DNA from: Candidatus Saccharimonadota bacterium
GTDB taxonomy: Bacteria; Patescibacteriota; Saccharimonadia; Saccharimonadales; Saccharimonadaceae
Reading direction: 5' to 3'
Assembly: GCA_009785325.1 (NCBI GenBank)
Contig: WQWN01000003.1
Coordinates: 24,450-88,449 of the forward strand
DNA: 64,000 nucleotides
Position 1 is the stretch's first letter, and the number at the start of each line of letters is the position of its first letter. Below, one piece after another: positions 1-64,000 of the stretch. The notes under the pieces were generated by a model. The model saw nothing but the letters and a program-made list of their open reading frames with translations, searched no databases and was not told the DNA's origin. Both the position numbers and the translations under genes were made by a program.

Positions 1-206
1 CCCTCATACCTTAGTTCCGCTAACTCATTATTCATCTCCGCAGCGAGTGTCCGCAAGCTCTCAACCTCATTCCTTTGATCTATAAACTTCCAAACAAAAA
101 CTCCTGTTGCCACCGCCAGACAAACTACTATAATACTTAAAACTGCCATCAATTTACACTTCTTACCCTCTTTTCTCCCTCGTATAGCTTGCTCTTCTTG
201 CACCAT
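1..206 (-). CDS. hypothetical small membrane-anchored protein; its 3' end runs off the window
   Basis: ATG (rc of 204-206) is preceded by GGAGG (rc of 210-214) and TATAAT (rc of 229-234). My translation is MVQEEQAIRGRKEGKKCKLMAVLSIIVVCLAVATGVFVWKFIDQRNEVESL..., with one hydrophobic helix. Not in the supplied ORF track. Confidence 0.35.
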   Translation of the reverse strand, partial: MVQEEQAIRGRKEGKKCKLMAVLSIIVVCLAVATGVFVWKFIDQRNEVESLRTLAAEMNNELAELRYE

Positions 207-356
207 TAACCTCCTTATACTTTTCTTCATTATACTTATAACTTCACTATACCCCTACACCTATTTTATTCAGTTCCTCAATTACCCGCGCCGTCCCTTC
301 AGGAAATACCCCAGCTCAGACAACTCCTCTCTCACCTCTACCTCCTCACCCATTAC

Positions 357-1316
357 CTAATCCCTCTTCAACATCACCATAAACGCCTCACTCGGAATAT
401 CCACCTTCCCAATCCTTTTCATCCGTTTCTTCCCCTTCGCCTGCTTCGCCAGCAACTTCTTCTTCCGCGAAACATCCCCACCGTACAGATACCCCGTCAC
501 ATCCTTCCGAAACGCCCCGAGCGTCTCCCGCGCAATAAATTTCCCCCCAATCGCCGCCTGCAACGCCACCTCGAAATTCTGCCGCGGAATCACTTCCTTC
601 AATTTCTTCGTCATCTCTCGTCCCAGCGCCAAAGTTTCCGACCGATGCGCCATCACAGATAATGCCGACACCATCTCGCCAGCCACATAAAAATCCACCC
701 TCACCAAATCCTCCGCCCGATAATCATCCAACTCATAATTAAACGTCCCATACCCACTCGTCACACTCTTCAGCTGATCATAAAAATCCGTCAACAAATT
801 CGCCATCGGCGCCTCAAAACTAACAAGCGCCCGCCCCTCAATATACCCCAAATTCTTCTGCACCCCCCGCTTCGCCACCACCAACTGTATAACTACGCCT
901 ACATATTCTTTCGGCACAATTATCTCACCCTTGATCCAAGGCTCACGAATCTCAGCCACCTTCGACACATCCGGCAGGTCCGACGCCGACTTAATATCCA
1001 ATTCCTCCCCGCTACTGAGAGTCACATGATAATCCGTCGAAGGATTCGTCACAATCAAATCCAGATCAAACTCCCGCTCCAGTCTCTCCTTAATTATATC
1101 CATATGCAAAAGCCCAAGGAAACCAATCCTCATCCCATATCCCAAAACTGGCGAATTCTCCGGCTCAAACTGTAGCGCCGAATCCGACAACGCCAACCTC
1201 TCCACCGCCTCCTTTAGGTCCTTATACTGATCATTCGACACCGTAAAAAACCCCGCATAAACAAACGGTTTAACTTCCTTATACCCCGGCAACGGCTCGA
1301 CAATTACTCTACCCAT
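357..1316 (-). CDS. lepA: elongation factor 4 (LepA), C-terminal half only (domains III, V and the LepA C-terminal domain)
   Basis: LPGYKEVKPFVYAGFF, GFLGLLHMDIIKERLEREFDLDLI and YGGDVSRKKKLLAKQAKGKKRMKRIGKVDIP match canonical LepA from about residue 290 to the C-terminus. It has its own ATG. Confidence 0.9.
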   Translation of the reverse strand: MGRVIVEPLPGYKEVKPFVYAGFFTVSNDQYKDLKEAVERLALSDSALQFEPENSPVLGYGMRIGFLGLLHMDIIKERLEREFDLDLIVTNPSTDYHVTLSSGEELDIKSASDLPDVSKVAEIREPWIKGEIIVPKEYVGVVIQLVVAKRGVQKNLGYIEGRALVSFEAPMANLLTDFYDQLKSVTSGYGTFNYELDDYRAEDLVRVDFYVAGEMVSALSVMAHRSETLALGREMTKKLKEVIPRQNFEVALQAAIGGKFIARETLGAFRKDVTGYLYGGDVSRKKKLLAKQAKGKKRMKRIGKVDIPSEAFMVMLKRD

Positions 1317-1325
1317 CTGACATCT

Positions 1326-1334
1326 ATTCTACCA
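1326..1334 (-). promoter_or_regulatory. extended -10 (TGGTAGAAT) 9 nt upstream of the lepA C-fragment ATG; leaderless-type
   Basis: The rc of attctacca at 1326-1334. The ATG is at 1316 with no SD between them. Confidence 0.5.
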
Positions 1335-1371
1335 CCTCTATTTCACCCCTACAACTCCACCAGGTGCGTTA

Positions 1372-1794
1372 TCACAACTCGAAATCTTCCAACGTCAGAT
1401 TACAATAATACTTCCCTCGCCTCGCCGTAAATTTCAACACACAATAATCAGGATCCGTCACTCCCTCCGCATAATAAATATGATCTCCCCTCTTCCACAC
1501 TTCCTTCTTCACCGCCTCATCCTCCAACACCTCCATTTTCCCCACCAACATCACCCCTTGATACTTCCACGGTCTCTGCTCATAAAAATAAATGCAAGCC
1601 TTCGGATTTTCTCGCCACTGCTTCACCCTCTCCGAACTCGTATTTGTCGTAAACCAAAACTCCCGCACACCACTCCGCTTTCTTGGTGGCAGCATCGCCT
1701 TCATATTCGGAAAACCCTCTCCGTCCACCGACCCCACAAAAGCCACCTTCGACTTCGCCACCAACTTCTCTACTTTCTTAATCACACTACTCAC
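1372..1794 (-). CDS. pyridoxamine 5'-phosphate oxidase-like FMN-binding split-barrel protein
   Basis: The 140-aa length and the pattern VAFVGSVDGEGFPNMKAM...CIYFY...GVMLVGKMEVLED are typical of the PNPOx / general-stress-26 family. Confidence 0.6.
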   Translation of the reverse strand: MSSVIKKVEKLVAKSKVAFVGSVDGEGFPNMKAMLPPRKRSGVREFWFTTNTSSERVKQWRENPKACIYFYEQRPWKYQGVMLVGKMEVLEDEAVKKEVWKRGDHIYYAEGVTDPDYCVLKFTARRGKYYCNLTLEDFEL

Positions 1795-2468
1795 TTCCTC
1801 ACCCCCAGCTCTTCCTCCACTTCACCCATCCGAATCCCCTCCTCCTTCAACCACTCTGCCATCTCCAAAAACACCCCTTCGAACTGCCCCTTCTCGATCC
1901 CATGTACCACCCACGCCTTCCCTAGTGTCAAATTCCCCGCCGCACGCATTTCCAACCTCCGCGACTCCATCCACTCTTCCTCCCGTGGCGTCTCATAATC
2001 CGTCCACCCCTCCTCATCAGCTACCTTCATCTGTAGCACATTCTCCAGTTTATCTATCTGATTACAGAACCTCGCCTCAGCCGACCTATTCTCCTCAAAC
2101 TCCAAAAACAACCCCATCAAATCCTCACCCACACCGAGCATCCCACGGATCTTATCCATCGCCGCATGCTCCATCGCAAATTTATCCTCCTCACTCACTC
2201 CACACCCAGGTGTAATATCCCCAGTAATCGCCTCGCATAATTCATGCGTCGCCAGCATCATCATCACCCGATTCAAATCCACTTCAATATCAAACTCACT
2301 CGCCATCGCAATCGCCAGCATCTGCGTCCCATAAACATGCTCCGCCACACTCTCCATTCGCGGCGCTTTCACACCCCAGACCACCGCACCACTCCGAATT
2401 ACCTCCTTCAATCTCGCCGCCAAAACCCAAAACTCCACCACTCGTCGCTTCTTATCCTTCATTTTCAT
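1791..2468 (-). CDS. HD-domain phosphohydrolase (YfbR-like 5'-deoxynucleotidase family)
   Basis: ESVAEHVYGTQMLA ... LATHELCEAITGDITP matches the metal-binding motif pattern of HD_3 proteins. Confidence 0.6.
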   Translation of the reverse strand: MKMKDKKRRVVEFWVLAARLKEVIRSGAVVWGVKAPRMESVAEHVYGTQMLAIAMASEFDIEVDLNRVMMMLATHELCEAITGDITPGCGVSEEDKFAMEHAAMDKIRGMLGVGEDLMGLFLEFEENRSAEARFCNQIDKLENVLQMKVADEEGWTDYETPREEEWMESRRLEMRAAGNLTLGKAWVVHGIEKGQFEGVFLEMAEWLKEEGIRMGEVEEELGVRK

Positions 2469-3066
2469 CCTTCCTCGCCGCGATCATCGCGCGATATTCT
2501 TTATTTGACACCAAACTCCCTTTCTCAATGAAATCCGTAAACAACTTCCCCTCCAAATGATCCACTTCATGCTGCAAAACATGCGCCACGAACCCACTCA
2601 CCACCTCCTCACATTCTTCTCCACCCCGATCCAAATACTTCACTTTCACCTTCTTAAATCTCATCACCTGCGCCATCGCTGGCTCACCATTCTCATCTTG
2701 CGCCGTACTTACACATCCTTCCCACATCAACTTCGGCTCTCCGTAAGTCTCCACGATCTCCGCATTCACCAGCACCTTCTCAAAAACCTTCCGATTCGGT
2801 CGCACAAGCGTCGGCTTGATCGCGATCACACTGATCGCCATCGATTCCCCCACTTGGTTCGCGCTCAGTCCCACTCCATACTCATTTTCATCGCACGTAA
2901 ACTTAATATCATCAATCAAGCTCTGAATCACCTCTGATCTCACTTCTTCCTCTGTCAACTTCCGACACTTTTGACGCAAAGCCTCATCCCCCGCACCCAC
3001 CAACTTCAACATCTTCGGCCCCCTTCTATCTTCAAAGCCTCCCTCTCTAGATTCTTCCAGCTTCAT
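2452..3066 (-). CDS. def: peptide deformylase
   Basis: All three Def motifs are present: GVGLSANQVG, EGCVS and QHEVDHLEG. Confidence 0.9.
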   Translation of the reverse strand: MKLEESREGGFEDRRGPKMLKLVGAGDEALRQKCRKLTEEEVRSEVIQSLIDDIKFTCDENEYGVGLSANQVGESMAISVIAIKPTLVRPNRKVFEKVLVNAEIVETYGEPKLMWEGCVSTAQDENGEPAMAQVMRFKKVKVKYLDRGGEECEEVVSGFVAHVLQHEVDHLEGKLFTDFIEKGSLVSNKEYRAMIAARKDENEG

Positions 3067-3073
3067 GCACTAC

Positions 3074-3079
3074 ATTATA
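3074..3079 (-). promoter_or_regulatory. -10 TATAAT 7 nt upstream of the def ATG (leaderless-type)
   Basis: The rc of attata at 3074-3079. It lies directly after the terminator at 3090-3122. Confidence 0.5.
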
Positions 3080-3089
3080 CACTCCTTCT

Positions 3090-3122
3090 ATAAAAATGAG
3101 CCGCATTTTTCGAATGCGGCTC
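3090..3122 (-). terminator. intrinsic terminator (10-bp perfect stem GAGCCGCATT/AATGCGGCTC, 5-nt loop, followed by a T-tract on the minus strand)
   Basis: Stem 3098-3107 pairs with 3113-3122. The minus-strand continuation is ATTTTTAT (rc of 3090-3097). Confidence 0.75.
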
Positions 3123-3514
3123 GATGCGTGTTTTTATGCAGAAACACACAAAACTTTTTCGGGAAAAGATTTCATCATCAACCTCATAGACGCAGCCAAC
3201 AAACCACGTTTTATCCATGAAACTATCCAACTTCCTGCTTCGCCCTCGCACGCCCTACTTCCGAACATTCCAGGCGCCGTTCCCGCTCTCCGATTTTCTT
3301 TTATATAGAAAACCTCGACCACGCGACCGCCCTACTCAACCCAACTCCAACATGTTGCTGCTAGTATCTTCCGACCAAGCCGTATCCGCTGTTCTATCGC
3401 AAAAAATCTCGTCAGACTCTTCACTTCTCCAACTTCAACGCAGACCGTAGAACCTCTCTAGCTACTAGAGTTTTCTTTGTAAAGCCTTTCACGCAGCTCC
3501 GGTACGCCGACAGA

Positions 3515-4138
3515 TTACGCTGATTCTTTGTTAAGTCTTTTCTGATGACACACAATCTCCGCGTCAATCACAACAGGATCGTGAACCGTCCCACGAAACA
3601 CTTTTCTCGTAGTCGTAACTCCAAATTCAGAAGTATTAAACCCATATCCTGAGGTATCAACACCCCCAAGCCCAATCAGGCCAAATTTACCACCTTTACT
3701 GACCTTACATAATGCCAATCTCGCTTGCGCCGGTCTTCTCGTGAAATGATCTTCCCGAATGAAGGGATCGTCTGTCGCCGACGCCCACACTATTTCGATA
3801 CTGTCGTAGTTCTTCAAAACAAACTTTCCCGCCCGACAGTCAAACAATCCTCTGTTTCCATTCGGCATTATCACAGGCACAAATTGCGCGCCTTCCTGTT
3901 CATGTAAAAACCTGAACTTACCAAACGGCAAAATAATCTTGTTAACAACCTCCGGGCCATCTTCAATTCTTATCACTCCTTGCAGCTCATCTCTCTGCAA
4001 AATCAGAAACTTCACATGTATCATAGTGCAGGATCTTTCGAACATCCCCCTTACGTCGATCTTGTTACGCGTTCCAGCACCTATTTCAGCAAGTACCCTC
4101 GTCCCTTCTGGCAGTTTCATCTCTTCCCTCCTTGTCAA
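3515..4138 (-). CDS. hypothetical protein (207 aa), no recognisable family
   Basis: Long ORF with an AGGAGGGAAGAG SD-like run before the ATG. Its G/C composition is balanced, unlike the flanking genes. Confidence 0.5.
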   Translation of the reverse strand: MTRREEMKLPEGTRVLAEIGAGTRNKIDVRGMFERSCTMIHVKFLILQRDELQGVIRIEDGPEVVNKIILPFGKFRFLHEQEGAQFVPVIMPNGNRGLFDCRAGKFVLKNYDSIEIVWASATDDPFIREDHFTRRPAQARLALCKVSKGGKFGLIGLGGVDTSGYGFNTSEFGVTTTRKVFRGTVHDPVVIDAEIVCHQKRLNKESA

Positions 4139-4325
4139 CGTGCAAATTTCTTCTGCCTCCAGAATACAGGTGACTTTATCTCAACGCAAGCACGAGCATC
4201 AATAGCAGAGATCCTTATTTGCGCCTATCTTTTCCGCTCTGACTACTCCGCCGTGACCTATTCACATACACAAACCCCACCGCTAACGCCCCCATGATCC
4301 CTAGCCACAAAACTCCCCACCACAT

Positions 4326-5012
4326 CTACTTCTCCTCCTTGTTTTGTTCCAAAATCTCTCCATTCCGCAATCTTGCCCAGTACTTACCCACCACTTTCAC
4401 ATCTTCACCATCAACGACCACTGCACTCCAATCCGACAAAGTATAAACATCCCAATCCACATTCCTAGAAATATCAAAAACTACCACATCTTTCTCATCT
4501 GCCATCAAATTCCCTCCTCGCAGATGCGGCAAAATCGAAAAATCTAACAATTCCAAATATCGCCCCACACCCCAGTCGTCAAACTCACCAAACACTTGCC
4601 TCTGCCATTCCGCACTCACCATCTTACCCAAAATCATCGACCCCGCCGAACTCCCACACCACACTTTTTCCTTTAATAGCTCCGGCAGAATCTCCGAAAA
4701 CCCCGTCTTGTCAAAAACCGTCTTCAGATACTCCGTATTTCCACCAAAACAAAAAATCGCATCGGCTTCACTAATGCGCTCTTGTACCTTATCCAGCGGC
4801 AATGCTAATAAGTTCACTAACTCAAACCCACCAAAACGATGCTTCAAAAAATGCATTCCATCCACAAAAAATGAATTGTCGCCATGCTCGACTGCCACTG
4901 CCTCATTTATCACTGCGAATCTTATCTTCTTCGCAGGTTTTCCGACCAGCTCCTCTAGCTCTCTCGTCTCATCCAGACCCGTAAAATCCGACGAAAACAA
5001 AATCGCCTTCAC
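4326..5012 (-). CDS. peptidase S51 (dipeptidase E-like) family protein
   Basis: FCFGGNTEYL ... CGSSAGSMILG matches the nucleophile-elbow pattern of S51. The GTG start is 2 nt after the lepA N-fragment stop, with the SD inside the lepA end. Confidence 0.7.
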   Translation of the reverse strand: MKAILFSSDFTGLDETRELEELVGKPAKKIRFAVINEAVAVEHGDNSFFVDGMHFLKHRFGGFELVNLLALPLDKVQERISEADAIFCFGGNTEYLKTVFDKTGFSEILPELLKEKVWCGSSAGSMILGKMVSAEWQRQVFGEFDDWGVGRYLELLDFSILPHLRGGNLMADEKDVVVFDISRNVDWDVYTLSDWSAVVVDGEDVKVVGKYWARLRNGEILEQNKEEK

Positions 5013-5014
5013 CC

Positions 5015-5983
5015 CTACTTCCCCTCTCCGAAATACTTCTTCAAACTCACCGTATCTCCCACTCGCGCATCCCGCGTCGTCTTCAAATTCGTCACGATAT
5101 ACCCAATTTCTCCTGTCCCTAACTCATCCATCGGCATCATCCCTGGGCTCAACTTCCCAATCTCCAACGCCAACCCTGAAACCTCCGCCGCCATCATCCG
5201 CACCGCATCCCCCTTTCTCAACTTCCCATCCACTACCCTCACATAAAGCACTACTCCGCGATAATCATCATAATACGAATCAAAAATCAACGCCCGTAAA
5301 GGCCCTTCCGTATCACCAGTAGGCGCAGGTACTCGCTCCACCACCGCATCCAACACCTCTTTCACCCCCATTCCCGTCTTCGCCGAAATCTTCAAAATCT
5401 CATCCTCCCCACACCCCAACAAATTCATCACCTCCTTCGAAATCTTCGGCACATCCGCCGCTGGCAGGTCAATTTTATTTAGCACAGGAATTATCTTCAA
5501 ATCCTGCTCCATCGCCAGATATACATTCGCCAAAGTCTGCGCCTGAATCCCCTGACTCGCATCCACCACCAGAATCGCCCCCTCGCACGCCTGCAAACTC
5601 CGACTCACTTCGTAACTAAAATCCACATGCCCTGGCGTATCAATCAAGTTCAGTTCATAACTACCATTCAACGATTTTATATCTTCGATACTATGCGAGG
5701 AATCAGGAGTAGCGGAGTGAGCGGTATTTGACATACCGCGATCGAGCAACGCATCTGATGACAAAGTAGAGTGCGAAGCTACGAAATCGTACTTCATCCT
5801 CACCGGCGTCAATTTTATCGTAATCCCCTTCTCCCTCTCCAGCTCCATCGAATCTAGTAGCTGCTCTTTCATCTCTCGCTTATCCACCGTTGACGTCATC
5901 TCCATCATTCTGTCCGCCAGCGTCGACTTCCCATGATCAATATGCGCAATTATGCAAAAATTTCTGATCCGATCCAAACTCAC
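5015..5983 (-). CDS. lepA: elongation factor 4 (LepA), N-terminal half only (GTPase domain plus domain II), carrying a ~35-aa insert
   Basis: [30 protein letters not shown] and LNKIDLP are present. It ends ...[17 protein letters not shown], at the domain II/III linker. Confidence 0.9.
5669..5773. repeat. in-frame, bias-breaking insert in the LepA GTPase domain (putative RPE/MITE-like coding insertion)
   Basis: Encodes [35 protein letters not shown] between conserved KYDF.. and ..[11 protein letters not shown]. It is G-rich on the + strand, unlike its surroundings. It shares AGCTACGAAA (5777-5786) with the insert at 36613-36750. Confidence 0.45.
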
Positions 5984-7608
5984 TTCGCTCTCCTCGCTAC
6001 AGCTTTTTTAACTCTATTCACCACCGGCACCATTTCTTCCAGCTTCAGCAACCAACTCAGTCCTACGTAAACCCCCAGACTCACTCCAGCAATCAACGCA
6101 AACCTCGGGAAAGTATCCCAAAAACTCGGCTCATCTGCAAGCAGCGGCATCATCCTCGTCATTCCATACGCCACCATTCCCGCCAGCGCACTAGCAATCA
6201 CCATCTTACTACCCGCTCGCCAAAACTCTTGATTCAAAAGTCCTCTTTCGCGCCGACCCAAAATCACCGCCAATATCACCACTTCCAATAGTGCCGTAAT
6301 CGATTGAGCTATCGCCATCCCATACACCCCCATTCCCCACCTCAGTGCAAAAGTTATCGCCAACCCGATATTAAGTGCGACGACAAACACCGACACAAGC
6401 AGCGGCGTCCGCGTATCCTGCCTTGCATAAAAACTCCTCGACAAAATATGATAGACCGACCTCGCAAACAAACTCACTACTAGCGCCCCCAAAATCCCCG
6501 CAATTACAGGATCACCGCCCACCACGATAAAGTTCACTACATACCCACGCGTAAAATAAGTAATTGCCGCTACAGGCATCGCGATCCAAATAATCGTCCG
6601 TATCGCCATCCGCACCGTCCGTCGAAACTCTTCAATTCTTCCCCCACTCAGATCCTCCGTCATCTTCGGGAAAAACGCCGTACTGATCGCCACCCCGACC
6701 AGATTCACAGGCATCATATGTAGCGCGAGCGCCTGCTGATACATCCTCACACTTCCACTTGCCATTCGACTCGCAATATTAATTTCCACCAGACCCTTCA
6801 CATAATCCAGTCCCTGATGCAAACTCCTCGCAGGCAACAACTTCAAAACCCGCCGAAAACCATGATTTCGCCAATTAATCACAAATTCATAATCAAATCC
6901 CAGCCCCACAAGTCCGATCACACTCACCACCAGCTGCATCGCCGCTCCCAAAACCACTCCTAACGCCACTCCCATAATTCCTCCCTCAAACACCTGCCAC
7001 CCAAAGATATTTATTCCCCCCGTAAACCAAACTATCCCGATGATAATCCCAATATTATAAATCGCCGGCGCCAACGCCGAAAATACAAACCTCCCCACCG
7101 CCTGTTGCATACTCGCAATCACCGTCGCTATAGCAAAAAGAAACGGATTGATCGCAATCACCCTCATCATACTAATCGCCAGCGCCCGCGTCGCCTCATC
7201 AAACCCCGCCCCTACCACATACGTCACCAGTGACTCCGCGAAAATAATAATCAAAACACTCGCCACTAGCGTAATGATCGCAAACAAATTCAGCAAACTC
7301 GACGACAATTCCCATGCCGCTCTCCGTTGCCCTGCTGCCATTCGCTGATTAAACACAGGTATGAACGTCACCGCCAGCGCCCCACTCACCAAAATAAAGA
7401 ACATAAAATCAGGAATCACAAACGCCGCAGTGTACGCATCTGCTCCTGTCGGATAAGTATGTAGATAGTTCGCGTTAAACAACCGATCTCGAAAAATCCC
7501 GAGAAGCGCCGAAACAAACGTCGAGCTCGCCAACACCATCGCCGCGACTTTAATCGATAGCTTTGCATTCGCCTTATCCACGACATTCTTAAGATTTACT
7601 TTCTGCAT
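5980..7608 (-). CDS. murJ: lipid II flippase MurJ/MviN
   Basis: 542-aa polytopic membrane protein. The N-terminal segment [21 protein letters not shown] and the overall architecture are typical of MurJ. Confidence 0.85.
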
Positions 7609-7617
7609 CCTCTTTTA

Positions 7618-7623
7618 ATTCTA
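7618..7623 (-). promoter_or_regulatory. -10 TAGAAT 9 nt upstream of the murJ ATG
   Basis: The rc of attcta at 7618-7623. Confidence 0.4.
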
Positions 7624-7674
7624 CACCAATCCACCCCCAGTTCAAAAAGCAAATCTTAGCTCTATAAAACTAGA

Positions 7675-8127
7675 CTATTTTGCCAAAACTCCCACCGCTT
7701 CAGGCGCCTCCATCTCATCCGCAAAAAACATACTATACCTCTCTGTATTGAACCTCAGTAAATAGAAATTCGGATCTTCAGGCCCACTCCACATCCCCGC
7801 CATCGGCTCAAACCAATTCTCCTTTTTCACATCCATATCCTCCACTACCTCCACTGTCCCTACGAGATTTATATTATACCCACTCGAACTCAGACAAATA
7901 CTCGCACGGTTATTCTTCGCGATTCGCTTTGCCTTGTTACTGTCTGGACTAGTAGCTAACGTAATCCACTTTATTCCGTCCGCCCTCGCAATCGTAAACG
8001 TCGAACTTGTCGGATACCCATCTTCGTCAATCAAAGAAATCACTGCGCACCCTTCCATCCCACCGCCAATATATCCCGACTTCGAACTAATCAATTCACT
8101 CGCTCGCTCAATCACTTTTTCACTCAT
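7675..8127 (-). CDS. pyridoxamine 5'-phosphate oxidase-like family protein
   Basis: A split-barrel-like pattern (ASICLSS..INLVGTVEVVEDMDVKKENW). The start was chosen at the ATG 5 nt after GGAGG (rc of 8133-8137) rather than the track start at 8148. Confidence 0.55.
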   Translation of the reverse strand: MSEKVIERASELISSKSGYIGGGMEGCAVISLIDEDGYPTSSTFTIARADGIKWITLATSPDSNKAKRIAKNNRASICLSSSGYNINLVGTVEVVEDMDVKKENWFEPMAGMWSGPEDPNFYLLRFNTERYSMFFADEMEAPEAVGVLAK

Positions 8128-8183
8128 ACTACTCCTCCTTTTTCTCAACTATATCACACCCCCTCCACCAGTTCCGAATCAAG

Positions 8184-8192
8184 TGGTATAAT
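8184..8192 (+). promoter_or_regulatory. extended -10 TGGTATAAT upstream of pfkA
   Basis: Motif seen directly in the sequence. It is followed by a ~40-nt leader with an AAAGG SD. Confidence 0.5.
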
Positions 8193-8233
8193 GTTCCTAG
8201 TTCATCAACCAACATAAACAGAAAGGTTCAGGA

Positions 8234-9355
8234 ATGACAAAATTCAAAATTGGCATACTCACAGGCGGCGGCGACGCACCAGGATTAAACGCCGCAATCT
8301 ACGGCATCGTCAAAACTTGCCTCACACGATTAGACTGTGAAGTCATCGGCTACAAGCTCGGCTATCGCGGACTCTACGAAAACGATTTCGTCACCCTCAC
8401 CGACGAACGCATTTCTGGCATCCTCCATCGCGGCGGCACCATCCTTCGCAACTCCAACAAAGACAATCTTTTCAACTTCCCCATCACTGACGAACACGGC
8501 AACACCACCTACCAAGACGTCTCCAGCGTAGCTGTTGAGAATCTTCAAAAAGAAGGTGTCGAAATCCTCATTGTCCTCGGCGGCGATGGTACTCTCACTT
8601 CCGCCCGCGACTTCGCCCGAAAAGGCGTTCGTGTCATCGGCGTTCCGAAAACCATAGACAATGACCTCGCCTCCACTGACATCACTTTTGGCTTCGACAC
8701 TGCAGTCAATATTGTCACCGAAGCCCTAGGTCGACTCCACACCACCGCCGAGTCCCACCACCGCGTCATCATCACTGAAGTCATGGGCCGCAACGCAGGC
8801 TGGATTCCTCTCCACGCAGGTATCGCAGGTAGTGCCGACGTCATTCTCCTCCCCGAATTCCCATACGACATCCAAAAAATTGTCGCCAAAGTAAAATCCC
8901 GCTCAGAACAGGGCAAACATTTCACTATCATCGTCGCAGGCGAGGGAGCAAAACCAAAAGACGGAGATATTGTCGTCTCCCAAATCGTCAAAGACAGTCC
9001 TGACTCCGTTCGTCTCGGCGGCATTGCAGCCAAACTTGCTTACGACCTCACTCCTCTCATAGATCACGAAGTCCGCAGCGTCGCCCTCGGCCACACCCAG
9101 CGCGGCGGCGAAACTTCCGCTTTTGACCGCATCCTTTCCCTCCGCTACGCCCATCACGTCGCTACTATGATCGAACAGCAACAGTTCGGCCAAATGGCTA
9201 CTCTCAGAAACGGTAAAATGTGTAGTGAAAGCCTCGAAGACGTAGTCGGCAGTTCCGCAACCGGCAGCACCTCAAAAGGCACCAGTAAACCCGTCACCCC
9301 CGACCACGAACTCGTCCAAGTCGCCCTGGGGCTCGGCATCACTTTCGCCGACTAA
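8234..9355 (+). CDS. pfkA: 6-phosphofructokinase
   Basis: ILTGGGDAPGLNAAI, LGGDGT, PKTIDNDL, MGRNAGW and GHTQRGG are present. Confidence 0.9.
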   Translation: MTKFKIGILTGGGDAPGLNAAIYGIVKTCLTRLDCEVIGYKLGYRGLYENDFVTLTDERISGILHRGGTILRNSNKDNLFNFPITDEHGNTTYQDVSSVAVENLQKEGVEILIVLGGDGTLTSARDFARKGVRVIGVPKTIDNDLASTDITFGFDTAVNIVTEALGRLHTTAESHHRVIITEVMGRNAGWIPLHAGIAGSADVILLPEFPYDIQKIVAKVKSRSEQGKHFTIIVAGEGAKPKDGDIVVSQIVKDSPDSVRLGGIAAKLAYDLTPLIDHEVRSVALGHTQRGGETSAFDRILSLRYAHHVATMIEQQQFGQMATLRNGKMCSESLEDVVGSSATGSTSKGTSKPVTPDHELVQVALGLGITFAD

Positions 9356-9365
9356 CATCTCCCAC

Positions 9366-10394
9366 CTACTCTATCCAAGCAAACCGGCTATCCTCAAACT
9401 CCAAATACCCTTCCAGCAACTCTCGACACACCTCACTCACTTCATCTAGCCTTGCCGCCTTCCCATCCACCTCCACTAGTGGAACCACATATCTTTTCTT
9501 CGCTTTAATTCCCCCGATAAAATACCCCTTCGCAGGCCTCTTACTACCCCTCTTCAGCACCTCCGCCCTCTCAAATCTCTCCCACTCACTCCTCAGCTCC
9601 GCATCCACCTTAATCAACTTTATAATCTCCGCTTCCGACTTCTCGTACAGATCTCCGTGCGTCAAAACTCCACTCTCGATCAGCCGCCTCACATTGTCCG
9701 CCACAAACTGCAACACGAACTTATCTTCGTTCGCATCCATCGCCAGACTATACTTAACACATCCATCATAAAACCTCTCCGCCACCTCCAGACTCCCGAA
9801 CCCAATCTCATCCTCACCGTCCTCATTCACCAGCACCACTACATCGCGGTAAATCTCCGCTACCTCCTCCAAACTCCAAAAACCACACCAAATCAGCCCC
9901 GTATGTAAAACCCCCTCCAGTCGATCCACACACAATTTCGGCTTCTTATTCTCCACCACCGTATACTTCTGAATCTCCGCCACCTCCTCCACACTGACCT
10001 TATCCTCACTCAAACACCGTAAAAGCTCCTCCGAACCCAACAAAATATCCTTTACATCTCTCTCTGCGCTCTCCTGATCCAGTGCATCTCCCAGCATAAA
10101 ATCAACACAATGACTAAAAGCAGGTGTCCCTAAGTCATGAAACAATGCACCCAGAGTCTGCGCCTTGTCCTGTGTAAAATTCCACGTCATCAACGCCGTC
10201 GCAACACTATGATCCAACCGCGAATACCAATACTTACAATTATGCAGCCTCGTATACTCACACCCACAAAACTGCCCTATCTTACTTAACCGCTTCAATA
10301 CCGACACCTCTAAATACTTATCGATAAATTTCGGCCATTCCTCACTCAAAACGTCAAAATACTCAGTAATCTCCTCATTCGAAACTGGACACAT
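9366..10394 (-). CDS. HD-domain-containing protein
   Basis: RLDHSVATAL ... ALFHDLGTPAFSH matches the H..HD motif. The ATG follows GGAGG. Confidence 0.6.
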   Translation of the reverse strand: MCPVSNEEITEYFDVLSEEWPKFIDKYLEVSVLKRLSKIGQFCGCEYTRLHNCKYWYSRLDHSVATALMTWNFTQDKAQTLGALFHDLGTPAFSHCVDFMLGDALDQESAERDVKDILLGSEELLRCLSEDKVSVEEVAEIQKYTVVENKKPKLCVDRLEGVLHTGLIWCGFWSLEEVAEIYRDVVVLVNEDGEDEIGFGSLEVAERFYDGCVKYSLAMDANEDKFVLQFVADNVRRLIESGVLTHGDLYEKSEAEIIKLIKVDAELRSEWERFERAEVLKRGSKRPAKGYFIGGIKAKKRYVVPLVEVDGKAARLDEVSEVCRELLEGYLEFEDSRFAWIE

Positions 10395-10404
10395 CACACC
10401 TCCC

Positions 10405-12261
10405 CTAATCGTGCAGTTTCACATCCTTCGGCAACACCGTCCCCGTCAACACCTTCTTCACCTCTTCTTCTTCGAGAGTCTCCTTCGCCAAAAGCTCTTT
10501 CGCGAGCGCATCTACGAACTTCTTATTCGCCGTCAATATCTTCTCCGCTCGCACTACCGCCTCCTTAATCAACCCTGCCACTTCTTTGTCGATCTCTTCC
10601 TGCGTCTTCTCGCTAAACGGTTTCGCAATCCCCGCGAAAAACCCTTCATCATCCCTGTGAAACACCTGATCTTTCAAGTTCACACTCATCCCTTCTTCCA
10701 CCACCATCGCCCGCGCCGTATCTGTCGCTATCCTTAGATCCGATCCTGCACCCGTAGTCACACCACCTTCACCGTATTTCATCTTCTCCGCCTGTCGACC
10801 ACCCATCGCCCGCGCCAACACATCCTTGAATTCATATATACTCTTGTAGCTTCGATCCTCAGGCGGGATAAACCAAGTTACACCACCAGTATGTCCTCGC
10901 GGAATGATCGTCACTTTATGTACAGGATCACTATCAGGCAATACATGTCCTACCACCGCATGTCCCGCTTCATGATACGCCGTCAACTCCTTCTCATGAT
11001 CACTCATAACTTTCGACTTCCGCTCTGGCCCGATCGCTACTTTCTCAAAAGCTTCCACCAAATCATCATTCGTAATCGTTTTTCGATTCCCGCGCGCCGC
11101 GATAATCGCCGCCTCATTCGCGATATTCGCGAGATCCGCACCAGACGATCCAGCCGTCTTCGCCGCCATCGCCTCGAGATCCACACTTGAATCCGCTGGT
11201 TTCTTTTTGAAATGCACCTTCAGAATCTCCAGTCGATCCACTCGCTCCGGCAGTGTCACTTTTATATGCCGATCAAATCGCCCAGGTCTGAGAAGCGCAG
11301 GATCCAACATATCCAATCGGTTCGTCGCCGCCATCACAATCACTCCCGTCTCATTCTCAAACCCATCCATCTCCACCAAAATCTGGTTCAAAGTCTGTTC
11401 ATGCTCCTCGCGCCCACCGCCACCACGCGACTCCCTTTTCCTCGCCACCGCATCAATCTCATCGATAAATATAATCGACGGCGCATTTTTCTTCGCCTTC
11501 TGAAACAGGTCTCTCACCCTCGACGCGCCCACCCCCGCAAACATCTCCACAAACTCAGACCCCGAAATTGAGAAAAACGGCACACCAGCCTCTCCCGCCA
11601 CAGCCCTCGCCATCATCGTCTTACCAGTTCCAGGATTTCCGACCAGCAGCACACCACTCGGAATCCTCGCCCCCAGCTGCTCATATTTCTTCGGATGCTT
11701 CAAAAAATCCACCACCTCATTCAAGTCCTGCTTAGCATTCTCATTTCCCGCAATATCCGTAAACAGCACTTTCTTCTTATCTGCCCCATACAACTTCGCT
11801 TTACTCTTCCCAAACGACATCGCCTGCGAATTCTGCCCCTGCGCCTGCCTCATCATAAACACAAAAAACCCAATAATTATCAGGGTAGGCAAAGCAAATA
11901 TCGCCACATTCCCAATTATCTCACCCGTATTCGACGGCTCGCTCACCGTAATCTCCACCGGCGCATCCAGTTCCAGTCCTTGATCGAAAATACTCGCGCT
12001 AGAATCCCGCCGCGCCATCTCTGTCGGATACTCCTCACCCCTCAGCGTCACGATCACTTCATTCCCACGGATCTCCAACTTCTCAACCTCTCCTGCATTC
12101 GCCCGCCGCACCACATCCGAGATCGGCACCGTCTCCAAATTTTGATTCGGCATAAACAACGAAATCAGAGCTAATCCGATCAAAAACATCATCACCCAAA
12201 AAACCGTCAACCTCGCGAAATTCAAATTTTTCTTCTTCTGCGCCTTACCACTTACAGCCAT
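10405..12261 (-). CDS. ftsH: ATP-dependent zinc metalloprotease FtsH
   Basis: [44 protein letters not shown] and N-terminal TM segments are present. Confidence 0.95.
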
Positions 12262-12288
12262 AAATTCATCATCCTTTCAAATCCATCA

Positions 12289-13428
12289 TTAACCTTCCAA
12301 TTCTATCACATCTCGCCCCAGTTTCACCAACACGTCACCAGGCAAATTAAACTTCTTCCCATTCTCATAATTTCTAATCGCATCCAAAAACCGCAAAATC
12401 TGCTCCCTCATCGCCCTCACACTATTCACCTCCAACCATCCACGCAAAATCTCCACCGCCACATCATCATCCATCCCTCGATAAGACTCCCGCTGCACCA
12501 CATCCTCACCCTCCACGATCAGCCCCACGATTTCATCAATCTCCCGCTTCAACTTCAGCTGATTCTCATATAAAGCGAAAATTTTATCTCGGCACAAGCC
12601 ACTCTCATTTGACTGGGATTTCGCCAAGAGTGACGACTGAACGAACTCCATTCCGCGCCCAGGCGGACGAGAGTGTCTTGAAGACGATCGTAACCTCTTT
12701 CTCACTCGATTCCTCAAATAATCCTGACTACTATTCGTCGAATCCTCCCGCCACTCCAGTCCATTCCTCATCGCATACTCCAAAATCTCTTCCTTCCACA
12801 CCCCCAGCATCGGCCGCACTACCCCAGGACTATCCAGCGGCACCAGCCCCCTCCACCCCGTCCCCCGGATCAAATTTATCGCAACCGTCTCCACTAAATC
12901 ATCCGCATGATGCCCCGTCCAAATCTCCCCATCCTCACCCGCCACTTCCCATAAAAATCTATATCTTCTCTCCCTCGCCAACTCCTCACTCGCCCCCGCA
13001 CCCAACTCCTCTTTCCGACTCACGAACTCCACTCCGTATCTCTCTGCCAGCCCCCTCACAAACTCCTCATCCTCATCGCTATCTTCCCTGATCCCATGGT
13101 TAAAATGCGCAATTATCAAATCTGATAATTTCTCGCACTCTAGACAAGCCGAGAAGCTTCTGTTGGTTGGATTCTGAGATGTTTTTAACCTGTCTGACGT
13201 CAAGCACTCTAAACTCGCCGAGAGACTTACGTTGCTTGAGTGAAGAAATGTCTTTAGCTTTTCTGAGCTCAGAACTTTAGTCTCATTGCGAGAGTTTACG
13301 TGCGAGAAGTCAGACAAATTACAGACACATGCTGCCGCCATATCCAGCATCACCACCGAATCCACCCCCCCACTCACCGCCAAAACCACCCTCCTTCTCT
13401 CCCTATCTTTCGCCAATTCATTCGTCAT
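12289..13428 (-). CDS. tilS: tRNA(Ile)-lysidine synthase, carrying two atypical inserts
   Basis: The PP-loop VLAVSGGVDSVVM, IIAHFNHGIR, GHHADDLVET and REDSTNSSQDYLRNRVR are present. Confidence 0.8.
   Translation of the reverse strand: MTNELAKDRERRRVVLAVSGGVDSVVMLDMAAACVCNLSDFSHVNSRNETKVLSSEKLKTFLHSSNVSLSASLECLTSDRLKTSQNPTNRSFSACLECEKLSDLIIAHFNHGIREDSDEDEEFVRGLAERYGVEFVSRKEELGAGASEELARERRYRFLWEVAGEDGEIWTGHHADDLVETVAINLIRGTGWRGLVPLDSPGVVRPMLGVWKEEILEYAMRNGLEWREDSTNSSQDYLRNRVRKRLRSSSRHSRPPGRGMEFVQSSLLAKSQSNESGLCRDKIFALYENQLKLKREIDEIVGLIVEGEDVVQRESYRGMDDDVAVEILRGWLEVNSVRAMREQILRFLDAIRNYENGKKFNLPGDVLVKLGRDVIELEG
12595..12690. repeat. in-frame bias-breaking insert in tilS (second, C-proximal)
   Basis: Encodes about SSSRHSRPPGRGMEFVQSSLLAKSQSNESG right after the conserved DYLRNRVRKRL. 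It is G-rich on the + strand and contains GTGACGAC. Confidence 0.35.
13126..13329. repeat. in-frame bias-breaking insert in the tilS PP-loop domain (~68 aa) with internal repeats
   Basis: Lies between MLDMAAA and DLIIAHFNHG. It has an internal direct repeat (13135-13157 vs 13204-13226, 18/23 identical) and a perfect 14-bp palindrome TTCTGAGCTCAGAA (13261-13274). It shares CCGAGAGACT (13218-13227) with the ABC-F insert. Confidence 0.45.
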
Positions 13429-13430
13429 TG

Positions 13431-13439
13431 TGCTACAAT
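13431..13439 (+). promoter_or_regulatory. extended -10 TGCTACAAT 8 nt upstream of the ATG at 13448 (leaderless-type)
   Basis: Seen directly. No SD lies between the motif and the ATG. Confidence 0.55.
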
Positions 13440-13443
13440 TATC
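13438..13443 (-). promoter_or_regulatory. -10 GATAAT 9 nt upstream of the tilS ATG, overlapping the divergent + strand -10
   Basis: The rc of attatc at 13438-13443. Confidence 0.4.
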
Positions 13444-13447
13444 TCAT

Positions 13448-14419
13448 ATGTCAGGTGGGCAAAAAACCAAATCAAATAATCTCGAGTCAAACGACGCCGA
13501 AACGCTGTTCCAGCAGCTCATCGACCTCGTCCGCACGCAGAACCTCCGCGACATCCACCTCGACCCCCGCGACGGCCACTACCTCATCCGCACCAAATCT
13601 TCCACCGCTCGCCTCGCTACTCACGCCGAGATTTCCAAAGTCCAAGCCACCGACCTCATCGACCTCCTCTTCATAAAATCTCACCTTCACCCCTCCAGTC
13701 GCCCCATCCCTCAGGACGCCCGCCTCTCCCACGCTAACTTCCTCATCCAACTCACCACTCTTCCAACTATCCTCGGACCAAAAATCTTCCTCCACTTCAC
13801 TGACCAGACCAAACTCACACGTGACCTCTCCAAACTCGGCTTCACCCCAGACCAACTCCCCATCGCCGAATCAATCACAAAACTCCCCTCCGGACTCATT
13901 CTCGTCCTCGGCGCCGGCAAAACCACCACGATGTTCTCTCTCCTCTCTCTTTTCGACGCAAGCAAGCTCAGCATCTCCACCGTCGAAACTCGCCACACCT
14001 ACCGCCTCCCAGGAGTCAACCAATTCATCGATACCACAGGTCAAATCTCCCGCCAAGAACAAGCCTTCGCCGCCGCCATGCGCCAGCATTCTGACGTCAT
14101 CCTCCTCAGTCAAATCGACTCGACTCGCCTCGCCGAACTCTCCCTCGACGCCGCCAGCAACCGCCGCATCATTATCACCTCACTCCCCATCACCGATCCT
14201 TACTCCGCCGCCGACTTCCTCACCCACCTCGGCACCACTCCGTTCCTCACCCTTCACAACCTCCGCCTCGTTATCTCTCAGCAACTCGTCCCCACCACCG
14301 ATTCCACCTCTTCTTTCACCGGTCGCTTCGACCTCCTCGAGATCAACGACCATTACCGTCAACTTTTCCTCGCTGGCCTCACCCCCACAGAGATCCGCCA
14401 CACCCTCAACTCCAAATAA
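13448..14419 (+). CDS. PilB/GspE-like secretion ATPase homolog with degenerate catalytic motifs (probable pseudo-ATPase)
   Basis: LILVLGAGKTTTMFSLL replaces the Walker A. MRQHSDVILLSQID replaces ..DPDVIMVGEIRD. NRRIIITSL replaces TGHLVLSTLH. The start is taken at the first ATG after the tilS start. Confidence 0.55.
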   Translation: MSGGQKTKSNNLESNDAETLFQQLIDLVRTQNLRDIHLDPRDGHYLIRTKSSTARLATHAEISKVQATDLIDLLFIKSHLHPSSRPIPQDARLSHANFLIQLTTLPTILGPKIFLHFTDQTKLTRDLSKLGFTPDQLPIAESITKLPSGLILVLGAGKTTTMFSLLSLFDASKLSISTVETRHTYRLPGVNQFIDTTGQISRQEQAFAAAMRQHSDVILLSQIDSTRLAELSLDAASNRRIIITSLPITDPYSAADFLTHLGTTPFLTLHNLRLVISQQLVPTTDSTSSFTGRFDLLEINDHYRQLFLAGLTPTEIRHTLNSK

Positions 14420-14442
14420 CCCCTTGCGTACCCATGCACACC

Positions 14443-14451
14443 TAGTATAAT
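14443..14451 (+). promoter_or_regulatory. -10 TAGTATAAT 7 nt upstream of the ABC-F ATG (leaderless-type)
   Basis: Seen directly. Confidence 0.55.
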
Positions 14452-14458
14452 CACACCC

Positions 14459-16243
14459 ATGCTCCTCCACGTCCAAATCACAGAAAAATCCTTCGGCTCC
14501 AAAAGCCTCTTTTCTCACATTAATTTTTCCGTCAACGACGGCGAAAAAATCGGTATCATCGGACGAAACGGTATCGGCAAAACCACTATCTTCAACATCC
14601 TCTCAGGCAAAGACACTGACTTCACAGGCGAAATCATCCAGCGCCGCGGCACCACTGCCGTCGCTACCTCCCAGGAATACCACGATGTCAAAAACCTCAC
14701 TACCACCCAGTACATCCTCTCCGGCCTCCCCGATTACGCCCGCCTCTCTGGGATCATCAACAACTTCTCCGAAATCACCACTCCCACTCACAAACAACTC
14801 ACCGAATTCTCCGACGCCCTCGAACTTTTTTCAAACAAAGACTACTACCACATCGAAGATCAAGTCCGCGAAGAACTCAAATCTTTCCAGCTCGAGTCAC
14901 ATGCCGACCAGCTTTTCTCCTCCCTCAGCGGCGGCCAAAAACGCCTCAGCGAAGTCATCAAAATCATGCACTCAAACGCCCATATCGCCCTCGTCGACGA
15001 ACCAACCAACTTCATGGACTACGTCGCCAAAAACCAATTCATCGAATGGATGAAGTCCGCCCCCGAAGCCATTCTCATCATCACCCACGACCGCGACGTA
15101 CTCCGCGAAGTCGACCGCATCATCGAAATCAAAGACCAAACAGCCATCAACTACAAAGGTAACTACGAATTTTATCTCCGCGAAAACACCTCCCGCACCT
15201 CAAACGCCATGACTGACTACGAGCTCGTCGAGCGCCGCATCGAGAATCTCAAACAAAAAATCCTCGACTACCAGCGCCTCAAAGAAAAAGCCCGCAACCC
15301 CGCCACTATTCAGCAGTTCAAACGCCTCGAAAACACCTCTCGAAAAGAACTCTCCGAACTCCAAAAAACCGAAAAACCCAACTTTTGGATCGACCGCAGT
15401 AGCGTCGAGCAGCTCGGCTACAAAGACACCGACCGCTACGACAAATACAAAGCCAAAAACGTCAAACTCGCCCTCAAATCCACCGAATCAAAATCTAAAA
15501 AGCTAATTGCCGAAGCCACCGACCTCTCCGTCGGCTACGACTCCCCCCTCTTCAAAAACATTAATTTCCAACTCCGCGAAGGCGAAGCTCTCGAAATCCG
15601 CGGCCGCAACGGAGCCGGCAAAACCACTCTAGTTCGCGCACTACTCTCGCTCAGCGATACAGACAGTAAGCGCAAGCTATTAGTTTCCGAGAGACTGGAA
15701 ACATCTGTGACGACAGATGTGGCTGAAATGGATGAGGCTACTCCGCATGACGATGCGCGAGTACCTCAGAATGCGCTCTCGGAAGCTAATGGGCTTAGCA
15801 GTCCGCTTACAATTTTCCACGGCGAATCCCACCTCGACCCTCACGTCCGCCTCGGCATCTACCACCAGGAAGTCGACACAAGGTACTTCGACCTCCTCCT
15901 CCCAGACGCCATCGACTGCCTCCACCAAGACGCAGGAATCATCATCAACGATCGCCGCATCCGCCAACTCATGTCCGACTATCTTTTCACCGACTCCGAC
16001 CGCGATGTTCTCGTCAAAAATCTCTCTGGTGGCCAAAAAGCCCGCCTCCAAATCATCGCCATGCTCGCCAACGACCCCACTCTCCTCATCCTCGACGAAC
16101 CCACCTCTCACCTCGACCTCCCAAGCATCGAGGAGCTCGAGCAAGCCCTCCTCCGCTACCACGGCGCCGTCCTCTACATTTCCCACGACAACTACTTCCG
16201 TCACGCCCTCCCCGCCCAAGTCCTCCAAATCCCCGACCGCTAA
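14459..16243 (+). CDS. ABC-F family ATPase (two ABC domains, no TM domain), with an insert in the second domain
   Basis: GIIGRNGIGKTT, LSGGQKRL and ALVDEPTN are in domain 1. IRGRNGAGKTT, LSGGQKARL and LILDEPTSHLD are in domain 2. Confidence 0.85.
   Translation: MLLHVQITEKSFGSKSLFSHINFSVNDGEKIGIIGRNGIGKTTIFNILSGKDTDFTGEIIQRRGTTAVATSQEYHDVKNLTTTQYILSGLPDYARLSGIINNFSEITTPTHKQLTEFSDALELFSNKDYYHIEDQVREELKSFQLESHADQLFSSLSGGQKRLSEVIKIMHSNAHIALVDEPTNFMDYVAKNQFIEWMKSAPEAILIITHDRDVLREVDRIIEIKDQTAINYKGNYEFYLRENTSRTSNAMTDYELVERRIENLKQKILDYQRLKEKARNPATIQQFKRLENTSRKELSELQKTEKPNFWIDRSSVEQLGYKDTDRYDKYKAKNVKLALKSTESKSKKLIAEATDLSVGYDSPLFKNINFQLREGEALEIRGRNGAGKTTLVRALLSLSDTDSKRKLLVSERLETSVTTDVAEMDEATPHDDARVPQNALSEANGLSSPLTIFHGESHLDPHVRLGIYHQEVDTRYFDLLLPDAIDCLHQDAGIIINDRRIRQLMSDYLFTDSDRDVLVKNLSGGQKARLQIIAMLANDPTLLILDEPTSHLDLPSIEELEQALLRYHGAVLYISHDNYFRHALPAQVLQIPDR
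15653..15815. repeat. in-frame bias-breaking insert in ABC-F domain 2, containing a perfect hairpin
   Basis: Encodes SDTDSKRKLLVSERLETSVTTDVAEMDEATPHDDARVPQNALSEANGLSSP between the Walker A and the conserved IYHQE. The hairpin is ACATCTGT-GACG-ACAGATGT at 15701-15720. I counted G=45 and C=35 over 15653-15808. Codons are G-ending, while the host gene uses C/A-ending codons. Confidence 0.5.
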
Positions 16244-16272
16244 CACCTCAATTCTTCACCATCCCCAATTTA

Positions 16273-16281
16273 TGCTACAAT
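16273..16281 (+). promoter_or_regulatory. extended -10 TGCTACAAT 8 nt upstream of the ATG at 16290 (leaderless-type)
   Basis: Seen directly. Confidence 0.55.
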
Positions 16282-16289
16282 AAAACCAT

Positions 16290-16883
16290 ATGCTACTTCT
16301 CGGATCAAAACTCCTCAACTACCCCGTCCTCAGTCTCCAAATCGGCGGCGAACTCGGTATTACCGCCACTCCCATCATTGATCCCGTCAAGCTCAAAATC
16401 ATCGCCTACCAACTCAGCGGCCCACTCGTCGACCGCGAACCAGCCAACACCCTCATGACAGACGACGTTCGTGAACTCAGCCCCATGGGCCTCATCATCG
16501 ACTCCGTTGACGATCTCGTCGACCCAAACGACGTCATCCGCGTCAAGCAAATCATCGACTACGATTTCCACCTCATAAATCACAAAGTCATCACGAAAAA
16601 AAAGCAAAATATCGGCCGCGTCGCTGACTACACCATCGACTCCGCCACATTCTCCATCTACCAACTCGTCGTCAAGCGCCCCTTCCTCTCCAGCCTCAAC
16701 GACCCCGAACTCACCATCAACCGCTCCCAAATTATCGAAATCGACGACGACAAAGTCATCATCAAAAACGACACTCAGACAGTCAAACTCGACCCCGTCC
16801 AGCTCGCATCATCCTCAAGCTACATCAACCCTTTCCGTAAAACCGAAACCCCAAAACCCGTCGAATCCTCCGACACCGAATAA
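16290..16883 (+). CDS. PRC-barrel-like domain protein (two tandem barrels), hypothetical
   Basis: Repeated pattern: L.NYPVLSLQIGGELG...IIDP and INHKVITKKKQNIGRVADYTIDS... Confidence 0.45.
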   Translation: MLLLGSKLLNYPVLSLQIGGELGITATPIIDPVKLKIIAYQLSGPLVDREPANTLMTDDVRELSPMGLIIDSVDDLVDPNDVIRVKQIIDYDFHLINHKVITKKKQNIGRVADYTIDSATFSIYQLVVKRPFLSSLNDPELTINRSQIIEIDDDKVIIKNDTQTVKLDPVQLASSSSYINPFRKTETPKPVESSDTE

Positions 16884-16888
16884 ACCCC

Positions 16889-16916
16889 AAAGAAAAGAGG
16901 CGCATTTCTGCGCCCC
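16889..16916 (-). terminator. intrinsic terminator (GGGGCGCA-GAAA-TGCGCCTC followed by TTTTCTTT on the minus strand)
   Basis: Stem 16897-16904 pairs with 16909-16916. It lies downstream of the CDS at 16933..17703. Confidence 0.7.
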
Positions 16917-16932
16917 AAATTGAACTTCATAG

Positions 16933-17703
16933 TTAGTTATCCTGCTCAGCCTGCCATCTTGCCAGTGCGTCTTCCAAGTAACGGAAGTTGCTCTTTTCGC
17001 CAGCACGCACCGTCGCCCAAAGCGGCAGTTCCGGGTTATCTCTATTCTCTTCGATCCACACTTCATACCGATCTCTCGGATCGACTACGATGCCATGGAT
17101 GATAGTGAGTGTCCCTGTCGCATCGTCAAAACCATACGACAAGATTACTCTGAGACCATCTCGCATGGCGGTCGTCACGGTTTCCTCATCTCCCGATCGA
17201 GTCGTCGTACGAATCAGATCGCGCATCTTCTGCGCGAACCACTCCGTATCCTCCGGAACTTGATGTGATTCATACCTCATATAGGCAGATCTCAGCGGCA
17301 CTTCCAATCCACCATCCATGAGCCAGTACTCTGGGCGCAAAAACCGCGCCTCGATGATACCGTCATAATGAATAATATTAACACTGGTCCCGCCTCCTGT
17401 TTTCGCAATGATCATTCCGTCCACCGGGCGAAGCAACAACGTGCCACGCTCGGTGTCATACCCGACAATCCTCAGATTGCCGAGGTTTCCCATTGCCCGT
17501 CCGTCACGGATACTGAGCGTATCCGCAATTTGCATGTAAACACAGTTTTGAGCCTCTTCCGCCACAGCCGGCGCCGACGGTATCTCCATCGTAACTCCAA
17601 CCGCATATACCGGCTGTCCTAAAGACACCATCCCCCATACACCCACACCGCCGAAAAGCACCAAACAAGCCAACATTACAGCCCCTACACGCCCTGCTTT
17701 CAT
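16933..17703 (-). CDS. hypothetical secreted protein (signal peptide), no recognisable family
   Basis: N-terminal MKAGRVGAVMLACLVLFGGVGVWG. Balanced G/C composition. Confidence 0.5.
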   Translation of the reverse strand: MKAGRVGAVMLACLVLFGGVGVWGMVSLGQPVYAVGVTMEIPSAPAVAEEAQNCVYMQIADTLSIRDGRAMGNLGNLRIVGYDTERGTLLLRPVDGMIIAKTGGGTSVNIIHYDGIIEARFLRPEYWLMDGGLEVPLRSAYMRYESHQVPEDTEWFAQKMRDLIRTTTRSGDEETVTTAMRDGLRVILSYGFDDATGTLTIIHGIVVDPRDRYEVWIEENRDNPELPLWATVRAGEKSNFRYLEDALARWQAEQDN

Positions 17704-17949
17704 AAGTAATTACCTCCTGAATAATAGTCGACTACCACAGGCAAAACGCCCTGAAGTAGATCCGCACGCCAACCTCTTACGATTAGCACACAAATCCACT
17801 TCAGGCCCCCAAACTAACTAAGTTCTAAAAGATCTAGCTCTCGCTCTTGTAAACATTCCTCATTTACAACTATCATTTTAGCATAAATAACCCCGCAAGT
17901 CAAGCTTAAACTTCTTTCAACCTCTGTCCACAATCTCAAAACAAAGATC

Positions 17950-17982
17950 AAAAGAAAAGGGACGCAGAAAAAACCGCGCCCC
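17950..17982 (-). terminator. intrinsic terminator related to the one at 16889-16916
   Basis: Stem GGGGCGC/GCGTCCC (17976-17982 / 17959-17965) followed by TTTTCTTTT on the minus strand. It shares the context ...GCGCCCCAAAT. Confidence 0.5.
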
Positions 17983-18000
17983 AAATCCCCACTCTCGCTA

Positions 18001-18651
18001 CTATCCAGCACCGCTGATCGCTGTGTTAATATCTTCCCCGTAGTAATCCCGATACCTCTCCCGAGCCCAGCGCTCATCACACATGTCTGCAACCCACTGT
18101 TTGAAGTCAAACTTCCATGGTCTAATTTGCAGAATTTCCAGTTCAGCTCCCGGTCTCCCGGTTATTGTGCCTTCCTCATCATACGCAAACCTTTCAGTCA
18201 CAACAAGGAGTGCCACGGTCATATTGTAGGAGGTGAGCATTGCAGTATTAATGATGTGTTCTTTGATGCTCTTGTTCCCATCATCTACACACTGCCTCCC
18301 GTTGAGTATAGTTTTCCCGCGTTTACGACGAAACCCATACACCTCAATGGCATAAACCGCCTGGCATATGCCTTCGCCTCCTTTTTCAGGCAGTGAGAAC
18401 TCCGGCTCCAGATCAAGCGCAGATTCAACCAAAACCTTCCTCTTGACTCCGAGAACATCCAGAAGATCTAAGTCCACCACAGCTTTTTCAGAGCCCTCCG
18501 CAGCTTCTCCGCTGCTCAGTTTTAAACTCCAGTACGGAGTTTCACTGTTTCTGTAGAAATACAGCCCAAACCGCCTCATTAACCGTTCTTCAGACCTCTT
18601 CAGTCCTTTCTTTCTTTTGCTATTACCGAAAATACCCAGCACAAAATCCAC
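18001..18651 (-). CDS. hypothetical protein (about 213-216 aa), no recognisable family
   Basis: Long ORF after GGAGGAGG. The start is ambiguous (GTG at 18651 or GTG at 18642). Confidence 0.5.
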   Translation of the reverse strand: MDFVLGIFGNSKRKKGLKRSEERLMRRFGLYFYRNSETPYWSLKLSSGEAAEGSEKAVVDLDLLDVLGVKRKVLVESALDLEPEFSLPEKGGEGICQAVYAIEVYGFRRKRGKTILNGRQCVDDGNKSIKEHIINTAMLTSYNMTVALLVVTERFAYDEEGTITGRPGAELEILQIRPWKFDFKQWVADMCDERWARERYRDYYGEDINTAISGAG

Positions 18652-18751
18652 CTCCTCCAGTCATTTATTTTGAATAGTAGTTTCTCAACGTCCCTAAACC
18701 GCCTTCTAGCGACAATTTACTACAGAACCATAGCACATTACATACAGGATG

Positions 18752-19396
18752 TCAATTATCACCCTTTGCATACTCCTCCACCGCCTCTTTCGCTTCATTC
18801 CATCCAAAACCTTGTCTCACCAGATACACCACTAGTTTCTCGTCATCATACTTCGCTCGCTTTCGCACGATCATCTTCCGCATCTCCTCCTTCTCGTCCC
18901 GCTCCGACCTCGCCAGAACGCTTTCAACCACCTTCACATCCACCCCCTTCTTCGCTAGCTCCATCCTTAGCCTCCTCCCACTCACTCCCTTTCGCCGCAT
19001 CCGATTCTCCACCCAGAACTCAGTAAACTTCTCATCATCCACATACCCACCATCCACCAACTTCTCCAACACCTCCTCCGTCATCCTCTCCGAAACACCT
19101 TTTTTCACTCCACCGTCCACAAGTTTCTTATCCAGCCTCTTCTTCCACAAGTACTCCTCCATCTCTCGCACGCTCCTCGGTCTCACCAGGCAATATTCCA
19201 ACACCCTCTGATAAACCTTCCCAAATTCACTCGTCTCCTCCCACCTTTCCAGCTCCAGCTCATCCATCTCCAATCCCACTCGCACTCCCAACTCCACCAC
19301 TTGTTCCAACCTCAGACTCAGCCGATACTTCCCATCCACAAACACATTCACTCGCCCCGCGTCTCTCTTTTGCTCCGTCAATTTTGTCACGATCAT
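18752..19396 (-). CDS. recX: recombination regulator RecX
   Basis: VFVDGKYRLSL...LEYCLVRPRSVREMEEYLWKK and a repeated three-helix pattern. Confidence 0.75.
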   Translation of the reverse strand: MIVTKLTEQKRDAGRVNVFVDGKYRLSLRLEQVVELGVRVGLEMDELELERWEETSEFGKVYQRVLEYCLVRPRSVREMEEYLWKKRLDKKLVDGGVKKGVSERMTEEVLEKLVDGGYVDDEKFTEFWVENRMRRKGVSGRRLRMELAKKGVDVKVVESVLARSERDEKEEMRKMIVRKRAKYDDEKLVVYLVRQGFGWNEAKEAVEEYAKGDN

Positions 19397-19397
19397 A

Positions 19398-19406
19398 TGC
19401 TACAAT
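19398..19406 (+). promoter_or_regulatory. extended -10 TGCTACAAT for rubrerythrin (leadered, with SD AGGAGG at 19420-19425)
   Basis: Seen directly. Confidence 0.55.
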
Positions 19407-19430
19407 TAAACCACAAAACAGGAGGACATC

Positions 19431-19973
19431 ATGCCAGAACTAAAAGGCTCAAAAACTGAGGAAAATCTAAAAGCAGCATTCGCAGGCGAATCCCAAGCTT
19501 GCGTCAAATACCAATACTACGCATCCCGAGCTAAAAGAGACGGCTACGAACGTATGGCCGCCATCTTCGAAGAAACTTCTCTCAACGAAAAAGAACACGC
19601 AAAACTTTGGTTCAAAGCCCTTAATGGCGGATCCGTACCTCCAACTCCCGACAACCTCCAAGACGCTGCAAACGGCGAACATCATGAATACTCCGAAATG
19701 TACCCAGATTTCGCCAAAACCGCCCGTGAAGAAGGCTTCGACGAGATCGCCGACCTCTTCGACATGGTCGCAAAAATCGAATCACAGCACGAAAAACGCT
19801 ACCTTACACTCGCAGATCGCATCGCAAAAGACGAAGTCTTCAAATCCGAAAAAACCGCCATCTGGCACTGTCGCAACTGCGGTCACACCCACATCGGCAA
19901 CAACGCCCCCGAAGAATGCCCTACTTGTGCCCACCCCCAGTCCTACTTCGAAATCAACGCTGAAAACTACTAG
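19431..19973 (+). CDS. rubrerythrin
   Basis: The ferritin-like EENLKAAFAGESQA..EKEHAKLW is followed by the C-terminal rubredoxin motif CRNCGH...CPTCAHP. Confidence 0.9.
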   Translation: MPELKGSKTEENLKAAFAGESQACVKYQYYASRAKRDGYERMAAIFEETSLNEKEHAKLWFKALNGGSVPPTPDNLQDAANGEHHEYSEMYPDFAKTAREEGFDEIADLFDMVAKIESQHEKRYLTLADRIAKDEVFKSEKTAIWHCRNCGHTHIGNNAPEECPTCAHPQSYFEINAENY

Positions 19974-19977
19974 TTCT

Positions 19978-20550
19978 TTATCGCGCCTTCAGCGCTTCTC
20001 TCACCCGCTCCGCCGTCCCTAACTTCTCATCTACTCCCTCCAGCGCCTTCATCGCATCCCCGATATTATACCCGAGCGCCATCAGCGCCTCGAGCGCTTC
20101 ATCGCCACGCCCCACCAGTTCCACCTGTTCTTTCTTGTCGTACGCTAGCGCCAGTCCCACTTTATCTTTCAAATCCACGATTACCCGCTCTGCCGACTTT
20201 TTCCCAACTCCAACAGCTTTCGCCACAAACACCGCATCCTCATTCGCAATCGCATTCCGCACCACCTCGCTCTCCCCGATCGACAAAATCGCCATCGCTG
20301 CTTTTGGCCCGATCCCTTGCACCGTAATCAACATCTCAAACAACCTCTTCCCCGCCAAATTCATAAATCCAAACAGCTCCTCACTCTGCTCCCGCACAGA
20401 GTGATACGTATAAACTTTCACCTCCGTCTCCAGCACTAGTCTCTCATATTCCAGCCCCGTCACCGTCACCTCATACCCAACTCCACCCACATCCACGATC
20501 ACACTAGACCCAAATTTCTCCACAACTTTTCCACATATATGCGCAATCAT
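19978..20550 (-). CDS. ruvA: Holliday junction helicase subunit RuvA
   Basis: MIAHICGKV...VDVGGVGYEV...LITVQGIGPKAAMAILS. Confidence 0.9.
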   Translation of the reverse strand: MIAHICGKVVEKFGSSVIVDVGGVGYEVTVTGLEYERLVLETEVKVYTYHSVREQSEELFGFMNLAGKRLFEMLITVQGIGPKAAMAILSIGESEVVRNAIANEDAVFVAKAVGVGKKSAERVIVDLKDKVGLALAYDKKEQVELVGRGDEALEALMALGYNIGDAMKALEGVDEKLGTAERVREALKAR

Positions 20551-20563
20551 AGCTCCTCCAATT

Positions 20564-22261
20564 CTACCACACCCACCACCTCCCTACTTGCACCAACTCC
20601 AGTCCTGAACTCTCAAAAATCGCCTCTACTAATCTTTCATCAACCGTCATATATAAATACTCCTCTCTCACCTCTCCTCGCATCAACTCTCCAACTATCT
20701 CCTCACGTCTTAGCTCAATCGCTCGCCAATCTTTCCGCGCAAAATACCCATCACTCAACGTCAGTCCACATACCACTCCCACATCAAACACATCAAAAGA
20801 TTCTGCATCTACCTCCTGTAAATTGATGTCGTCGAGAATCACCAAGTGTCTCCTCCCTTCACAAAACCCTTCCACCACCCCTCTCGTTCCATCGCTCAAT
20901 ACATACTCACGCTCGCTCGCCATCGCCATCACCTCACTTCGCCACCCCAGCACCATGTCTGACCTTACTACATCTTGTACTTGAACCAACACCGCCAACC
21001 CCAAAACCACTACCGTCGCCCACACTTTCACTTTCCTCATCCATATAATCACTCCAATTACTACACCGATCACTACCAAATAATAAATCGGCCAAAACAA
21101 CCTTTCCGTCGCCCGGAAAATCGACCATATCCGCTCCACCAACCCCGGTAGCTCCACTCTCACTAACTCATGTTGACCAAAAGCCACTACCGGACCCATT
21201 GCCAACACCACCAGCCCTACTATCGGCACCATCGCCAGCACTCTCTGCCATGTCACCCACTTCCTCCATCCTGAAGTCTTTTTGCGCTTTCGTGCCAGTT
21301 CCAAAATACCCACCCCTAGCAGTATCACCAAAACCCCAATCACCCCCATTCCCAAATAAGCCAGTCCACTATTCATTCCATCTTCCGGCATCGCAATCGG
21401 CCGTAGCATCCTGCTATACCCACCTCCGTTAAACATCGCCAGTAAATTAATCCCCATCTCCCCCAGCCCACCTGCTACCGCATTTCTCATAGGAATCGTA
21501 AAAGCCCCAATTAACCACATCCACACCCCCATAGCCGCCACCGAAACTCCTATTTTCAGTATCGACCCTCGCCAATTCACCCAGCTCAACACCAGCGCAC
21601 TCATCATCAACGCCCCCACCATCGGCACAAAGTACAAATGAACCCCCACCGCCAAAACCATCAACGCCCCCCAACTCAACACAAACTTCCTCCACTCCAT
21701 TCGCCGCCTATACGTTAACAACAAATACACCGCCAGCAAAACCACGAAGTGCGCCGCCAGCGCTGTATGTACAAACACTCTTGCAAACATCACTGGACTC
21801 ATCACTAGTAGAGCCGACCCAAAAATCACTACCCACATATTTTTCGTAAACAGTCCAAATATCTTCGCCGCCACAAACGCCATCAAAAAATAACACATCA
21901 ACCCAAACAACCCAAAATATTGAAAACTCTCTGGCAGCCACTCAGAAAAGATCTTAAAGAGTATCGCTACGATCGGAATACTATCGACAAACATCACACT
22001 CAGCCCATCTGGGTACGCCAAGCCATCAATCATCCCAATATGCGGAAAGTTCCAGCTCGACACTCGAAAATACTCCCATCCCACCTGATGCTGCGTCAGG
22101 TCCATATTACGATTCATTAACCACGCCGTATTTGTCACATCTACCACCTCCATTCCAAACATCGCCAGAAAATACACTACTCCAAAAACTCCGCACAACC
22201 ACGCCACCCAGTTCGCCCGCCAGTATCGCACCCACCACGCCTTTATTTTCACCAACTTCAC
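20564..22261 (-). CDS. polytopic membrane protein (DUF6311-like, possible glycan-related)
   Basis: About 12 hydrophobic segments. The N-terminal DLTQHQVGWEYFRVSSWNFPHIGMIDGLAYPDG..DSIP pattern is present. Confidence 0.5.
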   Translation of the reverse strand: MKLVKIKAWWVRYWRANWVAWLCGVFGVVYFLAMFGMEVVDVTNTAWLMNRNMDLTQHQVGWEYFRVSSWNFPHIGMIDGLAYPDGLSVMFVDSIPIVAILFKIFSEWLPESFQYFGLFGLMCYFLMAFVAAKIFGLFTKNMWVVIFGSALLVMSPVMFARVFVHTALAAHFVVLLAVYLLLTYRRRMEWRKFVLSWGALMVLAVGVHLYFVPMVGALMMSALVLSWVNWRGSILKIGVSVAAMGVWMWLIGAFTIPMRNAVAGGLGEMGINLLAMFNGGGYSRMLRPIAMPEDGMNSGLAYLGMGVIGVLVILLGVGILELARKRKKTSGWRKWVTWQRVLAMVPIVGLVVLAMGPVVAFGQHELVRVELPGLVERIWSIFRATERLFWPIYYLVVIGVVIGVIIWMRKVKVWATVVVLGLAVLVQVQDVVRSDMVLGWRSEVMAMASEREYVLSDGTRGVVEGFCEGRRHLVILDDINLQEVDAESFDVFDVGVVCGLTLSDGYFARKDWRAIELRREEIVGELMRGEVREEYLYMTVDERLVEAIFESSGLELVQVGRWWVW

Positions 22262-22737
22262 CTCAACTTCCCCATCATTACATGAGTAATCGCCGCCGCC
22301 AAAGCATCCGCCGCATCATCAGGTTTCGGCACTTCGCTCAGCCCCAGATGCACCCGCACCATTTCCTGCACCTGCTTCTTTTCCGCCCGCCCATACCCCG
22401 TCATCGTTTGCTTGATTTGTAGCGGCGTATATTCCGCGATTTTCACTCCAGCCTGCTTCGCCACCAGCATCGCTACACCTCTCGCATGCGCCACACTGAT
22501 CGCCGTCGTCACATTTTTCGCAAAAAACAACTTCTCAATCACCACCTCATCAGGCTTCGTCTCCTCCATCACTTCCCGTAAACTATCATAAATATCCAAC
22601 AACCGATCATCCAGCGGCGTATGCGCAGGACTTTTCACTACCCCCGCCGTCACCAGTTTCACCTTCCCCGACTTCTCGACATCCACCACCCCGAACCCCA
22701 AAATCCCCGTCCCCGGATCAATCCCCAAAATCCTCAC
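22258..22737 (-). CDS. ruvC: Holliday junction resolvase RuvC
   Basis: MRILGIDPGTGILGFGVV...EKLFFAKN...ADALAAAI. Confidence 0.9.
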   Translation of the reverse strand: MRILGIDPGTGILGFGVVDVEKSGKVKLVTAGVVKSPAHTPLDDRLLDIYDSLREVMEETKPDEVVIEKLFFAKNVTTAISVAHARGVAMLVAKQAGVKIAEYTPLQIKQTMTGYGRAEKKQVQEMVRVHLGLSEVPKPDDAADALAAAITHVMMGKLR

Positions 22738-23378
22738 CTGAGAACCTCTCGCTTATCGCCATCCACTACTAGAACTTCCTCATCCGTCAACCCCACAAAC
22801 TCTAATCCCAATTGCCGGAACACCTCCATTATCCTACCTACTAACTCACCAAAACGCCCATCTCCCACATGCGGCACCACTCTTACATCCGTCAGTCCCA
22901 TCCCCTCCCAAATCACTTCCCGTCGATACTTATCTGGCACCACATTCGGGTCGTCTGCAGCTTCAAAATACGCTAAACTCGGCCCCACCACGATCGCTCC
23001 CGCACTATCACCCGCACATACCATCCGCCCCGCTCGCACCTCCCGATTAATCACCGCATCCATTCCCGAGTATGCCAGCGCCTTTCTGAGGATAAACGTA
23101 TTTCCACCCGCCAAAACCACCGCCCCCGGCTTCCATTTCTTCACGAAATCCGCCATCTCTCCCACTTTTCCGAAATAATTCCTCAGATCCAACTCTTCCG
23201 CCTCCATCCCCATTTCTCTCAAAATCCCTAACTTCCTCTCTACACTCTCCGCTCGCTCTTCCGCCGACTTGTAATCCTTCGCATTCGAAACCAAAAGCAC
23301 CCGCCGATTCTCCCCGCACATCTCCACAAACCTCTCGTCAAACTTCCCATAATCCTGGCTCGCCAAAAACAACTTCAT
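22734..23378 (-). CDS. peptidase S51 family protein (second copy in the window)
   Basis: VVLAGGNTFILRKAL...CAGDSAGAIVVG. Confidence 0.7.
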   Translation of the reverse strand: MKLFLASQDYGKFDERFVEMCGENRRVLLVSNAKDYKSAEERAESVERKLGILREMGMEAEELDLRNYFGKVGEMADFVKKWKPGAVVLAGGNTFILRKALAYSGMDAVINREVRAGRMVCAGDSAGAIVVGPSLAYFEAADDPNVVPDKYRREVIWEGMGLTDVRVVPHVGDGRFGELVGRIMEVFRQLGLEFVGLTDEEVLVVDGDKREVLR

Positions 23379-23421
23379 ATCACCATCTTACCACACCAGT
23401 AACTAGCACTCTCTGCAGAAA

Positions 23422-24978
23422 TCACCCTTTAGAAATACTAGCCAAAACCTTCCGCCCCATCCCCGCGATTTCTTTTCTAAACTGGATCGCAGCCACCACC
23501 AAACCTCCACCCACCACGACCACCAGCCCCCACGTCCCTACAAAAACCGACCGCTCGTCCGATTCCATCGGATCAGTCCCAAAAGCCGCTCCTATATTCT
23601 CCCTAATCAACCTACACCGCCCCGTTTCAGGATTCCTCTCCCAACCAGGCGCGCAAGGCGCTGGCCCAGTATCTTCCTGAATCCTCCTACATCGATTCGT
23701 CTCAGGATTCCGATAATACCCCTCCCGACACGGCGCCAGCCCCACGATCACCGGGATATTTCGACATCGCCCCGTCTCTTCACTCCGATACCGCCCAGGC
23801 CCACAGTCCACCAGAGGCGTCGGCTCGTTCACACAATTCCCCGTCTCAGGATTTATCACTCTCCCAGGCTCGCAAATCCTAAATTCACTCCATATATTTT
23901 CCGCTCCCGGCGTTGGCACATAAGTCTCTTTCCATCCGTCTGCGAAAAGTGCCCAACTCGTCCCCGTCCTTTGCCTTGCATAAAACACCTCGTCCACAAA
24001 GTCATACTCATCACTGCTCGTCAAAATCCTCACAGGATTCCCCACAGCCGATGACGGACTCCGCGTCATCGTCAGCCCTCCATCATCAGCCCACACCACT
24101 AGATACCCATACATCCCGAGCACTCTCCCCTCATCAAATCTAACTGTCGTCCACGAATTTCCCGCCCTCACACTCACTCGACACCCCGACAGATCCACCA
24201 CCACACCTCTCGCATTATGTACCTCGACAAACTGCCGATCCAAATTCGCCCCGATCTCCGTGATAATCAGTCCTTCACACAAATTTACATCCTCCGGCCT
24301 GACCTCAACTTCTTCTCCTTCTTCCTCCACCTCATCCACCACAAAACCTCCACTCCTCAACTCCCAGCCTTCATACGTCAAAATCAACCAATCCCTCGCC
24401 GCCGACCCTTCACAGCTCACTCTCACCACCCCCACAAAACACCCTTCCAGCATCGCCGACCCACCGACCATATTCGTACTCCCCGTCGCATGCACCCCGC
24501 CACAATTAGCTATCGTCCCAAAACACAAACTATCCACCATCACCCCATCCACCCACAAGTCCACCGACCGATTCGCCACAATTTGATTTCCCACCCACCC
24601 CTGTCCTACAAAATCCTCCTGTAAAAACGTAAAGTACGAATCCGCCTCAAAAACCCCAGCTCCCACACCCACCCTCAGCCTATTCGCCCCACTCAACACC
24701 ACCGCCACAGACTCCACCCGCACACTTCCACCCGTATTCCTCACCTCTACAAAAGCCCTCCCTTCATCCATCCCGATCCTCGACAAGTAAATCCCGCCAT
24801 CTATATCCTCCCCCTCATCACCTCCCTCCTCTCCCAATCCTATCTCATCTTCAATCTCCTCCCACTCCGCCAAATCCTCCATCCCCATATCCGCACTCAC
24901 TACTCCCACCACTCCCAAATTCAAAATCATCCCGACCATCACCACTAGTGTCACAAAACGCTTAAACTTTTTCATCAC
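23422..24978 (-). CDS. surface-anchored protein with two lamin-tail-like domains, five Cys-pair NPETGxC repeats and a C-terminal TM anchor
   Basis: Signal peptide present. RAFVEVRNTGG and LIITEIGANLDRQFVEVHNARG are LTD-like. The repeats are C.PG...NPETG.C. The C-terminal helix is WGLVVVVGGGLVVAAIQF. Confidence 0.55.
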   Translation of the reverse strand: MMKKFKRFVTLVVMVGMILNLGVVGVVSADMGMEDLAEWEEIEDEIGLGEEGGDEGEDIDGGIYLSRIGMDEGRAFVEVRNTGGSVRVESVAVVLSGANRLRVGVGAGVFEADSYFTFLQEDFVGQGWVGNQIVANRSVDLWVDGVMVDSLCFGTIANCGGVHATGSTNMVGGSAMLEGCFVGVVRVSCEGSAARDWLILTYEGWELRSGGFVVDEVEEEGEEVEVRPEDVNLCEGLIITEIGANLDRQFVEVHNARGVVVDLSGCRVSVRAGNSWTTVRFDEGRVLGMYGYLVVWADDGGLTMTRSPSSAVGNPVRILTSSDEYDFVDEVFYARQRTGTSWALFADGWKETYVPTPGAENIWSEFRICEPGRVINPETGNCVNEPTPLVDCGPGRYRSEETGRCRNIPVIVGLAPCREGYYRNPETNRCRRIQEDTGPAPCAPGWERNPETGRCRLIRENIGAAFGTDPMESDERSVFVGTWGLVVVVGGGLVVAAIQFRKEIAGMGRKVLASISKG

Positions 24979-25121
24979 TAAATAATATCAACACCCCTAG
25001 TCCTCCACTAGTCTTTTTATTTACATTTTTCGTGTTTTTACTCATCTCCTTACCCACTCGCATCACCCCTGATAAAATCTCCAAATCACAACATAATCTG
25101 CCCCAAATCCCAAAAATCCTA

Positions 25122-25130
25122 TGCTAAAAT
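25122..25130 (+). promoter_or_regulatory. extended -10 TGCTAAAAT 6 nt upstream of the pduL ATG (leaderless-type)
   Basis: Seen directly. Confidence 0.55.
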
Positions 25131-25136
25131 AATTCT

Positions 25137-25706
25137 ATGAATAAAATCCCCGTCTCCATCTCCGCTCGCCACATCCATCTTTCCGAAAAAGACCGCATCG
25201 CCCTCTTCGGCGAAACCCCTCTCGAAAAACTCCGCGATCTCTCCCAGTCAGGTCAATTCGCCACTACCGCCACCGTCACCATTTCCACCGACGCAGGCGA
25301 AATTCCAAATGTCCGCATCCTCGGCCCTGACCGCCCCGAAACCCAAGTCGAAATCTCCAAAACCGACTCCTTCACACTCAAACTCCAACCCCCCGTCCGC
25401 CTCTCAGGCGACCTCACAAACACCTCAGGTATCAAAATCACCGCAGAAAACGGCAACTCCATCGCTATTCTCTACGGCGTCATCATTGCCGCCCGCCACC
25501 TACACTGTGACCCCATCTCAGCTCAAAAACTAAACTTCACCGACGGCCAAAAAATATCCGCCCGCTTCCATACTTCTCGCGGCGGCATATTAGAAGATAT
25601 CATCGTCCGCGTCTCCCCTGAAGCTACCCTCGACCTCCACCTCGACACCGACGAAGCTAACGCTCTCGACGCCACTTCTAACACACTCGCCGAAATAATC
25701 AACTAA
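25137..25706 (+). CDS. pduL: phosphate acyltransferase PduL
   Basis: Duplicated motif: PVSISARHIHLS and IIAARHLHC, plus HLDTDEANA. Confidence 0.8.
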   Translation: MNKIPVSISARHIHLSEKDRIALFGETPLEKLRDLSQSGQFATTATVTISTDAGEIPNVRILGPDRPETQVEISKTDSFTLKLQPPVRLSGDLTNTSGIKITAENGNSIAILYGVIIAARHLHCDPISAQKLNFTDGQKISARFHTSRGGILEDIIVRVSPEATLDLHLDTDEANALDATSNTLAEIIN

Positions 25707-26165
25707 CTACAATAACTCAAACCTAAAGAAATTCGTCTCTCGGATCTCCGCCCCTTGCTTCAGGTAAAACCCTACAGCCCCCGTCTTTTTATCTCCACCA
25801 GTCGACGTAAATTCCAGCCTCCTTGCGCCCTTTTCACGCCCCCACGCCACCACAGCCTCCCACAAAATCCCCCCGACCCCCTGCCCTTGCCTATCACCTT
25901 TCACTACACAGTCCTCCAAATACACATTTCTCCCCACATACGCTCCCAACACTACCGACACCGTCGCCATCCCGATCAATTCCTCCCCATCAAAAACCAA
26001 CAACTGATCGTGCAACTCCGACTCTACTATCATCTCGACCCACTCCTGACTCATTGCCCCGCCATCATACTTCGGCGTCAAATCCCTGAGCAGCCTCCCC
26101 ATCTCTCTCGCCAACCCCTCATCCCATCTCTCCAATCTCCTCACCTCGATCTTCTTCTCGCTCAT
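25707..26165 (-). CDS. GNAT family N-acetyltransferase
   Basis: VVKGDRQGQGVGGILWEAV matches the acetyl-CoA binding motif A (Q/RxxGxG/A). The start was chosen at MSEKKIEV. Confidence 0.7.
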   Translation of the reverse strand: MSEKKIEVRRLERWDEGLAREMGRLLRDLTPKYDGGAMSQEWVEMIVESELHDQLLVFDGEELIGMATVSVVLGAYVGRNVYLEDCVVKGDRQGQGVGGILWEAVVAWGREKGARRLEFTSTGGDKKTGAVGFYLKQGAEIRETNFFRFELL

Positions 26166-26178
26166 CCAATTTTCCTTT

Positions 26179-27276
26179 CTAACTATAAAGTCCGTGCCAT
26201 CTCCGCCCATCAAAGATCATCGTCGGGATCATCTTCGTCCGAATCACATTGTCCACCACGTTCATATTCGTTTCGATCGTCGCCCTTACCTCTCCCGACC
26301 TCGACCGATCCACGATCTGCTCCAATTCCTCCTCACTAAACCCCCACTCCCTCAGCCAACTCTGCAGTCTCTCCTCCGCCTCTTCTGCACTATAAGACGC
26401 ATTAAATGCATCCTGATATTGCCGCCCCATCTCATCAAACCCCGTAAACAGCCTATCAATAATCATCCAATCCGTTGCAAGCTCCGTCCTCAAAATCTCC
26501 CCCTCCCCCTCTTCCAACTCCAAAAACCATTCCAACTCCACGCTCCGCACCGCTTCGATATATCGCACAATCAAATACGAATTCCTAAACGCCCACTCCT
26601 CACCTTGCACTCCAGGAATCGGATACGCCAAAAACGCCAAATTATATCGATCCATAAACCCCGAATCTAGCTTATTCAAGTACGAATCTCGACAAACTCC
26701 ACATCCCGGATCCAAAATCTTCAACGCAATCGGCAACCCCCAATCGAAATCCCGATAAAAACTCGCATTCTCAGGGATATAATCCATCGCATCCCAATTC
26801 CTAAACCTCACTGGAATCCCACTAAACGCCTCTCCAAACTCTGAGAACCAATTCGTCACAAACCTATGCGGCTGCCCGGTCCTGATCGATTCAATAAACC
26901 CCAGCCTCTCTCCATCAATATTACACGCCTCGCCCGTCCCCAGTACACACGCACTCGGCTGTCTCACGTCACACGTCCCAAAAGCAATCATCGCCGCACC
27001 GCCCTTCACCACTTCCGCCACACTCCACACCATCACGATCACCAGCACCACCGCCAAAACTTCCATCGCTACCCCAAGTGGCTTCACCAGTTCAGGTCGC
27101 CGCATCACCACTCGTGCCAACACCGAATTTTTCACATCATCCTTAAACCCCGTCTCACACTTTTGCAGCCGCACTTTCTTCGTCAAACATGCCCACGCCT
27201 TTTTCAAAGGTCTACGGAATCTCGCCGAAAAAATCGACGTAATACACAGTATAAAAAACGCAACAATACAGACCAT
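26179..27276 (-). CDS. membrane-anchored thioredoxin-fold (DsbA-like) protein
   Basis: N-terminal TM segments, a CGVC (CxxC) motif in ILDPGCGVCRDS, and the C-terminal IPTMIFDG pattern. Confidence 0.45.
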   Translation of the reverse strand: MVCIVAFFILCITSIFSARFRRPLKKAWACLTKKVRLQKCETGFKDDVKNSVLARVVMRRPELVKPLGVAMEVLAVVLVIVMVWSVAEVVKGGAAMIAFGTCDVRQPSACVLGTGEACNIDGERLGFIESIRTGQPHRFVTNWFSEFGEAFSGIPVRFRNWDAMDYIPENASFYRDFDWGLPIALKILDPGCGVCRDSYLNKLDSGFMDRYNLAFLAYPIPGVQGEEWAFRNSYLIVRYIEAVRSVELEWFLELEEGEGEILRTELATDWMIIDRLFTGFDEMGRQYQDAFNASYSAEEAEERLQSWLREWGFSEEELEQIVDRSRSGEVRATIETNMNVVDNVIRTKMIPTMIFDGRRWHGLYS

Positions 27277-28475
27277 TAATTCAGTACTTTCTCCAGCGCT
27301 TCAATCGCCCTATCCACATCTTCCTCCCGCGTATGATACCCCAGCGAAAACCTCACTAGCGGCGGATATTTCTTCACGTGATCCAGATAATAGTGACAAC
27401 AGAAATACCCACTCCGCGCCATAATCCCCTTACTGCTCATCCCTGCCGCCAACAAGTGTCCATCGATCTTTTTATGATAAAACGAAATTACCGCATTCGC
27501 CTCCTTGTTCACCAACACCACCCCCTTCTTCGACTTCAGAAAATCAAACAATTTCTTACTCAGTCGCTTCAACTCCACCACTTGCGTCTTTTCTGTCTTC
27601 TTCAGCCACCTGATCGCCTCACCCAGCGCCACAATCTCCCCAAAAGCCTGCAGCCCCGGCTCAAACACCGTATGGATATGTTCATCATTTGTATATGATA
27701 ATTTATAATCATCTTCCCACGCATCATCCACCATTCCACCCCCCACAAACCCCAGATCAATCTTCTCCAATAAACCCCTCCCCACTACCATCACGCCTAG
27801 ACTTGGCGCATACATTTTATGTGCGGAAAAAACCACTACATCTGCCTCGCACCGCTCAATCACTCCTCGAGAATGCGCCATCGCTTGTGCCGCATCAAGC
27901 ACAACCACCCCTCCACCCTTCCTCACCCTATCCACCACCTCGTGCAAATTCTTCAAAACCCGCCCATCTATATTACTCACTGCGTTCACCACCACGAGCG
28001 CATCTTTAAAGTTTGCTTTCTTTAGATCGATCGATCCATCATCCTTCCGCGCAATCACCTCTCGCTCCACTCCATGCTTCTTCGCAAAAGCAATCGTCGC
28101 CAGCCCCACCGAATTATGTTCAATATCCGTCGTCACCACCTTTTTCACCACTCCCTCTTTCAGCTGGCTCAAAACCAAATTCACTCCATAAGTCGTATTC
28201 AACGTAAAACTCACAAAATACTTCCGCGGACTCATCTTTAGGAGCTTCAAAACCGCCCCTCTCGTATCTTCGATCCTCTCATCCACCTTCCTGCCCCACG
28301 CATATTTCACCCGCTCCCCACACGAATTAAATTCCTTATAATACTCAGTTAAAGCATCAATTACTGGTTGCGGCCTGAGACTTTGACACGCCGAGTCAAA
28401 ATAAACCGCCTCCGCATCTAAATAGCCAAATTCCCCACTATCCACCGCCTCTTTTTTACCTCGCAAAAACTTCAT
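27276..28475 (-). CDS. class V aminotransferase / cysteine desulfurase-like
   Basis: VVVFSAHKMYAPSLG contains the PLP lysine motif. The start is taken at MKFLRGKK after GGAGGAG, because the track start at 28502 overlaps a TATAAT box. Confidence 0.75.
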   Translation of the reverse strand: MKFLRGKKEAVDSGEFGYLDAEAVYFDSACQSLRPQPVIDALTEYYKEFNSCGERVKYAWGRKVDERIEDTRGAVLKLLKMSPRKYFVSFTLNTTYGVNLVLSQLKEGVVKKVVTTDIEHNSVGLATIAFAKKHGVEREVIARKDDGSIDLKKANFKDALVVVNAVSNIDGRVLKNLHEVVDRVRKGGGVVVLDAAQAMAHSRGVIERCEADVVVFSAHKMYAPSLGVMVVGRGLLEKIDLGFVGGGMVDDAWEDDYKLSYTNDEHIHTVFEPGLQAFGEIVALGEAIRWLKKTEKTQVVELKRLSKKLFDFLKSKKGVVLVNKEANAVISFYHKKIDGHLLAAGMSSKGIMARSGYFCCHYYLDHVKKYPPLVRFSLGYHTREEDVDRAIEALEKVLN

Positions 28476-28547
28476 ACTCCTCCAATCTGATCGTCTCTTC
28501 ATTATAACATGACGAACCTACCTATAGCATCAAAATTCCAGTTACTA

Positions 28548-28577
28548 TTGACTGCCAATCACCATATATGCTAATGT
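28548..28577 (+). promoter_or_regulatory. promoter of RCC1 paralog 1 (TTGACT, 18-nt spacer, TGCTAATGT)
   Basis: The same ATTGAC...ATGCTAATGTTT...GAGTGCAA block recurs at 32059-32105. Confidence 0.6.
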
Positions 28578-28638
28578 TTAATGATCGAGTGCAAGATATC
28601 ATTTTTATAATACGTGACAATAAAGGAGGATCATATCA

Positions 28639-30240
28639 ATGCGCACCACTAAATTTTTAACCCGACTACCTTTTATCGCCAGCACAGTAGCAGTAGTAAT
28701 CTTTTCCGCACAGGTAATCATCACTAATAATATCAAACCCGCGAAGACTACCGCCCTATCCATAGCCTCCATCACACCAAACCAAGGCCCAACTACTGGC
28801 GGTGAACTGATTACTGTCACTGGAAGTCTCAATCTCGCTATCACTACCCCACAAATAGCAACCGGATTCATACACTCTCTCGGTATTGACAACAATAACC
28901 AACTCTGGACATGGGGCAGTAACAACAGTAGTCAGCTCGGCAACGGCACCTCTGTCTTCCTCAGTGCCACCCCCACTCCCGTCGATATGTCAGGTGTACT
29001 TACGGGACGAGTCATTACTCAGATCTCAACGCAAGGTAATCACAACCTCGTTCTAGACAGCAAAGGACACGTCTTTGCCTGGGGCGCAAACGCTGCTGGG
29101 CAGCTCGGTGACGGCACAAATACCAGCAGTAATACCCCTGTAGCTGTTGACACCTCCGGAGTTCTCGCAGGGCGCGTCATTACTCAAATCTCAGCTGGAT
29201 CTTCTCATTCTATCGCTCTAGACGACGAGGGACGTATCTTTACTTGGGGGTTAAATAGCTCCGGACAGCTCGGTGACGGCACAACTACCGGCAGTAGCAC
29301 GCCTATCGCAGTAGACATGTCTGGAGTGCTTGATGGCAAAAACATTACACAGATAACAGCCGGAGGCTCCTTCTCTCTCGCGCTAGACGACGAAGGAACG
29401 GTCTTTGCCTGGGGATCTAACGGATCTGGTCAACTTGGCAACGGCACAACTACCAATAGTAGTGTACCTGTGGCTGTTGACGTTTCTGGGGTTCTCGCAG
29501 GACGCGTCATTACTCAGATCACAGCTGGACTTACCCACACCCTCGCCCTCGACTCTAACGGACAAGTCCTGTCTTGGGGAAATAATGAATCTGGCCGCCT
29601 TGGCAACGGCACAACTACCAATAGTAGTGTACCTGTGGCTGTTGACGTTTCTGGGGTTCTCGCAGGACGTGTCATTACCCAGATCACAGCTGGCACCAAC
29701 CAATCCGTCGTACTCGACACTACCGGCCGAGCCTTTTCCTGGGGGAATAACGAACGAGCCCATCTCGGCAATCATTCAACTACAAACAGTAGCGTACCTG
29801 TAGCTGTCGGCACCTCTGGCGTACTAGCAGATCGCACTATCACCCAGATCGCAACTGGAAGTCTCAGGTCTCTCGCACTAGATGACGAAGGCAGGGTTTT
29901 TGCGTGGGGAGCGGGCATGAGTGGCGAACTAGGCAATGGCTCAATAAACATCATTGGCACCAGCCCAGTTTCCTCTTTCGACCTTCTTGTATCCCTTAAC
30001 ACTATTATGTCGGTTACTATCGGTGGCCTTCCTTGTACAGACGTCACTATCGTCGACTCCGACACCATTACTTGCACCACTCCGGCACACCCTGCCGGCA
30101 AAGCAGACGTCACCATCAATACCTCTGACGGCAGCTCAGTCACACTCCACCAAGCTTACACATATATATCTACCCTAGAAGCACCAAATACCGAAACTCC
30201 AGACATACCCAATACCGGATATTTCCGCTACAATAACTAA
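28639..30240 (+). CDS. RCC1-repeat (7-blade beta-propeller) surface protein flanked by IPT/TIG-like domains, with a C-terminal IPNTG motif
   Basis: Repeated WG.N..GQLG.GT and a signal-anchor N-terminus. GGLPCTDVTIVDSDTITCTTPAHPAGKADVTI is IPT-like. The protein ends ...DIPNTGYFRYNN*. Confidence 0.8.
   Translation: MRTTKFLTRLPFIASTVAVVIFSAQVIITNNIKPAKTTALSIASITPNQGPTTGGELITVTGSLNLAITTPQIATGFIHSLGIDNNNQLWTWGSNNSSQLGNGTSVFLSATPTPVDMSGVLTGRVITQISTQGNHNLVLDSKGHVFAWGANAAGQLGDGTNTSSNTPVAVDTSGVLAGRVITQISAGSSHSIALDDEGRIFTWGLNSSGQLGDGTTTGSSTPIAVDMSGVLDGKNITQITAGGSFSLALDDEGTVFAWGSNGSGQLGNGTTTNSSVPVAVDVSGVLAGRVITQITAGLTHTLALDSNGQVLSWGNNESGRLGNGTTTNSSVPVAVDVSGVLAGRVITQITAGTNQSVVLDTTGRAFSWGNNERAHLGNHSTTNSSVPVAVGTSGVLADRTITQIATGSLRSLALDDEGRVFAWGAGMSGELGNGSINIIGTSPVSSFDLLVSLNTIMSVTIGGLPCTDVTIVDSDTITCTTPAHPAGKADVTINTSDGSSVTLHQAYTYISTLEAPNTETPDIPNTGYFRYNN
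29434..29693 (+). repeat. near-identical 95-nt duplication inside RCC1 paralog 1 (copies 29434-29528 and 29599-29693, period 165 nt)
   Basis: 93/95 identical by direct comparison. Both copies encode LGNGTTTNSSVPVAVDVSGVLAGRVITQITAG. Confidence 0.85.
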
Positions 30241-30249
30241 CACTTCACG

Positions 30250-30759
30250 ATGAAATCAACCAAAAAACCAAAACAAACCAAAACAAACCCAGTTAAACAT
30301 CGCCCTGCTATTTTCGCTTCAGTCGGTGTCGGTCTCACTCTCTTTGACTATATCACCTATATTCTCCTCACTACCTTCGTCCTCGCCAATCTCAGTAATT
30401 CGCACTCCATCGCCGTCGCTATCTCTGGTACTCTCGCTACTATCGCCGCCTATATCGCACATCGCCACATCACCTGGCGCGATCGCCACATCACTCGCCT
30501 CACCATCGTCAAATTTCTCATCGTAAACATCTTCGCCGTACTCATTCTCCGTCCATTCTCTGCCATCCTCTTCGCAGAGTTCACCCCCCTTTACCAGTTC
30601 GCCTACAACATTTCTTCCGCCTTATCTCTTCCGTTCACTCACGAGTTTATCATCAGCACTGGTATCTTCGGCTTCGCCACCCTCACTATGTTAGTTTTTC
30701 ACTATTTCGCCTACTCCCACTTCGTCTTCCCCAAGTCTTCCGAGAAGCCAAAAAGATGA
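30250..30759 (+). CDS. GtrA-like membrane protein
   Basis: About four TM helices. The FASVGVGLTLFDYITY...IAHRHITWRD pattern is present. Confidence 0.6.
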   Translation: MKSTKKPKQTKTNPVKHRPAIFASVGVGLTLFDYITYILLTTFVLANLSNSHSIAVAISGTLATIAAYIAHRHITWRDRHITRLTIVKFLIVNIFAVLILRPFSAILFAEFTPLYQFAYNISSALSLPFTHEFIISTGIFGFATLTMLVFHYFAYSHFVFPKSSEKPKR

Positions 30760-30765
30760 TACAAT
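30757..30765 (+). promoter_or_regulatory. extended -10 TGATACAAT 7 nt upstream of the murC ATG (leaderless-type), overlapping the gtrA-like stop codon
   Basis: Seen directly. Confidence 0.5.
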
Positions 30766-30772
30766 CTAATTC

Positions 30773-32047
30773 ATGAACATCTACTTTTCTGGCATCGCCG
30801 GATCTGGCATCGGTCCTCTCGCCCTCATCGCTCGTAGTGCCGGATATCAAGTCTCTGGCTCAGACCTCAATGCCACCATCACCCCTATCGTTGAAGAGTT
30901 AAAAACCGCCAGTGTCAATCTCTCCCTCGGCCCAGGTGCTCAGGATGGTGACTTCTTAAAATACACTCACGAAAACTCTCCTATCGATTGGTTCATCTAC
31001 ACTTCCGCACTTCCTGCCGACCACCCCGAACTCCTCGCTGCCCAACAACTCGGCATCAAAACCTCCAAACGCGACGAATTTCTCCCCGAGCTCCTCAAGC
31101 TTCAAAATTTCCGCCTCGTTGCCGTCGCAGGCACTCACGGCAAAACCACCACTACATCTATGCTTATCTGGGCTTTCCAGCAGCTCAACCTCCCTGCCTC
31201 TCACCTCGTCGGTACTACTCTCACTTTTGCTTCCAGCGGCCATTTCACCGATCAGTCCGACATCTTCCTCTATGAATGCTGTGAGTTCGACCGTCACTTC
31301 CTCCATTACTCTCCCTATCTCTCCCTCATTACCACTATCGAACATGACCATCCCGACACTTACCCTACCGAGATAGACTACCTCTCCGCCTTCACTCAAT
31401 TCATTTCCCAGAGCCAATCCACCATCACTTGGCTAGATCAAACCACCCAGCTCCCCCCACTTCAAAACGTCCAAACTCTCGACCAACCAAACCCCGCTAT
31501 TACTTTGCTTGGTGAACATAACCGCAAAAACGCCACTCTCGCCCTTGCTACTATTCAAAACCTCCACCCTGAAATCCCCGAGTCTCAAATTATCACCGCC
31601 CTCAACTCTTTCCCCGGCTCCGCCCGCCGCTTCGAACGCCTCGTCGACAATCTCTACACCGACTATGCTCACCATCCCAGCGAAGTCCGCGCCACTATCC
31701 AGCTCGCCCTAGAGAAAACTAAAAAAGAAGATAAAAAGCTCGCTATCATCTACCAGCCCCACCAAAACATCCGCCAGCACCAATCCCGCCACCTCTACTC
31801 ATCCGCCTTTAATGGCGTCGATCGTCTGCTCTGGCTTCCCACTTATCTCACCCGCGAAGACCCAAACCTCCCCATTATCACCCCGACCGAATTTATCTCT
31901 AGCCTCGAAAACCCCGAAGTCGCCACTCCCGCCGAGCTCGACAAAACCCTCATCTCCGAAATCAAATCTCTACTTGACCAAAACTATCTCGTCCTATTCT
32001 TCGGAGCAGGCGACGGCGACACCTTCCTCCGCACTCATCTATTATAA
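30773..32047 (+). CDS. murC: UDP-N-acetylmuramate--L-alanine ligase (MurC/Mpl-type Mur ligase)
   Basis: IYFSGIAGSGIGPLALIARSAGYQVSGSD, VAVAGTHGKTTTTSM, GEHNRKNA and DYAHHPSEV are present. Confidence 0.8.
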   Translation: MNIYFSGIAGSGIGPLALIARSAGYQVSGSDLNATITPIVEELKTASVNLSLGPGAQDGDFLKYTHENSPIDWFIYTSALPADHPELLAAQQLGIKTSKRDEFLPELLKLQNFRLVAVAGTHGKTTTTSMLIWAFQQLNLPASHLVGTTLTFASSGHFTDQSDIFLYECCEFDRHFLHYSPYLSLITTIEHDHPDTYPTEIDYLSAFTQFISQSQSTITWLDQTTQLPPLQNVQTLDQPNPAITLLGEHNRKNATLALATIQNLHPEIPESQIITALNSFPGSARRFERLVDNLYTDYAHHPSEVRATIQLALEKTKKEDKKLAIIYQPHQNIRQHQSRHLYSSAFNGVDRLLWLPTYLTREDPNLPIITPTEFISSLENPEVATPAELDKTLISEIKSLLDQNYLVLFFGAGDGDTFLRTHLL

Positions 32048-32059
32048 TTTCAACTCCTA

Positions 32060-32088
32060 TTGACCTCTCCCCTTAATCATGCTAATGT
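32060..32088 (+). promoter_or_regulatory. promoter of RCC1 paralog 2 (TTGACC, 17-nt spacer, TGCTAATGT)
   Basis: Paralogous to the promoter at 28548-28577. Confidence 0.6.
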
Positions 32089-32139
32089 TTCTATATAGAG
32101 TGCAAAATAATTTTTAACCTGCGAGAGAAATAATTTTCA

Positions 32140-33681
32140 ATGCAAACAACCCACAAATTTTTAAGTAGATTGTCATTTTTTGCGACCGTCGCAGTCGTGG
32201 CAGTTTTTTCGGTACAAGCAATAATTCTTAACACACTTAATCCATCAGAAACAGTAACTGCTCTTTCTATTACATCTATCACATCAAACGTTGGGCCGAC
32301 TTCTGGCAACGAACTTGTTACTATTACTGGGTATTTTGGAACTCAGGTATACATTACGCAGATTTCAGCAGGACGCGACCATTCTCTCGCACTTGACTCC
32401 ACTGGTCAAATTTGGGCATGGGGAGTTGGAGGAGCTGGTCAGCTCGGCAACGGGACTAATGAAAACAGTAATGTCCCCGTTGAAGTCGATACGACTGGCG
32501 TACTCGCTAATCGACAAATTATCCAAGTATCAGCTGGCGGCATTCATTCTTTAGCTCTCGACAGCGAAGGAAATGTATTCGCTTGGGGGATGGGTTTAAA
32601 TGGTCAACTTGGCAATGGAGTAAGTGAAAGTAGCAATGTCCCTGTTGAGGTAGATATGACTGGCGTACTCGCAGGAAATCCGATTATACAAATCTCGGCT
32701 GGCCTCAATTACTCATTAGCGCTTAGTGAAAGTAACAGGGTCTTCTCGTGGGGACTTGGTATGACTGGCCAACTCGGTAATGGCGGAAACGACAACCACA
32801 ATACACCTGTCGAAGTTCTGGATAAACCTGATATTATCCAGATCTCAGCTGGCGCAAACCATGCTTTAGCACTAAGTAGTGACGGTGCAGTTTTCGCATG
32901 GGGGCTAGGCATAGGTGGCCAGTTAGGAAATGGTATAAATACCTCTAGTAATGTTCCAGTTCCAGTAGGTGTTCCTGAACTTTTATCCGGAATTATACAA
33001 GTATCAGCTGGCCTCAATTACTCCTTAGCGCTTAGCGAGGATGGCAGTATCTTCGCATGGGGAGTTGGAGGATTTGGCCAACTCGGTAATGGCGTGAACA
33101 CCCCTAGTAATATCCCAGTCCTAGTAGATCTTTCTAGCGTACCAGCAGAGCGTAACATGGTTCAAATATCCGCTGGCTGGGGACACTCTCTCGCACTTGA
33201 CTCCACTGGTCAAATTTGGGCATGGGGACTAGGCATAGGTGGCCAGCTCGGCAACGGCACAAACGAAAGTAGCAACACACCAGTTGCAGTAAACATGAGC
33301 GAATTTATCGCAAAACAAGATATCGTACAGATATCAGCCGGTGGTAGCTTCTCTCTAGCCCTAGACTCCGCAGGTAATGTTTTCGCATGGGGACTAGGCA
33401 TAGGTGGCCAGTTAGGAAACGACACAAACGAGAATACCAATATACCCGTCTTCTCTTTTGGACTCAATACTCCACACATCACCTCCATCACACTCGGCGG
33501 CCTCCCATGTACAGATATCCAAATCATTAATCCAACTACTGTCACTTGTATCACTCCAGTACATCCGGCAGGAGTAGTAGATGTTACTGTAACTACTGTA
33601 AGCGGATCAGTCACCCTATATCAATCATACACTTTCATAGACCTACCAGACGTGCCGAATACGGGACACGAGAGGATCTAA
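32140..33681 (+). CDS. RCC1-repeat surface protein, paralog 2, with a C-terminal VPNTG motif
   Basis: Same architecture as 28639..30240. It ends ...LPDVPNTGHERI*. Confidence 0.8.
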   Translation: MQTTHKFLSRLSFFATVAVVAVFSVQAIILNTLNPSETVTALSITSITSNVGPTSGNELVTITGYFGTQVYITQISAGRDHSLALDSTGQIWAWGVGGAGQLGNGTNENSNVPVEVDTTGVLANRQIIQVSAGGIHSLALDSEGNVFAWGMGLNGQLGNGVSESSNVPVEVDMTGVLAGNPIIQISAGLNYSLALSESNRVFSWGLGMTGQLGNGGNDNHNTPVEVLDKPDIIQISAGANHALALSSDGAVFAWGLGIGGQLGNGINTSSNVPVPVGVPELLSGIIQVSAGLNYSLALSEDGSIFAWGVGGFGQLGNGVNTPSNIPVLVDLSSVPAERNMVQISAGWGHSLALDSTGQIWAWGLGIGGQLGNGTNESSNTPVAVNMSEFIAKQDIVQISAGGSFSLALDSAGNVFAWGLGIGGQLGNDTNENTNIPVFSFGLNTPHITSITLGGLPCTDIQIINPTTVTCITPVHPAGVVDVTVTTVSGSVTLYQSYTFIDLPDVPNTGHERI

Positions 33682-33684
33682 ATA

Positions 33685-34542
33685 GTGACAAACTTCACCA
33701 ACTGGCTCACCGAAAACTTCACATACATCACCAACGGTATCGCCGATTGGTTCTCGGATCACTTCCTCAACATCATCATAACTATCATAATTGGTATCCT
33801 GATCGCCAAAATCGGCGCCAAAATCCTTCATGTCATAGTTCACCTCTTCGTCCGCGCCGCTCATTCTCACGACTGGAGTAAAAAAGACATCCATAAACGC
33901 TCTTGCACCCTCTCCGCTCTTGCTGCCGCTATCTGGAAGTGTCTCGTTATCGTCATCACACTCATCACCGTCAGTGAAAGTATCTTCCCCGCTGTCAGCT
34001 TTTCCGCCCTTGTCGCCAGCCTTGGTGTAGTCGGCGTAGCCATCGGTTTCGGCTCTCAGACTCTCGTCCGAGACTTCCTCAGCGGCATCTTCATCATCAC
34101 CGAAAACCAATACCGCGTCGGTGACATCATCGAGCTGAACGGCAATTCTACAGGAAAAGTCGAACGTCTCGGCGCCCGTTCCACCACTATCCGCGACTTA
34201 GAGGGTAATATACATTTCGTCCCCAACGGCGCCATCAACCGCGTCATCAACAAGACTATGGGCTACAGCAACTGCCACTTCGACATCCGCATTAGCTACG
34301 ACAGCGATATTAAAGAAGCCATGAAAATCATCAACAGAGTCGGTCAAAAACTCGCCAAAGACCCCGAGTGGGAAAAGAAAATAACCGACCCTCCGCGCGT
34401 TGAACGCGTTTCCGACTTCACCGGACCAAATGTCACTATCTCCATTATCGGTGGTACTGTCCCATCAGAACAATGGAATGTCGCCAGCGAGATGCGCATT
34501 CGCCTCATCTCCGAACTCAAAAAACACGAAATCAAAGTTTAA
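33685..34542 (+). CDS. small-conductance mechanosensitive channel (MscS family)
   Basis: NQYRVGDIIELNGNSTGKVERLGARSTTIRDLEGNIHFVPNG. GTG start after an AGAGGA SD. Confidence 0.85.
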   Translation: MTNFTNWLTENFTYITNGIADWFSDHFLNIIITIIIGILIAKIGAKILHVIVHLFVRAAHSHDWSKKDIHKRSCTLSALAAAIWKCLVIVITLITVSESIFPAVSFSALVASLGVVGVAIGFGSQTLVRDFLSGIFIITENQYRVGDIIELNGNSTGKVERLGARSTTIRDLEGNIHFVPNGAINRVINKTMGYSNCHFDIRISYDSDIKEAMKIINRVGQKLAKDPEWEKKITDPPRVERVSDFTGPNVTISIIGGTVPSEQWNVASEMRIRLISELKKHEIKV

Positions 34543-34556
34543 CTACAGACACATCC

Positions 34557-35051
34557 CTACCGATAATTCCCAAACCCCACCGCAAACCCCAACTCTTGCC
34601 CCTTCAGAAACATCATCACCGCCTGTAAATCATCCTTCGACCCGCTCATCACCCTTACTTCCTGCCCTTGGATCTGCGTCTTCACCTTCGGAAACTCATC
34701 TCGGATCAACTTCGTCACTTTCTTCGCCTTCTCCGCATCCAGCCCCTCCACAAACGACACTTCTTTCGACACCTTCATATTATTCGTATGATTTTCCTTC
34801 GACTGGTCGAGAAATAAACTCGGCACACCTCTTTTCGAGATATTCTTGATAAAAATATCCAACACCGATTCCACCTGCCAATCACTATTCCCAAAAACCT
34901 TCACACCTTTTTTATCTTCCATCCACTCTAGGTCAGCAGGCGTCCCCTTGAAATCAAACCTCTGCCCGATCTCTCGCTTCGCCGACTCAAACCCATTATT
35001 CATCTCCGCCTTGTCGTATTCGCTCGTTATATCAAAACTAAAATTTGCCAT
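34557..35051 (-). CDS. YajQ family nucleotide-binding protein (UPF0234)
   Basis: SFDITSEYDKAEMNNGFESAKREIGQRFDFKG. Confidence 0.85.
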   Translation of the reverse strand: MANFSFDITSEYDKAEMNNGFESAKREIGQRFDFKGTPADLEWMEDKKGVKVFGNSDWQVESVLDIFIKNISKRGVPSLFLDQSKENHTNNMKVSKEVSFVEGLDAEKAKKVTKLIRDEFPKVKTQIQGQEVRVMSGSKDDLQAVMMFLKGQELGFAVGFGNYR

Positions 35052-35057
35052 ACCCTA

Positions 35058-35066
35058 ATTCTACCA
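35058..35066 (-). promoter_or_regulatory. extended -10 TGGTAGAAT 6 nt upstream of the yajQ-like ATG (leaderless-type)
   Basis: The rc of attctacca. Confidence 0.55.
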
Positions 35067-35073
35067 CACCCAC

Positions 35074-35853
35074 CTAGAGCGCCAACATCAACACTACTGC
35101 CACTAAATTATTCACAAAATGCACCAAAATCGCCGCCATCAAATTTTTTCCACTCGCCAAATAAACTCCCGCAAACATCGCCCCGATCAAAATATATGAC
35201 AACGTAGCCACCCCACTCCAGTGCAACAATCCAAATACTAGTCCCGACAAAATCACAAATACCACTGGATTCTTCACTACGTCATGAAGCGCCCGCCGGA
35301 AAACCACCTCCTCCCACACAGGTGCCGCCACCACGATACTAAACATCCCAATCACCATCGCCGACTCCAGTGCCGCTCCCGCCACCTCTTGATTCGCCAC
35401 GTCAACATCCAACGCATAAAACAACGCTGACAATGCGAAATTCACCGCCAAGATCCCAACCGACCCCAGCGCAACCACCACCCACGTCTTCTTCGTCATT
35501 TTCTTCGCATCACCCTTGATCACACTCCAGTACATCAGCCCAAAAACCACCAAAAGCACCACATGCGGCAAAAACAACACCCATCCCGGCACAGCCTCCA
35601 TTAACGCCGCTTCGTCCATCCCCATGATATCCGTCCCGCTCGCCACCAACCACACTACCATCGCCACAACCCCCACACCAAAATAAACCCCCAGCGCCGT
35701 CACTAGCGCAACTACACCCTTCGTCCGATCTGACATCTTCGGCTTCTGTGTCATTGGTGGCGCCATCGGCACACCATGCATCGGATATCCTTGCGCATTC
35801 ACACCTCCCGCAACTTGTTCGTCTATCTGATTTGAGTGTGATTGATTTTCCAT
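35074..35853 (-). CDS. CPBP family intramembrane glutamic endopeptidase (CAAX protease-like)
   Basis: APVWEEVVFRRAL, GLVFGLLHW and HFVNNLV are present. Confidence 0.8.
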   Translation of the reverse strand: MENQSHSNQIDEQVAGGVNAQGYPMHGVPMAPPMTQKPKMSDRTKGVVALVTALGVYFGVGVVAMVVWLVASGTDIMGMDEAALMEAVPGWVLFLPHVVLLVVFGLMYWSVIKGDAKKMTKKTWVVVALGSVGILAVNFALSALFYALDVDVANQEVAGAALESAMVIGMFSIVVAAPVWEEVVFRRALHDVVKNPVVFVILSGLVFGLLHWSGVATLSYILIGAMFAGVYLASGKNLMAAILVHFVNNLVAVVLMLAL

Positions 35854-35859
35854 ACCTAC

Positions 35860-35868
35860 ATTCTACCA
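35860..35868 (-). promoter_or_regulatory. extended -10 TGGTAGAAT 6 nt upstream of the CPBP ATG (leaderless-type)
   Basis: The rc of attctacca. Confidence 0.55.
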
Positions 35869-35943
35869 CTCCACCAACCAAAAGCAATTTCACCCCCGTC
35901 AAACTTCCCAATTCTCCCATAATCCCCTACAATTAATCTCACT

Positions 35944-37416
35944 GTGACCAAACCAAAGACACCCACTAATTCAACCTCCTCACCCACAAAAATAGTGAAT
36001 TTTTTGATAATTTCCACCTGTATCATCCTCTTCGGCCTCGCAATCCACACCCCTATCATGGTCTTTCTATCTTCACAATTCCCCGCTGCTACTATCTTCT
36101 TCCAAGCATGGAAAGAAATTCTCCTCGGCGCAAACACCATCCTCGCCATCTACCTCATCACTCGCCAAAAACTCTGGCACACCTTCCTCCACCACGCTGT
36201 CTTCCGCGCCTCCGTCATCTTCTGTGTCTTTGGTCTCGTCGTCGCCCTCCTCACTTTCCAAAACTTTCATTCATTCGCCGCCGGCCTCATGATCGGCTTC
36301 CGCTTTATCCTAATTTTCCTCCTCATCTTCACTATCCTCCACCTCTATCCATCCGCCAAAAACCTTTTCCTGAAAACTATCATCGCTGGTGCCACTCTCA
36401 TCCTCACCTTCGGTACACTCCAAGCTCTCATCCTTCCGCACGACGTCTTATCCCACATCGGCTACTCCGAATCCACCATCCTCCCCTACCAAACCGTCGA
36501 CCAGAACTACGATTTCATCCGCATCAACTCCACCCTCCGCGGCCCCAACCCTCTCGGCGCCTTCGCTCTCATCACCCTCACCTTCGCCACTACGTACCTA
36601 TTATATTCATGGGTACAGAGACACAAAAACACACGTTCAGCACGCAATTCATCCTGTCGTATTACGCAGGACGGCGAGTACTTAGCTACGAAACCTGTGA
36701 CGACAGGATTGAGGAGCGGCGACGGGATGGATGGAGTGTTGAAATTACGTGTATTTTCTACCTTCCTCATCCTCACCTCTCTCATCTGCATCTATTATAG
36801 CTTTTCTCGCGCTGCTCTCCTCGCCTCTGTCATCTCTACCGCCACAGCCGCCTTCATCACTCTCTTCCACTTACGTCCCCAACTCATCAAAATCCTCCTC
36901 CCTACCATTCTCCTCCCTATCGCCCTTATCGCAACCACGATATTCATCCACCGCGACCACGCCTTCGTCCAAAACGTCTTTTTCCGCACCAACTACTATT
37001 CCACCAGTCCCGAAACCTCCGACGAACAGCGCATCGACTCACTCCAGCACGGCATTACTCAGATCTTCCAAAACCCTCTCGGCGTAGGTGTCGGCACCAC
37101 CGGATCTGCCTCACTTTACACCGACCACCCCATCATCCTCGAAAACCAGTTCCTCTTCGTCTCTCACGAAATCGGCATCTTCGGTCTCGTCATCTTCCTA
37201 TATATTCTCACTCTCATCTTCATCCCTCTCGTCAGACGCCACGACCCACTATCTGTCGCTACCTCCTCCGCTCTTGTCGGCCTCCTTGTTATTGGTCTCT
37301 TCCTGCCCGTCTTCGCCGATGAAACCGTCTCTATGATCTTCTTCACCCTCGCCGCAATCGCACTAACTACAAAAGGAGTAAAGTATGCCCACAAAAAAGC
37401 AAAAAGAACTTCTTAA
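35944..37416 (+). CDS. O-antigen ligase/polymerase-like (Wzy_C family) membrane protein carrying an insert
   Basis: About 10-12 TM helices. The YYSFSRAALLA...HNQFL-like ENQFLFVSHEIG pattern is present. The start (GTG at 35944) is uncertain. Confidence 0.6.
   Translation: MTKPKTPTNSTSSPTKIVNFLIISTCIILFGLAIHTPIMVFLSSQFPAATIFFQAWKEILLGANTILAIYLITRQKLWHTFLHHAVFRASVIFCVFGLVVALLTFQNFHSFAAGLMIGFRFILIFLLIFTILHLYPSAKNLFLKTIIAGATLILTFGTLQALILPHDVLSHIGYSESTILPYQTVDQNYDFIRINSTLRGPNPLGAFALITLTFATTYLLYSWVQRHKNTRSARNSSCRITQDGEYLATKPVTTGLRSGDGMDGVLKLRVFSTFLILTSLICIYYSFSRAALLASVISTATAAFITLFHLRPQLIKILLPTILLPIALIATTIFIHRDHAFVQNVFFRTNYYSTSPETSDEQRIDSLQHGITQIFQNPLGVGVGTTGSASLYTDHPIILENQFLFVSHEIGIFGLVIFLYILTLIFIPLVRRHDPLSVATSSALVGLLVIGLFLPVFADETVSMIFFTLAAIALTTKGVKYAHKKAKRTS
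36613..36750. repeat. in-frame bias-breaking insert in the O-antigen-ligase-like gene, colinear with the ABC-F insert
   Basis: Encodes VQRHKNTRSARNSSCRITQDGEYLATKPVTTGLRSGDGMDGVLKLR in a loop between TM helices. Shared words: CTGTGACGACAG (36695-36706; stem CCTGT/ACAGG), GCGAGTAC (36674-36681) and AGCTACGAAA (36684-36693). Confidence 0.5.
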
Positions 37417-37711
37417 TTTTATCGAAAAATTCCTCGCAACCAACGACTACTCTCCCAGTTACCGCGAAATCATGACCGCCCTCGGCTACCGCTCCGTCTC
37501 CACCGTCGCTGAACACATCAACAACCTCGTCGCCCAAAACCTCCTGATTAAAGACGAATCCAACCCTCGCTCCCTCACTCTCTCCTCCGCCGAAGACCCC
37601 CATCATGCATGGTTCCGCACCAAATACCAAGAACTCAAGTCCCAAAACCCCAACCCCACCACCCTCGCCGCCATCGAAAAAACCGCCACTGCTTTCGATA
37701 TTTCACTATAA
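37385..37711 (+). CDS. LexA-like winged-helix DNA-binding protein lacking the S24 peptidase domain
   Basis: KKQKELLNFIEKFLATNDYSPSYREIMTALGYRSVSTVAEHINNLVAQNLL matches the LexA N-terminal domain. It is only 108 aa and overlaps the upstream gene by 32 nt. Confidence 0.6.
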   Translation: MPTKKQKELLNFIEKFLATNDYSPSYREIMTALGYRSVSTVAEHINNLVAQNLLIKDESNPRSLTLSSAEDPHHAWFRTKYQELKSQNPNPTTLAAIEKTATAFDISL

Positions 37712-37779
37712 TTAAACCCTTGCAAACACCCAGATCTTGTGCTTAAATAAACCCATAAAAGATATAGAGCGAGCACCTC

Positions 37780-38295
37780 ATGAAAAACAAAAAGTCAAAA
37801 AAACCACTCATATTAACTATTATCTGCGTCGCCATCGCCGCTTTCGCGGTCACGGCTTTCTTCGTTTTACGTAACAGCGAGGAAGAACCAAACCCTTACG
37901 CAAACCCCGAAGACTCCTTCCTCAATCGTCCAGACCAACCATCAGATGAGCCTTCACACGTCCCCGATAATCAACTACCCGAACAGCCCACTACTCCCGC
38001 TCCAGGTGAGTCTCTATCTGTCACCATTACTCAAGCCTCCACCACCCCAGACGGCATCCTACACATTACAAGTCGCATATCTAGCATTCTCGAATCCGGC
38101 ACTTGCCACCTCACACTCACTCATGGCAACACCACCATCACCCGCGAAGCCGACATCTTCAACAACCCCCAGAGTGCTACCTGTCAAGGTTTCGCTATCC
38201 CCACAGACGAACTTTCATCGGGTACTTGGCAGATAAACTTACGAGTCACATCAGGAGATAGTACAGGATTAGCCAACACGGAGGTGTCAATATGA
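37780..38295 (+). CDS. hypothetical membrane-anchored/secreted protein
   Basis: N-terminal KKSKKPLILTIICVAIAAFAVTAFFVL helix. No recognisable family. Confidence 0.45.
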   Translation: MKNKKSKKPLILTIICVAIAAFAVTAFFVLRNSEEEPNPYANPEDSFLNRPDQPSDEPSHVPDNQLPEQPTTPAPGESLSVTITQASTTPDGILHITSRISSILESGTCHLTLTHGNTTITREADIFNNPQSATCQGFAIPTDELSSGTWQINLRVTSGDSTGLANTEVSI

Positions 38296-40214
38296 AACTC
38301 AAGTCCCGCCTAATAGTCCAAAATCCACCCAAGTTCATATTCTTCACTAGTCTCGCCATTATTTTTGCTACTACTGCATTTGCGATCACTTCACTTCTCG
38401 TCCTACACGCTGACCGTGCCGAAGCCGTCGACCTTTCAGGATGGCGCGCCGGCAACATTATCGACGATTTCACCATGACCAACTACCGCACCATGACTGC
38501 CGCCGACATCCAGAACTTCCTCAATGCCCGCAACCCCAATTGTTTACCAGGCGCTACTTGTCTTCGTAACTTCACCGAAAACGGTCGCACTGCCGCCCAG
38601 ATTCTCTTCGACGCCTCCCAAGAATTCCGTATCAACCCCCAAGTCCTCATCGTTAAACTCGAAAAAGAGCAAGGCCTAGTCACCCACCGAAGCCCCGAAG
38701 CTTGGCGCTTCCGCACCGCCATGGGCTACGGCTGCCCCGACTCCACCCCTGGCGTTTGCGACGGTCAATTCTGGGGCTTCACAAACCAAACTACTTGGGC
38801 CGCTCGCATGATGCGCGCCATCATGAACCAATCCCCCACCTGGTGGGTTCCATTCCGTCTCGGCTGGAACAGCATCCACTACCACCAAGACCTTCAACGT
38901 TGCGGTCACAGCCCCGTCTACATAGAAAATCTCGCCACTCTCGCTCTCTACTCTTATACTCCTTATCAACCAAACGCCGCAACTCTAGCTGCTGGCATCG
39001 GTGGAATCGGCAACGCCCGCTGTGGCGCCTACGGCAACCGCAATTTTTACATTTTCTTCAACGCCTGGTTTGGCCCCACCCGCCAGGACGATCATATCTG
39101 GCGCAATATGGACGAACCTCGCTGGCTCGAAGCCACAGGAAGCACGTGGAAAATCGACATCGAAACAAACCAACGAATCGGATCACAGATCACCGAAGGT
39201 CATCAAATCTTTTTTTCCACTCGCCTCAACCGCCCCAATACCCTCTGTCTCCGTACTGAATTTGATGAACTACACGACATCCCTCATTGCATCCTCCTCT
39301 CCGATTTACGTCCAGTCGTCATCAATTACGACCCAATTAACCTTGTCATTGAGGCTCGCGAGCCTGTCAGTAAAGAAGCTTTCATCAATCGCCGAAATGT
39401 CCCCAAGTCTACCGTTTCACGTTATCGCCAGATCGAAGTTGTCGAACGCTTCACTCTAGGAAAAGGGACCTTTGCCGAGCGTACTTTTTACCGCACTCGC
39501 TTCGACCAGACTAATGGCAATCTTCATGCATTTCCTGCTGAGGCATTTGCCATCGTCAATTACAACTTCGAGTCCATCGACACACTCTCGCTCTCAGTAA
39601 TCCCTGGCGCTCAAAAACGCGCTCTTACATTTAACTCTTATGACACTTGGATCAACCCAAATCTCAACACATTAACTTTCGCTTCTCGTATCTCCCGTGA
39701 CGGGCGTAACTTCTATCGCACTACTCATGACACAGATAGACTGCTTGGTCTAGCTATTCCCGCCAATTACCTCCGCATACACACCCTTGACCTCCAACAT
39801 CCTCGCTGGATGTCCACAATAAGATCCACTCAAAAAATAAACCTCCTAACTGGCGAAGTCGTCGCCACTATACCAGCAAATACCGCTATTTATTTCTCCC
39901 ATCAAATCTGGTTCAACGATGTTCGTTATTTTCAAGCTCGCGAAGACATCAATACAAACTATGTTATTATCGCCCAAGATATCAGCGAAATCCCATTCAC
40001 TAACCTAGACACTCCTCGAATTATGACGCTCGCCGAAGACGCTTTCAAAATCGACCCCACCCTACACCAACCAACACAACACGGACCATACCAGGCCAAT
40101 ACATCCATACAGTTCACGAGCCGTATCGTAATAGATGGGCAGATATTCTATCGCTCTGCATTCGATCAAGCCCGCAACAACCGACTCACATTTCCAGCGA
40201 GCGCACTCAGATGA
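38292..40214 (+). CDS. secreted protein with a conserved N-terminal module and five ~65-aa repeats (possible cell-wall binding/hydrolase-associated)
   Basis: Signal anchor present. The N-terminal module is GNIIDDFTMTN..MTAADIQNFLN...INPQVLIVKLEKEQGLV...GYGCPD. The repeats match ..F.SR....DG..FYR...D......PA..L. Confidence 0.55.
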   Translation: MKLKSRLIVQNPPKFIFFTSLAIIFATTAFAITSLLVLHADRAEAVDLSGWRAGNIIDDFTMTNYRTMTAADIQNFLNARNPNCLPGATCLRNFTENGRTAAQILFDASQEFRINPQVLIVKLEKEQGLVTHRSPEAWRFRTAMGYGCPDSTPGVCDGQFWGFTNQTTWAARMMRAIMNQSPTWWVPFRLGWNSIHYHQDLQRCGHSPVYIENLATLALYSYTPYQPNAATLAAGIGGIGNARCGAYGNRNFYIFFNAWFGPTRQDDHIWRNMDEPRWLEATGSTWKIDIETNQRIGSQITEGHQIFFSTRLNRPNTLCLRTEFDELHDIPHCILLSDLRPVVINYDPINLVIEAREPVSKEAFINRRNVPKSTVSRYRQIEVVERFTLGKGTFAERTFYRTRFDQTNGNLHAFPAEAFAIVNYNFESIDTLSLSVIPGAQKRALTFNSYDTWINPNLNTLTFASRISRDGRNFYRTTHDTDRLLGLAIPANYLRIHTLDLQHPRWMSTIRSTQKINLLTGEVVATIPANTAIYFSHQIWFNDVRYFQAREDINTNYVIIAQDISEIPFTNLDTPRIMTLAEDAFKIDPTLHQPTQHGPYQANTSIQFTSRIVIDGQIFYRSAFDQARNNRLTFPASALR

Positions 40215-41080
40215 GTTTCGTTGTAGATCTTAAAATTGCTAAGTTCTTCCGCAAAAACCGTAAAAAACTCCCTCAAGTTCAAGACGCACTAACCACCATA
40301 GATCACATCCTAAAAACTCATCCGTCTGTCACACGTTTCGGGGATGGCGAGTTTGACCTTATTCATGGACTCGACATAAAATTCCAAAAAGCCACTCCCG
40401 ACCTATCAGATAGACTCGCTCAAGTCCTCAACTCTCCGCAAAACGACTCTCTACTAGTCTGCGTGCCTAGCACGTTCGATCAGACCGGATATAGGCATCT
40501 CACTACAGCCTCTAAAGAATACTGGTTCACTTACTTAAATAATCGCATTGACAAGATCGTCATCCCAAAGAACAAACTTTATTATGACGCTAACTTTACG
40601 CGCTTTCACCTTCGCAATCGCGATCGCACATATAGTCAAAAACTTATAGGCGGCATCAAGCAGATCTGGAAAGATCGTAATATTGTCATTATTGAGGGCG
40701 CGAAAAGCCGCCTCGGCCTTGGTAACGACCTTTTCCACAACACCACCAACGTGCGCCGCATTCTCTGCCCTACATCAAACGCCTTTTCTAAGTACCCCGA
40801 AATCCTAGGTACTGCCAAAACATACCCCCGCAATACACTATTCCTCATCTCTCTAGGCCCCACTGCCACCCTGCTTTCCTATGATCTTCATCATGCTGGA
40901 TACCAAGCCCTCGACATTGGACATATCGACCAAGAGTACGAATGGTTTATTAGTGGTAACAGTTCGCGCACTCCTATCAAAAACAAAGTAGTCACCGAAT
41001 TAGGTCAATCTGAATCTGATGCCCCTGATCACATTACTGACACAAAATACCTCTCCGAAATCGACTCTGAAATCTCCTAG
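40211..41080 (+). CDS. GT-D fold glycosyltransferase (DUF1792-like)
   Basis: VTRFGDGEFDLIHG ... IVIIEGAKSRLG ... LISLGPTATLL pattern. Confidence 0.55.
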   Translation: MSFVVDLKIAKFFRKNRKKLPQVQDALTTIDHILKTHPSVTRFGDGEFDLIHGLDIKFQKATPDLSDRLAQVLNSPQNDSLLVCVPSTFDQTGYRHLTTASKEYWFTYLNNRIDKIVIPKNKLYYDANFTRFHLRNRDRTYSQKLIGGIKQIWKDRNIVIIEGAKSRLGLGNDLFHNTTNVRRILCPTSNAFSKYPEILGTAKTYPRNTLFLISLGPTATLLSYDLHHAGYQALDIGHIDQEYEWFISGNSSRTPIKNKVVTELGQSESDAPDHITDTKYLSEIDSEIS

Positions 41081-41090
41081 TGTAATAGAT

Positions 41091-43064
41091 CTACTTTAGA
41101 GTATCTTTCACTTTTCGTCGAACATTTTTCACAAGCTGCCTAGACGCCCCCTTGATCGATTTCACGCGCGCCACTTCCTCCTCCACTCGCCGCAAGTCCT
41201 CCTCTAGCTCTTTCACTCGTTCTCGTAAGCCACTATTTTCAACAGCACTCACAAAAGCCTTCACTCCCACACTATTCAATACTTGCATCCTAGTAAATTG
41301 CATCTCCGTCAGCACATCTTCCGCACTCATTTTTGGTACATCTGTCCAAGCAAACGATTTCTCATTATTAAACCCCGTAAATTCCTCGCAACGCCTTATT
41401 AGATCCTCACGCAACTTCAAATAATCTTTCTTGTTTTTCGGAGGCTTATTCACATCAAACACTCTACCGTCCCTCACAAACTCTTCTTCAGTATGTAATC
41501 TTACTAGTTCTTCCAACCCAGAGAATCTATCTCTCTTCTTGTCGATAGTATCTTGAGTATTTAATAGAAGTACCGGCGTTTCTAGCGCCAAACACGGCAG
41601 TGACGTGTGAAGTCTCGATGTCACTACGCAATGTGCTGCTTGATATAAATACAGATACAACTCCGCCTGCCTCATCTTTGCCTCATTACTAAGTGTGTGA
41701 TCTGCTGTATTTGTTAGGTAAACCACATGTCGCTTCGTCCTAGCTTTCACCGCCTCTAGCACTTGCTTATTCGTGTCTGTTAGCAATATGAAATCCTGCT
41801 TTCTAATACGCTGATCTCTCTGTAATGTCAAGGTCACACAGCCAGAAAAGTACGTATCCACTCCATTTTTCTCAAAATACTCCTTTGCGCCCAAACTCCT
41901 AGCTCCCACTGGACCATTTCTATTCAAGTACATAATGCTCTCTTCTTGCACAAACACTTCACCCGCCGCCATATCAGTATCTACATACATAGATATCAGC
42001 AGGGCATCTAGATTATTGTACTTCGGCGGCCATATCACGGGATGATGCATATACCAACCATTCGCAATTAACTTAACATCTTCTCCATCACTCCCAGCTC
42101 TCCATCCACCGATTCTGTCCCGATCAATATAATAATTAATAAACGGCAAAAAACGTCGTGCCGCAATCGCCTGTATCTCGTCTCCTACATTCTCAGTCGA
42201 AAACTTATATAGTGCAAACTTACACTTAGTACCATACGCCACTTCTCTATATTCATCCAAATAATCTCGATATGTCTCCACAGCTCCTTTTTGCTCCACT
42301 CCAAACTCTTTGTCTTCCCACGGCTTATCTGTACCTGTATAATGAACAATTACAGCATCCCCCAGCCCCTCACCATCATCTTCAGACCTATGGTGTCTCG
42401 TATAGTTATACTCTTTTCCCAAAAGCTCAATCTCATCACGAAACACAATATTCAACACGTCCTGATCTTGAAACTTTATTTGCCCGTGCATTTCACGCGT
42501 CATCCTAAATAACTCTTCACCCTTATTCTCGTCACGCATCTTCTTCAGATTCATTACTAACACGCCCGCATTCACATACCCTTCGCCCGATAAACCTATA
42601 CTCTCTAGATACCTCTCGCCTTCGCCGTCCATCCACGACGCAATCCATCCATCTTCTATACCCGCTAACGCTTTCCCCGTCAAATCCACACCCCAAAGTT
42701 TCTTTAGATCCCCCCGAACCACCAGATCTACATCCAAATAAATAACCTTATCCACCTTCGGCAATACCTCAGGCAACAAGTACCTAAAGTACGTCTCTCG
42801 CGTAATATACTCTATATTCAACGCTAGTGTATCAATTTTCTCACGCCATTCGCCCATCTCTACAAGCTTAAGAGTTATATTACTAAATCCCCCGAGAGTC
42901 TTCCTCATCTCACTAACTCTATCCTTTGACAGTTCGTCCCCTAGCACATAAATCTCGAACTTACTTTCTGGACCATTCTTCGCAAGCGAATAAATCGCCA
43001 CTCCTAAATTCTCCATATATGCATTATTAACCGCAAACGCAACTCTAATTAAGTCCGAATCCAT
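41091..43064 (-). CDS. fusion of a GT8 glycosyltransferase and a polysaccharide pyruvyl transferase, with a C-terminal coiled coil
   Basis: The N-terminal part has IRVAFAVNNAYMENLGVAIYSL, IYLDVDLVV and NAGVLVMN (GT8). The central part has YKFSTENVGDEIQAIAARRFLP...VVTSRLHTSLPCLALETPVLLL (PS_pyruv_trans). The start was chosen at the ATG at 43064. Confidence 0.7.
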   Translation of the reverse strand: MDSDLIRVAFAVNNAYMENLGVAIYSLAKNGPESKFEIYVLGDELSKDRVSEMRKTLGGFSNITLKLVEMGEWREKIDTLALNIEYITRETYFRYLLPEVLPKVDKVIYLDVDLVVRGDLKKLWGVDLTGKALAGIEDGWIASWMDGEGERYLESIGLSGEGYVNAGVLVMNLKKMRDENKGEELFRMTREMHGQIKFQDQDVLNIVFRDEIELLGKEYNYTRHHRSEDDGEGLGDAVIVHYTGTDKPWEDKEFGVEQKGAVETYRDYLDEYREVAYGTKCKFALYKFSTENVGDEIQAIAARRFLPFINYYIDRDRIGGWRAGSDGEDVKLIANGWYMHHPVIWPPKYNNLDALLISMYVDTDMAAGEVFVQEESIMYLNRNGPVGARSLGAKEYFEKNGVDTYFSGCVTLTLQRDQRIRKQDFILLTDTNKQVLEAVKARTKRHVVYLTNTADHTLSNEAKMRQAELYLYLYQAAHCVVTSRLHTSLPCLALETPVLLLNTQDTIDKKRDRFSGLEELVRLHTEEEFVRDGRVFDVNKPPKNKKDYLKLREDLIRRCEEFTGFNNEKSFAWTDVPKMSAEDVLTEMQFTRMQVLNSVGVKAFVSAVENSGLRERVKELEEDLRRVEEEVARVKSIKGASRQLVKNVRRKVKDTLK

Positions 43065-43070
43065 ATCAGT

Positions 43071-43076
43071 ATTATA
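43071..43076 (-). promoter_or_regulatory. -10 TATAAT 6 nt upstream of the ATG at 43064 (leaderless-type)
   Basis: The rc of attata. Confidence 0.5.
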
Positions 43077-43144
43077 TCTCAATCACCCCACATCGCAAAC
43101 GACAGACTTCCAGCCTCCTCTTTGTTTTCCATAGCAAAATCTTG

Positions 43145-43150
43145 TAAAAT
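43145..43150 (+). promoter_or_regulatory. -10 TAAAAT (preceded by TG) 8 nt upstream of the ATG at 43159 (leaderless-type)
   Basis: Seen directly. Confidence 0.45.
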
Positions 43151-43158
43151 ACCTTATT

Positions 43159-45387
43159 ATGAGTAGCTCAAAAAACACATACTGGCTTTTCACCACCGAA
43201 TTCCCTCCATACTATGGTGGCGGTATTAGCACATACTGCACGCATACCGTAGCTACACTAAAGGACTCTTTCGACCTCACTGTTTTCGTTCCTGACCTAA
43301 ATACCTCAGACTACATTATTAAACAAACTGGCGACTACCGCGTTATCGCGTTTCATCCCACCTTCGGCACCGCCGAAGAAATGGGCTACACAGCACGTCT
43401 TAGCCGTCGCTTCTACGACATATCTTCTCAGATTTCAGAAATCGACACAGTTCCACCAAACGTAATTGAGACCCAAGATTACAACGGCATCGGCTATTTC
43501 ACTATCCACAAAAAGCGCGAGCTCGCTCCACACCTCCAAAACACCCATATCATCCTCACCGCCCACAGTCCATCTTTCCTCTGTATGCAATTCGAAGAAG
43601 TCCCCATGTACACCTTCCCCGAATACTGGATTCACTACATGGAAAAATACTGCTATTTAAATGCCGATGCTGTCATCTACCCCAGCAAATTCATCCAGAC
43701 CGAAGTTCACAAACTCCTATCCCCAAATCAAAATGAGTCCGTCATTCCCCACCCATTCCAGCCCACCACATCCGATTTGTCAGAAATCAACTTCGACTCT
43801 CTCACCGAAATCGCCTACGTCGGCGCAATCAACAAACTTAAAGGCGTAGATAATCTCTGTGCCTGGATCAAAAACAACTTCTGGGATAAGGGTAACGAGC
43901 TCACTCTGCGTCTCATTGGCCGCGATGGCTACGCCGCCGCAAAGAATCTCCCCTACTCAAAACTTCTCGCTCAAAAATACTCTTCCCAAATAACCTCTAA
44001 TACCCTCATTTACGAAGGCTTAGTCGCCCCTGAACTAATCTCTCAAAAAACTACAAACTCAAAAATCTTCATCATCCCTAGTCTCTTTGAAAGTTTCTCC
44101 TACGCCGCCTGCGAGCAGCTCGCTTTAGGAAAAATCGTCATCGCCTCCACTACTGGTGGGCAGTCTGAGCTCATCCAAAACGACGAAACCGGATTCGTAT
44201 ACACGTCAGAATTCGAATTTACCAAAGCACTACAAAAATCCCTAGCCTTATCAAAAGAAGAATACCAAAACATCACTACCGCCGCCCAAAAATTCCTCAT
44301 CAAGCATTGTAGTTACAAAAATGTCCTTCGCCAAAAACAATCTTTCATCAATTCCCTCTCTGCACCCAGCTCGTCCAATATATATAACTTCGTCTTCGAC
44401 AATCGCCGTGATATCGATCCCCCAAAACCACTCGCAAAAACCCCCAGTACCAAAAAACTCCAAAAATCCCTCCTGTCCGTCATCGTTCCTTTCTATAATA
44501 TGGAAGAGTATGTCGACGAAACCATCGACAGCCTCCTAAACTCCACCTACACAAATCTCGAAATTCTCGTTGTCAACGACGGCTCCACTAGCCCCAACTC
44601 TCCCACCAAACTTCAGGAGCTAAAAACCAAATCTGATAAAATAAAGATTCTCGAAAAGCCAAACGGCGGACTTGCCAGTGCCCGGAATTTCGGATTCGAA
44701 CACGCTTCAGGCGAATTCGCCTGCATAATCGACTCCGACGACTACATTTCACCAGACTACCTCGAACACGCCGTCAAAATCCTCTCACACTACGAAAATA
44801 TTCATTTCGTCAGTTGCTATTCTCAAAGTTTCGGTGCAAATACAGAACAATGGTGTACATGGGACGCCGAACTACCTTACTTCCTCTATCACAACTCCTT
44901 TGTCACTTCATGCCTTGTCTACAAAACCTCCGCAGCCCTCACTGCCGCCACAAACGATCCCGCCATGACTTATGGTATGGAGGACTACGAAAGCGCCGTC
45001 AACATGCTAAACCACGGCTTCCGCGCTATCGTCATCACCGAGCCATACTTCCAGTATCGTGTCCGCCCCGACTCTATGTTTCGCCAATTCAACTTCAACT
45101 CTATCGCTTTTCTCACTGCCAAAATCGCCAACAAACACGCAAATCTTTTCTCTCCTTATGCCACCGAGCTCGCATGTCTCTACAACCAGAGCGGCTCATC
45201 ATTCCTCATGCACAACCCTACCTTCGAAACACAGTCCACCGCAAAAATGAGAGCAGTTCTCACAAACACTCCTCCCACTCTCCGTTCCGAACTAAAAAAC
45301 ATTGTCGTCAAAATCCTCATCAAATTCCACCTCCTCCCACTCGCAAAACTCTTCAAGCACAGCTTCGCAAAACTCTTTAATCGCTAA
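43159..45387 (+). CDS. bifunctional GT4 + GT2 glycosyltransferase
   Basis: SFSYAACEQLALGKIVIASTTGGQSELIQNDETGFVY is the GT4 EX7E region. LSVIVPFYNMEEYVDETIDSLLNSTYTNLEILVVNDGS...IDSDDY is GT2. Confidence 0.8.
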   Translation: MSSSKNTYWLFTTEFPPYYGGGISTYCTHTVATLKDSFDLTVFVPDLNTSDYIIKQTGDYRVIAFHPTFGTAEEMGYTARLSRRFYDISSQISEIDTVPPNVIETQDYNGIGYFTIHKKRELAPHLQNTHIILTAHSPSFLCMQFEEVPMYTFPEYWIHYMEKYCYLNADAVIYPSKFIQTEVHKLLSPNQNESVIPHPFQPTTSDLSEINFDSLTEIAYVGAINKLKGVDNLCAWIKNNFWDKGNELTLRLIGRDGYAAAKNLPYSKLLAQKYSSQITSNTLIYEGLVAPELISQKTTNSKIFIIPSLFESFSYAACEQLALGKIVIASTTGGQSELIQNDETGFVYTSEFEFTKALQKSLALSKEEYQNITTAAQKFLIKHCSYKNVLRQKQSFINSLSAPSSSNIYNFVFDNRRDIDPPKPLAKTPSTKKLQKSLLSVIVPFYNMEEYVDETIDSLLNSTYTNLEILVVNDGSTSPNSPTKLQELKTKSDKIKILEKPNGGLASARNFGFEHASGEFACIIDSDDYISPDYLEHAVKILSHYENIHFVSCYSQSFGANTEQWCTWDAELPYFLYHNSFVTSCLVYKTSAALTAATNDPAMTYGMEDYESAVNMLNHGFRAIVITEPYFQYRVRPDSMFRQFNFNSIAFLTAKIANKHANLFSPYATELACLYNQSGSSFLMHNPTFETQSTAKMRAVLTNTPPTLRSELKNIVVKILIKFHLLPLAKLFKHSFAKLFNR

Positions 45388-45438
45388 CTAAATTCTTCTG
45401 AAGTTTAACCAGAAACACCGGAACGGCGAATATAAACC

Positions 45439-46593
45439 TTATTTGAATTCACACTTCGCTGGTATCTTCCAGCTCGTCCCGTTCGTAATCTCTTTCGATA
45501 CAATCTCAAACTGAATCACCTCGCTAAACATCGCATATATCGTACTCTTGTCGCGCGACCGAACCGCCACTTGCACCTTGAATTCACCATCAGGTAAAAT
45601 ATTTTTCAACTCTACCTTCAAGCGATTCTGCTCACTCAAATCAATTACTTCACCATCAGCCTGTTCATTCGTCGCCCACCTAAACGCAGTCTCGCCACTA
45701 CTCCTATACACCGTAAATACCACTACGGGGTCTTTTATTTCCGTCTTCGAATTAATCCTCACATCGAACTTCAACTTATCTCCTGTATTCTCAAATTTCA
45801 CATCCAGCTTAATGTTTCGGTTCTCTACATTACTGATATTCTTATTCGCAGTATCGTCATTTAGCTCTTTGTATATTTGAGCGATCTCCATCGCACTGCC
45901 TTCTACAGTCTTATGCCCCTTATCGATCAATAGTACCCGATTACAAAACTGTTGTACCTGATCCATTGAGTGCGTAACTAAAATCACTGTCTTTCCACTA
46001 CTCCTAGCATCTGCAAAAAACTTAAAACACTTCCTCTGAAACGACTCATCCCCCACCGCTAGTACTTCATCCAACACTAAAATATCACTCTTCGCCCGTA
46101 TCGCAATTGAGAACGCCAGCCTCACCTGCATACCACTCGAGTAATTTTTCAGCTTCTGCTCCATAAACTCCTCTAGTTCCGCAAACTCAACAATTTCCTC
46201 ATACATCTCATCCACCTCTATCGTCGAGAACCCCAAGAGCGCCCCATTCAAATAAACATTCTCTCGCCCCGTTAGCTCCGGATTAAATCCTACTCCTAGC
46301 TCAATAAACGGCACCAGCGTCCCGTTCACTGTAATTTCACCACTATCAGGCACATAGATCTGAGAAATCAACTTCAAGAGTGTCGATTTTCCACTTCCAT
46401 TCCTTCCCACAATTCCATAAAAATCACCTTTGTATATTTTGAATGAAACATCTTTCAACACCTGCTGGCGACTATACCCCTTTACTCCCTTGAGTAAATT
46501 AATAACAGCCTGCTTAACCCCGCTTACTCTTTCATTCGGCAATCGAAAGCTCTTAAAAAGCCCCTTAACCTCCAACGCAACCTCTCTATTCAC
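45439..46593 (-). CDS. polysaccharide/teichoic-acid export ABC transporter ATP-binding protein (Wzt/TagH-like) with a C-terminal extension
   Basis: GIVGRNGSGKSTLLK, YSSGMQVRLAFS and LVLDEVLAVGD are present, plus a ~150-aa beta-rich C-terminal domain. The start is taken at the GTG at 46593, 7 nt after GGAGG. Confidence 0.85.
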   Translation of the reverse strand: MNREVALEVKGLFKSFRLPNERVSGVKQAVINLLKGVKGYSRQQVLKDVSFKIYKGDFYGIVGRNGSGKSTLLKLISQIYVPDSGEITVNGTLVPFIELGVGFNPELTGRENVYLNGALLGFSTIEVDEMYEEIVEFAELEEFMEQKLKNYSSGMQVRLAFSIAIRAKSDILVLDEVLAVGDESFQRKCFKFFADARSSGKTVILVTHSMDQVQQFCNRVLLIDKGHKTVEGSAMEIAQIYKELNDDTANKNISNVENRNIKLDVKFENTGDKLKFDVRINSKTEIKDPVVVFTVYRSSGETAFRWATNEQADGEVIDLSEQNRLKVELKNILPDGEFKVQVAVRSRDKSTIYAMFSEVIQFEIVSKEITNGTSWKIPAKCEFK

Positions 46594-46594
46594 A

Positions 46595-47416
46595 CTAAAT
46601 TTCCTCCGCAAATCGCTTAGAATTTTTCCGAAAAACCACCATTCCAAGCACAAAAGCCCCTATCGAAACTCCTACTGGAATTAATCTAATGAACGGATTT
46701 TCTATCATATTCCACACCGTCCCCGTCCCCTGCCAAATCAGATGATATCTCACATCCTGAATCACTTGCGCTACTGGACTCATCAGCATAATCTTCGCCC
46801 CAATCGGACTCATATAATAAATCATTGTAATCGGAAAAATGATTGGTGTTGCAAAAAATGCACCCTGCAGTAATACGTCCCAGATATGTTGCACATCCCG
46901 AAACTTCACATACAACGCACTCAAAAGAAACGCTAGACCCAGCGCCAAAAGATATAGCTGCAAAATAAACACCGGCAACAACAACACCCCCCAGCCAAAA
47001 CTCACACCATTAATCGCCGCAAATATCACTACTACTGTGAGATTGATCGTCAAATTTATCAACGCCGACACTGTCGCCGAAATCACCACAATATACTTTG
47101 GGAAATTGATCTTCCGAAGCAAATCTCCTCGCTCCATCACCGACTGCATCCCACGCCCTGTCGCTTCCGTAAAAAACGCCCAGAGCACATTTCCTGCCAG
47201 AAGTGCTACCGCAAAATGTGGTACATCAGCACCAAAACGCAAAAAATGCACAAACACCACATACATGATCGCAAACATCATAATTGGCTTCAAAACCGAC
47301 CACACCATTCCGAGCACCGAGCCCTGATAGCGCAGCTTAAAATCCGTCTTCACCAATTCCTTCAAGAGGATCATGGAATACCGATACTTCTCCGTCGCTT
47401 TTTTCATCTCCATCAT
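46595..47416 (-). CDS. ABC-2 type polysaccharide export permease (Wzm/TagG-like)
   Basis: DFKLRYQGSVLGMVWSVLKP and six TM helices. ATG at 47416 lies after GGAGG (rc of 47426-47430). Confidence 0.8.
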   Translation of the reverse strand: MMEMKKATEKYRYSMILLKELVKTDFKLRYQGSVLGMVWSVLKPIMMFAIMYVVFVHFLRFGADVPHFAVALLAGNVLWAFFTEATGRGMQSVMERGDLLRKINFPKYIVVISATVSALINLTINLTVVVIFAAINGVSFGWGVLLLPVFILQLYLLALGLAFLLSALYVKFRDVQHIWDVLLQGAFFATPIIFPITMIYYMSPIGAKIMLMSPVAQVIQDVRYHLIWQGTGTVWNMIENPFIRLIPVGVSIGAFVLGMVVFRKNSKRFAEEI

Positions 47417-47456
47417 TGTATCACACCTCCACTTTGCCAGATCGCCCAAATCACCA

Positions 47457-47462
47457 TATAAT
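47457..47462 (+). promoter_or_regulatory. -10 TATAAT 7 nt upstream of the ATG at 47470 (leaderless-type), back-to-back with the wzm promoter region
   Basis: Seen directly. Confidence 0.5.
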
Positions 47463-47469
47463 ATACCTA

Positions 47470-49731
47470 ATGAAAACTATCCTCCTCATCCGCACTGCCG
47501 CCACTACTGACTTCGGTGGCGCCGAAGTTTATCAACTCCATCTTGCTCACGATCTCACTAAACACAGCCTCCGTCCCATCATCGTCACCAACCAACCAAC
47601 TCTCTTAAACTACGCAAAGCAACAAAACCTCCCCACTACCCACGCACCATTCCTGCGTAAACGTAACTGGTCAGGCATCTCCACCCTTCTCTTCCCACTA
47701 TACCTACTCTGGCAGCTCCGCCTTTTCATCTTCTACACTCGCCTCATCATAAAAACCAAACCTTCCGCAGTCCATATTCAGTCAAAAGACGAGTTTATCG
47801 CCGCCACCTACGCCGCCCGCCTCTTCCGCAAGCAAACCATCTGGACCGACCACGCCGACCTCAAACACATCTTCCAAAATATCTTCAAACCTCTCAAAAA
47901 CCCCGTCGGCAAACTTATCTTCGGAGCTTCTCACAAAGCCCACGCTATCACGGTCGCCAGCCAATCCGAAATCGCCGAAATACACAAACAAACCGACGAC
48001 CAACTCTCTCTGACTTTAGTTCACAACACAATTCCCGACCGCTTTACCGAACTCAAATCCATCCAACCAAAAGCCAAAAACTTCATCATTATCTCCCGCA
48101 TCAATCACGAAAAAGGTATCGGCGAGGCTATCACTGCCTTCACCGCTGTCCACACCAAACACCCAGATACCACTCTCGACATCTTCGGCGACGGCGACGA
48201 CCTCAAGCATTTTCAATCTCTCACCACATCCATCCCCGCCATCACTTTCCACGGTCACATCTCCGACCCACTCACCGCATTAGCAAAAGGCGGTATCTTC
48301 CTCGCCCCGACTTATCACGACGCTTTCTCTCTCTCCATCCTCGAAGCCGCCATGATGCAAAAACCCATCATCGCTAGCGACATCCCTTCCGTCCGAGAAC
48401 TCCTCACCGACCACCAATCCGCCCTCCTTGTCTCTACAAAAGATCCAAAAAACTTCGAAAAAGCCATGCTCACTCTTCTCGAAAACTCCAGTCTCGCCAA
48501 AAACCTCGCCAAAAACGCTCGCAAAACCTACGAGCAAAAATTCAATTTCACCAACACTATCACCGATAGATTCATCAAACTCTACACTTCGGACCGCAAA
48601 ATAAAAATCCGCGTCGAAGCCTCCTGTCTCGCTAGTCCAGTCGTCTCCGGAGTCGGCGCTTACACCCAGCAACTCATCGACGCTCTCGCCGCCAGTCCAG
48701 ACGTCGACCTCGACATCTCCTACTTCAACTTCCTCGGCCGAAAACCCTACCCTACCACAAAACCCCCACACACCACTCACGCCATTCGCCTCTTCCCTCT
48801 CAAAATCTACGCTAAGCTCGCCTCCTACCGCCTCGCTCTCCCTTTCGACCTCTTTCTTCCCCGCGTCGATCTTACCATCTTCCCAAATTTTCATCGCTTC
48901 CCTACGATAAAATCCAAAAAAACTGCCACTACCATCCACGACCTCACTCACATCTTTCACCCCGAAGTCGTCGAGTCCAAAAACCTCACTCACCTCAACC
49001 GCGTAGTTCCTCGCGCCCTCATCCAATCTGACCTCATCCTCACCGTCTCCGAAACATCCCGTTACGCCATCACAAAAAACTACCACACCGACCCAAGCAA
49101 AATCCTCGTCACCCACATCGCTCCCGACCCCATGTATACCCACAAATCCACCATAAACATCCACAAAAAATACCAGATCCCCTTCAGTAACTTCATTCTC
49201 TTCATCGGCAATTTCGAACCTCGCAAAAACCTATCCGTCCTCATCAAAGCCTATCAACTCCTCCCCACTAAATTCAAAGTTCAGTACGGCCTAATCCTCG
49301 TCGGTGGCAACTCTTGGAAAAACGAGAAAACCAAAAAACTCCTCGACCGAGCCGTTGAGTCCGGCGAAAAAATCCTCCACATCGACCATGTTCCTAGGCA
49401 AGAAACCGCTGCCTTCTACCGGTCCGCTTCTCTCTTCGTCATGCCATCTATTTACGAGGGATTCGGCATGCCTATCGTCGAAGCCGCCGCCTCACAAATC
49501 CCCACTCTCGCCAGCGATATTCCCGTCCTCCGAGAAGTAGGCGCCGACGGCTGCCTCTACGCCGACCCTAAAAAACCTCAAGATTTCGCCGACCAAATCC
49601 AAAAAATCCTCACCAACAAAAAACTCCAGAATCAACTCACTAAATTCGCCACCAAAAACCTTACTCGCTTCAGCTGGGACAACAACATCAAGAACCTCCT
49701 CGCCCACCTCGCCAGCGAATCGCAGTCGTGA
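47470..49731 (+). CDS. double GT4 glycosyltransferase (two GT-B modules fused)
   Basis: Module 1 has FGGAEVYQLHL...SLSILEAAMMQKPIIASDIPSVRELL. Module 2 has EGFGMPIVEAAASQIPTLASDIPVLREVG. Confidence 0.8.
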   Translation: MKTILLIRTAATTDFGGAEVYQLHLAHDLTKHSLRPIIVTNQPTLLNYAKQQNLPTTHAPFLRKRNWSGISTLLFPLYLLWQLRLFIFYTRLIIKTKPSAVHIQSKDEFIAATYAARLFRKQTIWTDHADLKHIFQNIFKPLKNPVGKLIFGASHKAHAITVASQSEIAEIHKQTDDQLSLTLVHNTIPDRFTELKSIQPKAKNFIIISRINHEKGIGEAITAFTAVHTKHPDTTLDIFGDGDDLKHFQSLTTSIPAITFHGHISDPLTALAKGGIFLAPTYHDAFSLSILEAAMMQKPIIASDIPSVRELLTDHQSALLVSTKDPKNFEKAMLTLLENSSLAKNLAKNARKTYEQKFNFTNTITDRFIKLYTSDRKIKIRVEASCLASPVVSGVGAYTQQLIDALAASPDVDLDISYFNFLGRKPYPTTKPPHTTHAIRLFPLKIYAKLASYRLALPFDLFLPRVDLTIFPNFHRFPTIKSKKTATTIHDLTHIFHPEVVESKNLTHLNRVVPRALIQSDLILTVSETSRYAITKNYHTDPSKILVTHIAPDPMYTHKSTINIHKKYQIPFSNFILFIGNFEPRKNLSVLIKAYQLLPTKFKVQYGLILVGGNSWKNEKTKKLLDRAVESGEKILHIDHVPRQETAAFYRSASLFVMPSIYEGFGMPIVEAAASQIPTLASDIPVLREVGADGCLYADPKKPQDFADQIQKILTNKKLQNQLTKFATKNLTRFSWDNNIKNLLAHLASESQS

Positions 49732-49737
49732 TATAAT
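49729..49737 (+). promoter_or_regulatory. extended -10 TGATATAAT for glmS (~75-nt leader, SD AGGAGG at 49807-49812)
   Basis: Seen directly. Confidence 0.5.
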
Positions 49738-49817
49738 AAAAATTCATAAGCAACTCACCGGTTTCGCGCTCTGGCGCACCTAATCCGCCACCTGCAAACC
49801 ACTAATAGGAGGTATAA

Positions 49818-51650
49818 ATGTGCGGAATCGTAGGCTACATCGGCAACAAAAAAGCTAGTGACATTCTCGTCAGTGGCCTCAAACGCCTCGAATACAGAGG
49901 ATACGACTCTTCAGGAATCGTCACTATCAACCCCGAAAACAACCCAACCCTCCTCCGCTCCACCGGCAAAATCATCGAGCTCGAAAAACTCGTCGACCAA
50001 AACCCGACCCCAGACCAGATCGGCATCGGCCATACTCGCTGGGCCACTCACGGTGCCCCCGCCGAACGAAACGCCCACCCGCACCGCGCAGGCGATATTT
50101 TCCTCGTCCATAACGGCATTATCGAAAATTACAAAGAGCTCAAATCCCAACTCTCCGACTACGAGTTCACTTCCGACACTGATACTGAAGTACTCGCCGC
50201 CCTCATCAACTCTTTTTACGACCCAGACACCACTCTCCAATCCGCCGTTACTCAAGCCTTGAATCTCGTTCACGGCACCTACGGTATCGCCGTCCTCTCC
50301 ATCCGCGAACCCGACCAAATCATCGTCGCCCGCCTCGGCAGCCCCCTCCTCATCGGCGTCGGCAAAGATAAAGATAACCCCGAAAATATCGTCGCGTCAG
50401 ACGCTTCCGCCCTTCTCGGACATACAAAAAACGCCATCTACCTAAACAATGGTGAACTCGCCATCATCACAAAAACCGAAGTCAAACTCCTCGACCTAGC
50501 CGCCCAAGAGCTCACTCCAAAAGTCGAAAAAATCACCGCCGAACTCGCTGAAATCCAGAAACAGGGCTATGAACATTTCCTACTCAAAGAAATCATGGAA
50601 CAATCCACCACTCTCAGATCCACCATCTCCGGTCGCGTCGACCCAGAAAAAGGCACCATGAAACTCGGCGGACTCAATCTCTCCGACCAAGAACTCCGCG
50701 GAATCAAACACATCGTCATCGTCGGCTGCGGCACCGCCTACTACGCCGGCATGCTCGCCGCTTACTACATCGAACAAGTCCTCGACGACGTCACCACCGA
50801 AGTCGTCATCGCCAGCGAATACCGCTATCGCGCCTTCAATCTCCCTGAAGCTTCCGTCGCCCTCATCGTCTCCCAGTCCGGCGAAACCGCCGACACTCTA
50901 GCTTGTCTCCGCGAGATAAAAGCCCGCGGCGTCAAAACTCTAGGTATCATAAATGTTGTAGGATCTACAATAGCCAGAGAAGTCGACGGCGGTACCTACG
51001 TCCACGCCGGCCCCGAAATCTCCGTCGCCAGCACAAAAGCCTTCACTTCACAGGTCGCCACCATGATCATGTTCGCCGGCACAGTAGCAAAAGCAAAAGA
51101 CATAAATCCTCAAATAATCGCCAAATTTGCCCGTGAACTCTCGCTCCTTCCCGACGAAATCGCCAAAACTCTACAAACCCACCAGCCCGAAATCCAAGCT
51201 CTCGCCAGACATTACTCCAAATACGATCACGCCCTCTACTTAGGTCGCGACACCGCCTATCCCGTCGCCCTCGAAGGCGCCCTCAAACTCAAAGAAATCT
51301 CCTACATCCACGCCGAAGGATACGCCGCCGGCGAACTCAAACACGGCCCCTTCGCCCTCGTCGACGACCGCTTTTTCGAACTTTTCCTCATCATCGACGG
51401 TTGGCTCATCGACAAATCCCTCTCCGCCCTCCAAGAAGTAAAAGCCCGTGGTGGCCACACTGTCGTCTTCACAAACAGCACAAAAGAAATTGAATCAGAC
51501 CACCTAGTCCGCATCACTACCCAGCTCGACCTCCTCACCCCTATCCTCCTAAACGTCCTTCAGCAACTCTTCGCCTACTACATGGCCGTAGAAAAAGGCG
51601 GCGACGTCGACCAACCCCGCAACCTAGCCAAATCCGTCACCGTGGAATAG
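49818..51650 (+). CDS. glmS: glutamine--fructose-6-phosphate aminotransferase
   Basis: MCGIVGYIG, two SIS domains, and the C-terminal DQPRNLAKSVTVE. Confidence 0.95.
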   Translation: MCGIVGYIGNKKASDILVSGLKRLEYRGYDSSGIVTINPENNPTLLRSTGKIIELEKLVDQNPTPDQIGIGHTRWATHGAPAERNAHPHRAGDIFLVHNGIIENYKELKSQLSDYEFTSDTDTEVLAALINSFYDPDTTLQSAVTQALNLVHGTYGIAVLSIREPDQIIVARLGSPLLIGVGKDKDNPENIVASDASALLGHTKNAIYLNNGELAIITKTEVKLLDLAAQELTPKVEKITAELAEIQKQGYEHFLLKEIMEQSTTLRSTISGRVDPEKGTMKLGGLNLSDQELRGIKHIVIVGCGTAYYAGMLAAYYIEQVLDDVTTEVVIASEYRYRAFNLPEASVALIVSQSGETADTLACLREIKARGVKTLGIINVVGSTIAREVDGGTYVHAGPEISVASTKAFTSQVATMIMFAGTVAKAKDINPQIIAKFARELSLLPDEIAKTLQTHQPEIQALARHYSKYDHALYLGRDTAYPVALEGALKLKEISYIHAEGYAAGELKHGPFALVDDRFFELFLIIDGWLIDKSLSALQEVKARGGHTVVFTNSTKEIESDHLVRITTQLDLLTPILLNVLQQLFAYYMAVEKGGDVDQPRNLAKSVTVE

Positions 51651-52595
51651 TTAAATCCCCCGCGACCCCTCCCGATCCAAAATATAAAGCGGCCGCCCCT
51701 GCGTCTCCGCATAAATATGCGAAATATAAAGCGCCACCACCGCCTGCGAAATCAAAACCATCCCGACGAGAAACGTAATAAATATTGCCAGCATCGTCGG
51801 CCCCGTCCAATTCAGCCCCAACGGATCCCCCATAATCAACTGTTGCACAATCACAAACACCCCTAGCACGCCTGATAAAAACGTAATTATCATCCCCATC
51901 CATCCCAAAAACAGTAGCGGCCTGATACTTAGTGAAATAAAACTATCAATCGCCAGCTTCGCCAGCTTCCAAAACTTATAATTCGCCTTCCCCGCATGTC
52001 GATTCCCATAAACATAGTAAACATACTCTTGCGGAAAACCCATCCAGTCGATCAACCCCCGCGTAATCCTATTCCTCTCTGTTAAACGACAATATTCTTC
52101 CTTCACAACCTTATCAATCAGCCGAAAATCCGTAGATCCAGGCACCGTCTCAGTCCCCATCCTTTTCATCAAAAAATAAAATAATTTCGACCCCAACTTC
52201 GCCACCAGCCCATGCTTTTGAAAATGTTTTCGCACACCTGTTACCACCTTCGCTCCCGCCTCCCACTTCTCCACAAACTCCGGGATAATCTCCGGTGGCT
52301 GCTGTCCATCCGCGTCAATCGTCAACACCGCATCACCACTTGCCGCCTCAATCCCTGCCGCCAACGCCACCTCTTTTCCGAAGTTCCGAACAAACGATAC
52401 TACTTTCACTCGCTCGTCTTTCTTCGCCATTCTCTGAAGTTTCTCGAGAGTCCTATCTCGACTCCCGTCATTCACATAAATCACCTCTACGCTTTTCACT
52501 TCCAAGTTCTTCACCACCGGCATTAACATCTCATCGTGAAAATGTTCAATCCCCGCCTCCTCGTTAAATACTGGCACCACTACAGATAATTTCAT
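51651..52595 (-). CDS. GT2 polyprenol-phosphate glycosyltransferase (GtrB/ArnC-like)
   Basis: KLSVVVPVFNEEAGI...VIYVNDGSRDRT...IDADGQ and two C-terminal TM helices. The start was chosen at MKLSVV. Confidence 0.85.
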   Translation of the reverse strand: MKLSVVVPVFNEEAGIEHFHDEMLMPVVKNLEVKSVEVIYVNDGSRDRTLEKLQRMAKKDERVKVVSFVRNFGKEVALAAGIEAASGDAVLTIDADGQQPPEIIPEFVEKWEAGAKVVTGVRKHFQKHGLVAKLGSKLFYFLMKRMGTETVPGSTDFRLIDKVVKEEYCRLTERNRITRGLIDWMGFPQEYVYYVYGNRHAGKANYKFWKLAKLAIDSFISLSIRPLLFLGWMGMIITFLSGVLGVFVIVQQLIMGDPLGLNWTGPTMLAIFITFLVGMVLISQAVVALYISHIYAETQGRPLYILDREGSRGI

Positions 52596-52601
52596 AGTCA
52601 A

Positions 52602-52610
52602 ATAATACCA
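52602..52610 (-). promoter_or_regulatory. extended -10 TGGTATTAT 6 nt upstream of the ATG at 52595 (leaderless-type)
   Basis: The rc of ataatacca. Confidence 0.5.
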
Positions 52611-52636
52611 CCCTCGCGTCAAATTCACCAGCACCC

Positions 52637-52666
52637 TTGACTCTCCCCGCCTGTAATCAGTATAAT
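52637..52666 (+). promoter_or_regulatory. tRNA-Asn promoter (TTGACT, 18-nt spacer, TATAAT)
   Basis: Consensus hexamers end 11 nt before the tRNA 5' end. Confidence 0.7.
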
Positions 52667-52677
52667 CATTCAAGTAT

Positions 52678-52752
52678 TCCCCGGTAGCTCAATGGTGGAG
52701 CAAGAAGCTGTTAACTTCGAGGTTACTGGTTCGAGTCCAGTCCGGGGAGCCA
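52678..52752 (+). tRNA. tRNA-Asn (anticodon GTT) with encoded CCA
   Basis: Folded by hand. Acceptor TCCCCGG/CCGGGGA; D arm GCTC..GAGC; anticodon loop CTGTTAA; T arm ACTGG-TTCGAGT-CCAGT; discriminator G followed by CCA. Confidence 0.93.
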
Positions 52753-52763
52753 TACTGAATTCT

Positions 52764-52785
52764 GGTGCTGCGAAGCACCTTTTTA
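52764..52785 (+). terminator. intrinsic terminator after tRNA-Asn (GGTGCT-GCGA-AGCACC followed by TTTTTA)
   Basis: Seen directly. Confidence 0.8.
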
Positions 52786-52885
52786 TATTGAGAATTGACT
52801 CTAACCATACTTCCAGCTGATATTACCTCGTCCATTTTTACTATTGGAATGAAGTACTTATTGGGCTACAATTTAACTTCGGAGA

Positions 52886-53341
52886 ATGGCACGACTAACA
52901 CACCACGAGGTTAAGATGTATATAGTAAAAATTAAAGTCGATAAATCAGAAATAGACGGCAGGGGAGTTTTCGCATCGGAAAGGATTAAGAAAGGTAAAA
53001 CGGTTTGGGTTTACGACCCAGAACATGATCTTTCATTTGACCAAGAAGAATTCGATAGGCTTGACTCCGACGAGAAAGAGCGGCTTCATCATTCAGCATA
53101 CCTGTCGCCATGGACAGGCTTGCGGATCAGCCCGCCAGCAGGTGATCCAGCCAACTACACGAACCATAGCACCGAGAATAATTTATCAGTACGTTACGAT
53201 AAAAGCGTTTCGCCAGAACTATATTTCGTAGCAAATCGAGATATTGAAGTCGGCGAAGAACTTACGAATAACTATCATGAGTTCGATGAAATAACTAGAA
53301 AGACGAAACCAGGCTGGGCAAAGGAAGTGGATGCGAATTAA
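52886..53341 (+). CDS. SET-domain protein (putative lysine methyltransferase)
   Basis: IDGRGVFASERIKKGKTV, ANYTNHSTENN (NHS motif) and VGEELTNNYHEF (ELxxxY motif) are present. The start may instead be the ATG at 52916. Confidence 0.65.
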   Translation: MARLTHHEVKMYIVKIKVDKSEIDGRGVFASERIKKGKTVWVYDPEHDLSFDQEEFDRLDSDEKERLHHSAYLSPWTGLRISPPAGDPANYTNHSTENNLSVRYDKSVSPELYFVANRDIEVGEELTNNYHEFDEITRKTKPGWAKEVDAN

Positions 53342-53546
53342 CGATTATTCTATAAGCGTGCAGGCAAAAGAAATCAAAGAAATGTCAGCTCGCACCGAGC
53401 CATTTGAAACAAATCTTGCTGGCGTCAACGTAACGGTTTTACCCAAGGTTTATCCAGGTGGAGTAGATAGCGAGCTAACAAGTAAGGCTATTGGCGATAT
53501 GGTTAATATGATTCATGTCAATTCACCTAAACACGGCTGCAAATAG
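53331..53546 (+). pseudogene. N-terminal remnant of a class I SAM methyltransferase (truncated before the GxGxG motif)
   Basis: LAGVNVTVLPKVYPGGVDSELTSKAIGD resembles the segment that precedes the SAM-binding motif in small-domain methyltransferases. The ORF stops after 71 aa. Confidence 0.3.
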
Positions 53547-53561
53547 AAACTAAGCGAGTTT

Positions 53562-55451
53562 ATGCCAAAACAAAAATCTAAAAACCTAGACTTAATCACT
53601 CTTTACACAAAACCCCTCGCCGCCCTCACGACGCTTTTTAATAATACTGAATACATCTCCCACACCGACCTCCAAACCACCCTAAAACCTTTCAAATCTC
53701 TCAACCTCTCCCGCTCCCACATCCTAAAACTCTCTCTACTCCACCTCAAAAAACTCCAACCCCGCCAAGCCCTCACCCTCCTAAAAACCACCCACCAAAT
53801 CAAGAAATTCCTAGCTCGTCGCGACCATCACAACAAAAACTTCATCACCCGCGAACAACAAAAACCCCACGTCTACACAAACCATGCCCTCGACTCCCAG
53901 CAGATCGAAGCAATCGTCGCATGCGAAGACGCCACTCTCGTCCTCGCCTCCGCCGGCAGCGGCAAAACCCTCACCCTCCTCGCTAAAATTACCTACCTTC
54001 ACGATCACCTAAAAATCCCCGCACACGAAATCCTCGCCATCTCTTTCACCAAAAAAACCGTCCAAGAATTAAAACAGCGCATCTCCCTCAAAAACGTCCA
54101 AGTCCATACTTTCCACTCCCTCGGCAACAAGATCCTCAGAGAATCCTCCACCCAAACCCCCACGCTCGCTGACGAAACCGAAATCCGCAAACTCCTCAAA
54201 TCCACACTCGATCACCATATCAAAACCAACAAATCCTACACCCCAAAATACACTGACTTCACCCACAGCACCACCGACACCCCTGCTTTCGACGACCTCG
54301 TCCACACCTTCCTCCTACTCCAGAAAAACGCCAACCTCTCACTCGCCGACGTCCAGCATAGAATCGAATCCATCCGCGGCCCTTCCCTCCGACTCCACGC
54401 CAAAACCTTCCTCGACCTCTACTCTCCCATCTACCGCACCTACCAAAAACATCTCAAATCCACCAATCAAATCGATTTCGCCGACATGATTAATAGTGCC
54501 ACAAAAATCCTCAAAACCAAAACTCCTACCACTTTCTCAAACCTCAAATACATCCTCATCGACGAAGTCCAAGACCTCTCCCTTAACCGCTACAAACTCA
54601 TCCGCACCCTCCTCGACCAGAACCCCACCGCCAAACTCTTCGCAGTCGGTGACGACTGGCAATCCATTTACCGTTTCGCCGGCAGCGACCTCTCGCTCAT
54701 CCAAGACTTCGAACGAACTTTCGCTCGAAAGACTCATCACACCACCATCGAATCTACTTATCGTTTCGGCTCACCCACCACTCGTATCAGTAGCAACTTC
54801 ATCCTCAAAAACCCCTCTCAGTCCCGCAAAAAAGTTACATCTCCCTCCCAAAAACAAACTTCCATCGAAATCCACCTCCACTCATCCCAAACCCCACAGT
54901 CCAACAGTCCTCACCCCGAAGCTCAAAAAGTCCACGAAATCCTCACCAGCCTCCACGACCAAATCGACCTATCAAGTCAACAAATTCAAATCATCTCCCG
55001 CTACAACCAAGACATCGAAACCGTCCTCGGTAATAAACAGAAGAAAATCCCCAATCACCCCGCTTTCCAAAAACTCACCACCAAAAACCCCAAATCAGCC
55101 CCATCAAACAAAGAAATCTCCATCAAATGGTATGCTCACCCCAGAGCAAAACCCATCCACCTCGCATTTTGTTCCATTCACAAAGCTAAAGGCATCACTC
55201 GCGACATCGTCATCGTCCTCAATATGAATTCTAAAAACAAAAGTATGCCTGCCTCCCAGTCAAACAACTCTATCACCGAACTCCTCCTCGCTCACCCAAA
55301 CCCATACCCTCACGCCGAAGAACGCCGCTTATTCTACGTAGCCATCACTCGCGCTCGTCGCGCCACTTATCTCATCGCCAATCAAAAACACCCATCCTCT
55401 TTCTTGCTCGAAATATCCCCCGACCTCGCCCGCGAATTCTCCGCCCCCTAA
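53562..55451 (+). CDS. UvrD/Rep-family (helicase IV-like) DNA helicase
   Basis: VLASAGSGKTLTLLAKI, ILIDEVQDLS, VGDDWQSIYRFAGS, IHKAKGITRD and RRLFYVAITRARR are present. Confidence 0.85.
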   Translation: MPKQKSKNLDLITLYTKPLAALTTLFNNTEYISHTDLQTTLKPFKSLNLSRSHILKLSLLHLKKLQPRQALTLLKTTHQIKKFLARRDHHNKNFITREQQKPHVYTNHALDSQQIEAIVACEDATLVLASAGSGKTLTLLAKITYLHDHLKIPAHEILAISFTKKTVQELKQRISLKNVQVHTFHSLGNKILRESSTQTPTLADETEIRKLLKSTLDHHIKTNKSYTPKYTDFTHSTTDTPAFDDLVHTFLLLQKNANLSLADVQHRIESIRGPSLRLHAKTFLDLYSPIYRTYQKHLKSTNQIDFADMINSATKILKTKTPTTFSNLKYILIDEVQDLSLNRYKLIRTLLDQNPTAKLFAVGDDWQSIYRFAGSDLSLIQDFERTFARKTHHTTIESTYRFGSPTTRISSNFILKNPSQSRKKVTSPSQKQTSIEIHLHSSQTPQSNSPHPEAQKVHEILTSLHDQIDLSSQQIQIISRYNQDIETVLGNKQKKIPNHPAFQKLTTKNPKSAPSNKEISIKWYAHPRAKPIHLAFCSIHKAKGITRDIVIVLNMNSKNKSMPASQSNNSITELLLAHPNPYPHAEERRLFYVAITRARRATYLIANQKHPSSFLLEISPDLAREFSAP

Positions 55452-55463
55452 TTAGACTTACTC

Positions 55464-56468
55464 TCAAACCTCACTTTGCCACTTCCATACACCCTCGATC
55501 GCTTCTTCCACTGTCCTCTCCGTTCTCCACCCTAGTTCCTCGCTAGCCCGATCCGCACTCGCATACAACACCGGCACATCCGCACCACCCACTCGTCGCG
55601 CCACCACTTCATATGCCAATTCTCTCCCCACTACATCCGAAAATATCCCAATCATCTCCAAAACCGTCTTCCCCGCCCCTGTACTTAGATTATAAGTCTG
55701 CATCCCCTTCTTCATCTTCCCTAGCGCCGCCAAATGCCCAGATACCACATCCGTAATATGAATATAATCTCGCACACACGTCCCATCAGGCGTCTCATAA
55801 TCATCTCCAAAAACCTTCACTACTCCCAATTTCCCCGCCGCCGATTGCGCGATAAACGGCACTAAGTTATTCGGTACTCCGTTCGGATCTTCTCCGAGCA
55901 ATCCACTCTCATGCGCCCCGATCGGATTAAAATACCTCAAACTCGTCACCTCTACCTCCGCATCCACCATACACCAGTCTCCCAGCACCTGCTCCACCAT
56001 ATATTTCGACCGCCCATACGGACTCGTAATCCCTACTCCTACTCTCGCATCATCCCGAATCGGCAAACTCTCCGGCTCACCATACACAGAAGCCGACGAA
56101 CTAAACACTATTCGCTTCACTCCAAATTTTTTCATTACCATTAGCAAATTTACCGTCCCCGCCACATTTGCTTCGTAGTATTCCAGTGGCTTTTCCATCG
56201 ACTCTCCCACCGCCTTCAACCCCGCAAAGTGCATCACCGCATCAAACTGCCACTCCGCAAAAACCTCTCGCACTCCCTCCGCATCCATCAGATCTACCTG
56301 TCGAAACTCCGGCCTCACACCAGCAATCCTCTTAATCCTATCCAACACTTCCACTTTACTGTTACTTAGATTATCAATCACCACAACTTCATATCCACCC
56401 CGAATCAATTCCACTACCGTATGCGACCCGATATACCCCGTTCCTCCAGTCACTAAAATCCTCTTCAT
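55464..56468 (-). CDS. galE: UDP-glucose 4-epimerase
   Basis: MKRILVTGGTGYIGSH...YGRSKYM...NLSTGAG. The start was chosen 5 nt after the AAGGAG SD. Confidence 0.9.
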   Translation of the reverse strand: MKRILVTGGTGYIGSHTVVELIRGGYEVVVIDNLSNSKVEVLDRIKRIAGVRPEFRQVDLMDAEGVREVFAEWQFDAVMHFAGLKAVGESMEKPLEYYEANVAGTVNLLMVMKKFGVKRIVFSSSASVYGEPESLPIRDDARVGVGITSPYGRSKYMVEQVLGDWCMVDAEVEVTSLRYFNPIGAHESGLLGEDPNGVPNNLVPFIAQSAAGKLGVVKVFGDDYETPDGTCVRDYIHITDVVSGHLAALGKMKKGMQTYNLSTGAGKTVLEMIGIFSDVVGRELAYEVVARRVGGADVPVLYASADRASEELGWRTERTVEEAIEGVWKWQSEV

Positions 56469-56570
56469 CAATTCTCCTTTCATCAATTCCCTTTTGCCAT
56501 ATACCACCATTCTACTACGAATTCCCTCTCAGCGACACACTCACTCTGCCTACCATTTCCGCTCAAACTA

Positions 56571-56579
56571 TGGTATAGT
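56571..56579 (+). promoter_or_regulatory. extended -10 TGGTATAGT 8 nt upstream of the ATG at 56588 (leaderless-type)
   Basis: Seen directly. Confidence 0.5.
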
Positions 56580-56587
56580 ATGTCTCA

Positions 56588-58012
56588 ATGCCAGCCAAAA
56601 ACCACTCTCTATTTTCACTTATACTCGTCCTTAGTGACTTCGTAGTTCTTCTCGCAGCTTTCACCGCTGCCTACATTCTCCGTGTCCAGTTCGACTACCG
56701 CCCCCTCGTCAATGAAATCACCTCCATCGACTACTTCCTATCTTTTCTCGCTATCGTACCCTTTTGGATCATCATTTTTGCCTGCCTCGGCCTATATTCA
56801 CCCTCCACCTACAACCGCCGCTTCTCCTCGCTCACTCGTCTTCTCCTCGGTTGTACCATCGGTATCATGCTCGTCATCACCTGGGAGTACGTCGGCAACA
56901 ACCCAATCTTCCCCGCCCGCCTAGTCGCTGCTTATGCCCTCGTCGCTTCTTTTGTTCTCATCGCCCTCTCCCGTGAACTCACTAAATTCTTACACACTCT
57001 CCTCCATCGCCGCGGTCGCGGCACCGAACGCATCCTTCTTATCGGTTCTTCTCCTATCGCTCGCGATCTTATTGACTCCATTCATGAAAACCCCGACCAC
57101 GAGATCATCGCCGTCACCAGCACCAAAAAACCAAAGGACAAATCCATTAAATATTTCCCCGACACTAGCGCCGCACTTGCCGCTATCAAACGTCTCCGTA
57201 TCAACCACATCATCCAAGCTGACCTCTACGAAAACTCTCTCGCAAACCAGTCTATCCTCGCCGCCAGCCAAAAACATCATATCCGCTACTCTTTCATTCC
57301 TGGCGAACCAGAATTCTACTCAGGCAAAAACACTCTCGACTTCTTTTTCGGATATCCTCGCCTCACCGTCTTCCAAACTCCTCTCGTCGGCTGGAGTGTC
57401 TTTTTCAAACGCGCCTTCGATCTCCTCCTCCTTCTTCTTCTCTCTCCACTCCTACTTCCTCTTTTCCTCCTCCTAGTCATCTGCCAGCGCCTCTTCAACC
57501 CTGGCCCTATCTTCTTCAAACAAACTCGCCTCTCCCGCTACAAAAAACGTTTTCAAGTCTATAAATTCCGCTCTATGAAATCCGAATATTGCGGCCAAGA
57601 CGCTATATCTATCTTCAAAAACATGGGTCGCCCCGACCTCGCCCGTGAATACTCAAAAACCCGCAAAATCAAAAATGACCCACGCATCTCCACTTTCGGT
57701 CGCATCCTCCGCCGCACTTCTCTCGACGAACTCGCCCAGATTCTCAACGTCCTCCGCGGCGAGATGTCTCTCGTCGGCCCCCGTCCCATCCTCCCTGACG
57801 AACTCGAATTTTACAAAAATCGCTCCCCACTCCTCCTTTCCATCAAACCCGGCCTCACTTCACTCGCTTCAGTCTCCGGCCGCAGCACCCTCAGTTTCGA
57901 ACGTCGCGTCAATATCGAGCTTCACTACGCTCAAAACTGGTCATTTCTCCTCGACCTCAAAATTATTGCAAAAACCATCCAAGTTGTCCTCTCTCGTTCA
58001 GGCGCCGAGTAG
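56588..58012 (+). CDS. polyprenyl-phosphate sugar phosphotransferase (WbaP/CpsE-type initiating enzyme)
   Basis: KRAFDLLLLLLLSP...GPIFFKQTRLSRYKKRFQVYKFRSM...DELAQILNVLRGEMSLVGPRP. Confidence 0.85.
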   Translation: MPAKNHSLFSLILVLSDFVVLLAAFTAAYILRVQFDYRPLVNEITSIDYFLSFLAIVPFWIIIFACLGLYSPSTYNRRFSSLTRLLLGCTIGIMLVITWEYVGNNPIFPARLVAAYALVASFVLIALSRELTKFLHTLLHRRGRGTERILLIGSSPIARDLIDSIHENPDHEIIAVTSTKKPKDKSIKYFPDTSAALAAIKRLRINHIIQADLYENSLANQSILAASQKHHIRYSFIPGEPEFYSGKNTLDFFFGYPRLTVFQTPLVGWSVFFKRAFDLLLLLLLSPLLLPLFLLLVICQRLFNPGPIFFKQTRLSRYKKRFQVYKFRSMKSEYCGQDAISIFKNMGRPDLAREYSKTRKIKNDPRISTFGRILRRTSLDELAQILNVLRGEMSLVGPRPILPDELEFYKNRSPLLLSIKPGLTSLASVSGRSTLSFERRVNIELHYAQNWSFLLDLKIIAKTIQVVLSRSGAE

Positions 58013-58369
58013 TTATTCGTCTATATCCAACCCAAAAACACTATCACTCAAAAGTTCCGCTCGAAAAGCGTCCATCCCTACAATCGCTTCTTGCCTGATT
58101 TCAAACAACTCTCGAAACTCCCGCATCACCTCCTCGTTAATCGCCCCAGTTGCTGGAAATTCCCGCTCTCCTTCTCGACTACTTATCGTCACATTTTCTC
58201 TTATATATCCAGGACGACTCAAATCCAACTGCTCCGCTCCACTCTCACGATACAAATGCATACTCAATACCAGCAGCCCACTCGCAATCACCAAACTTAC
58301 TGTCAACATTACCATCAGATTCAATCGCCCACGCCGGATCAGCTTTTTCTCTTTCTTATCCGTTACCAC
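58013..58369 (-). CDS. hypothetical single-pass membrane protein
   Basis: One TM helix (LNLMVMLTVSLVIASGLLVL). It overlaps the upstream ORF by 7 nt. Confidence 0.45.
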   Translation of the reverse strand: MVTDKKEKKLIRRGRLNLMVMLTVSLVIASGLLVLSMHLYRESGAEQLDLSRPGYIRENVTISSREGEREFPATGAINEEVMREFRELFEIRQEAIVGMDAFRAELLSDSVFGLDIDE

Positions 58370-58875
58370 AGCTCCTCCTCGATTCGCGTTAACTCCGCCA
58401 TATACTCCTCCATAATCTGATTCAGCATCGTATAATTAAACCTTACCTCCCCACGCATCCACCGCGCCGCCACTAATTTCTCGTAAAACTCCTCTGGTCG
58501 CCTCGTACAATCAATCGCCAGAAGGTCACTAATCAACCGGTCATAGATGATATAATTCCGCCGAAAATATCCCAAGTTCTCCCGAAAACTCGCCGTGATC
58601 GCCAGTAGATTCCCTGCATCCATCTGATTTTGCGCCAAGCGACTATTCATATTTGTCATCAGTCGCCCCAACACAAACTCATAATTCCTACCAAGCCCCA
58701 CTCGCGTCAGCGCGTCGCTCGTCTGTAGCTGCCTCACATCCAGCCGGATCATCTCACAATTAAATCTCACTAGAGCGATCTTCGACTCCACCACTTGTGC
58801 TGCTCGCGTATCACTCACCAGCAAAACCCCCACCAGAGCCACAAATCCAGCAGTTGTCAGTATCTTCATCATCAT
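58363..58875 (-). CDS. hypothetical secreted protein
   Basis: Signal peptide MMMKILTTAGFVALVGVLLVS. No recognisable family. Confidence 0.45.
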   Translation of the reverse strand: MMMKILTTAGFVALVGVLLVSDTRAAQVVESKIALVRFNCEMIRLDVRQLQTSDALTRVGLGRNYEFVLGRLMTNMNSRLAQNQMDAGNLLAITASFRENLGYFRRNYIIYDRLISDLLAIDCTRRPEEFYEKLVAARWMRGEVRFNYTMLNQIMEEYMAELTRIEEELW

Positions 58876-58934
58876 AACACCTCTTAGTATACGCCAGTTC
58901 CTCTCACCTTAAAACACTCAAAAGCTACAGAGCC

Positions 58935-61853
58935 CTAATACCTACACCGCGCTCGCCGCCAAACCACTCTTCCAAACACTCCAATCACCAACGCCCCCAC
59001 AGCAACTATCAACATCCCCATACTTTCTAGCACTAGCCTACCTCCATGCCCCGTATTTGGCGGCAACGGTACACCAGCGCCAGGTATATCCTCGACATAA
59101 ACAAGCTCCCACTGTGCAAACAACACCACATCCATTCCATATATAACAATAGTATCACCAGGAGAATATATACTTCCACTACCATCAACCTCCATACTCC
59201 ATCCAGTAAAATCATATCCTGGCTTCTCAATCTCAGTAGCAGGTAACGTCAATACTGTATGCCCAGTACCATTTACAAACAGTCCTACTGTATGACTACC
59301 CACACCCCCATTAGCGTCATAAGTCACCCTAAACAGCTCAAATTCATCCTCACTAAGCCCTACGAAGTTAATATCATAATTATTGATGAGATGAACGTAT
59401 CCGCTACCTCCAATGATACTACTGCTGGCAAATTCTATGTTGGTATATGTACCAGCGATAGCTGGAGGATTAAACGCACCTAGCCCCGCACTATTACCAG
59501 AAAACACCGTATCGACGCCTATAGTTAGGTTTTGATAGCAGTCACTAGTTAGATCTGAGTAATCATTACTACCACCCCATCCAAAGCCGTTGAAGTACTC
59601 AGTGAAAATACCTCCGCCTTCACGACCTGCAGAGTTGCCAGCTATATTGCCACCTGAGACATATACGACAGAATACATAGAAACATAAATGCCGCCGCCA
59701 TAAGTAGACGCTATATTATTAGTGATACTGCCATTGTGCATATTGAAGATTCCACCATCGCTGTTCCGCACACCAGCTCCGTGATTTGCGGTATTGCCAC
59801 TGATCTCCCCACCATACATATTAAATGCGCCACCCTCGTCATTCCCTACGCCACTTCCGATATTCTCACTAATCTCACCTCCATACATAGTGAACACTCC
59901 CTCCCAGCCCCCGTTCCATACACCACCAATATTTCCAGTGTTCTCGTTAATCTGACCATCATACATATTAAATATACTTACGTTCCTTACACCTCCACTA
60001 CTACTCCATCCGCTAGCTGTATTCTCACTAATTTCACCTCCATACATAGTGAACACTCCCTCCCAGCCCCCGTTCCATACACCACCGCCAACCTCCCAGC
60101 CAGTAGCGATATTTTCACTAATCTCACCCCCATGCATGGTAAACGTACCCATATAATTCCCTACACCGCCCCCATTTTCCCAGCCACCTCCAGTATTCCC
60201 GGTAATCTCACCATCCCGCATAATAAACGTACCACTATTACTCACGCCTCCACTTTCTCCGGTATTCTCACTAATCTCCCCATCGTACATAGTAAACGTA
60301 CCCCTATTCCCTACACCGCCTCCACCCTCACTACATACTCCAGTATTCCCGATAATCTCACCATCCCGCATAATAAACGTACCACTATTACTCACGCCTC
60401 CACTTTCTCCGGTATTCTCACTAATCTCCCCATCGTACATAGTAAACGTACCCCTATTCCCTACACCACCTCCATTTTCCCAGCTGCCTCCAGTGTTCCC
60501 TCTAATTTCCCCATAATACATAGTAAACATACCCCAGTTAGTCACACCGCCACCGCCATCCCCGTCACTATTCTCATTAATCTCACCACTATACATAGTG
60601 AAAGTACCACTATTTTCTACACCACCCACGCCATTCCTATTAATTTCTCCGTCATACATAGTAAATGTACCCCCGTTAGTCACACCGCCAGCAAAGAATG
60701 AATCCCCCATATTCTCATTAATCTCACCGTCCTTCATAATAAAAGTACCGTCATTTACTACTCCGCCACCCCAATTTCCGATAATTTCACCACTATACAT
60801 AGTAAACTCACCTCTATTCCCTACACCTCCTATCCCACGTCCGCCACTATTTTCACTTATCCTGCCAGCATACATAGTAAATATACTAGTAGCATCATTC
60901 TCTATACCACCAGCGTCATGATCACCATGATTCCTAACGATCTCCCCGCCACGCATAGTAAACGTACTTCCACTAACATTCCTTACGCCACCAGCCGCGT
61001 TGAGGTCATCAGTAATATTACCCGCAATACTACCTCCATACATGGTGAATATACCACCCCAATTCCACACACCACCACCCCACGTAGATCTATTACTGCT
61101 AATCTCACCGCCACGCATAGTAAGCACTCCTCCTCCATTCCATAAACCATGAGCATTACGACTTATCTCACCTCCATATATATTTATTGTGCCACCCTCA
61201 CTCCACACACCATAAGTATTCCGTATAATCTCACCCCCACGCATGACAAAAGTACCACTATTCCGCACACCATACTCACTCCCCCAAATACCTCCTCCAT
61301 CGATCACGCCATCATACATTACAAACACGCCTTCATTCCACACACCATAGCCCCCACCACTTCCACTCCCCCTAATCTCGCCACTCCTCATAGTAAACAC
61401 ACCTCCATCATTCACAGTAACTCCCCTTCTCCTCCAAAGCGTAGGTCCATCTAGCGTAAAGTGTCCATCTACTATAATCTGCAAAGACCAACCCCCAATC
61501 ATACCAATACTAATGCTATGAGTACCCGAAATCGTAATATTTGCCCCATCTGGAATAATTATTGAGGAGGTTGTGTGAATATTGCCTAGTAGCTGTATAT
61601 TTGTAGCTACGGTTCCCGCATCCACGATAGCCTGCTCAAGCTCCGAGAAAGTAGAAACTAGTACAAGAGCTGACGGAGTAATAGATTCATAGGTAGGCTC
61701 AAAAATAGCATCATATTCCGAAGCTATAGCATATTCCGAAAAATCATACACATTGGAAACAATCACCCGCGCCGAAAACGCAAGTACCATAGCAAAAATA
61801 ACCAAAAACGATACCCTACTCATAGAGCCACCAAACCTACTAATCCTTAGCAT
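58935..61853 (-). CDS. large surface protein: ~25 degenerate beta-helix-type repeats (G.F.M..GEI..N), a Listeria-Bacteroides (Flg_new) repeat and an LPxTG-like sorting signal
   Basis: Signal peptide present. The repeats match GGV.N.GTFTMY.GEIS.NTG. FRVTYDANGG...PGYDFTGWS is Flg_new-like. The C-terminus is LPPNTG (rc of 59049-59066), followed by a hydrophobic helix and RRARCRY. The start is ambiguous (61889, 61853 or 61823). Confidence 0.7.
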   Translation of the reverse strand: MLRISRFGGSMSRVSFLVIFAMVLAFSARVIVSNVYDFSEYAIASEYDAIFEPTYESITPSALVLVSTFSELEQAIVDAGTVATNIQLLGNIHTTSSIIIPDGANITISGTHSISIGMIGGWSLQIIVDGHFTLDGPTLWRRRGVTVNDGGVFTMRSGEIRGSGSGGGYGVWNEGVFVMYDGVIDGGGIWGSEYGVRNSGTFVMRGGEIIRNTYGVWSEGGTINIYGGEISRNAHGLWNGGGVLTMRGGEISSNRSTWGGGVWNWGGIFTMYGGSIAGNITDDLNAAGGVRNVSGSTFTMRGGEIVRNHGDHDAGGIENDATSIFTMYAGRISENSGGRGIGGVGNRGEFTMYSGEIIGNWGGGVVNDGTFIMKDGEINENMGDSFFAGGVTNGGTFTMYDGEINRNGVGGVENSGTFTMYSGEINENSDGDGGGGVTNWGMFTMYYGEIRGNTGGSWENGGGVGNRGTFTMYDGEISENTGESGGVSNSGTFIMRDGEIIGNTGVCSEGGGGVGNRGTFTMYDGEISENTGESGGVSNSGTFIMRDGEITGNTGGGWENGGGVGNYMGTFTMHGGEISENIATGWEVGGGVWNGGWEGVFTMYGGEISENTASGWSSSGGVRNVSIFNMYDGQINENTGNIGGVWNGGWEGVFTMYGGEISENIGSGVGNDEGGAFNMYGGEISGNTANHGAGVRNSDGGIFNMHNGSITNNIASTYGGGIYVSMYSVVYVSGGNIAGNSAGREGGGIFTEYFNGFGWGGSNDYSDLTSDCYQNLTIGVDTVFSGNSAGLGAFNPPAIAGTYTNIEFASSSIIGGSGYVHLINNYDINFVGLSEDEFELFRVTYDANGGVGSHTVGLFVNGTGHTVLTLPATEIEKPGYDFTGWSMEVDGSGSIYSPGDTIVIYGMDVVLFAQWELVYVEDIPGAGVPLPPNTGHGGRLVLESMGMLIVAVGALVIGVFGRVVWRRARCRY
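60191..60490 (-). repeat. two near-identical 150-bp tandem units inside the surface-protein gene
   Basis: 60191-60318 and 60341-60468 differ at about 2 positions by direct comparison. Both encode GGVGNRGTFTMYDGEISENTGESGGVSNSGTFIMRDGEI. Confidence 0.85.
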
Positions 61854-61996
61854 TAAAACCTCTTCTCTCGCAGGATTTCGCACACGCACAACAGCTCACA
61901 GCTACGCACGATTACATTTTTATAATATTATTTATTTTGAGAATTCCACGACTCTATACACCAAACATTAGCATACTTCTTACTGAAAGGCAAAAT

Positions 61997-63304
61997 TTAC
62001 GGTGTCAATCTGTTCAAATCTCGTGGGAACAATTGCGCTTCTTTGATATTCGCTAGCCCCATCGTCTTCTGTACTAGTCGATCCACCCCAAAACCACATC
62101 CACCATGCATCGGCAGCCCAAACCTAAACGCCTGCAAATAGTATTTATATCCGGGCTTCTCTACATCCAGCCCTGCCGCTTTCATCTGCTCGATCATCTT
62201 CTCGTAGTTATTCTCTCGCAAAGGACATGTCGCAATTTCGAGACCTCGATACAGCAGATCCGCCCACATCGTCACACCTCTCTCCGCATCTACCTTGTGA
62301 TAAAACTTCGCCGCTTCAATCGGAAATTCCGTCGCAAACACCAGATCACTCCCTAGTTCCTTCCGCGCATATTCACAAATAAACCTCTCTTCATCTGGTG
62401 TCAAATCTTTCTCGCCAATCGTATCTGTTCCCGTCTTTTTTGTATACATCTCATGGATCTCCGCAATCGTAAACTCCGGAATTTCATCTGTCAATTTTAG
62501 CTCGGGCGCCTGCAAACTCTTCAGCTCTTCTGCATACTTCTCATATGTCTCTCTGAGCACAAACTTCGTCATATCTCCCACCATCTTCCTCACCTCCGCA
62601 TGATCCTTCACAAACCCCATCTCAATATCTAACATCGTCAATTCCGTCACGTGCCGCGTCGTCGCACTCGGCTCTGCCCGATACGCATGCCCGATCTCAA
62701 ACACCCGCTCAAAAGCCCCCACCATGATCTGTTTATAAAATTGTGGACTCTGCGCCAACGTCGCTTCTTTTCCGAAATAATCCAGCGTAAACACTTCCGC
62801 TCCACCCTCCGTCGCTGCTCCGAGAAGTTTCGGCGTATCAATTTCCACAAATTCTTTATCAATCAAAAATTCACGAATCTTCTGCGTCATCCCCGCACGG
62901 ATCTTAAAGATTTTCTGCTCCTGCAAGTTTCGCACGTTCAACACTCGCGTCTCAAACAGCGTATCTAAATGCTCCGGTTTGTGACTGATCGGCTTATCGA
63001 TCTCAATGATCGGCTCCTCCGTCACTGATGCCAACACCTCCACTTTCACATCGTGCAGTTCCACTCCACCAGGCGCCCGCGCATCTTCACACACTTTACC
63101 CGTAAACTCCACTACCGTGCCTATCTGCATCCCACGCAATTTTTCCATTTCGTCTTTATCTTCGATTAGCGACTGTACCAGTCCACTCCTATCTCGCACT
63201 GAGATAAAGTTCAACCCTCCTAGCAGCCTCTTCTTATGCAACCACCCCTGCACACTTACTTCCTTGCCGACTTTCTCAGCTAGCTCTCGTACTAATGTCC
63301 TCAT
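61997..63304 (-). CDS. aspS: aspartate--tRNA ligase, archaeal/type-2 form (possibly non-discriminating)
   Basis: Class IIb motifs are present: FEIGHAYRAEPSATTRHVTELTMLDIEM, GLPMHGGCGFGVDRL and the C-terminal LFPRDLNRLTP. It is 435 aa. Confidence 0.8.
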   Translation of the reverse strand: MRTLVRELAEKVGKEVSVQGWLHKKRLLGGLNFISVRDRSGLVQSLIEDKDEMEKLRGMQIGTVVEFTGKVCEDARAPGGVELHDVKVEVLASVTEEPIIEIDKPISHKPEHLDTLFETRVLNVRNLQEQKIFKIRAGMTQKIREFLIDKEFVEIDTPKLLGAATEGGAEVFTLDYFGKEATLAQSPQFYKQIMVGAFERVFEIGHAYRAEPSATTRHVTELTMLDIEMGFVKDHAEVRKMVGDMTKFVLRETYEKYAEELKSLQAPELKLTDEIPEFTIAEIHEMYTKKTGTDTIGEKDLTPDEERFICEYARKELGSDLVFATEFPIEAAKFYHKVDAERGVTMWADLLYRGLEIATCPLRENNYEKMIEQMKAAGLDVEKPGYKYYLQAFRFGLPMHGGCGFGVDRLVQKTMGLANIKEAQLFPRDLNRLTP

Positions 63305-63450
63305 GATTCTCTCCTAATTTTAAGTCTGATTCTTTGGCTTTTGTCTCGGCTAATTATGGGTCGTTCGTCACTAGTCCGCCGCCTAGCGACCGACCCCGCA
63401 ATTTCTATCGTTATTTTGCCAAAAAAATCTCATGACCACATCATACTATA

Positions 63451-63843
63451 TTAGTGTAATTTCTTCCACTCCCGATCCCACTTCCGCACCACTCCGAACA
63501 CCATCTTCATTTCTTTTAGATAATCGTTATCCATCACTCTCCCCACCTCCTTCAGATCATCCTTCATTTTCCGCTTAATTACCTCTAGTTCTTTGTCACT
63601 CGCATAGAACATCCTCTGTCCACCATACATCATCCACCCATAATACTTGTTCTCCCACCACTCATCATGCCAAAACACAGTTCTCGGCTGCCTTGCACCT
63701 ATGTTATCCCAGATCAACTTCTCCAGTACAGGAATCAAGTCGTCCAGTTCCTTCTTTAATTCCTCTGTGTATTCTCTCTCGAAATTAAACCCAATCGTTA
63801 ACCGCGCTTTTTTGCACGGACTCTTTTTCATTTTCTTCTTCAT
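63451..63843 (-). CDS. hypothetical protein (130 aa, Trp/Lys-rich)
   Basis: ORF after an AAAGGAGAG SD. No recognisable family. Confidence 0.45.
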   Translation of the reverse strand: MKKKMKKSPCKKARLTIGFNFEREYTEELKKELDDLIPVLEKLIWDNIGARQPRTVFWHDEWWENKYYGWMMYGGQRMFYASDKELEVIKRKMKDDLKEVGRVMDNDYLKEMKMVFGVVRKWDREWKKLH

Positions 63844-63904
63844 AATCTCTCCTTTGAAATTGAGCAGTTTTCGACATACTCAGGTCGCGATAGTGTATTC
63901 TCAA

Positions 63905-64000
63905 CTACCTCTTCCAACTCCCACGCACTCCCCATCCAAAGTTCACCCTCACTCGCCTCAAGTTCTCATCATTCAACCGTCGCTGCAGCTCTTTAAACTG
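63905..64000 (-). CDS. C-terminal end of an unknown CDS entering from beyond the window
   Basis: The open frame ...QFKELQRRLNDENLRRVRVNFGWGVRGSWKR* uses the G-ending codons typical of minus-strand genes. Confidence 0.25.
   Translation of the reverse strand, partial: QFKELQRRLNDENLRRVRVNFGWGVRGSWKR

Follow-up and report, generated by a model that had tools for sequence, protein, structure and literature searches.

A palindromic element inserted in-frame in an ABC-F ATPase gene of Saccharibacteria resembles the Rickettsia palindromic elements

The extra segment lying in-frame within an ABC-F family ATPase gene of Saccharibacteria is a strong palindrome, and it is best read as one copy of a repeat family similar to the Rickettsia palindromic elements (RPEs), which would be new for this phylum and most probably represents selfish or neutral DNA (probability of about 0.6). 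The family would comprise T-shaped palindromic DNA elements of ~120–150 nt, each built of two inner hairpins on a long outer stem, and may extend over a group of Saccharibacteria. Palindromic repeats that lie in-frame are known best from Rickettsia, and scattered intragenic repeats are present in other bacteria. Full-text searches of the literature on Saccharibacteria with palindromic or miniature inverted-repeat elements returned no such report. The analysis was carried out on the whole 64-kb stretch of DNA, here called the window (part of an 88.9-kb contig), and on orthologous and related loci. The features discussed are collected in Table 1.

Table 1. Location of the palindromic element, its helices, its relatives and the other features under discussion. 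Positions are those of the window unless another locus is named.
Feature	Location	Strand	Remarks
ABC-F family ATPase host gene	14459–16243	+	594 aa; two ABC domains plus linker
In-frame ABC-F insert, protein level	15653–15808	+	~residues 399–450
Palindromic element proper	15665–15812	+	T-shaped fold, 148 nt; from fold and covariance-model matches
Outer stem P1, 5′ arm	15666–15693	+	28-bp helix with 15776–15810
Outer stem P1, 3′ arm	15776–15810	+	Pairs with 15666–15693
Inner hairpin P2	15697–15724	+	Core is a perfect 8-bp stem, 15701–15708/15713–15720
Inner hairpin P3	15733–15768	+	15 bp; loop GACG at 15749–15752
Second family member in the window	36630–36754	+	In-frame, O-antigen ligase-like (Wzy_C) membrane protein gene 35944–37416
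Palindromic tilS insert	13152–13322	−	In-frame; gene 12289–13428 (−); after the PP-loop helix
R1 match, intergenic	L003 9939–10077		54 bits; full-length
R1 match, in-frame in dnaX	L003 16524–16669		36.3 bits; full-length
R1 match, intergenic	L052 1419–1535		31 bits; full-length
R1 matches, same ABC-F site	L055, L054		28.1 bits (L055), 23.2 bits (L054); antisense to the gene; full-length
ABC-F clade members without the insert			P0002–P0007, P0009, P0010, P0015; from orthologue alignment and tree

Results

The product of the host gene contains two Pfam ABC_tran domains and an ABC_tran_Xtn domain, and it is 100% identical to an NCBI protein of Candidatus Saccharibacteria. The insert is located after the helix trailing the second Walker A motif and before the next beta strand, and contributes 51–53 extra codons (~15653–15808). 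A neighbour-joining tree built from 120 orthologues places the window protein in a clade of ten, where it is the sole insert bearer, with 53 residues at this site versus 4–5 in the nine other members. A preliminary description of this DNA had counted about 54 codons without counterpart in ABC-F proteins; they are indeed absent from the nine clade members, but the size is 51–53 codons and distant orthologues have inserts of their own at this position, the sequences of which are unrelated to this one. The host frame is the only plus-strand frame without stops across the insert, the other two carrying 2 and 6. Because the frame is kept and no stop codon occurs, the insert is considered to be read into the protein, and the predicted peptides encoded by it include LETSVTTDVAEMDEATPHDDAR. 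In an AlphaFold2 model, residues 399–447 are flanked by helix 385–395 and strand 451–459, show pLDDT values of 26–39 (<50) and are without secondary structure; the model thus predicts a disordered surface loop that would be compatible with the protein fold. An independent Logan assembly (SRR10512955) was used as a cross-check of the window sequence, and its contig matched the window from 2289 to 15721 with zero mismatches, terminating just past the 8-bp hairpin. Since this contig agrees through 15721, an error confined to a single assembly does not account for the 5′ half of the insert.

The element proper folds with high stability. As RNA, its minimum free energy is −69.8 kcal/mol (z −6.3 to −7.7) and none of 200 shuffles was as stable; as DNA, z was −5.9 for the plus strand and −6.3 for the minus strand, with the same shape on both, giving an overall z of about −6 to −8 for RNA or for DNA of either strand. 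Among the 150-nt folds across the 64 kb it also ranks first in stability (−66.1 versus a mean of −18.3, sd 9.8). The perfect 8-bp hairpin with a GACG loop, ACATCTGT-GACG-ACAGATGT at 15701–15720, was found as previously described, the loop occupying 15709–15712. The P2 motif CTGT-GACG-ACAG is common to the copy in the Wzy gene, and the motif class C-Y-G-T N4 A-C-R-G occurs also in the L003 and L054/55 copies, against a background of 11 sites per 601 kb of control loci. P3 corresponds to the best-conserved helix (helix 4) of the family alignment. Searches with Rfam 15 gave the gathering score to tRNA-Asn only in the whole window, returned unrelated snoRNA and lncRNA models with a best E of 0.5 or worse for the inserts at permissive thresholds, and gave zero matches for the element copies in the relative. 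A hammerhead-like three-way junction was rejected by reading the junctions, which have no CUGANGA/GAAA core in register. When 14 in-frame elements were compared, the antisense strand folded better in 8, and G-U pairs numbered 31 in sense and 52 in antisense. A structure acting at the mRNA level was rejected as the sense strand is without folding advantage.

The host strand is rich in C irrespective of the gene strand, the whole window holding 22516 C and 8910 G (~1 G per 2.5 C). The earlier count of G=45 and C=35 over 15653–15808 proved exact (with A=43 and T=33), and a flanking ratio of about 1 G per 3 C was given with it, the window-wide ratio being about 1 per 2.5. The reversed codon bias was seen at the third codon position, where the insert has G 31%, C 13% and T 35% and the remainder of the gene G 6% and C 64% (Fisher p=3e-7 for the difference in G). 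This reversal is chiefly a consequence of the imperfect palindromy of the insert, and since its arms must complement each other, its G-versus-C balance is unlike that of the C-rich host strand. The bias is thus largely a by-product of self-complementarity and by itself is no sign of foreign DNA. Purine-rich unpaired bases add to the departure: those of eight elements, taken on the C-rich strand, amount to A100 G81 T53 C52, and the host strand has C 35% and G 14%. The palindromic elements are away from compositional equilibrium with the host strand. That the insert was copied by fold-back from adjacent host DNA was rejected because the composition of its arms and unpaired bases is not host-like.

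Relatives were sought with a covariance model seeded by the ABC-F element alone (R1) and searched with filters off. Full-length matches were found in intergenic DNA, in dnaX and at the same ABC-F site on the antisense strand (Table 1), and an exhaustive search of ~99 kb of control loci gave noise only, with a peak of 13.8 bits. An iterated model trained on six sequences (R2) peaked at 13.2 bits on control loci; in 1.13 Mb its only match beyond the six training sequences and an L004 duplicate was the insert of the Wzy gene. This insert, which lies in a gene whose product carries Pfam Wzy_C and has a fold z of −5.9, matched R2 over its full length with 27.4 bits (E 1.4e-5; E 1.8e-4 in 1.13 Mb), confirming the kinship with the ABC-F insert that had been proposed for it. 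The models thus detect two copies in the 64-kb window, and a relative has two within 21.7 kb.

The pairing of the elements was found to outlast their sequence. The intergenic element is present in two related genomes (L003 and L052), whose flanks are ~90% identical on reading the alignment, whereas the elements themselves are mostly re-written; each nevertheless retains a long, near-perfect outer stem. This pair shows vertical inheritance and not movement. In the family alignment A9, 95.2% of the cells are paired and 39 of the 53 pairs have changed on both sides, counts that lean towards structure as the alignment was fitted to the model; its covariation score was 0.819, that of shuffles 0.229 (0/500) and that of slid controls no more than 0.141. 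The terminal sequences (helices 1–2) are not conserved between copies, the conserved part being the inner hairpin. The copies occur in both gene orientations, and irrespective of these each significant model match falls on the strand richer in C (two in the window, two in L003, one in L052 and those of L054/55), a bias that amounts to about five independent elements and a p of ~0.06 by our own calculation. Simple pairwise alignments of the elements were mostly non-significant, including those among the L003 copies, and the family is therefore visible only to a structure-aware model. Relatives of the insert peptide were searched with a 57-residue query in a word index, giving none in a weak search that missed the source protein too, and by exhaustive HMMER, giving one spurious match to a tandem-repeat protein in a library clustered at 50% identity.

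All the short words earlier reported as shared between the ABC-F and Wzy inserts were located, namely TACAGA (15658 and 36614, respectively), GAAAC (15698 and 36690), CTGTGACGACAG (15705 and 36695), ATGGATG(A/G) (15728 and 36727) and GCGAGTAC (15757 and 36674). The colinearity claimed for the two inserts fails for GCGAGTAC, which precedes the hairpin in Wzy and comes after it in ABC-F. By word-frequency arithmetic, shared 6–8-mers are at the frequency expected by chance for two 150-nt sequences; GAAAC(N0-2)CTGTGACGACAG is the only block clearly above chance, with a local-alignment p of ~0.001–0.003 against shuffles. Within the window, ABC-F and Wzy are linked in primary sequence by a 17-of-19-nt block alone. 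The 10-mer CCGAGAGACT is present in both the ABC-F (15687) and tilS (13218) inserts, as had been noticed, and it weighs little because the family model does not match the tilS insert. A third word, GAAAC..GTGACGAC at 17169–17180 on the minus strand, was set aside as chance, G-rich words being expected in minus-strand genes. When 185,579 reference genomes were searched for GAAAC(N0-2)CTGTGACGACAGRW, 40 matches were obtained, none of them in Saccharibacteria and none in the window itself; the source genome is outside this collection, so the scan does not inform on copy number.

Other inserts of the window were compared with the family. The tilS insert forms one long hairpin (z −2.4 to −3.5) and was rejected as a member, being structured but of another type and matched by neither R1 nor R2. 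In other Saccharibacteria the equivalent TilS loop holds variable inserts, one of which (L133) has a z of −5.7. The lepA insert (5687–5778) was rejected as unskewed and unstructured (z −0.3), and so were the segments 18205–18268, 41541–41722 and 61552–61697 (z about 0).

The ABC-F insert site is a variable loop within the protein family. In another ABC-F clade, the lengths of the inserts run near-continuously from 7 to 94 residues, which fits growth and shrinkage in place equally with insertion. The inserts of this clade gave no significant match to R1, and one of its subclades has lost the insert. Fold z is −1.9 to −6.4 for eight ABC-F inserts of various lineages and −3.6 to −5.0 for those of the L054/L055 lineage. 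Between related genomes, the stems of L005 and L050 differ by 4 double changes with 0 broken pairs out of 27, and those of L006 and L049 by 3 double changes out of 26.

Traces of a mobilising machinery were also looked for. A scan of 49 ORFs of the window (every long ORF apart from a 984-aa repeat protein and frame-shadow ORFs) gave no match to a transposase family, and no match to RAYT (REP-associated tyrosine transposase)/Y1 transposase was obtained in the window. The borders of the ABC-F and Wzy copies show no target-site duplication by eye, and near-identical copies of the element were not found.

Discussion

The RPE resemblance suggested in the preliminary description is supported by the strong palindrome, which keeps the frame, brings no stop codon and is missing from the nearest orthologues, by the disordered surface loop predicted for its peptide, and by the family copies elsewhere, that in Wzy included. 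Its view of the elements as mobile repeats agrees with the copies in other genes and spacers, and it is from this distribution that we infer movement, of the ABC-F element and of the family, by copying or transposition. In this genome's lineage the ABC-F gene would have received a copy, which probably survived because it landed in a permissive loop of the second ATPase domain, immediately past its Walker A helix, and which would be translated as a disordered, hydrophilic loop of 51 residues. The arms may remain complementary during drift through selection on the hairpin or through arm-to-arm correction via template switching in replication. The elements probably have no host function, and selfish or neutral DNA is favoured.

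An unlikely alternative is a palindrome of local origin, enlarged at a tolerant loop by replication errors of the fold-back or template-switch kind, with no movement between loci, the growth process itself also maintaining the palindromy. It is in line with the unrelated palindromic inserts that fill the same ABC-F loop in many Saccharibacteria, with the similar behaviour of one TilS loop, with the near-continuum of ABC-F insert lengths and with the absence of a transposase among the scanned window ORFs. The pair-preserving stem changes between related species (L005/L050 and L006/L049) suit it as well, and template switching, as discussed for mitochondrial coding palindromes, yields such changes in one step (PMC6649704). 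However, independent origin leaves unexplained why one model finds full-length matches of the same polarity at unrelated loci and genomes, with 23–54 bits for the copies and no more than 14 bits in controls and on the reverse strands of foreign copies, and why the apical hairpin motif is common to the copies. Moreover, a fold-back copy should resemble its neighbours, and the arms and unpaired bases are unlike the local C-rich host.

Rather improbable is a structured element kept by host selection at the level of RNA or single-stranded DNA, such as an mRNA processing or pausing site, or a strand-specific replication or priming signal of a genome that replicates unusually. The pairing that outlasts sequence turnover, the confinement of significant model matches to the C-richer strand and the occupation of the same ABC-F site in several lineages would accord with such selection. 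Against it, Rfam families gave no match, the missing sense-strand folding preference disfavours a role in mRNA, the insert is dispensable to the nearest relatives and has been lost from a subclade of the other ABC-F clade, and the copies are scattered in unrelated genes and spacers; the strand bias, moreover, comes from about five independent elements (p ~0.06). Similarly improbable is that the elements are strand-specific single-stranded DNA hairpins tied to the unusual replication of these genomes, whose G/C disparity is extreme along the whole contig, and are either mobilised by an unrecognised enzyme that recognises hairpins in single-stranded DNA or act as priming or structural signals. 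Their orientation would then always be fixed with respect to the replication strand, and the recurrent capture of ABC-F and TilS loops would reflect targeting beyond tolerance. An ordinary lineage-specific loop expansion, or recent foreign DNA without special structure, the hairpin and the shared words being a coincidence, is very improbable: the site is variable across the ABC-F family, most shared short words are at chance level by our own expectation and other, unskewed window inserts such as lepA 5687–5778 are unstructured, but this reading is contradicted by the fold z of −6 to −8, with 0/200 shuffles as stable, and by covariance-model matches that are significant at other loci and missing from controls.

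The preferred reading, an RPE-like repeat family, was compared with the known systems. According to the summary in PMC10969869 (of Ogata et al, 2000, 2002), RPEs are stable hairpins of ~100–150 bp (148 nt here), occur both in intergenic DNA and, in-frame, within housekeeping genes that are unrelated to each other (here in-frame in Wzy, dnaX, this and another ABC-F gene, and also in spacers), add a peptide at a tolerated place of the protein (as the putative translation would do here), are present in some orthologues and missing from close ones, and have no transposase of their own. Saccharibacteria belong to another phylum, in the Candidate Phyla Radiation, and membership in the Rickettsia RPE sequence families is not claimed. 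Unlike RPEs, the Saccharibacteria copies are far more diverged and recognisable via a structure-aware model only, their fold is T-shaped with two inner hairpins, and they occupy one protein site in several lineages and in both gene orientations. Each RPE family encodes a conserved peptide, and limited searches found none for the Saccharibacteria elements. Pairing is kept here, whereas RPEs are described as losing repeat identity with time (PMC6649704).

Like miniature inverted-repeat elements (MITEs), the element is small and non-autonomous, with mutually complementary ends, an open frame and in-frame fusion with host genes, its 28-bp outer stem answering to terminal inverted repeats. It differs in that its termini are not conserved and the inner hairpin is, and in having no target-site duplication visible by eye and no partner insertion sequence found. 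REPs and REPINs are recognised by a 20–40-bp hairpin, a GTAG or CGTC foot tag, high copy number and a RAYT gene; their short hairpin modules build larger hairpins and some are intragenic, both as in the present element, and CGTC-type REPs, among which two RPE families belong, are without a dedicated transposase (PMC3733652). GACG, the complement of CGTC, recurs in the Saccharibacteria element, but its place is in the hairpin loops, whereas the tag of REPs marks the foot of an 8–9-bp stem, and no REP-like 20–40-bp unit at high copy was seen. Coding palindromes are documented in mitochondrial genes of Nematomorpha, where long inverted repeats lie in translated genes, pairing is actively kept, gain and loss occur between species, and template switching or arm conversion is proposed as maintenance (PMC6649704). 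Those repeats are perfect and both arms encode conserved protein sequence (PMC6649704), whereas the Saccharibacteria palindrome is extra, non-conserved, predicted to be disordered, imperfect and branched, and occurs also between genes.

If the preferred reading of an RPE-like family is true, ultra-small episymbiotic bacteria are also hosts that tolerate hairpin DNA within essential genes (ABC-F, DnaX, TilS and Wzy) and propagate it, and such DNA would be a source of new disordered protein loops. It would also provide a natural test of palindrome persistence under extreme strand-specific mutation bias, with selection, arm-to-arm correction and constant re-insertion as candidate routes. In practice, orthologue lengths vary by 50–90 residues, composition scans flag palindromic segments as foreign, and the independent assembly halts exactly at the hairpin.

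Folding and composition of the ABC-F insert

The ABC-F protein of the window showed 100% identity to an NCBI Candidatus Saccharibacteria protein, and Pfam assigned it two ABC domains and an ABC-F linker. The in-frame extra segment of its gene (about 15653–15808) largely coincides with a palindrome spanning 15665–15812 that folds into three helices. The folding energy of this element was −69.8 kcal/mol, with z-scores of −6.3 to −7.7 against dinucleotide shuffles, and the two strands folded alike with DNA parameters (z −5.9 and −6.3). No 150-nt stretch elsewhere in the 64 kb folded as stably (−66.1 vs mean −18.3, sd 9.8). The counts, coordinates and words reported for this insert in the preliminary description, including the perfect 8-bp hairpin, were all reproduced. 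The reversed codon bias described there is real, with G at 31% and C at 13% of third codon positions in the insert against 6% and 64% in the remainder of the gene (p = 3e-7); most of it is accounted for by self-complementarity, which keeps the amount of G close to that of C and the amount of A close to that of T. The inserts in the Wzy-like gene (z −5.9) and in tilS (z −2.4 to −3.5) were likewise palindromic, and other unskewed inserts of the window (lepA 5687–5778 among them) were not. The words said to be common to the ABC-F and Wzy inserts were present, of which only GAAAC(N0-2)CTGTGACGACAG exceeded chance (p ~0.001–0.003).

The insert among ABC-F orthologues

When 120 orthologues were aligned, the stretch between ...RALL and LTIFHG contained 53 residues in the window protein and 4 in most others. 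On a neighbour-joining tree built without the insert columns, the window ABC-F was the sole insert carrier in its ten-member clade, and on these sequences the insert is derived. The very same site held inserts of 7–94 residues in a more distant clade; their sequences are unrelated to that of the window insert, and one nested subclade of that clade had lost the insert. AlphaFold2 predicted residues 399–447 with a pLDDT of 26–39 and without secondary structure, between the post-Walker A helix (385–395) and a strand (451–459). An independent Logan assembly of the same organism (SRR10512955) was identical to window 2289–15721 over 13,433 nt, and its contig ended exactly after the perfect 8-bp hairpin; such palindromes may break assemblies.

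TilS in many Saccharibacteria showed variable inserts of 0 to ~90 aa directly after the PP-loop helix. Both the window copy (13152–13322) and that of a relative (237 nt, z −5.7) form long palindromes, unrelated to each other in sequence, and the window TilS contains a second private insert near 12571–12690.

Related elements in other Saccharibacteria

Plain alignment of the elements detected little similarity. A covariance model made from the sequence and fold of the ABC-F element only (R1) was far more sensitive: without filters it matched elements over their full length in contigs of other Saccharibacteria, and its maximum on 99 kb of unrelated loci was 13.8 bits. An iterated model from six training sequences (R2) matched the Wzy insert; over 1.13 Mb it otherwise matched only the training sequences and a duplicate of one, with a maximum of 13.2 bits on control loci. 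The tilS insert did not match the family model. An apical hairpin, C-Y-G-T N4 A-C-R-G, was common to several copies; in 601 kb of control loci this motif occurred 11 times.

Positions of the genes, helices and elements discussed
Feature	Locus	Position	Strand	Observation
ABC-F gene	window	14459–16243	+	Pfam
Wzy-like gene	window		+	Pfam
FtsH, MurJ and LepA-like GTPase genes	window		−	Pfam
tilS gene	window	12289–13428	−	Pfam
Outer stem	window	15666–15693 with 15776–15810		28 bp
Core of an inner hairpin	window	15701–15720		perfect 8-bp stem, GACG loop
Second inner hairpin	window			15 bp, GACG loop
Wzy insert	window	36630–36754		R2, 27.4 bits, E 1.4e-5
tilS insert	window	13152–13322	−	palindromic
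tilS of a relative	L133	3001–4053		palindromic insert
Intergenic element	L003	9939–10077		R1, 54 bits, E 4.5e-12; upstream of ABC-F
dnaX element	L003	16524–16669		R1, 36.3 bits; in-frame
Spacer element	L052	1419–1535		R1, 31 bits; orthologue of L003 9939–10077
ABC-F element	L055	2526–2672	antisense to gene	R1, 28.1 bits; same protein site
ABC-F element	L054	4068–4214	antisense to gene	R1, 23.2 bits; same protein site
Borderline match	L133	1728–1879	both	family model, 17 bits
Third strong palindrome	L003	13502–13640		z −8.7

The borderline match lies in the spacer between T2SSE and PRC-barrel genes of a relative, a place occupied by ABC-F in the window. In the relative represented by L003, a SPOUT methyltransferase gene and rplJ flank the third strong palindrome, one long hairpin without a family-model match; it adjoins a sub-threshold L10-leader match.

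Maintenance of pairing

In the R1-derived alignment, 95.2% of cells were paired and both sides had changed in 39 of 53 pairs, counts that lean towards structure because the alignment was fitted to the model. The covariation score was 0.819 vs 0.229 in shuffles (0/500) and ≤0.141 in slid controls. The orthologous spacer elements of L003 and L052, whose flanks are roughly 90% identical as read by eye, were mostly re-written, yet in both the outer stem remained long and nearly perfect. In the distant ABC-F clade, eight inserts drawn from separate lineages gave z −1.9 to −6.4, and two species pairs there showed double compensatory change in 4/27 and 3/26 consensus pairs with none broken. Pairing is thus maintained in these elements. 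The significant matches all lay on the C-richer strand in any gene orientation, which is only suggestive because about five elements are independent.

Nature of the elements

These elements probably represent a family of small hairpin elements like the Rickettsia palindromic elements (probability about 0.6), which would move and, within genes, be translated. They lie between genes and also, at tolerant disordered loops, in-frame within genes. The likeness, proposed in the preliminary description, holds for size, hairpin, in-frame insertion, the tolerated surface position predicted by AlphaFold2 and absence from close orthologues, whereas the sequence-family features (consensus, conserved peptide, many copies) failed or were not established. 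No transposase family matched in the 49 window ORFs scanned, inspection by eye showed no target-site duplication at the borders of the ABC-F and Wzy copies, and no Rfam family matched. A full-text literature search returned nothing relevant on palindromic or miniature inverted-repeat elements in Saccharibacteria; the family was therefore rated as new for this group, the type of element being already known.

The main alternative, though an unlikely one, is birth and growth of the palindromes in place through template switching, a mechanism considered for coding palindromes of mitochondria (PMC6649704). Insert lengths that vary almost continuously at the ABC-F and TilS loops agree with it, but it does not explain why unrelated loci share one architecture, one polarity and one motif. 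A host function of the hairpin seems still more doubtful; of 14 in-frame elements, 8 folded better as the antisense strand, and without a sense-strand advantage an mRNA-level role is unlikely. When eight elements were read on the C-rich strand, their unpaired bases (A100 G81 T53 C52) were purine-rich, unlike the host strand; this speaks against an origin by fold-back copying of neighbouring DNA. REP/REPIN identity was ruled out, as GACG/CGTC lies in the loops and not at the stem foot (PMC3733652) and the window has no RAYT (REP-associated tyrosine transposase) gene.

Strand composition and other features of the window

The + strand contains 22,516 C (35.2%) and 8,910 G (13.9%), an extreme disparity, with a GC skew of about −0.43 in every 1-kb bin. 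Because the skew has the same sign regardless of gene strand, codon usage is mirror-imaged between + and − strand genes. Related contigs showed skews of −0.17 to −0.39, and a similar but weaker disparity is known in some Microgenomates (C 29.8%, G 15.0%; PMC7143001); in the literature searched, no report was found for Saccharibacteria. Unlike the rest of the window, two paralogous RCC1-repeat and TIG-domain genes (28639–30240 and 32140–33681), containing 165-nt repeats, have skew near zero or positive and are possibly recent acquisitions. An unskewed block (52631–53590) with tRNA-Asn (52678–52752) and an ORF (52886–53341) for a SET domain, a eukaryote-like methyltransferase fold, may be an integration spot. 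A 984-aa, probably surface, protein (58935–61889, −) consists of ~17 degenerate repeats of 23–27 residues (...GGxFTMYxGEIxxN...) and has an unskewed N-terminal segment (61552–61697). The lepA gene is seemingly split into two − strand ORFs, 357–1316 and 5015–5983, encoding GTPase with domain 2 (322 aa) and EFG_C with LepA_C (319 aa); the ~3.7 kb between these parts encodes an HD-domain protein, peptide deformylase, peptidase S51 and others.

Follow-up and report, generated by a model that had tools for sequence, protein, structure and literature searches.

The ORF at positions 35,944–37,416 (+) of the window (the whole 64-kb stretch of DNA analysed here) is 490 aa long counted from its first GTG; the NCBI version of the protein (MCL2444891.1) has 452 aa. 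Judged by its sequence, the product is a membrane protein of the Wzy_C/O-antigen-ligase family: Pfam PF04932 (Wzy_C) matches the ORF with an E-value of 2.2e-11 and 44.2 bits (cut-off 31.7), over positions 2–149 of a 149-position profile. The protein has more than 1500 homologs, usually of 430–446 aa, among which Saccharibacteria predominate, and its closest relative shares 41% identity at best. AF2 models it with a pLDDT of 86 and a pTM of 0.87. Guided by the hydropathy profile and by counts of K and R, we placed 12 transmembrane (TM) helices by hand, a layout that predicts both N and C termini inside. An automatic hydropathy script returned 10 TM segments and overlooked the helices near residues 56–73 and 204–222, both of which are helical in the AF2 model. 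The external loop spans residues 336–411 and contains the invariant S359, S366 and P378 and the G380–S390 motif.

The initial annotation flagged 46 codons of this gene (36,613–36,750, +) as an in-frame insert in a loop between TM helices, G-rich and unlike the host gene. The interval encodes exactly those 46 residues, with zero stops, inside the ORF. By alignment, the extra residues run from about R234 to L268 (36,643–36,747) and add 35–38 aa to the loop between TM6 and TM7; about 35 residues in this range are missing from 12 of 13 homologs in a 14-sequence alignment. The insert is lineage-specific and is no conserved feature of the family: the segment from G205 to S288, which contains the loop, is 83 aa long here, whereas it measures 44–49 aa in 118 of 119 homologs, which lack the insert, and 58 aa in the nearest relative (P0002). 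Homology between the longer loop of P0002 and the insert was considered and dropped (P = 0.55), and the 119 homologs reveal no hot spot at this site. Our hand-made layout predicts that the TM6–TM7 loop lies on the cytoplasmic side, and AF2 renders residues 236–261 as coil at low confidence (pLDDT 52–66). Any effect on the protein is likely small, since the models place the insert in a disordered cytoplasmic loop, distant from the external catalytic loop.

The composition of the insert is foreign to its surroundings. The + strand of the window contains 35% C and 14% G, and at four-fold sites of + strand genes G falls to 1.9%. Third-position G reaches 28% in the insert vs 4.7% in the remaining host gene (Fisher p = 1.7e-6), which bears out the reported G-richness. 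The left half of the insert (14 G, 17 C) also departs from the G-poor host gene.

The main feature had been overlooked: RNA and DNA folding and a count of base pairs show that the insert as a whole is a 122-nt imperfect palindrome (36,631–36,752). Its 13-bp outer stem, P1, pairs 36,631–36,643 with 36,736–36,752 and includes a 4-nt bulge; stem P2 pairs 36,647–36,658 with 36,721–36,732; and two tip hairpins at the apex complete a Y shape. The tip hairpin CCTGT-GACG-ACAGG (36,694–36,707, +) includes the 12-mer CTGTGACGACAG, common with an insert in an ABC-F gene of the window. The CCTGT/ACAGG stem noted initially is therefore present, but it is merely the tip of a full-length hairpin with 44 pairs (four of them G–U) and 72% of bases paired. 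The RNA has a minimum free energy (MFE) of −54.6 kcal/mol (z = −4.78), which none of 200 dinucleotide shuffles equalled; as DNA, z is −5.40 on the + strand and −2.86 on the − strand. Mononucleotide shuffles underlie the z-scores of the window scan, of the strand comparisons of the ABC-F and TilS inserts, and of the ABC-F loci and TilS inserts of other genomes, whereas the other z-scores come from dinucleotide-preserving shuffles. Folded as RNA, the Wzy insert scores −4.8 in sense vs −3.7 in antisense. Among ∼2130 130-nt windows of the 64 kb it ranks second in folding, and the ABC-F insert ranks first.

At gathering thresholds, Rfam 15 yields one tRNA match and nothing else in the whole window; at E ≤ 1 it yields no match in 36,560–36,820, around the Wzy insert, and only a snoRNA match at chance level in the ABC-F insert. 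These negatives disfavour the capture of rRNA or tRNA fragments. By eye, no flanking direct repeat, target-site duplication or shared terminal consensus was seen beside the inserts. The nearest insert-free relatives share ∼75% DNA identity at best and are too diverged for fixing insert boundaries.

Three further genes in the window carry inserts of the same kind. The ABC-F palindrome (15,666–15,810; gene 14,459–16,243, +) inserts 49 aa behind the Walker-A helix in NBD2; the nearest relatives, with proteins of 543 aa, lack it. It has an MFE of −75 (z = −5.83) and folds better in sense than in antisense (z = −4.8 vs −3.1, mononucleotide shuffles). The TilS palindrome (13,180–13,327; gene 12,289–13,428, −) lies in an insert at ∼13,131–13,335, which PDB and homolog alignments place after the PP-loop helix. 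Its self-inverse match covers 154 nt at 68% (E = 8e-11), its fold has a z of −4.2, and neither strand folds better than the other. Besides the palindrome, this insert contains direct repeats of ∼69 nt (direct match 99 nt, E = 1e-8), which resemble neighbouring host codons; the junction of insert and native codons (13,111–13,130) carries a perfect 8-bp inverted repeat. The LepA-like GTPase palindrome (5,671–5,790; gene 5,015–5,983, −) belongs to an insert at 5,666–5,785 that gives 40 residues vs four in Aquifex LepA (PDB 2ywe alignment). Here the self-inverse match covers 125 nt at 62%, with a perfect hairpin in its centre, and the fold spans the element; its signal is weaker, with z = −3.4 on the + strand by mononucleotide shuffles, and by dinucleotide shuffles the sense strand reaches just −0.7 and −1.65. 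A frameshift in this lepA gene was considered and dropped; the ORF encodes 322 aa that correspond to the N-terminal half of LepA, and a Peptidase_S51 gene comes next.

The window thus contains at least four protein-coding palindromes. All four are whole-length and imperfect, 120–148 nt long with 67–73% of bases paired, and all are in frame with zero stops. The base disfavoured on the respective strand occupies 23–31% of third codon positions in the inserts vs 4–6% in the hosts (p = 3e-4 to 9e-8). The grouping of the Wzy insert with those of ABC-F and lepA, proposed initially on shared words, is supported by this common architecture, and the previously unlisted TilS insert joins them. For at least three of the four, the gain in length approximates the whole palindrome and not one arm: +38 aa (114 nt) vs 122 nt in Wzy, +49 aa (147 nt) vs 145 nt in ABC-F, and +36 aa (108 nt) vs 120 nt in the LepA-like gene. 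In TilS the addition is +59 to +68 aa (177–204 nt) vs 148 nt, an excess that fits the 69-nt direct repeats.

No intergenic copy appeared among the best-folding 130-nt windows of the 64 kb, no transposase was linked to the inserts, and all-against-all blastn found no sequence family among 33 G=C-balanced islands. We also rejected the equation of 'G-rich island' with 'palindromic insert': most islands fold no better than shuffles, and only the four inserts above qualify. Two other candidates were discarded, namely 17,401–17,530, which did well in the scan but has a z of −1.3 with dinucleotide shuffles, and 3,061–3,183, which is an ordinary intrinsic terminator.

Whether the inserts are also related by sequence is a separate matter. 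The words reported as common to them are all present: CTGTGACGACAG occurs at only two sites in the window (15,705 and 36,695), GCGAGTAC at six (15,757 and 36,674 among them), and the 10-mer AGCTACGAAA at two (5,777 and 36,684). The tip hairpin is translated in frame as VTT in both the Wzy and the ABC-F inserts, as described. Dinucleotide shuffles of the four inserts give a probability of 0.0145 for a shared word of at least 12 nt, close to the rough chance expectation of 0.03 offered initially. Four independent common words of at least 10 nt yield six shared 10-mers vs 0.39 expected. The top local alignment between the Wzy and ABC-F inserts, GAAAC[AT]CTGTGACGACAG, has P = 0.005, uncorrected for 12 comparisons; the two thus have a common 19-nt hairpin-tip motif in the same reading frame (P = 0.005–0.015). 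The lepA 10-mer is probably a coincidence, because the word spans the junction of host (codons K-Y-D-F) and insert. Pairwise alignment of the four inserts finds nothing past ∼19 nt for any pair. The inserts are therefore alike in architecture, frame and non-host codon usage, but the kinship by sequence implied when they were called related is not established, and the shared words are only suggestive of it.

The modest P values of this word sharing, the natural variation in length of inter-TM loops, and the recovery of the Wzy insert from a single assembly (the 88,857-bp contig is the same at JGI and NCBI) could fit an ordinary loop indel or an assembly artefact, with fold and common words arising by chance or by chimeric assembly. 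We find this hardly credible. The z-scores of −4.8 to −5.4, unmatched by any of 200 dinucleotide shuffles, and the repetition of the architecture in three sister inserts argue against chance. Moreover, a Logan contig of another length (P0242) encodes a TilS protein with 100% identity across 96% of the query's length, the insert included. Unlike amplification chimeras, the palindromes have imperfect arms and do not duplicate the DNA beside them, and the phenomenon recurs in many independent assemblies.

This recurrence makes coding palindromes a general phenomenon in Saccharibacteria, complete with covariation and inversion. Of 88 Saccharibacteria ABC-F loci, ∼25 have an insert at this one codon position, always in frame, that lengthens the protein by 10 to 95 aa. 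Six of these inserts reach a fold z of −5 or lower in genomes of normal GC skew, while the fold signal is gone from about half of the long ones. TilS inserts of other genomes give z-scores of −5.9 (L171) and −3.3 (L172), and the L172 insert, at the same site, holds perfect mini-palindromes of 18–25 nt. Both sites house many mutually unrelated inserts, often hairpin-forming, in a length continuum from +1 to +95 aa.

In the ABC-F loci we defined a palindrome family, module A, which occurs in both orientations at one codon site. Its invariant 10–11-nt core blocks, AACGGCTTCG and GGGCTGCAGAT, are opposed in the stem with regularly spaced mismatches, and beside them lie covarying stems and a variable terminal hairpin. 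Compensatory double changes occur in seven of 24 stem pairs. Inner stem-loops have been swapped for unrelated hairpins with unchanged flanks, and lineages differ in the direction of the inner segment, with the outer arm AAATCTTCAGAAAC unmoved. The invariant blocks, both orientations and compensatory changes together suggest constraint or conversion that works on the nucleotides and not on the peptide. Orientation set by replication direction was rejected, as module A orientation does not correlate with local GC skew. A by-eye resemblance of the ABC-F and Wzy inserts of the window to module A (GAAACATCTG...) was not borne out by pattern searches or by nhmmer, in which the module A profile (alignment A3) scored no better than E = 0.35 anywhere in the window and matched no window insert.

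The closest described counterparts are the Rickettsia palindromic elements (RPEs; RPE-1 to RPE-10; Ogata et al. 2000, 2002, 2005, summarised in PMC2229807), which are 105–146 bp long and lie in frame in conserved genes (PMC2229807); protein-coding palindromic repeats also occur in Wolbachia (PMC2229807). The window inserts, at 120–148 nt, fall within or beside the RPE range. Like RPEs, they form a long stem-loop over the whole element, lie in frame in conserved genes of a host-dependent bacterium with a reduced genome, are missing from the orthologs of relatives and are apparently tolerated on the protein surface. The Wzy insert, with its 122 nt and 44 pairs, in frame, stop-free and missing in orthologs, would accordingly pass for such an element on its own. 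RPEs, however, are recognisable multi-copy families that are also intergenic, whereas the four inserts in the 64 kb share short words only, with a common motif of at most 19 nt. The phylum also differs (CPR/Patescibacteria), the same protein loops are struck repeatedly across lineages, and one family, which has conserved core blocks, is found either way round. We liken the inserts to RPEs by architecture.

We therefore tentatively favour, with considerable reserve, the view that the Wzy insert is an RPE-like protein-coding palindrome that acts at the DNA level and is tolerated in a disordered cytoplasmic loop. A self-complementary DNA unit of ∼120 nt would have joined the short basic TM6–TM7 loop whole and in frame, to be translated into a disordered extension that the protein tolerates and does not use. 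What would define it is the nucleic acid, whose arms can form a hairpin when single-stranded, as DNA or RNA, or a cruciform in duplex DNA. Such a unit may be a small, non-autonomous selfish palindrome that enters permissive protein loops, with only in-frame, stop-free insertions surviving. Exchange between arms, by template switching or inverted-repeat conversion, could keep them complementary, replace inner stems and allow the unit to flip; we propose that this is why G-rich arms persist on a strand with ∼2% G at neutral sites. We infer its mobility, its neutrality towards the protein and the arm-conversion mechanism, whereas its whole-length palindrome, reading frame, lineage specificity and foreign composition are observed, as are the sister inserts and the recurrence in other Saccharibacteria. 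Against a mobile element speak the lack of a multi-copy family, with the four inserts aligning over ∼19 nt at most, and the lack of intergenic copies in the 64 kb, of a linked transposase and of any target-site duplication or shared terminal consensus seen by eye. The Wzy site is also no hot spot, and the direct repeats of the TilS insert resemble the host codons next to it. The length continuum at the ABC-F and TilS sites and the mini-palindromes of L172 are closer to local growth than to discrete elements.

Template switching between inverted repeats homogenises arms and inverts spacers in coding DNA (PMC8604942, PMC5453318), and it predicts three features of the ABC-F family: changes that look compensatory, replacement of the inner hairpins, and inversion in place. 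Published cases concern short repeats and a few codons; in-frame palindromes of 120–300 nt, or their upkeep against a strong bias, go beyond them. A related case is that of the Nematomorpha coding palindromes, whose authors propose that the arms are actively converted or arise by template switching, and that the repeats are parasitic in character (PMC6649704). Both systems have long inverted repeats within translated genes, gain and loss between species, and strong strand asymmetry. The hairworm repeats, however, are perfect and each arm encodes conserved protein segments, whereas the inserts here are imperfect (67–73% paired) and are lineage-specific loop insertions, which sets them apart from the Nematomorpha type.

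These processes could also have built the inserts entirely in place, a small quasi-palindromic seed growing in a permissive loop through template switching and local duplication. Fold-back copying, arm homogenisation and spacer inversion would then suffice, with no mobile element and with the common words a coincidence. We regard this as somewhat unlikely. It would account for the uniqueness in sequence of every insert and for the unrelated inserts of all sizes at the ABC-F and TilS loops across lineages. The swapped inner hairpins and inverted inner segment of the ABC-F family, with AAATCTTCAGAAAC fixed, likewise match outcomes known from coding DNA (PMC8604942), and the same process has been put forward for Nematomorpha (PMC6649704). 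The mixture of 69-nt direct repeats and inverted repeats in TilS, its 8-bp junction repeat and the L172 mini-palindromes point the same way. However, the added length in at least three of four cases corresponds to a full palindrome and not to an arm plus loop; the insert arms are unlike the flanks or other window DNA, the internal repeats of TilS excepted; and the invariant 10–11-nt blocks of the ABC-F family, in both orientations, go beyond mutation alone. A surplus of short perfect inverted repeats was considered as a signature of template switching and set aside, as the window holds 10 vs 5.6 ± 3.2, an excess that is not significant.

Alternatively, the hairpin itself may be kept for a function, with the encoded peptide as a by-product; for example, an mRNA fold could delay ribosomes ahead of TM7 or set transcript stability, or a protein could bind a DNA hairpin or cruciform. 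Hairpins do endure despite a very strong G-depleting bias, and the ABC-F family, with its blocks, covarying stems and variable terminal hairpin, has the pattern of a functional structured element. The Wzy and ABC-F sense strands also fold better than the antisense strands, owing to G–U pairs. Nevertheless, we judge this explanation distinctly improbable. Any function must be dispensable, as the inserts are missing from the nearest relatives. The occurrence of the ABC-F family in both orientations disfavours a sequence-specific RNA, and its orientation does not track local GC skew. Further points against it are the Rfam searches, the equal folding of both strands in TilS, and the lost fold signal in about half of the long ABC-F inserts.

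Two other kinds of hairpin-forming insert invite comparison. Bacterial MITEs (Correia/NEMIS, ERIC, RUP) are 100–200 bp long, their transcripts form long stem-loops, and some are fused to ORFs; their ends are defined terminal inverted repeats, target-site duplications (often TA) flank them, and similar copies are numerous. The Wzy palindrome has a 13-bp outer stem, inspection by eye showed no target-site duplication, and the 64 kb yielded no set of similar copies. Byp elements of Magnusiomyces mitochondria and the coding gap of T4 gene 60 are likewise hairpin-forming inserts of distinct composition inside coding genes. There the ribosome skips the insert and an in-frame length is not needed, whereas the window inserts and the ∼25 at the ABC-F site are all in frame and stop-free.

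We found no paper on palindromic in-frame inserts in Saccharibacteria. A broader reading, which we consider doubtful at present, is that Saccharibacteria, and perhaps other CPR, house an undescribed class of palindromic DNA elements in protein loops. In the inserts seen here, one family shows constraint at the nucleotide level, and insertion recurs at loops after the Walker-A helix (ABC-F) or the PP-loop helix (TilS); such elements may be site-specific and mobile, or self-renewing cruciforms upheld by conversion. The Wzy insert may then be a fresh copy or an offshoot in an extremely GC-skewed lineage.

Coding palindromes have so far been described mainly in Rickettsia, and also in Wolbachia and hairworm mitochondria; Saccharibacteria would extend this range. 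If this is true, small, repair-poor, host-dependent genomes may generally gather translated palindromes. The lineage studied here is a natural test system, since ∼2% G at neutral sites of one strand makes any kept stem conspicuous, and together with the ABC-F and TilS sites, where inserts were gained, lost and flipped many times independently, it could tell mobility, template switching and selection apart. Palindromic inserts also bear on annotation and phylogeny, since alignments of conserved CPR markers become inflated and distorted where they occur, and they are a possible source of new protein loop sequence.

The flagged gene (ORF 35944-37416, + strand; NCBI MCL2444891.1) matches the Pfam Wzy_C domain across the full profile, and nucleotides 36613-36750 encode, in frame, the 46 residues that the initial annotation had marked as an insert. 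Protein searches assign the organism to Saccharibacteria (TM7), and the closest database relatives are far off, at 41% identity for the Wzy protein and 67% for the ABC-F protein discussed below. About 35 residues at the insertion point are missing from 12 of 13 homologs in a 14-sequence alignment, and the segment G205-S288, 83 aa long here, spans 44–49 aa in 118 of 119 homologs and 58 aa in the remaining one, P0002, which is the closest relative. The insert is therefore not conserved across the family; the length comparison indicates that it is real and lineage-specific, and that its site is no general hot spot. As first proposed, it falls in a loop between transmembrane (TM) helices, namely TM6-TM7 in the hydropathy layout. 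This loop is K/R-rich both in homologs and here, and is predicted to face the cytoplasm in a 12-TM, N-in layout placed by hand on the hydropathy profile (automatic calling gave only 10 segments). In an AlphaFold model (pLDDT 86, pTM 0.87), residues 236-261 form a coil (pLDDT 52–66) flanked by two extended helices. The nearest Wzy relative (contig L001, 221-3547) keeps the gene order Wzy_C - (DUF6311) - LexA_DNA_bind; in the window, Wzy is followed immediately by a small gene for a LexA DNA-binding domain (37385-37711), with no DUF6311 gene.

A single imperfect palindrome (36631-36752), unnoticed in the initial annotation, takes in the whole Wzy insert. It comprises a 13 bp outer stem interrupted by a 4-nt bulge, a second stem of 12 bp, and two small tip hairpins, one of which is CCTGT-GACG-ACAGG; its 44 pairs involve 72% of the bases. 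The predicted RNA fold of the insert reaches −54.6 kcal/mol (z −4.78), a value equalled by none of 200 dinucleotide shuffles, and DNA parameters give z −5.40 for the + strand and −2.86 for the − strand. Among ∼2130 overlapping 130-nt segments scanned (median MFE −14.3), the ABC-F insert (15661-15790; −57.4, z −6.7) and the Wzy insert (36631-36760; −51.6, z −5.2) ranked first and second in stability. We consider artefact or chance unlikely.

The Wzy insert (+38 aa; palindrome of 122 nt) has three palindromic counterparts in the window. The ABC-F gene (14459-16243, + strand) has +49 aa following the Walker-A helix of NBD2, with a 145 nt palindrome (15666-15810); the TilS gene (12289-13428, − strand) carries ∼+60 aa after the PP-loop helix, with a 148 nt palindrome (13180-13327) and 69-nt direct repeats; and the LepA-like GTPase gene (5015-5983, − strand) has 40 residues versus 4 in Aquifex LepA, with a 120 nt palindrome (5671-5790). 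For Wzy, ABC-F and the LepA-like gene, the added length approximates the whole palindrome; in TilS it exceeds the palindrome, and the surplus matches the direct repeats. Each of the four inserts keeps the reading frame and contains no stop codon. The reported departure of the Wzy insert from the G usage of its host gene holds at third codon positions and extends to every insert: the strand-disfavoured base makes up 23–31% of these positions, versus 4–6% in the rest of the genes (Fisher p 3e-4 to 9e-8). The LepA-like insert folds most weakly: z is −3.4 against mononucleotide shuffles of the + strand, but only −0.7 and −1.65 against dinucleotide shuffles of the sense strand. Of the remaining G=C-balanced islands in the window, most fold no better than shuffles.

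The window has several further features. The LepA-like gene covers only the N-terminal part of LepA, 322 aa with the GTPase domain and domain II that align with residues 1-283 of 600-aa LepA structures, and a Peptidase_S51 gene (4326-5012, − strand) comes directly after it; the gene is a truncated or split EF4, and a frameshifted lepA was rejected. TilS has a second lineage-specific insert (12588-12690, − strand; residues ∼247-280, SSRHSRPPGRGMEFVQSSLLAKSQSNESGLCRD), G/C balanced and weakly self-complementary (z ∼−1.5), and two other homologs have different long inserts at its site. A perfect 8-bp inverted repeat in native TilS codons (AATTATCA-AATC-TGATAATT, 13111-13130) adjoins the palindromic insert. 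Downstream of gene 3515-4138 is a canonical intrinsic terminator, with a U run after GAGCCGCAUUCGAAAAAUGCGGCUC (3098-3122, − strand).

The base composition surrounding the inserts is extreme. The + strand of the window contains 35.2% C and 13.9% G, and the skew is the same whichever way genes point; four-fold degenerate sites have 1.9% G and 62% C in + strand genes, and − strand genes mirror this. Amino-acid usage consequently differs strongly between + and − strand genes. Related contigs L001 (+0.48) and L171 (+0.38) are also strongly skewed. Some Microgenomates have a published G/C disparity of similar kind (PMC7143001); the top 10 of 420 literature matches for skew terms included no paper on such skew in Saccharibacteria. 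Two RCC1-repeat/TIG-domain genes (28639-30240 and 32140-33681), built of 165-nt repeat units with 60–70% mutual identity, are G/C balanced (skew ∼0), unlike all their surroundings, which suggests recent acquisition or strong constraint.

Judged by sequence, the four inserts appear only weakly related. The three words said to be shared among them occur exactly where described, and the 12-mer is modestly improbable by chance (P = 0.0145 for a word of at least 12 nt when the four inserts are shuffled); the wider kinship that it might imply is weak. Four independent shared words of at least 10 nt yield six shared 10-mers, versus 0.39 expected. The lepA 10-mer is probably fortuitous, as it overlaps native K-Y-D-F codons. 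The best Wzy–ABC-F local alignment is a 19-nt hairpin tip, GAAAC[AT]CTGTGACGACAG (P 0.005, uncorrected for 12 comparisons), read as VTT in the same frame in both inserts; no alignment was found beyond these 19 nt.

The ABC-F site is recurrently filled in other Saccharibacteria. Many of their ABC-F proteins measure 584–636 aa versus the usual ∼545 aa, with the surplus all at one site: the basal loop is 13 aa across 88 loci, with ∼25 of these loci extended by +10 to +95 aa, all in frame and stop-free. These inserts differ in presence, length and sequence even between genes 72–83% identical. Six long ones form strong hairpins (z ≤ −5: the window, L004, L006, L010, L093, L110), in genomes of ordinary GC skew except for the window; about half of the long inserts give no fold signal. 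One insert family, which we call module A, lies forward in L004, L170, L088, L115, L168 and L169, whereas L090, L103 and L110 have its reverse complement at the same codon site. Its blocks AACGGCTTCG and GGGCTGCAGAT are invariant, its outer stems covary (compensatory double changes in 7 of 24 consensus pairs) and its inner hairpins are unrelated; facing blocks mismatch at about every third base. Conservation regardless of orientation implies constraint or conversion acting on nucleic acid, not peptide. No correlation was seen between orientation and local GC skew, and a module A profile search of the window gave no match. The L103 gene holds two different modules in tandem. In L169, a reverse-transcriptase-like gene (1-473, weak RVT_1 match) lies directly 5′ of the ABC-F gene with module A; this may be coincidence. 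The TilS site is also filled in other lineages by unrelated inserts; both of those examined for folding fold significantly (L171, z −5.9; L172, z −3.3), the latter containing perfect mini-palindromes. Strong folds (z −3 to −5.9) also occur in 130-nt segments at L007 991-1330, L004 6001-6160, L006 5521-5680 and 16261-16390, and L005 9481-9640, some strongly folding segments of the L004–L007 contigs lying at gene starts.

Selection for an RNA or DNA structure is a doubtful explanation of these inserts: module A looks like a functional structured element and the Wzy and ABC-F inserts fold somewhat better as sense than as antisense strand, but module A works in either orientation and the nearest relatives lack inserts. 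Growth of the palindromes in situ by template switching is possible and ranks a close second among the origins considered. It would accommodate the uniqueness of every insert sequence, the recurrent sites with their continuum of lengths, the mini-palindromes, and the direct-plus-inverted repeats of TilS. It would also fit the in-place inversion and stem turnover of module A, both among the outcomes described for template switching at inverted repeats (PMC8604942); template switching has been proposed for hairworm coding palindromes as well (PMC6649704).

We tentatively favour the insertion of a pre-formed palindromic unit, since the added length approximates a whole palindrome, neither half of the Wzy insert shows the host gene's G-poor composition, palindrome sizes cluster, and the Wzy and ABC-F inserts have a tip motif in common. 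Rickettsia palindromic elements (RPEs) measure 105–146 bp, fold into a long stem-loop and are joined in frame to conserved genes (PMC2229807). The Wzy insert resembles them as a translated DNA palindrome but forms no recognisable multi-copy family in the 64-kb window, and we therefore call it RPE-like and not an RPE. By analogy with the ABC-F site of other Saccharibacteria, covariation and inversion may apply to the Wzy insert too. Under the favoured origin, an already formed palindrome would have entered the Wzy gene as an insertion, and template switching would maintain it thereafter.
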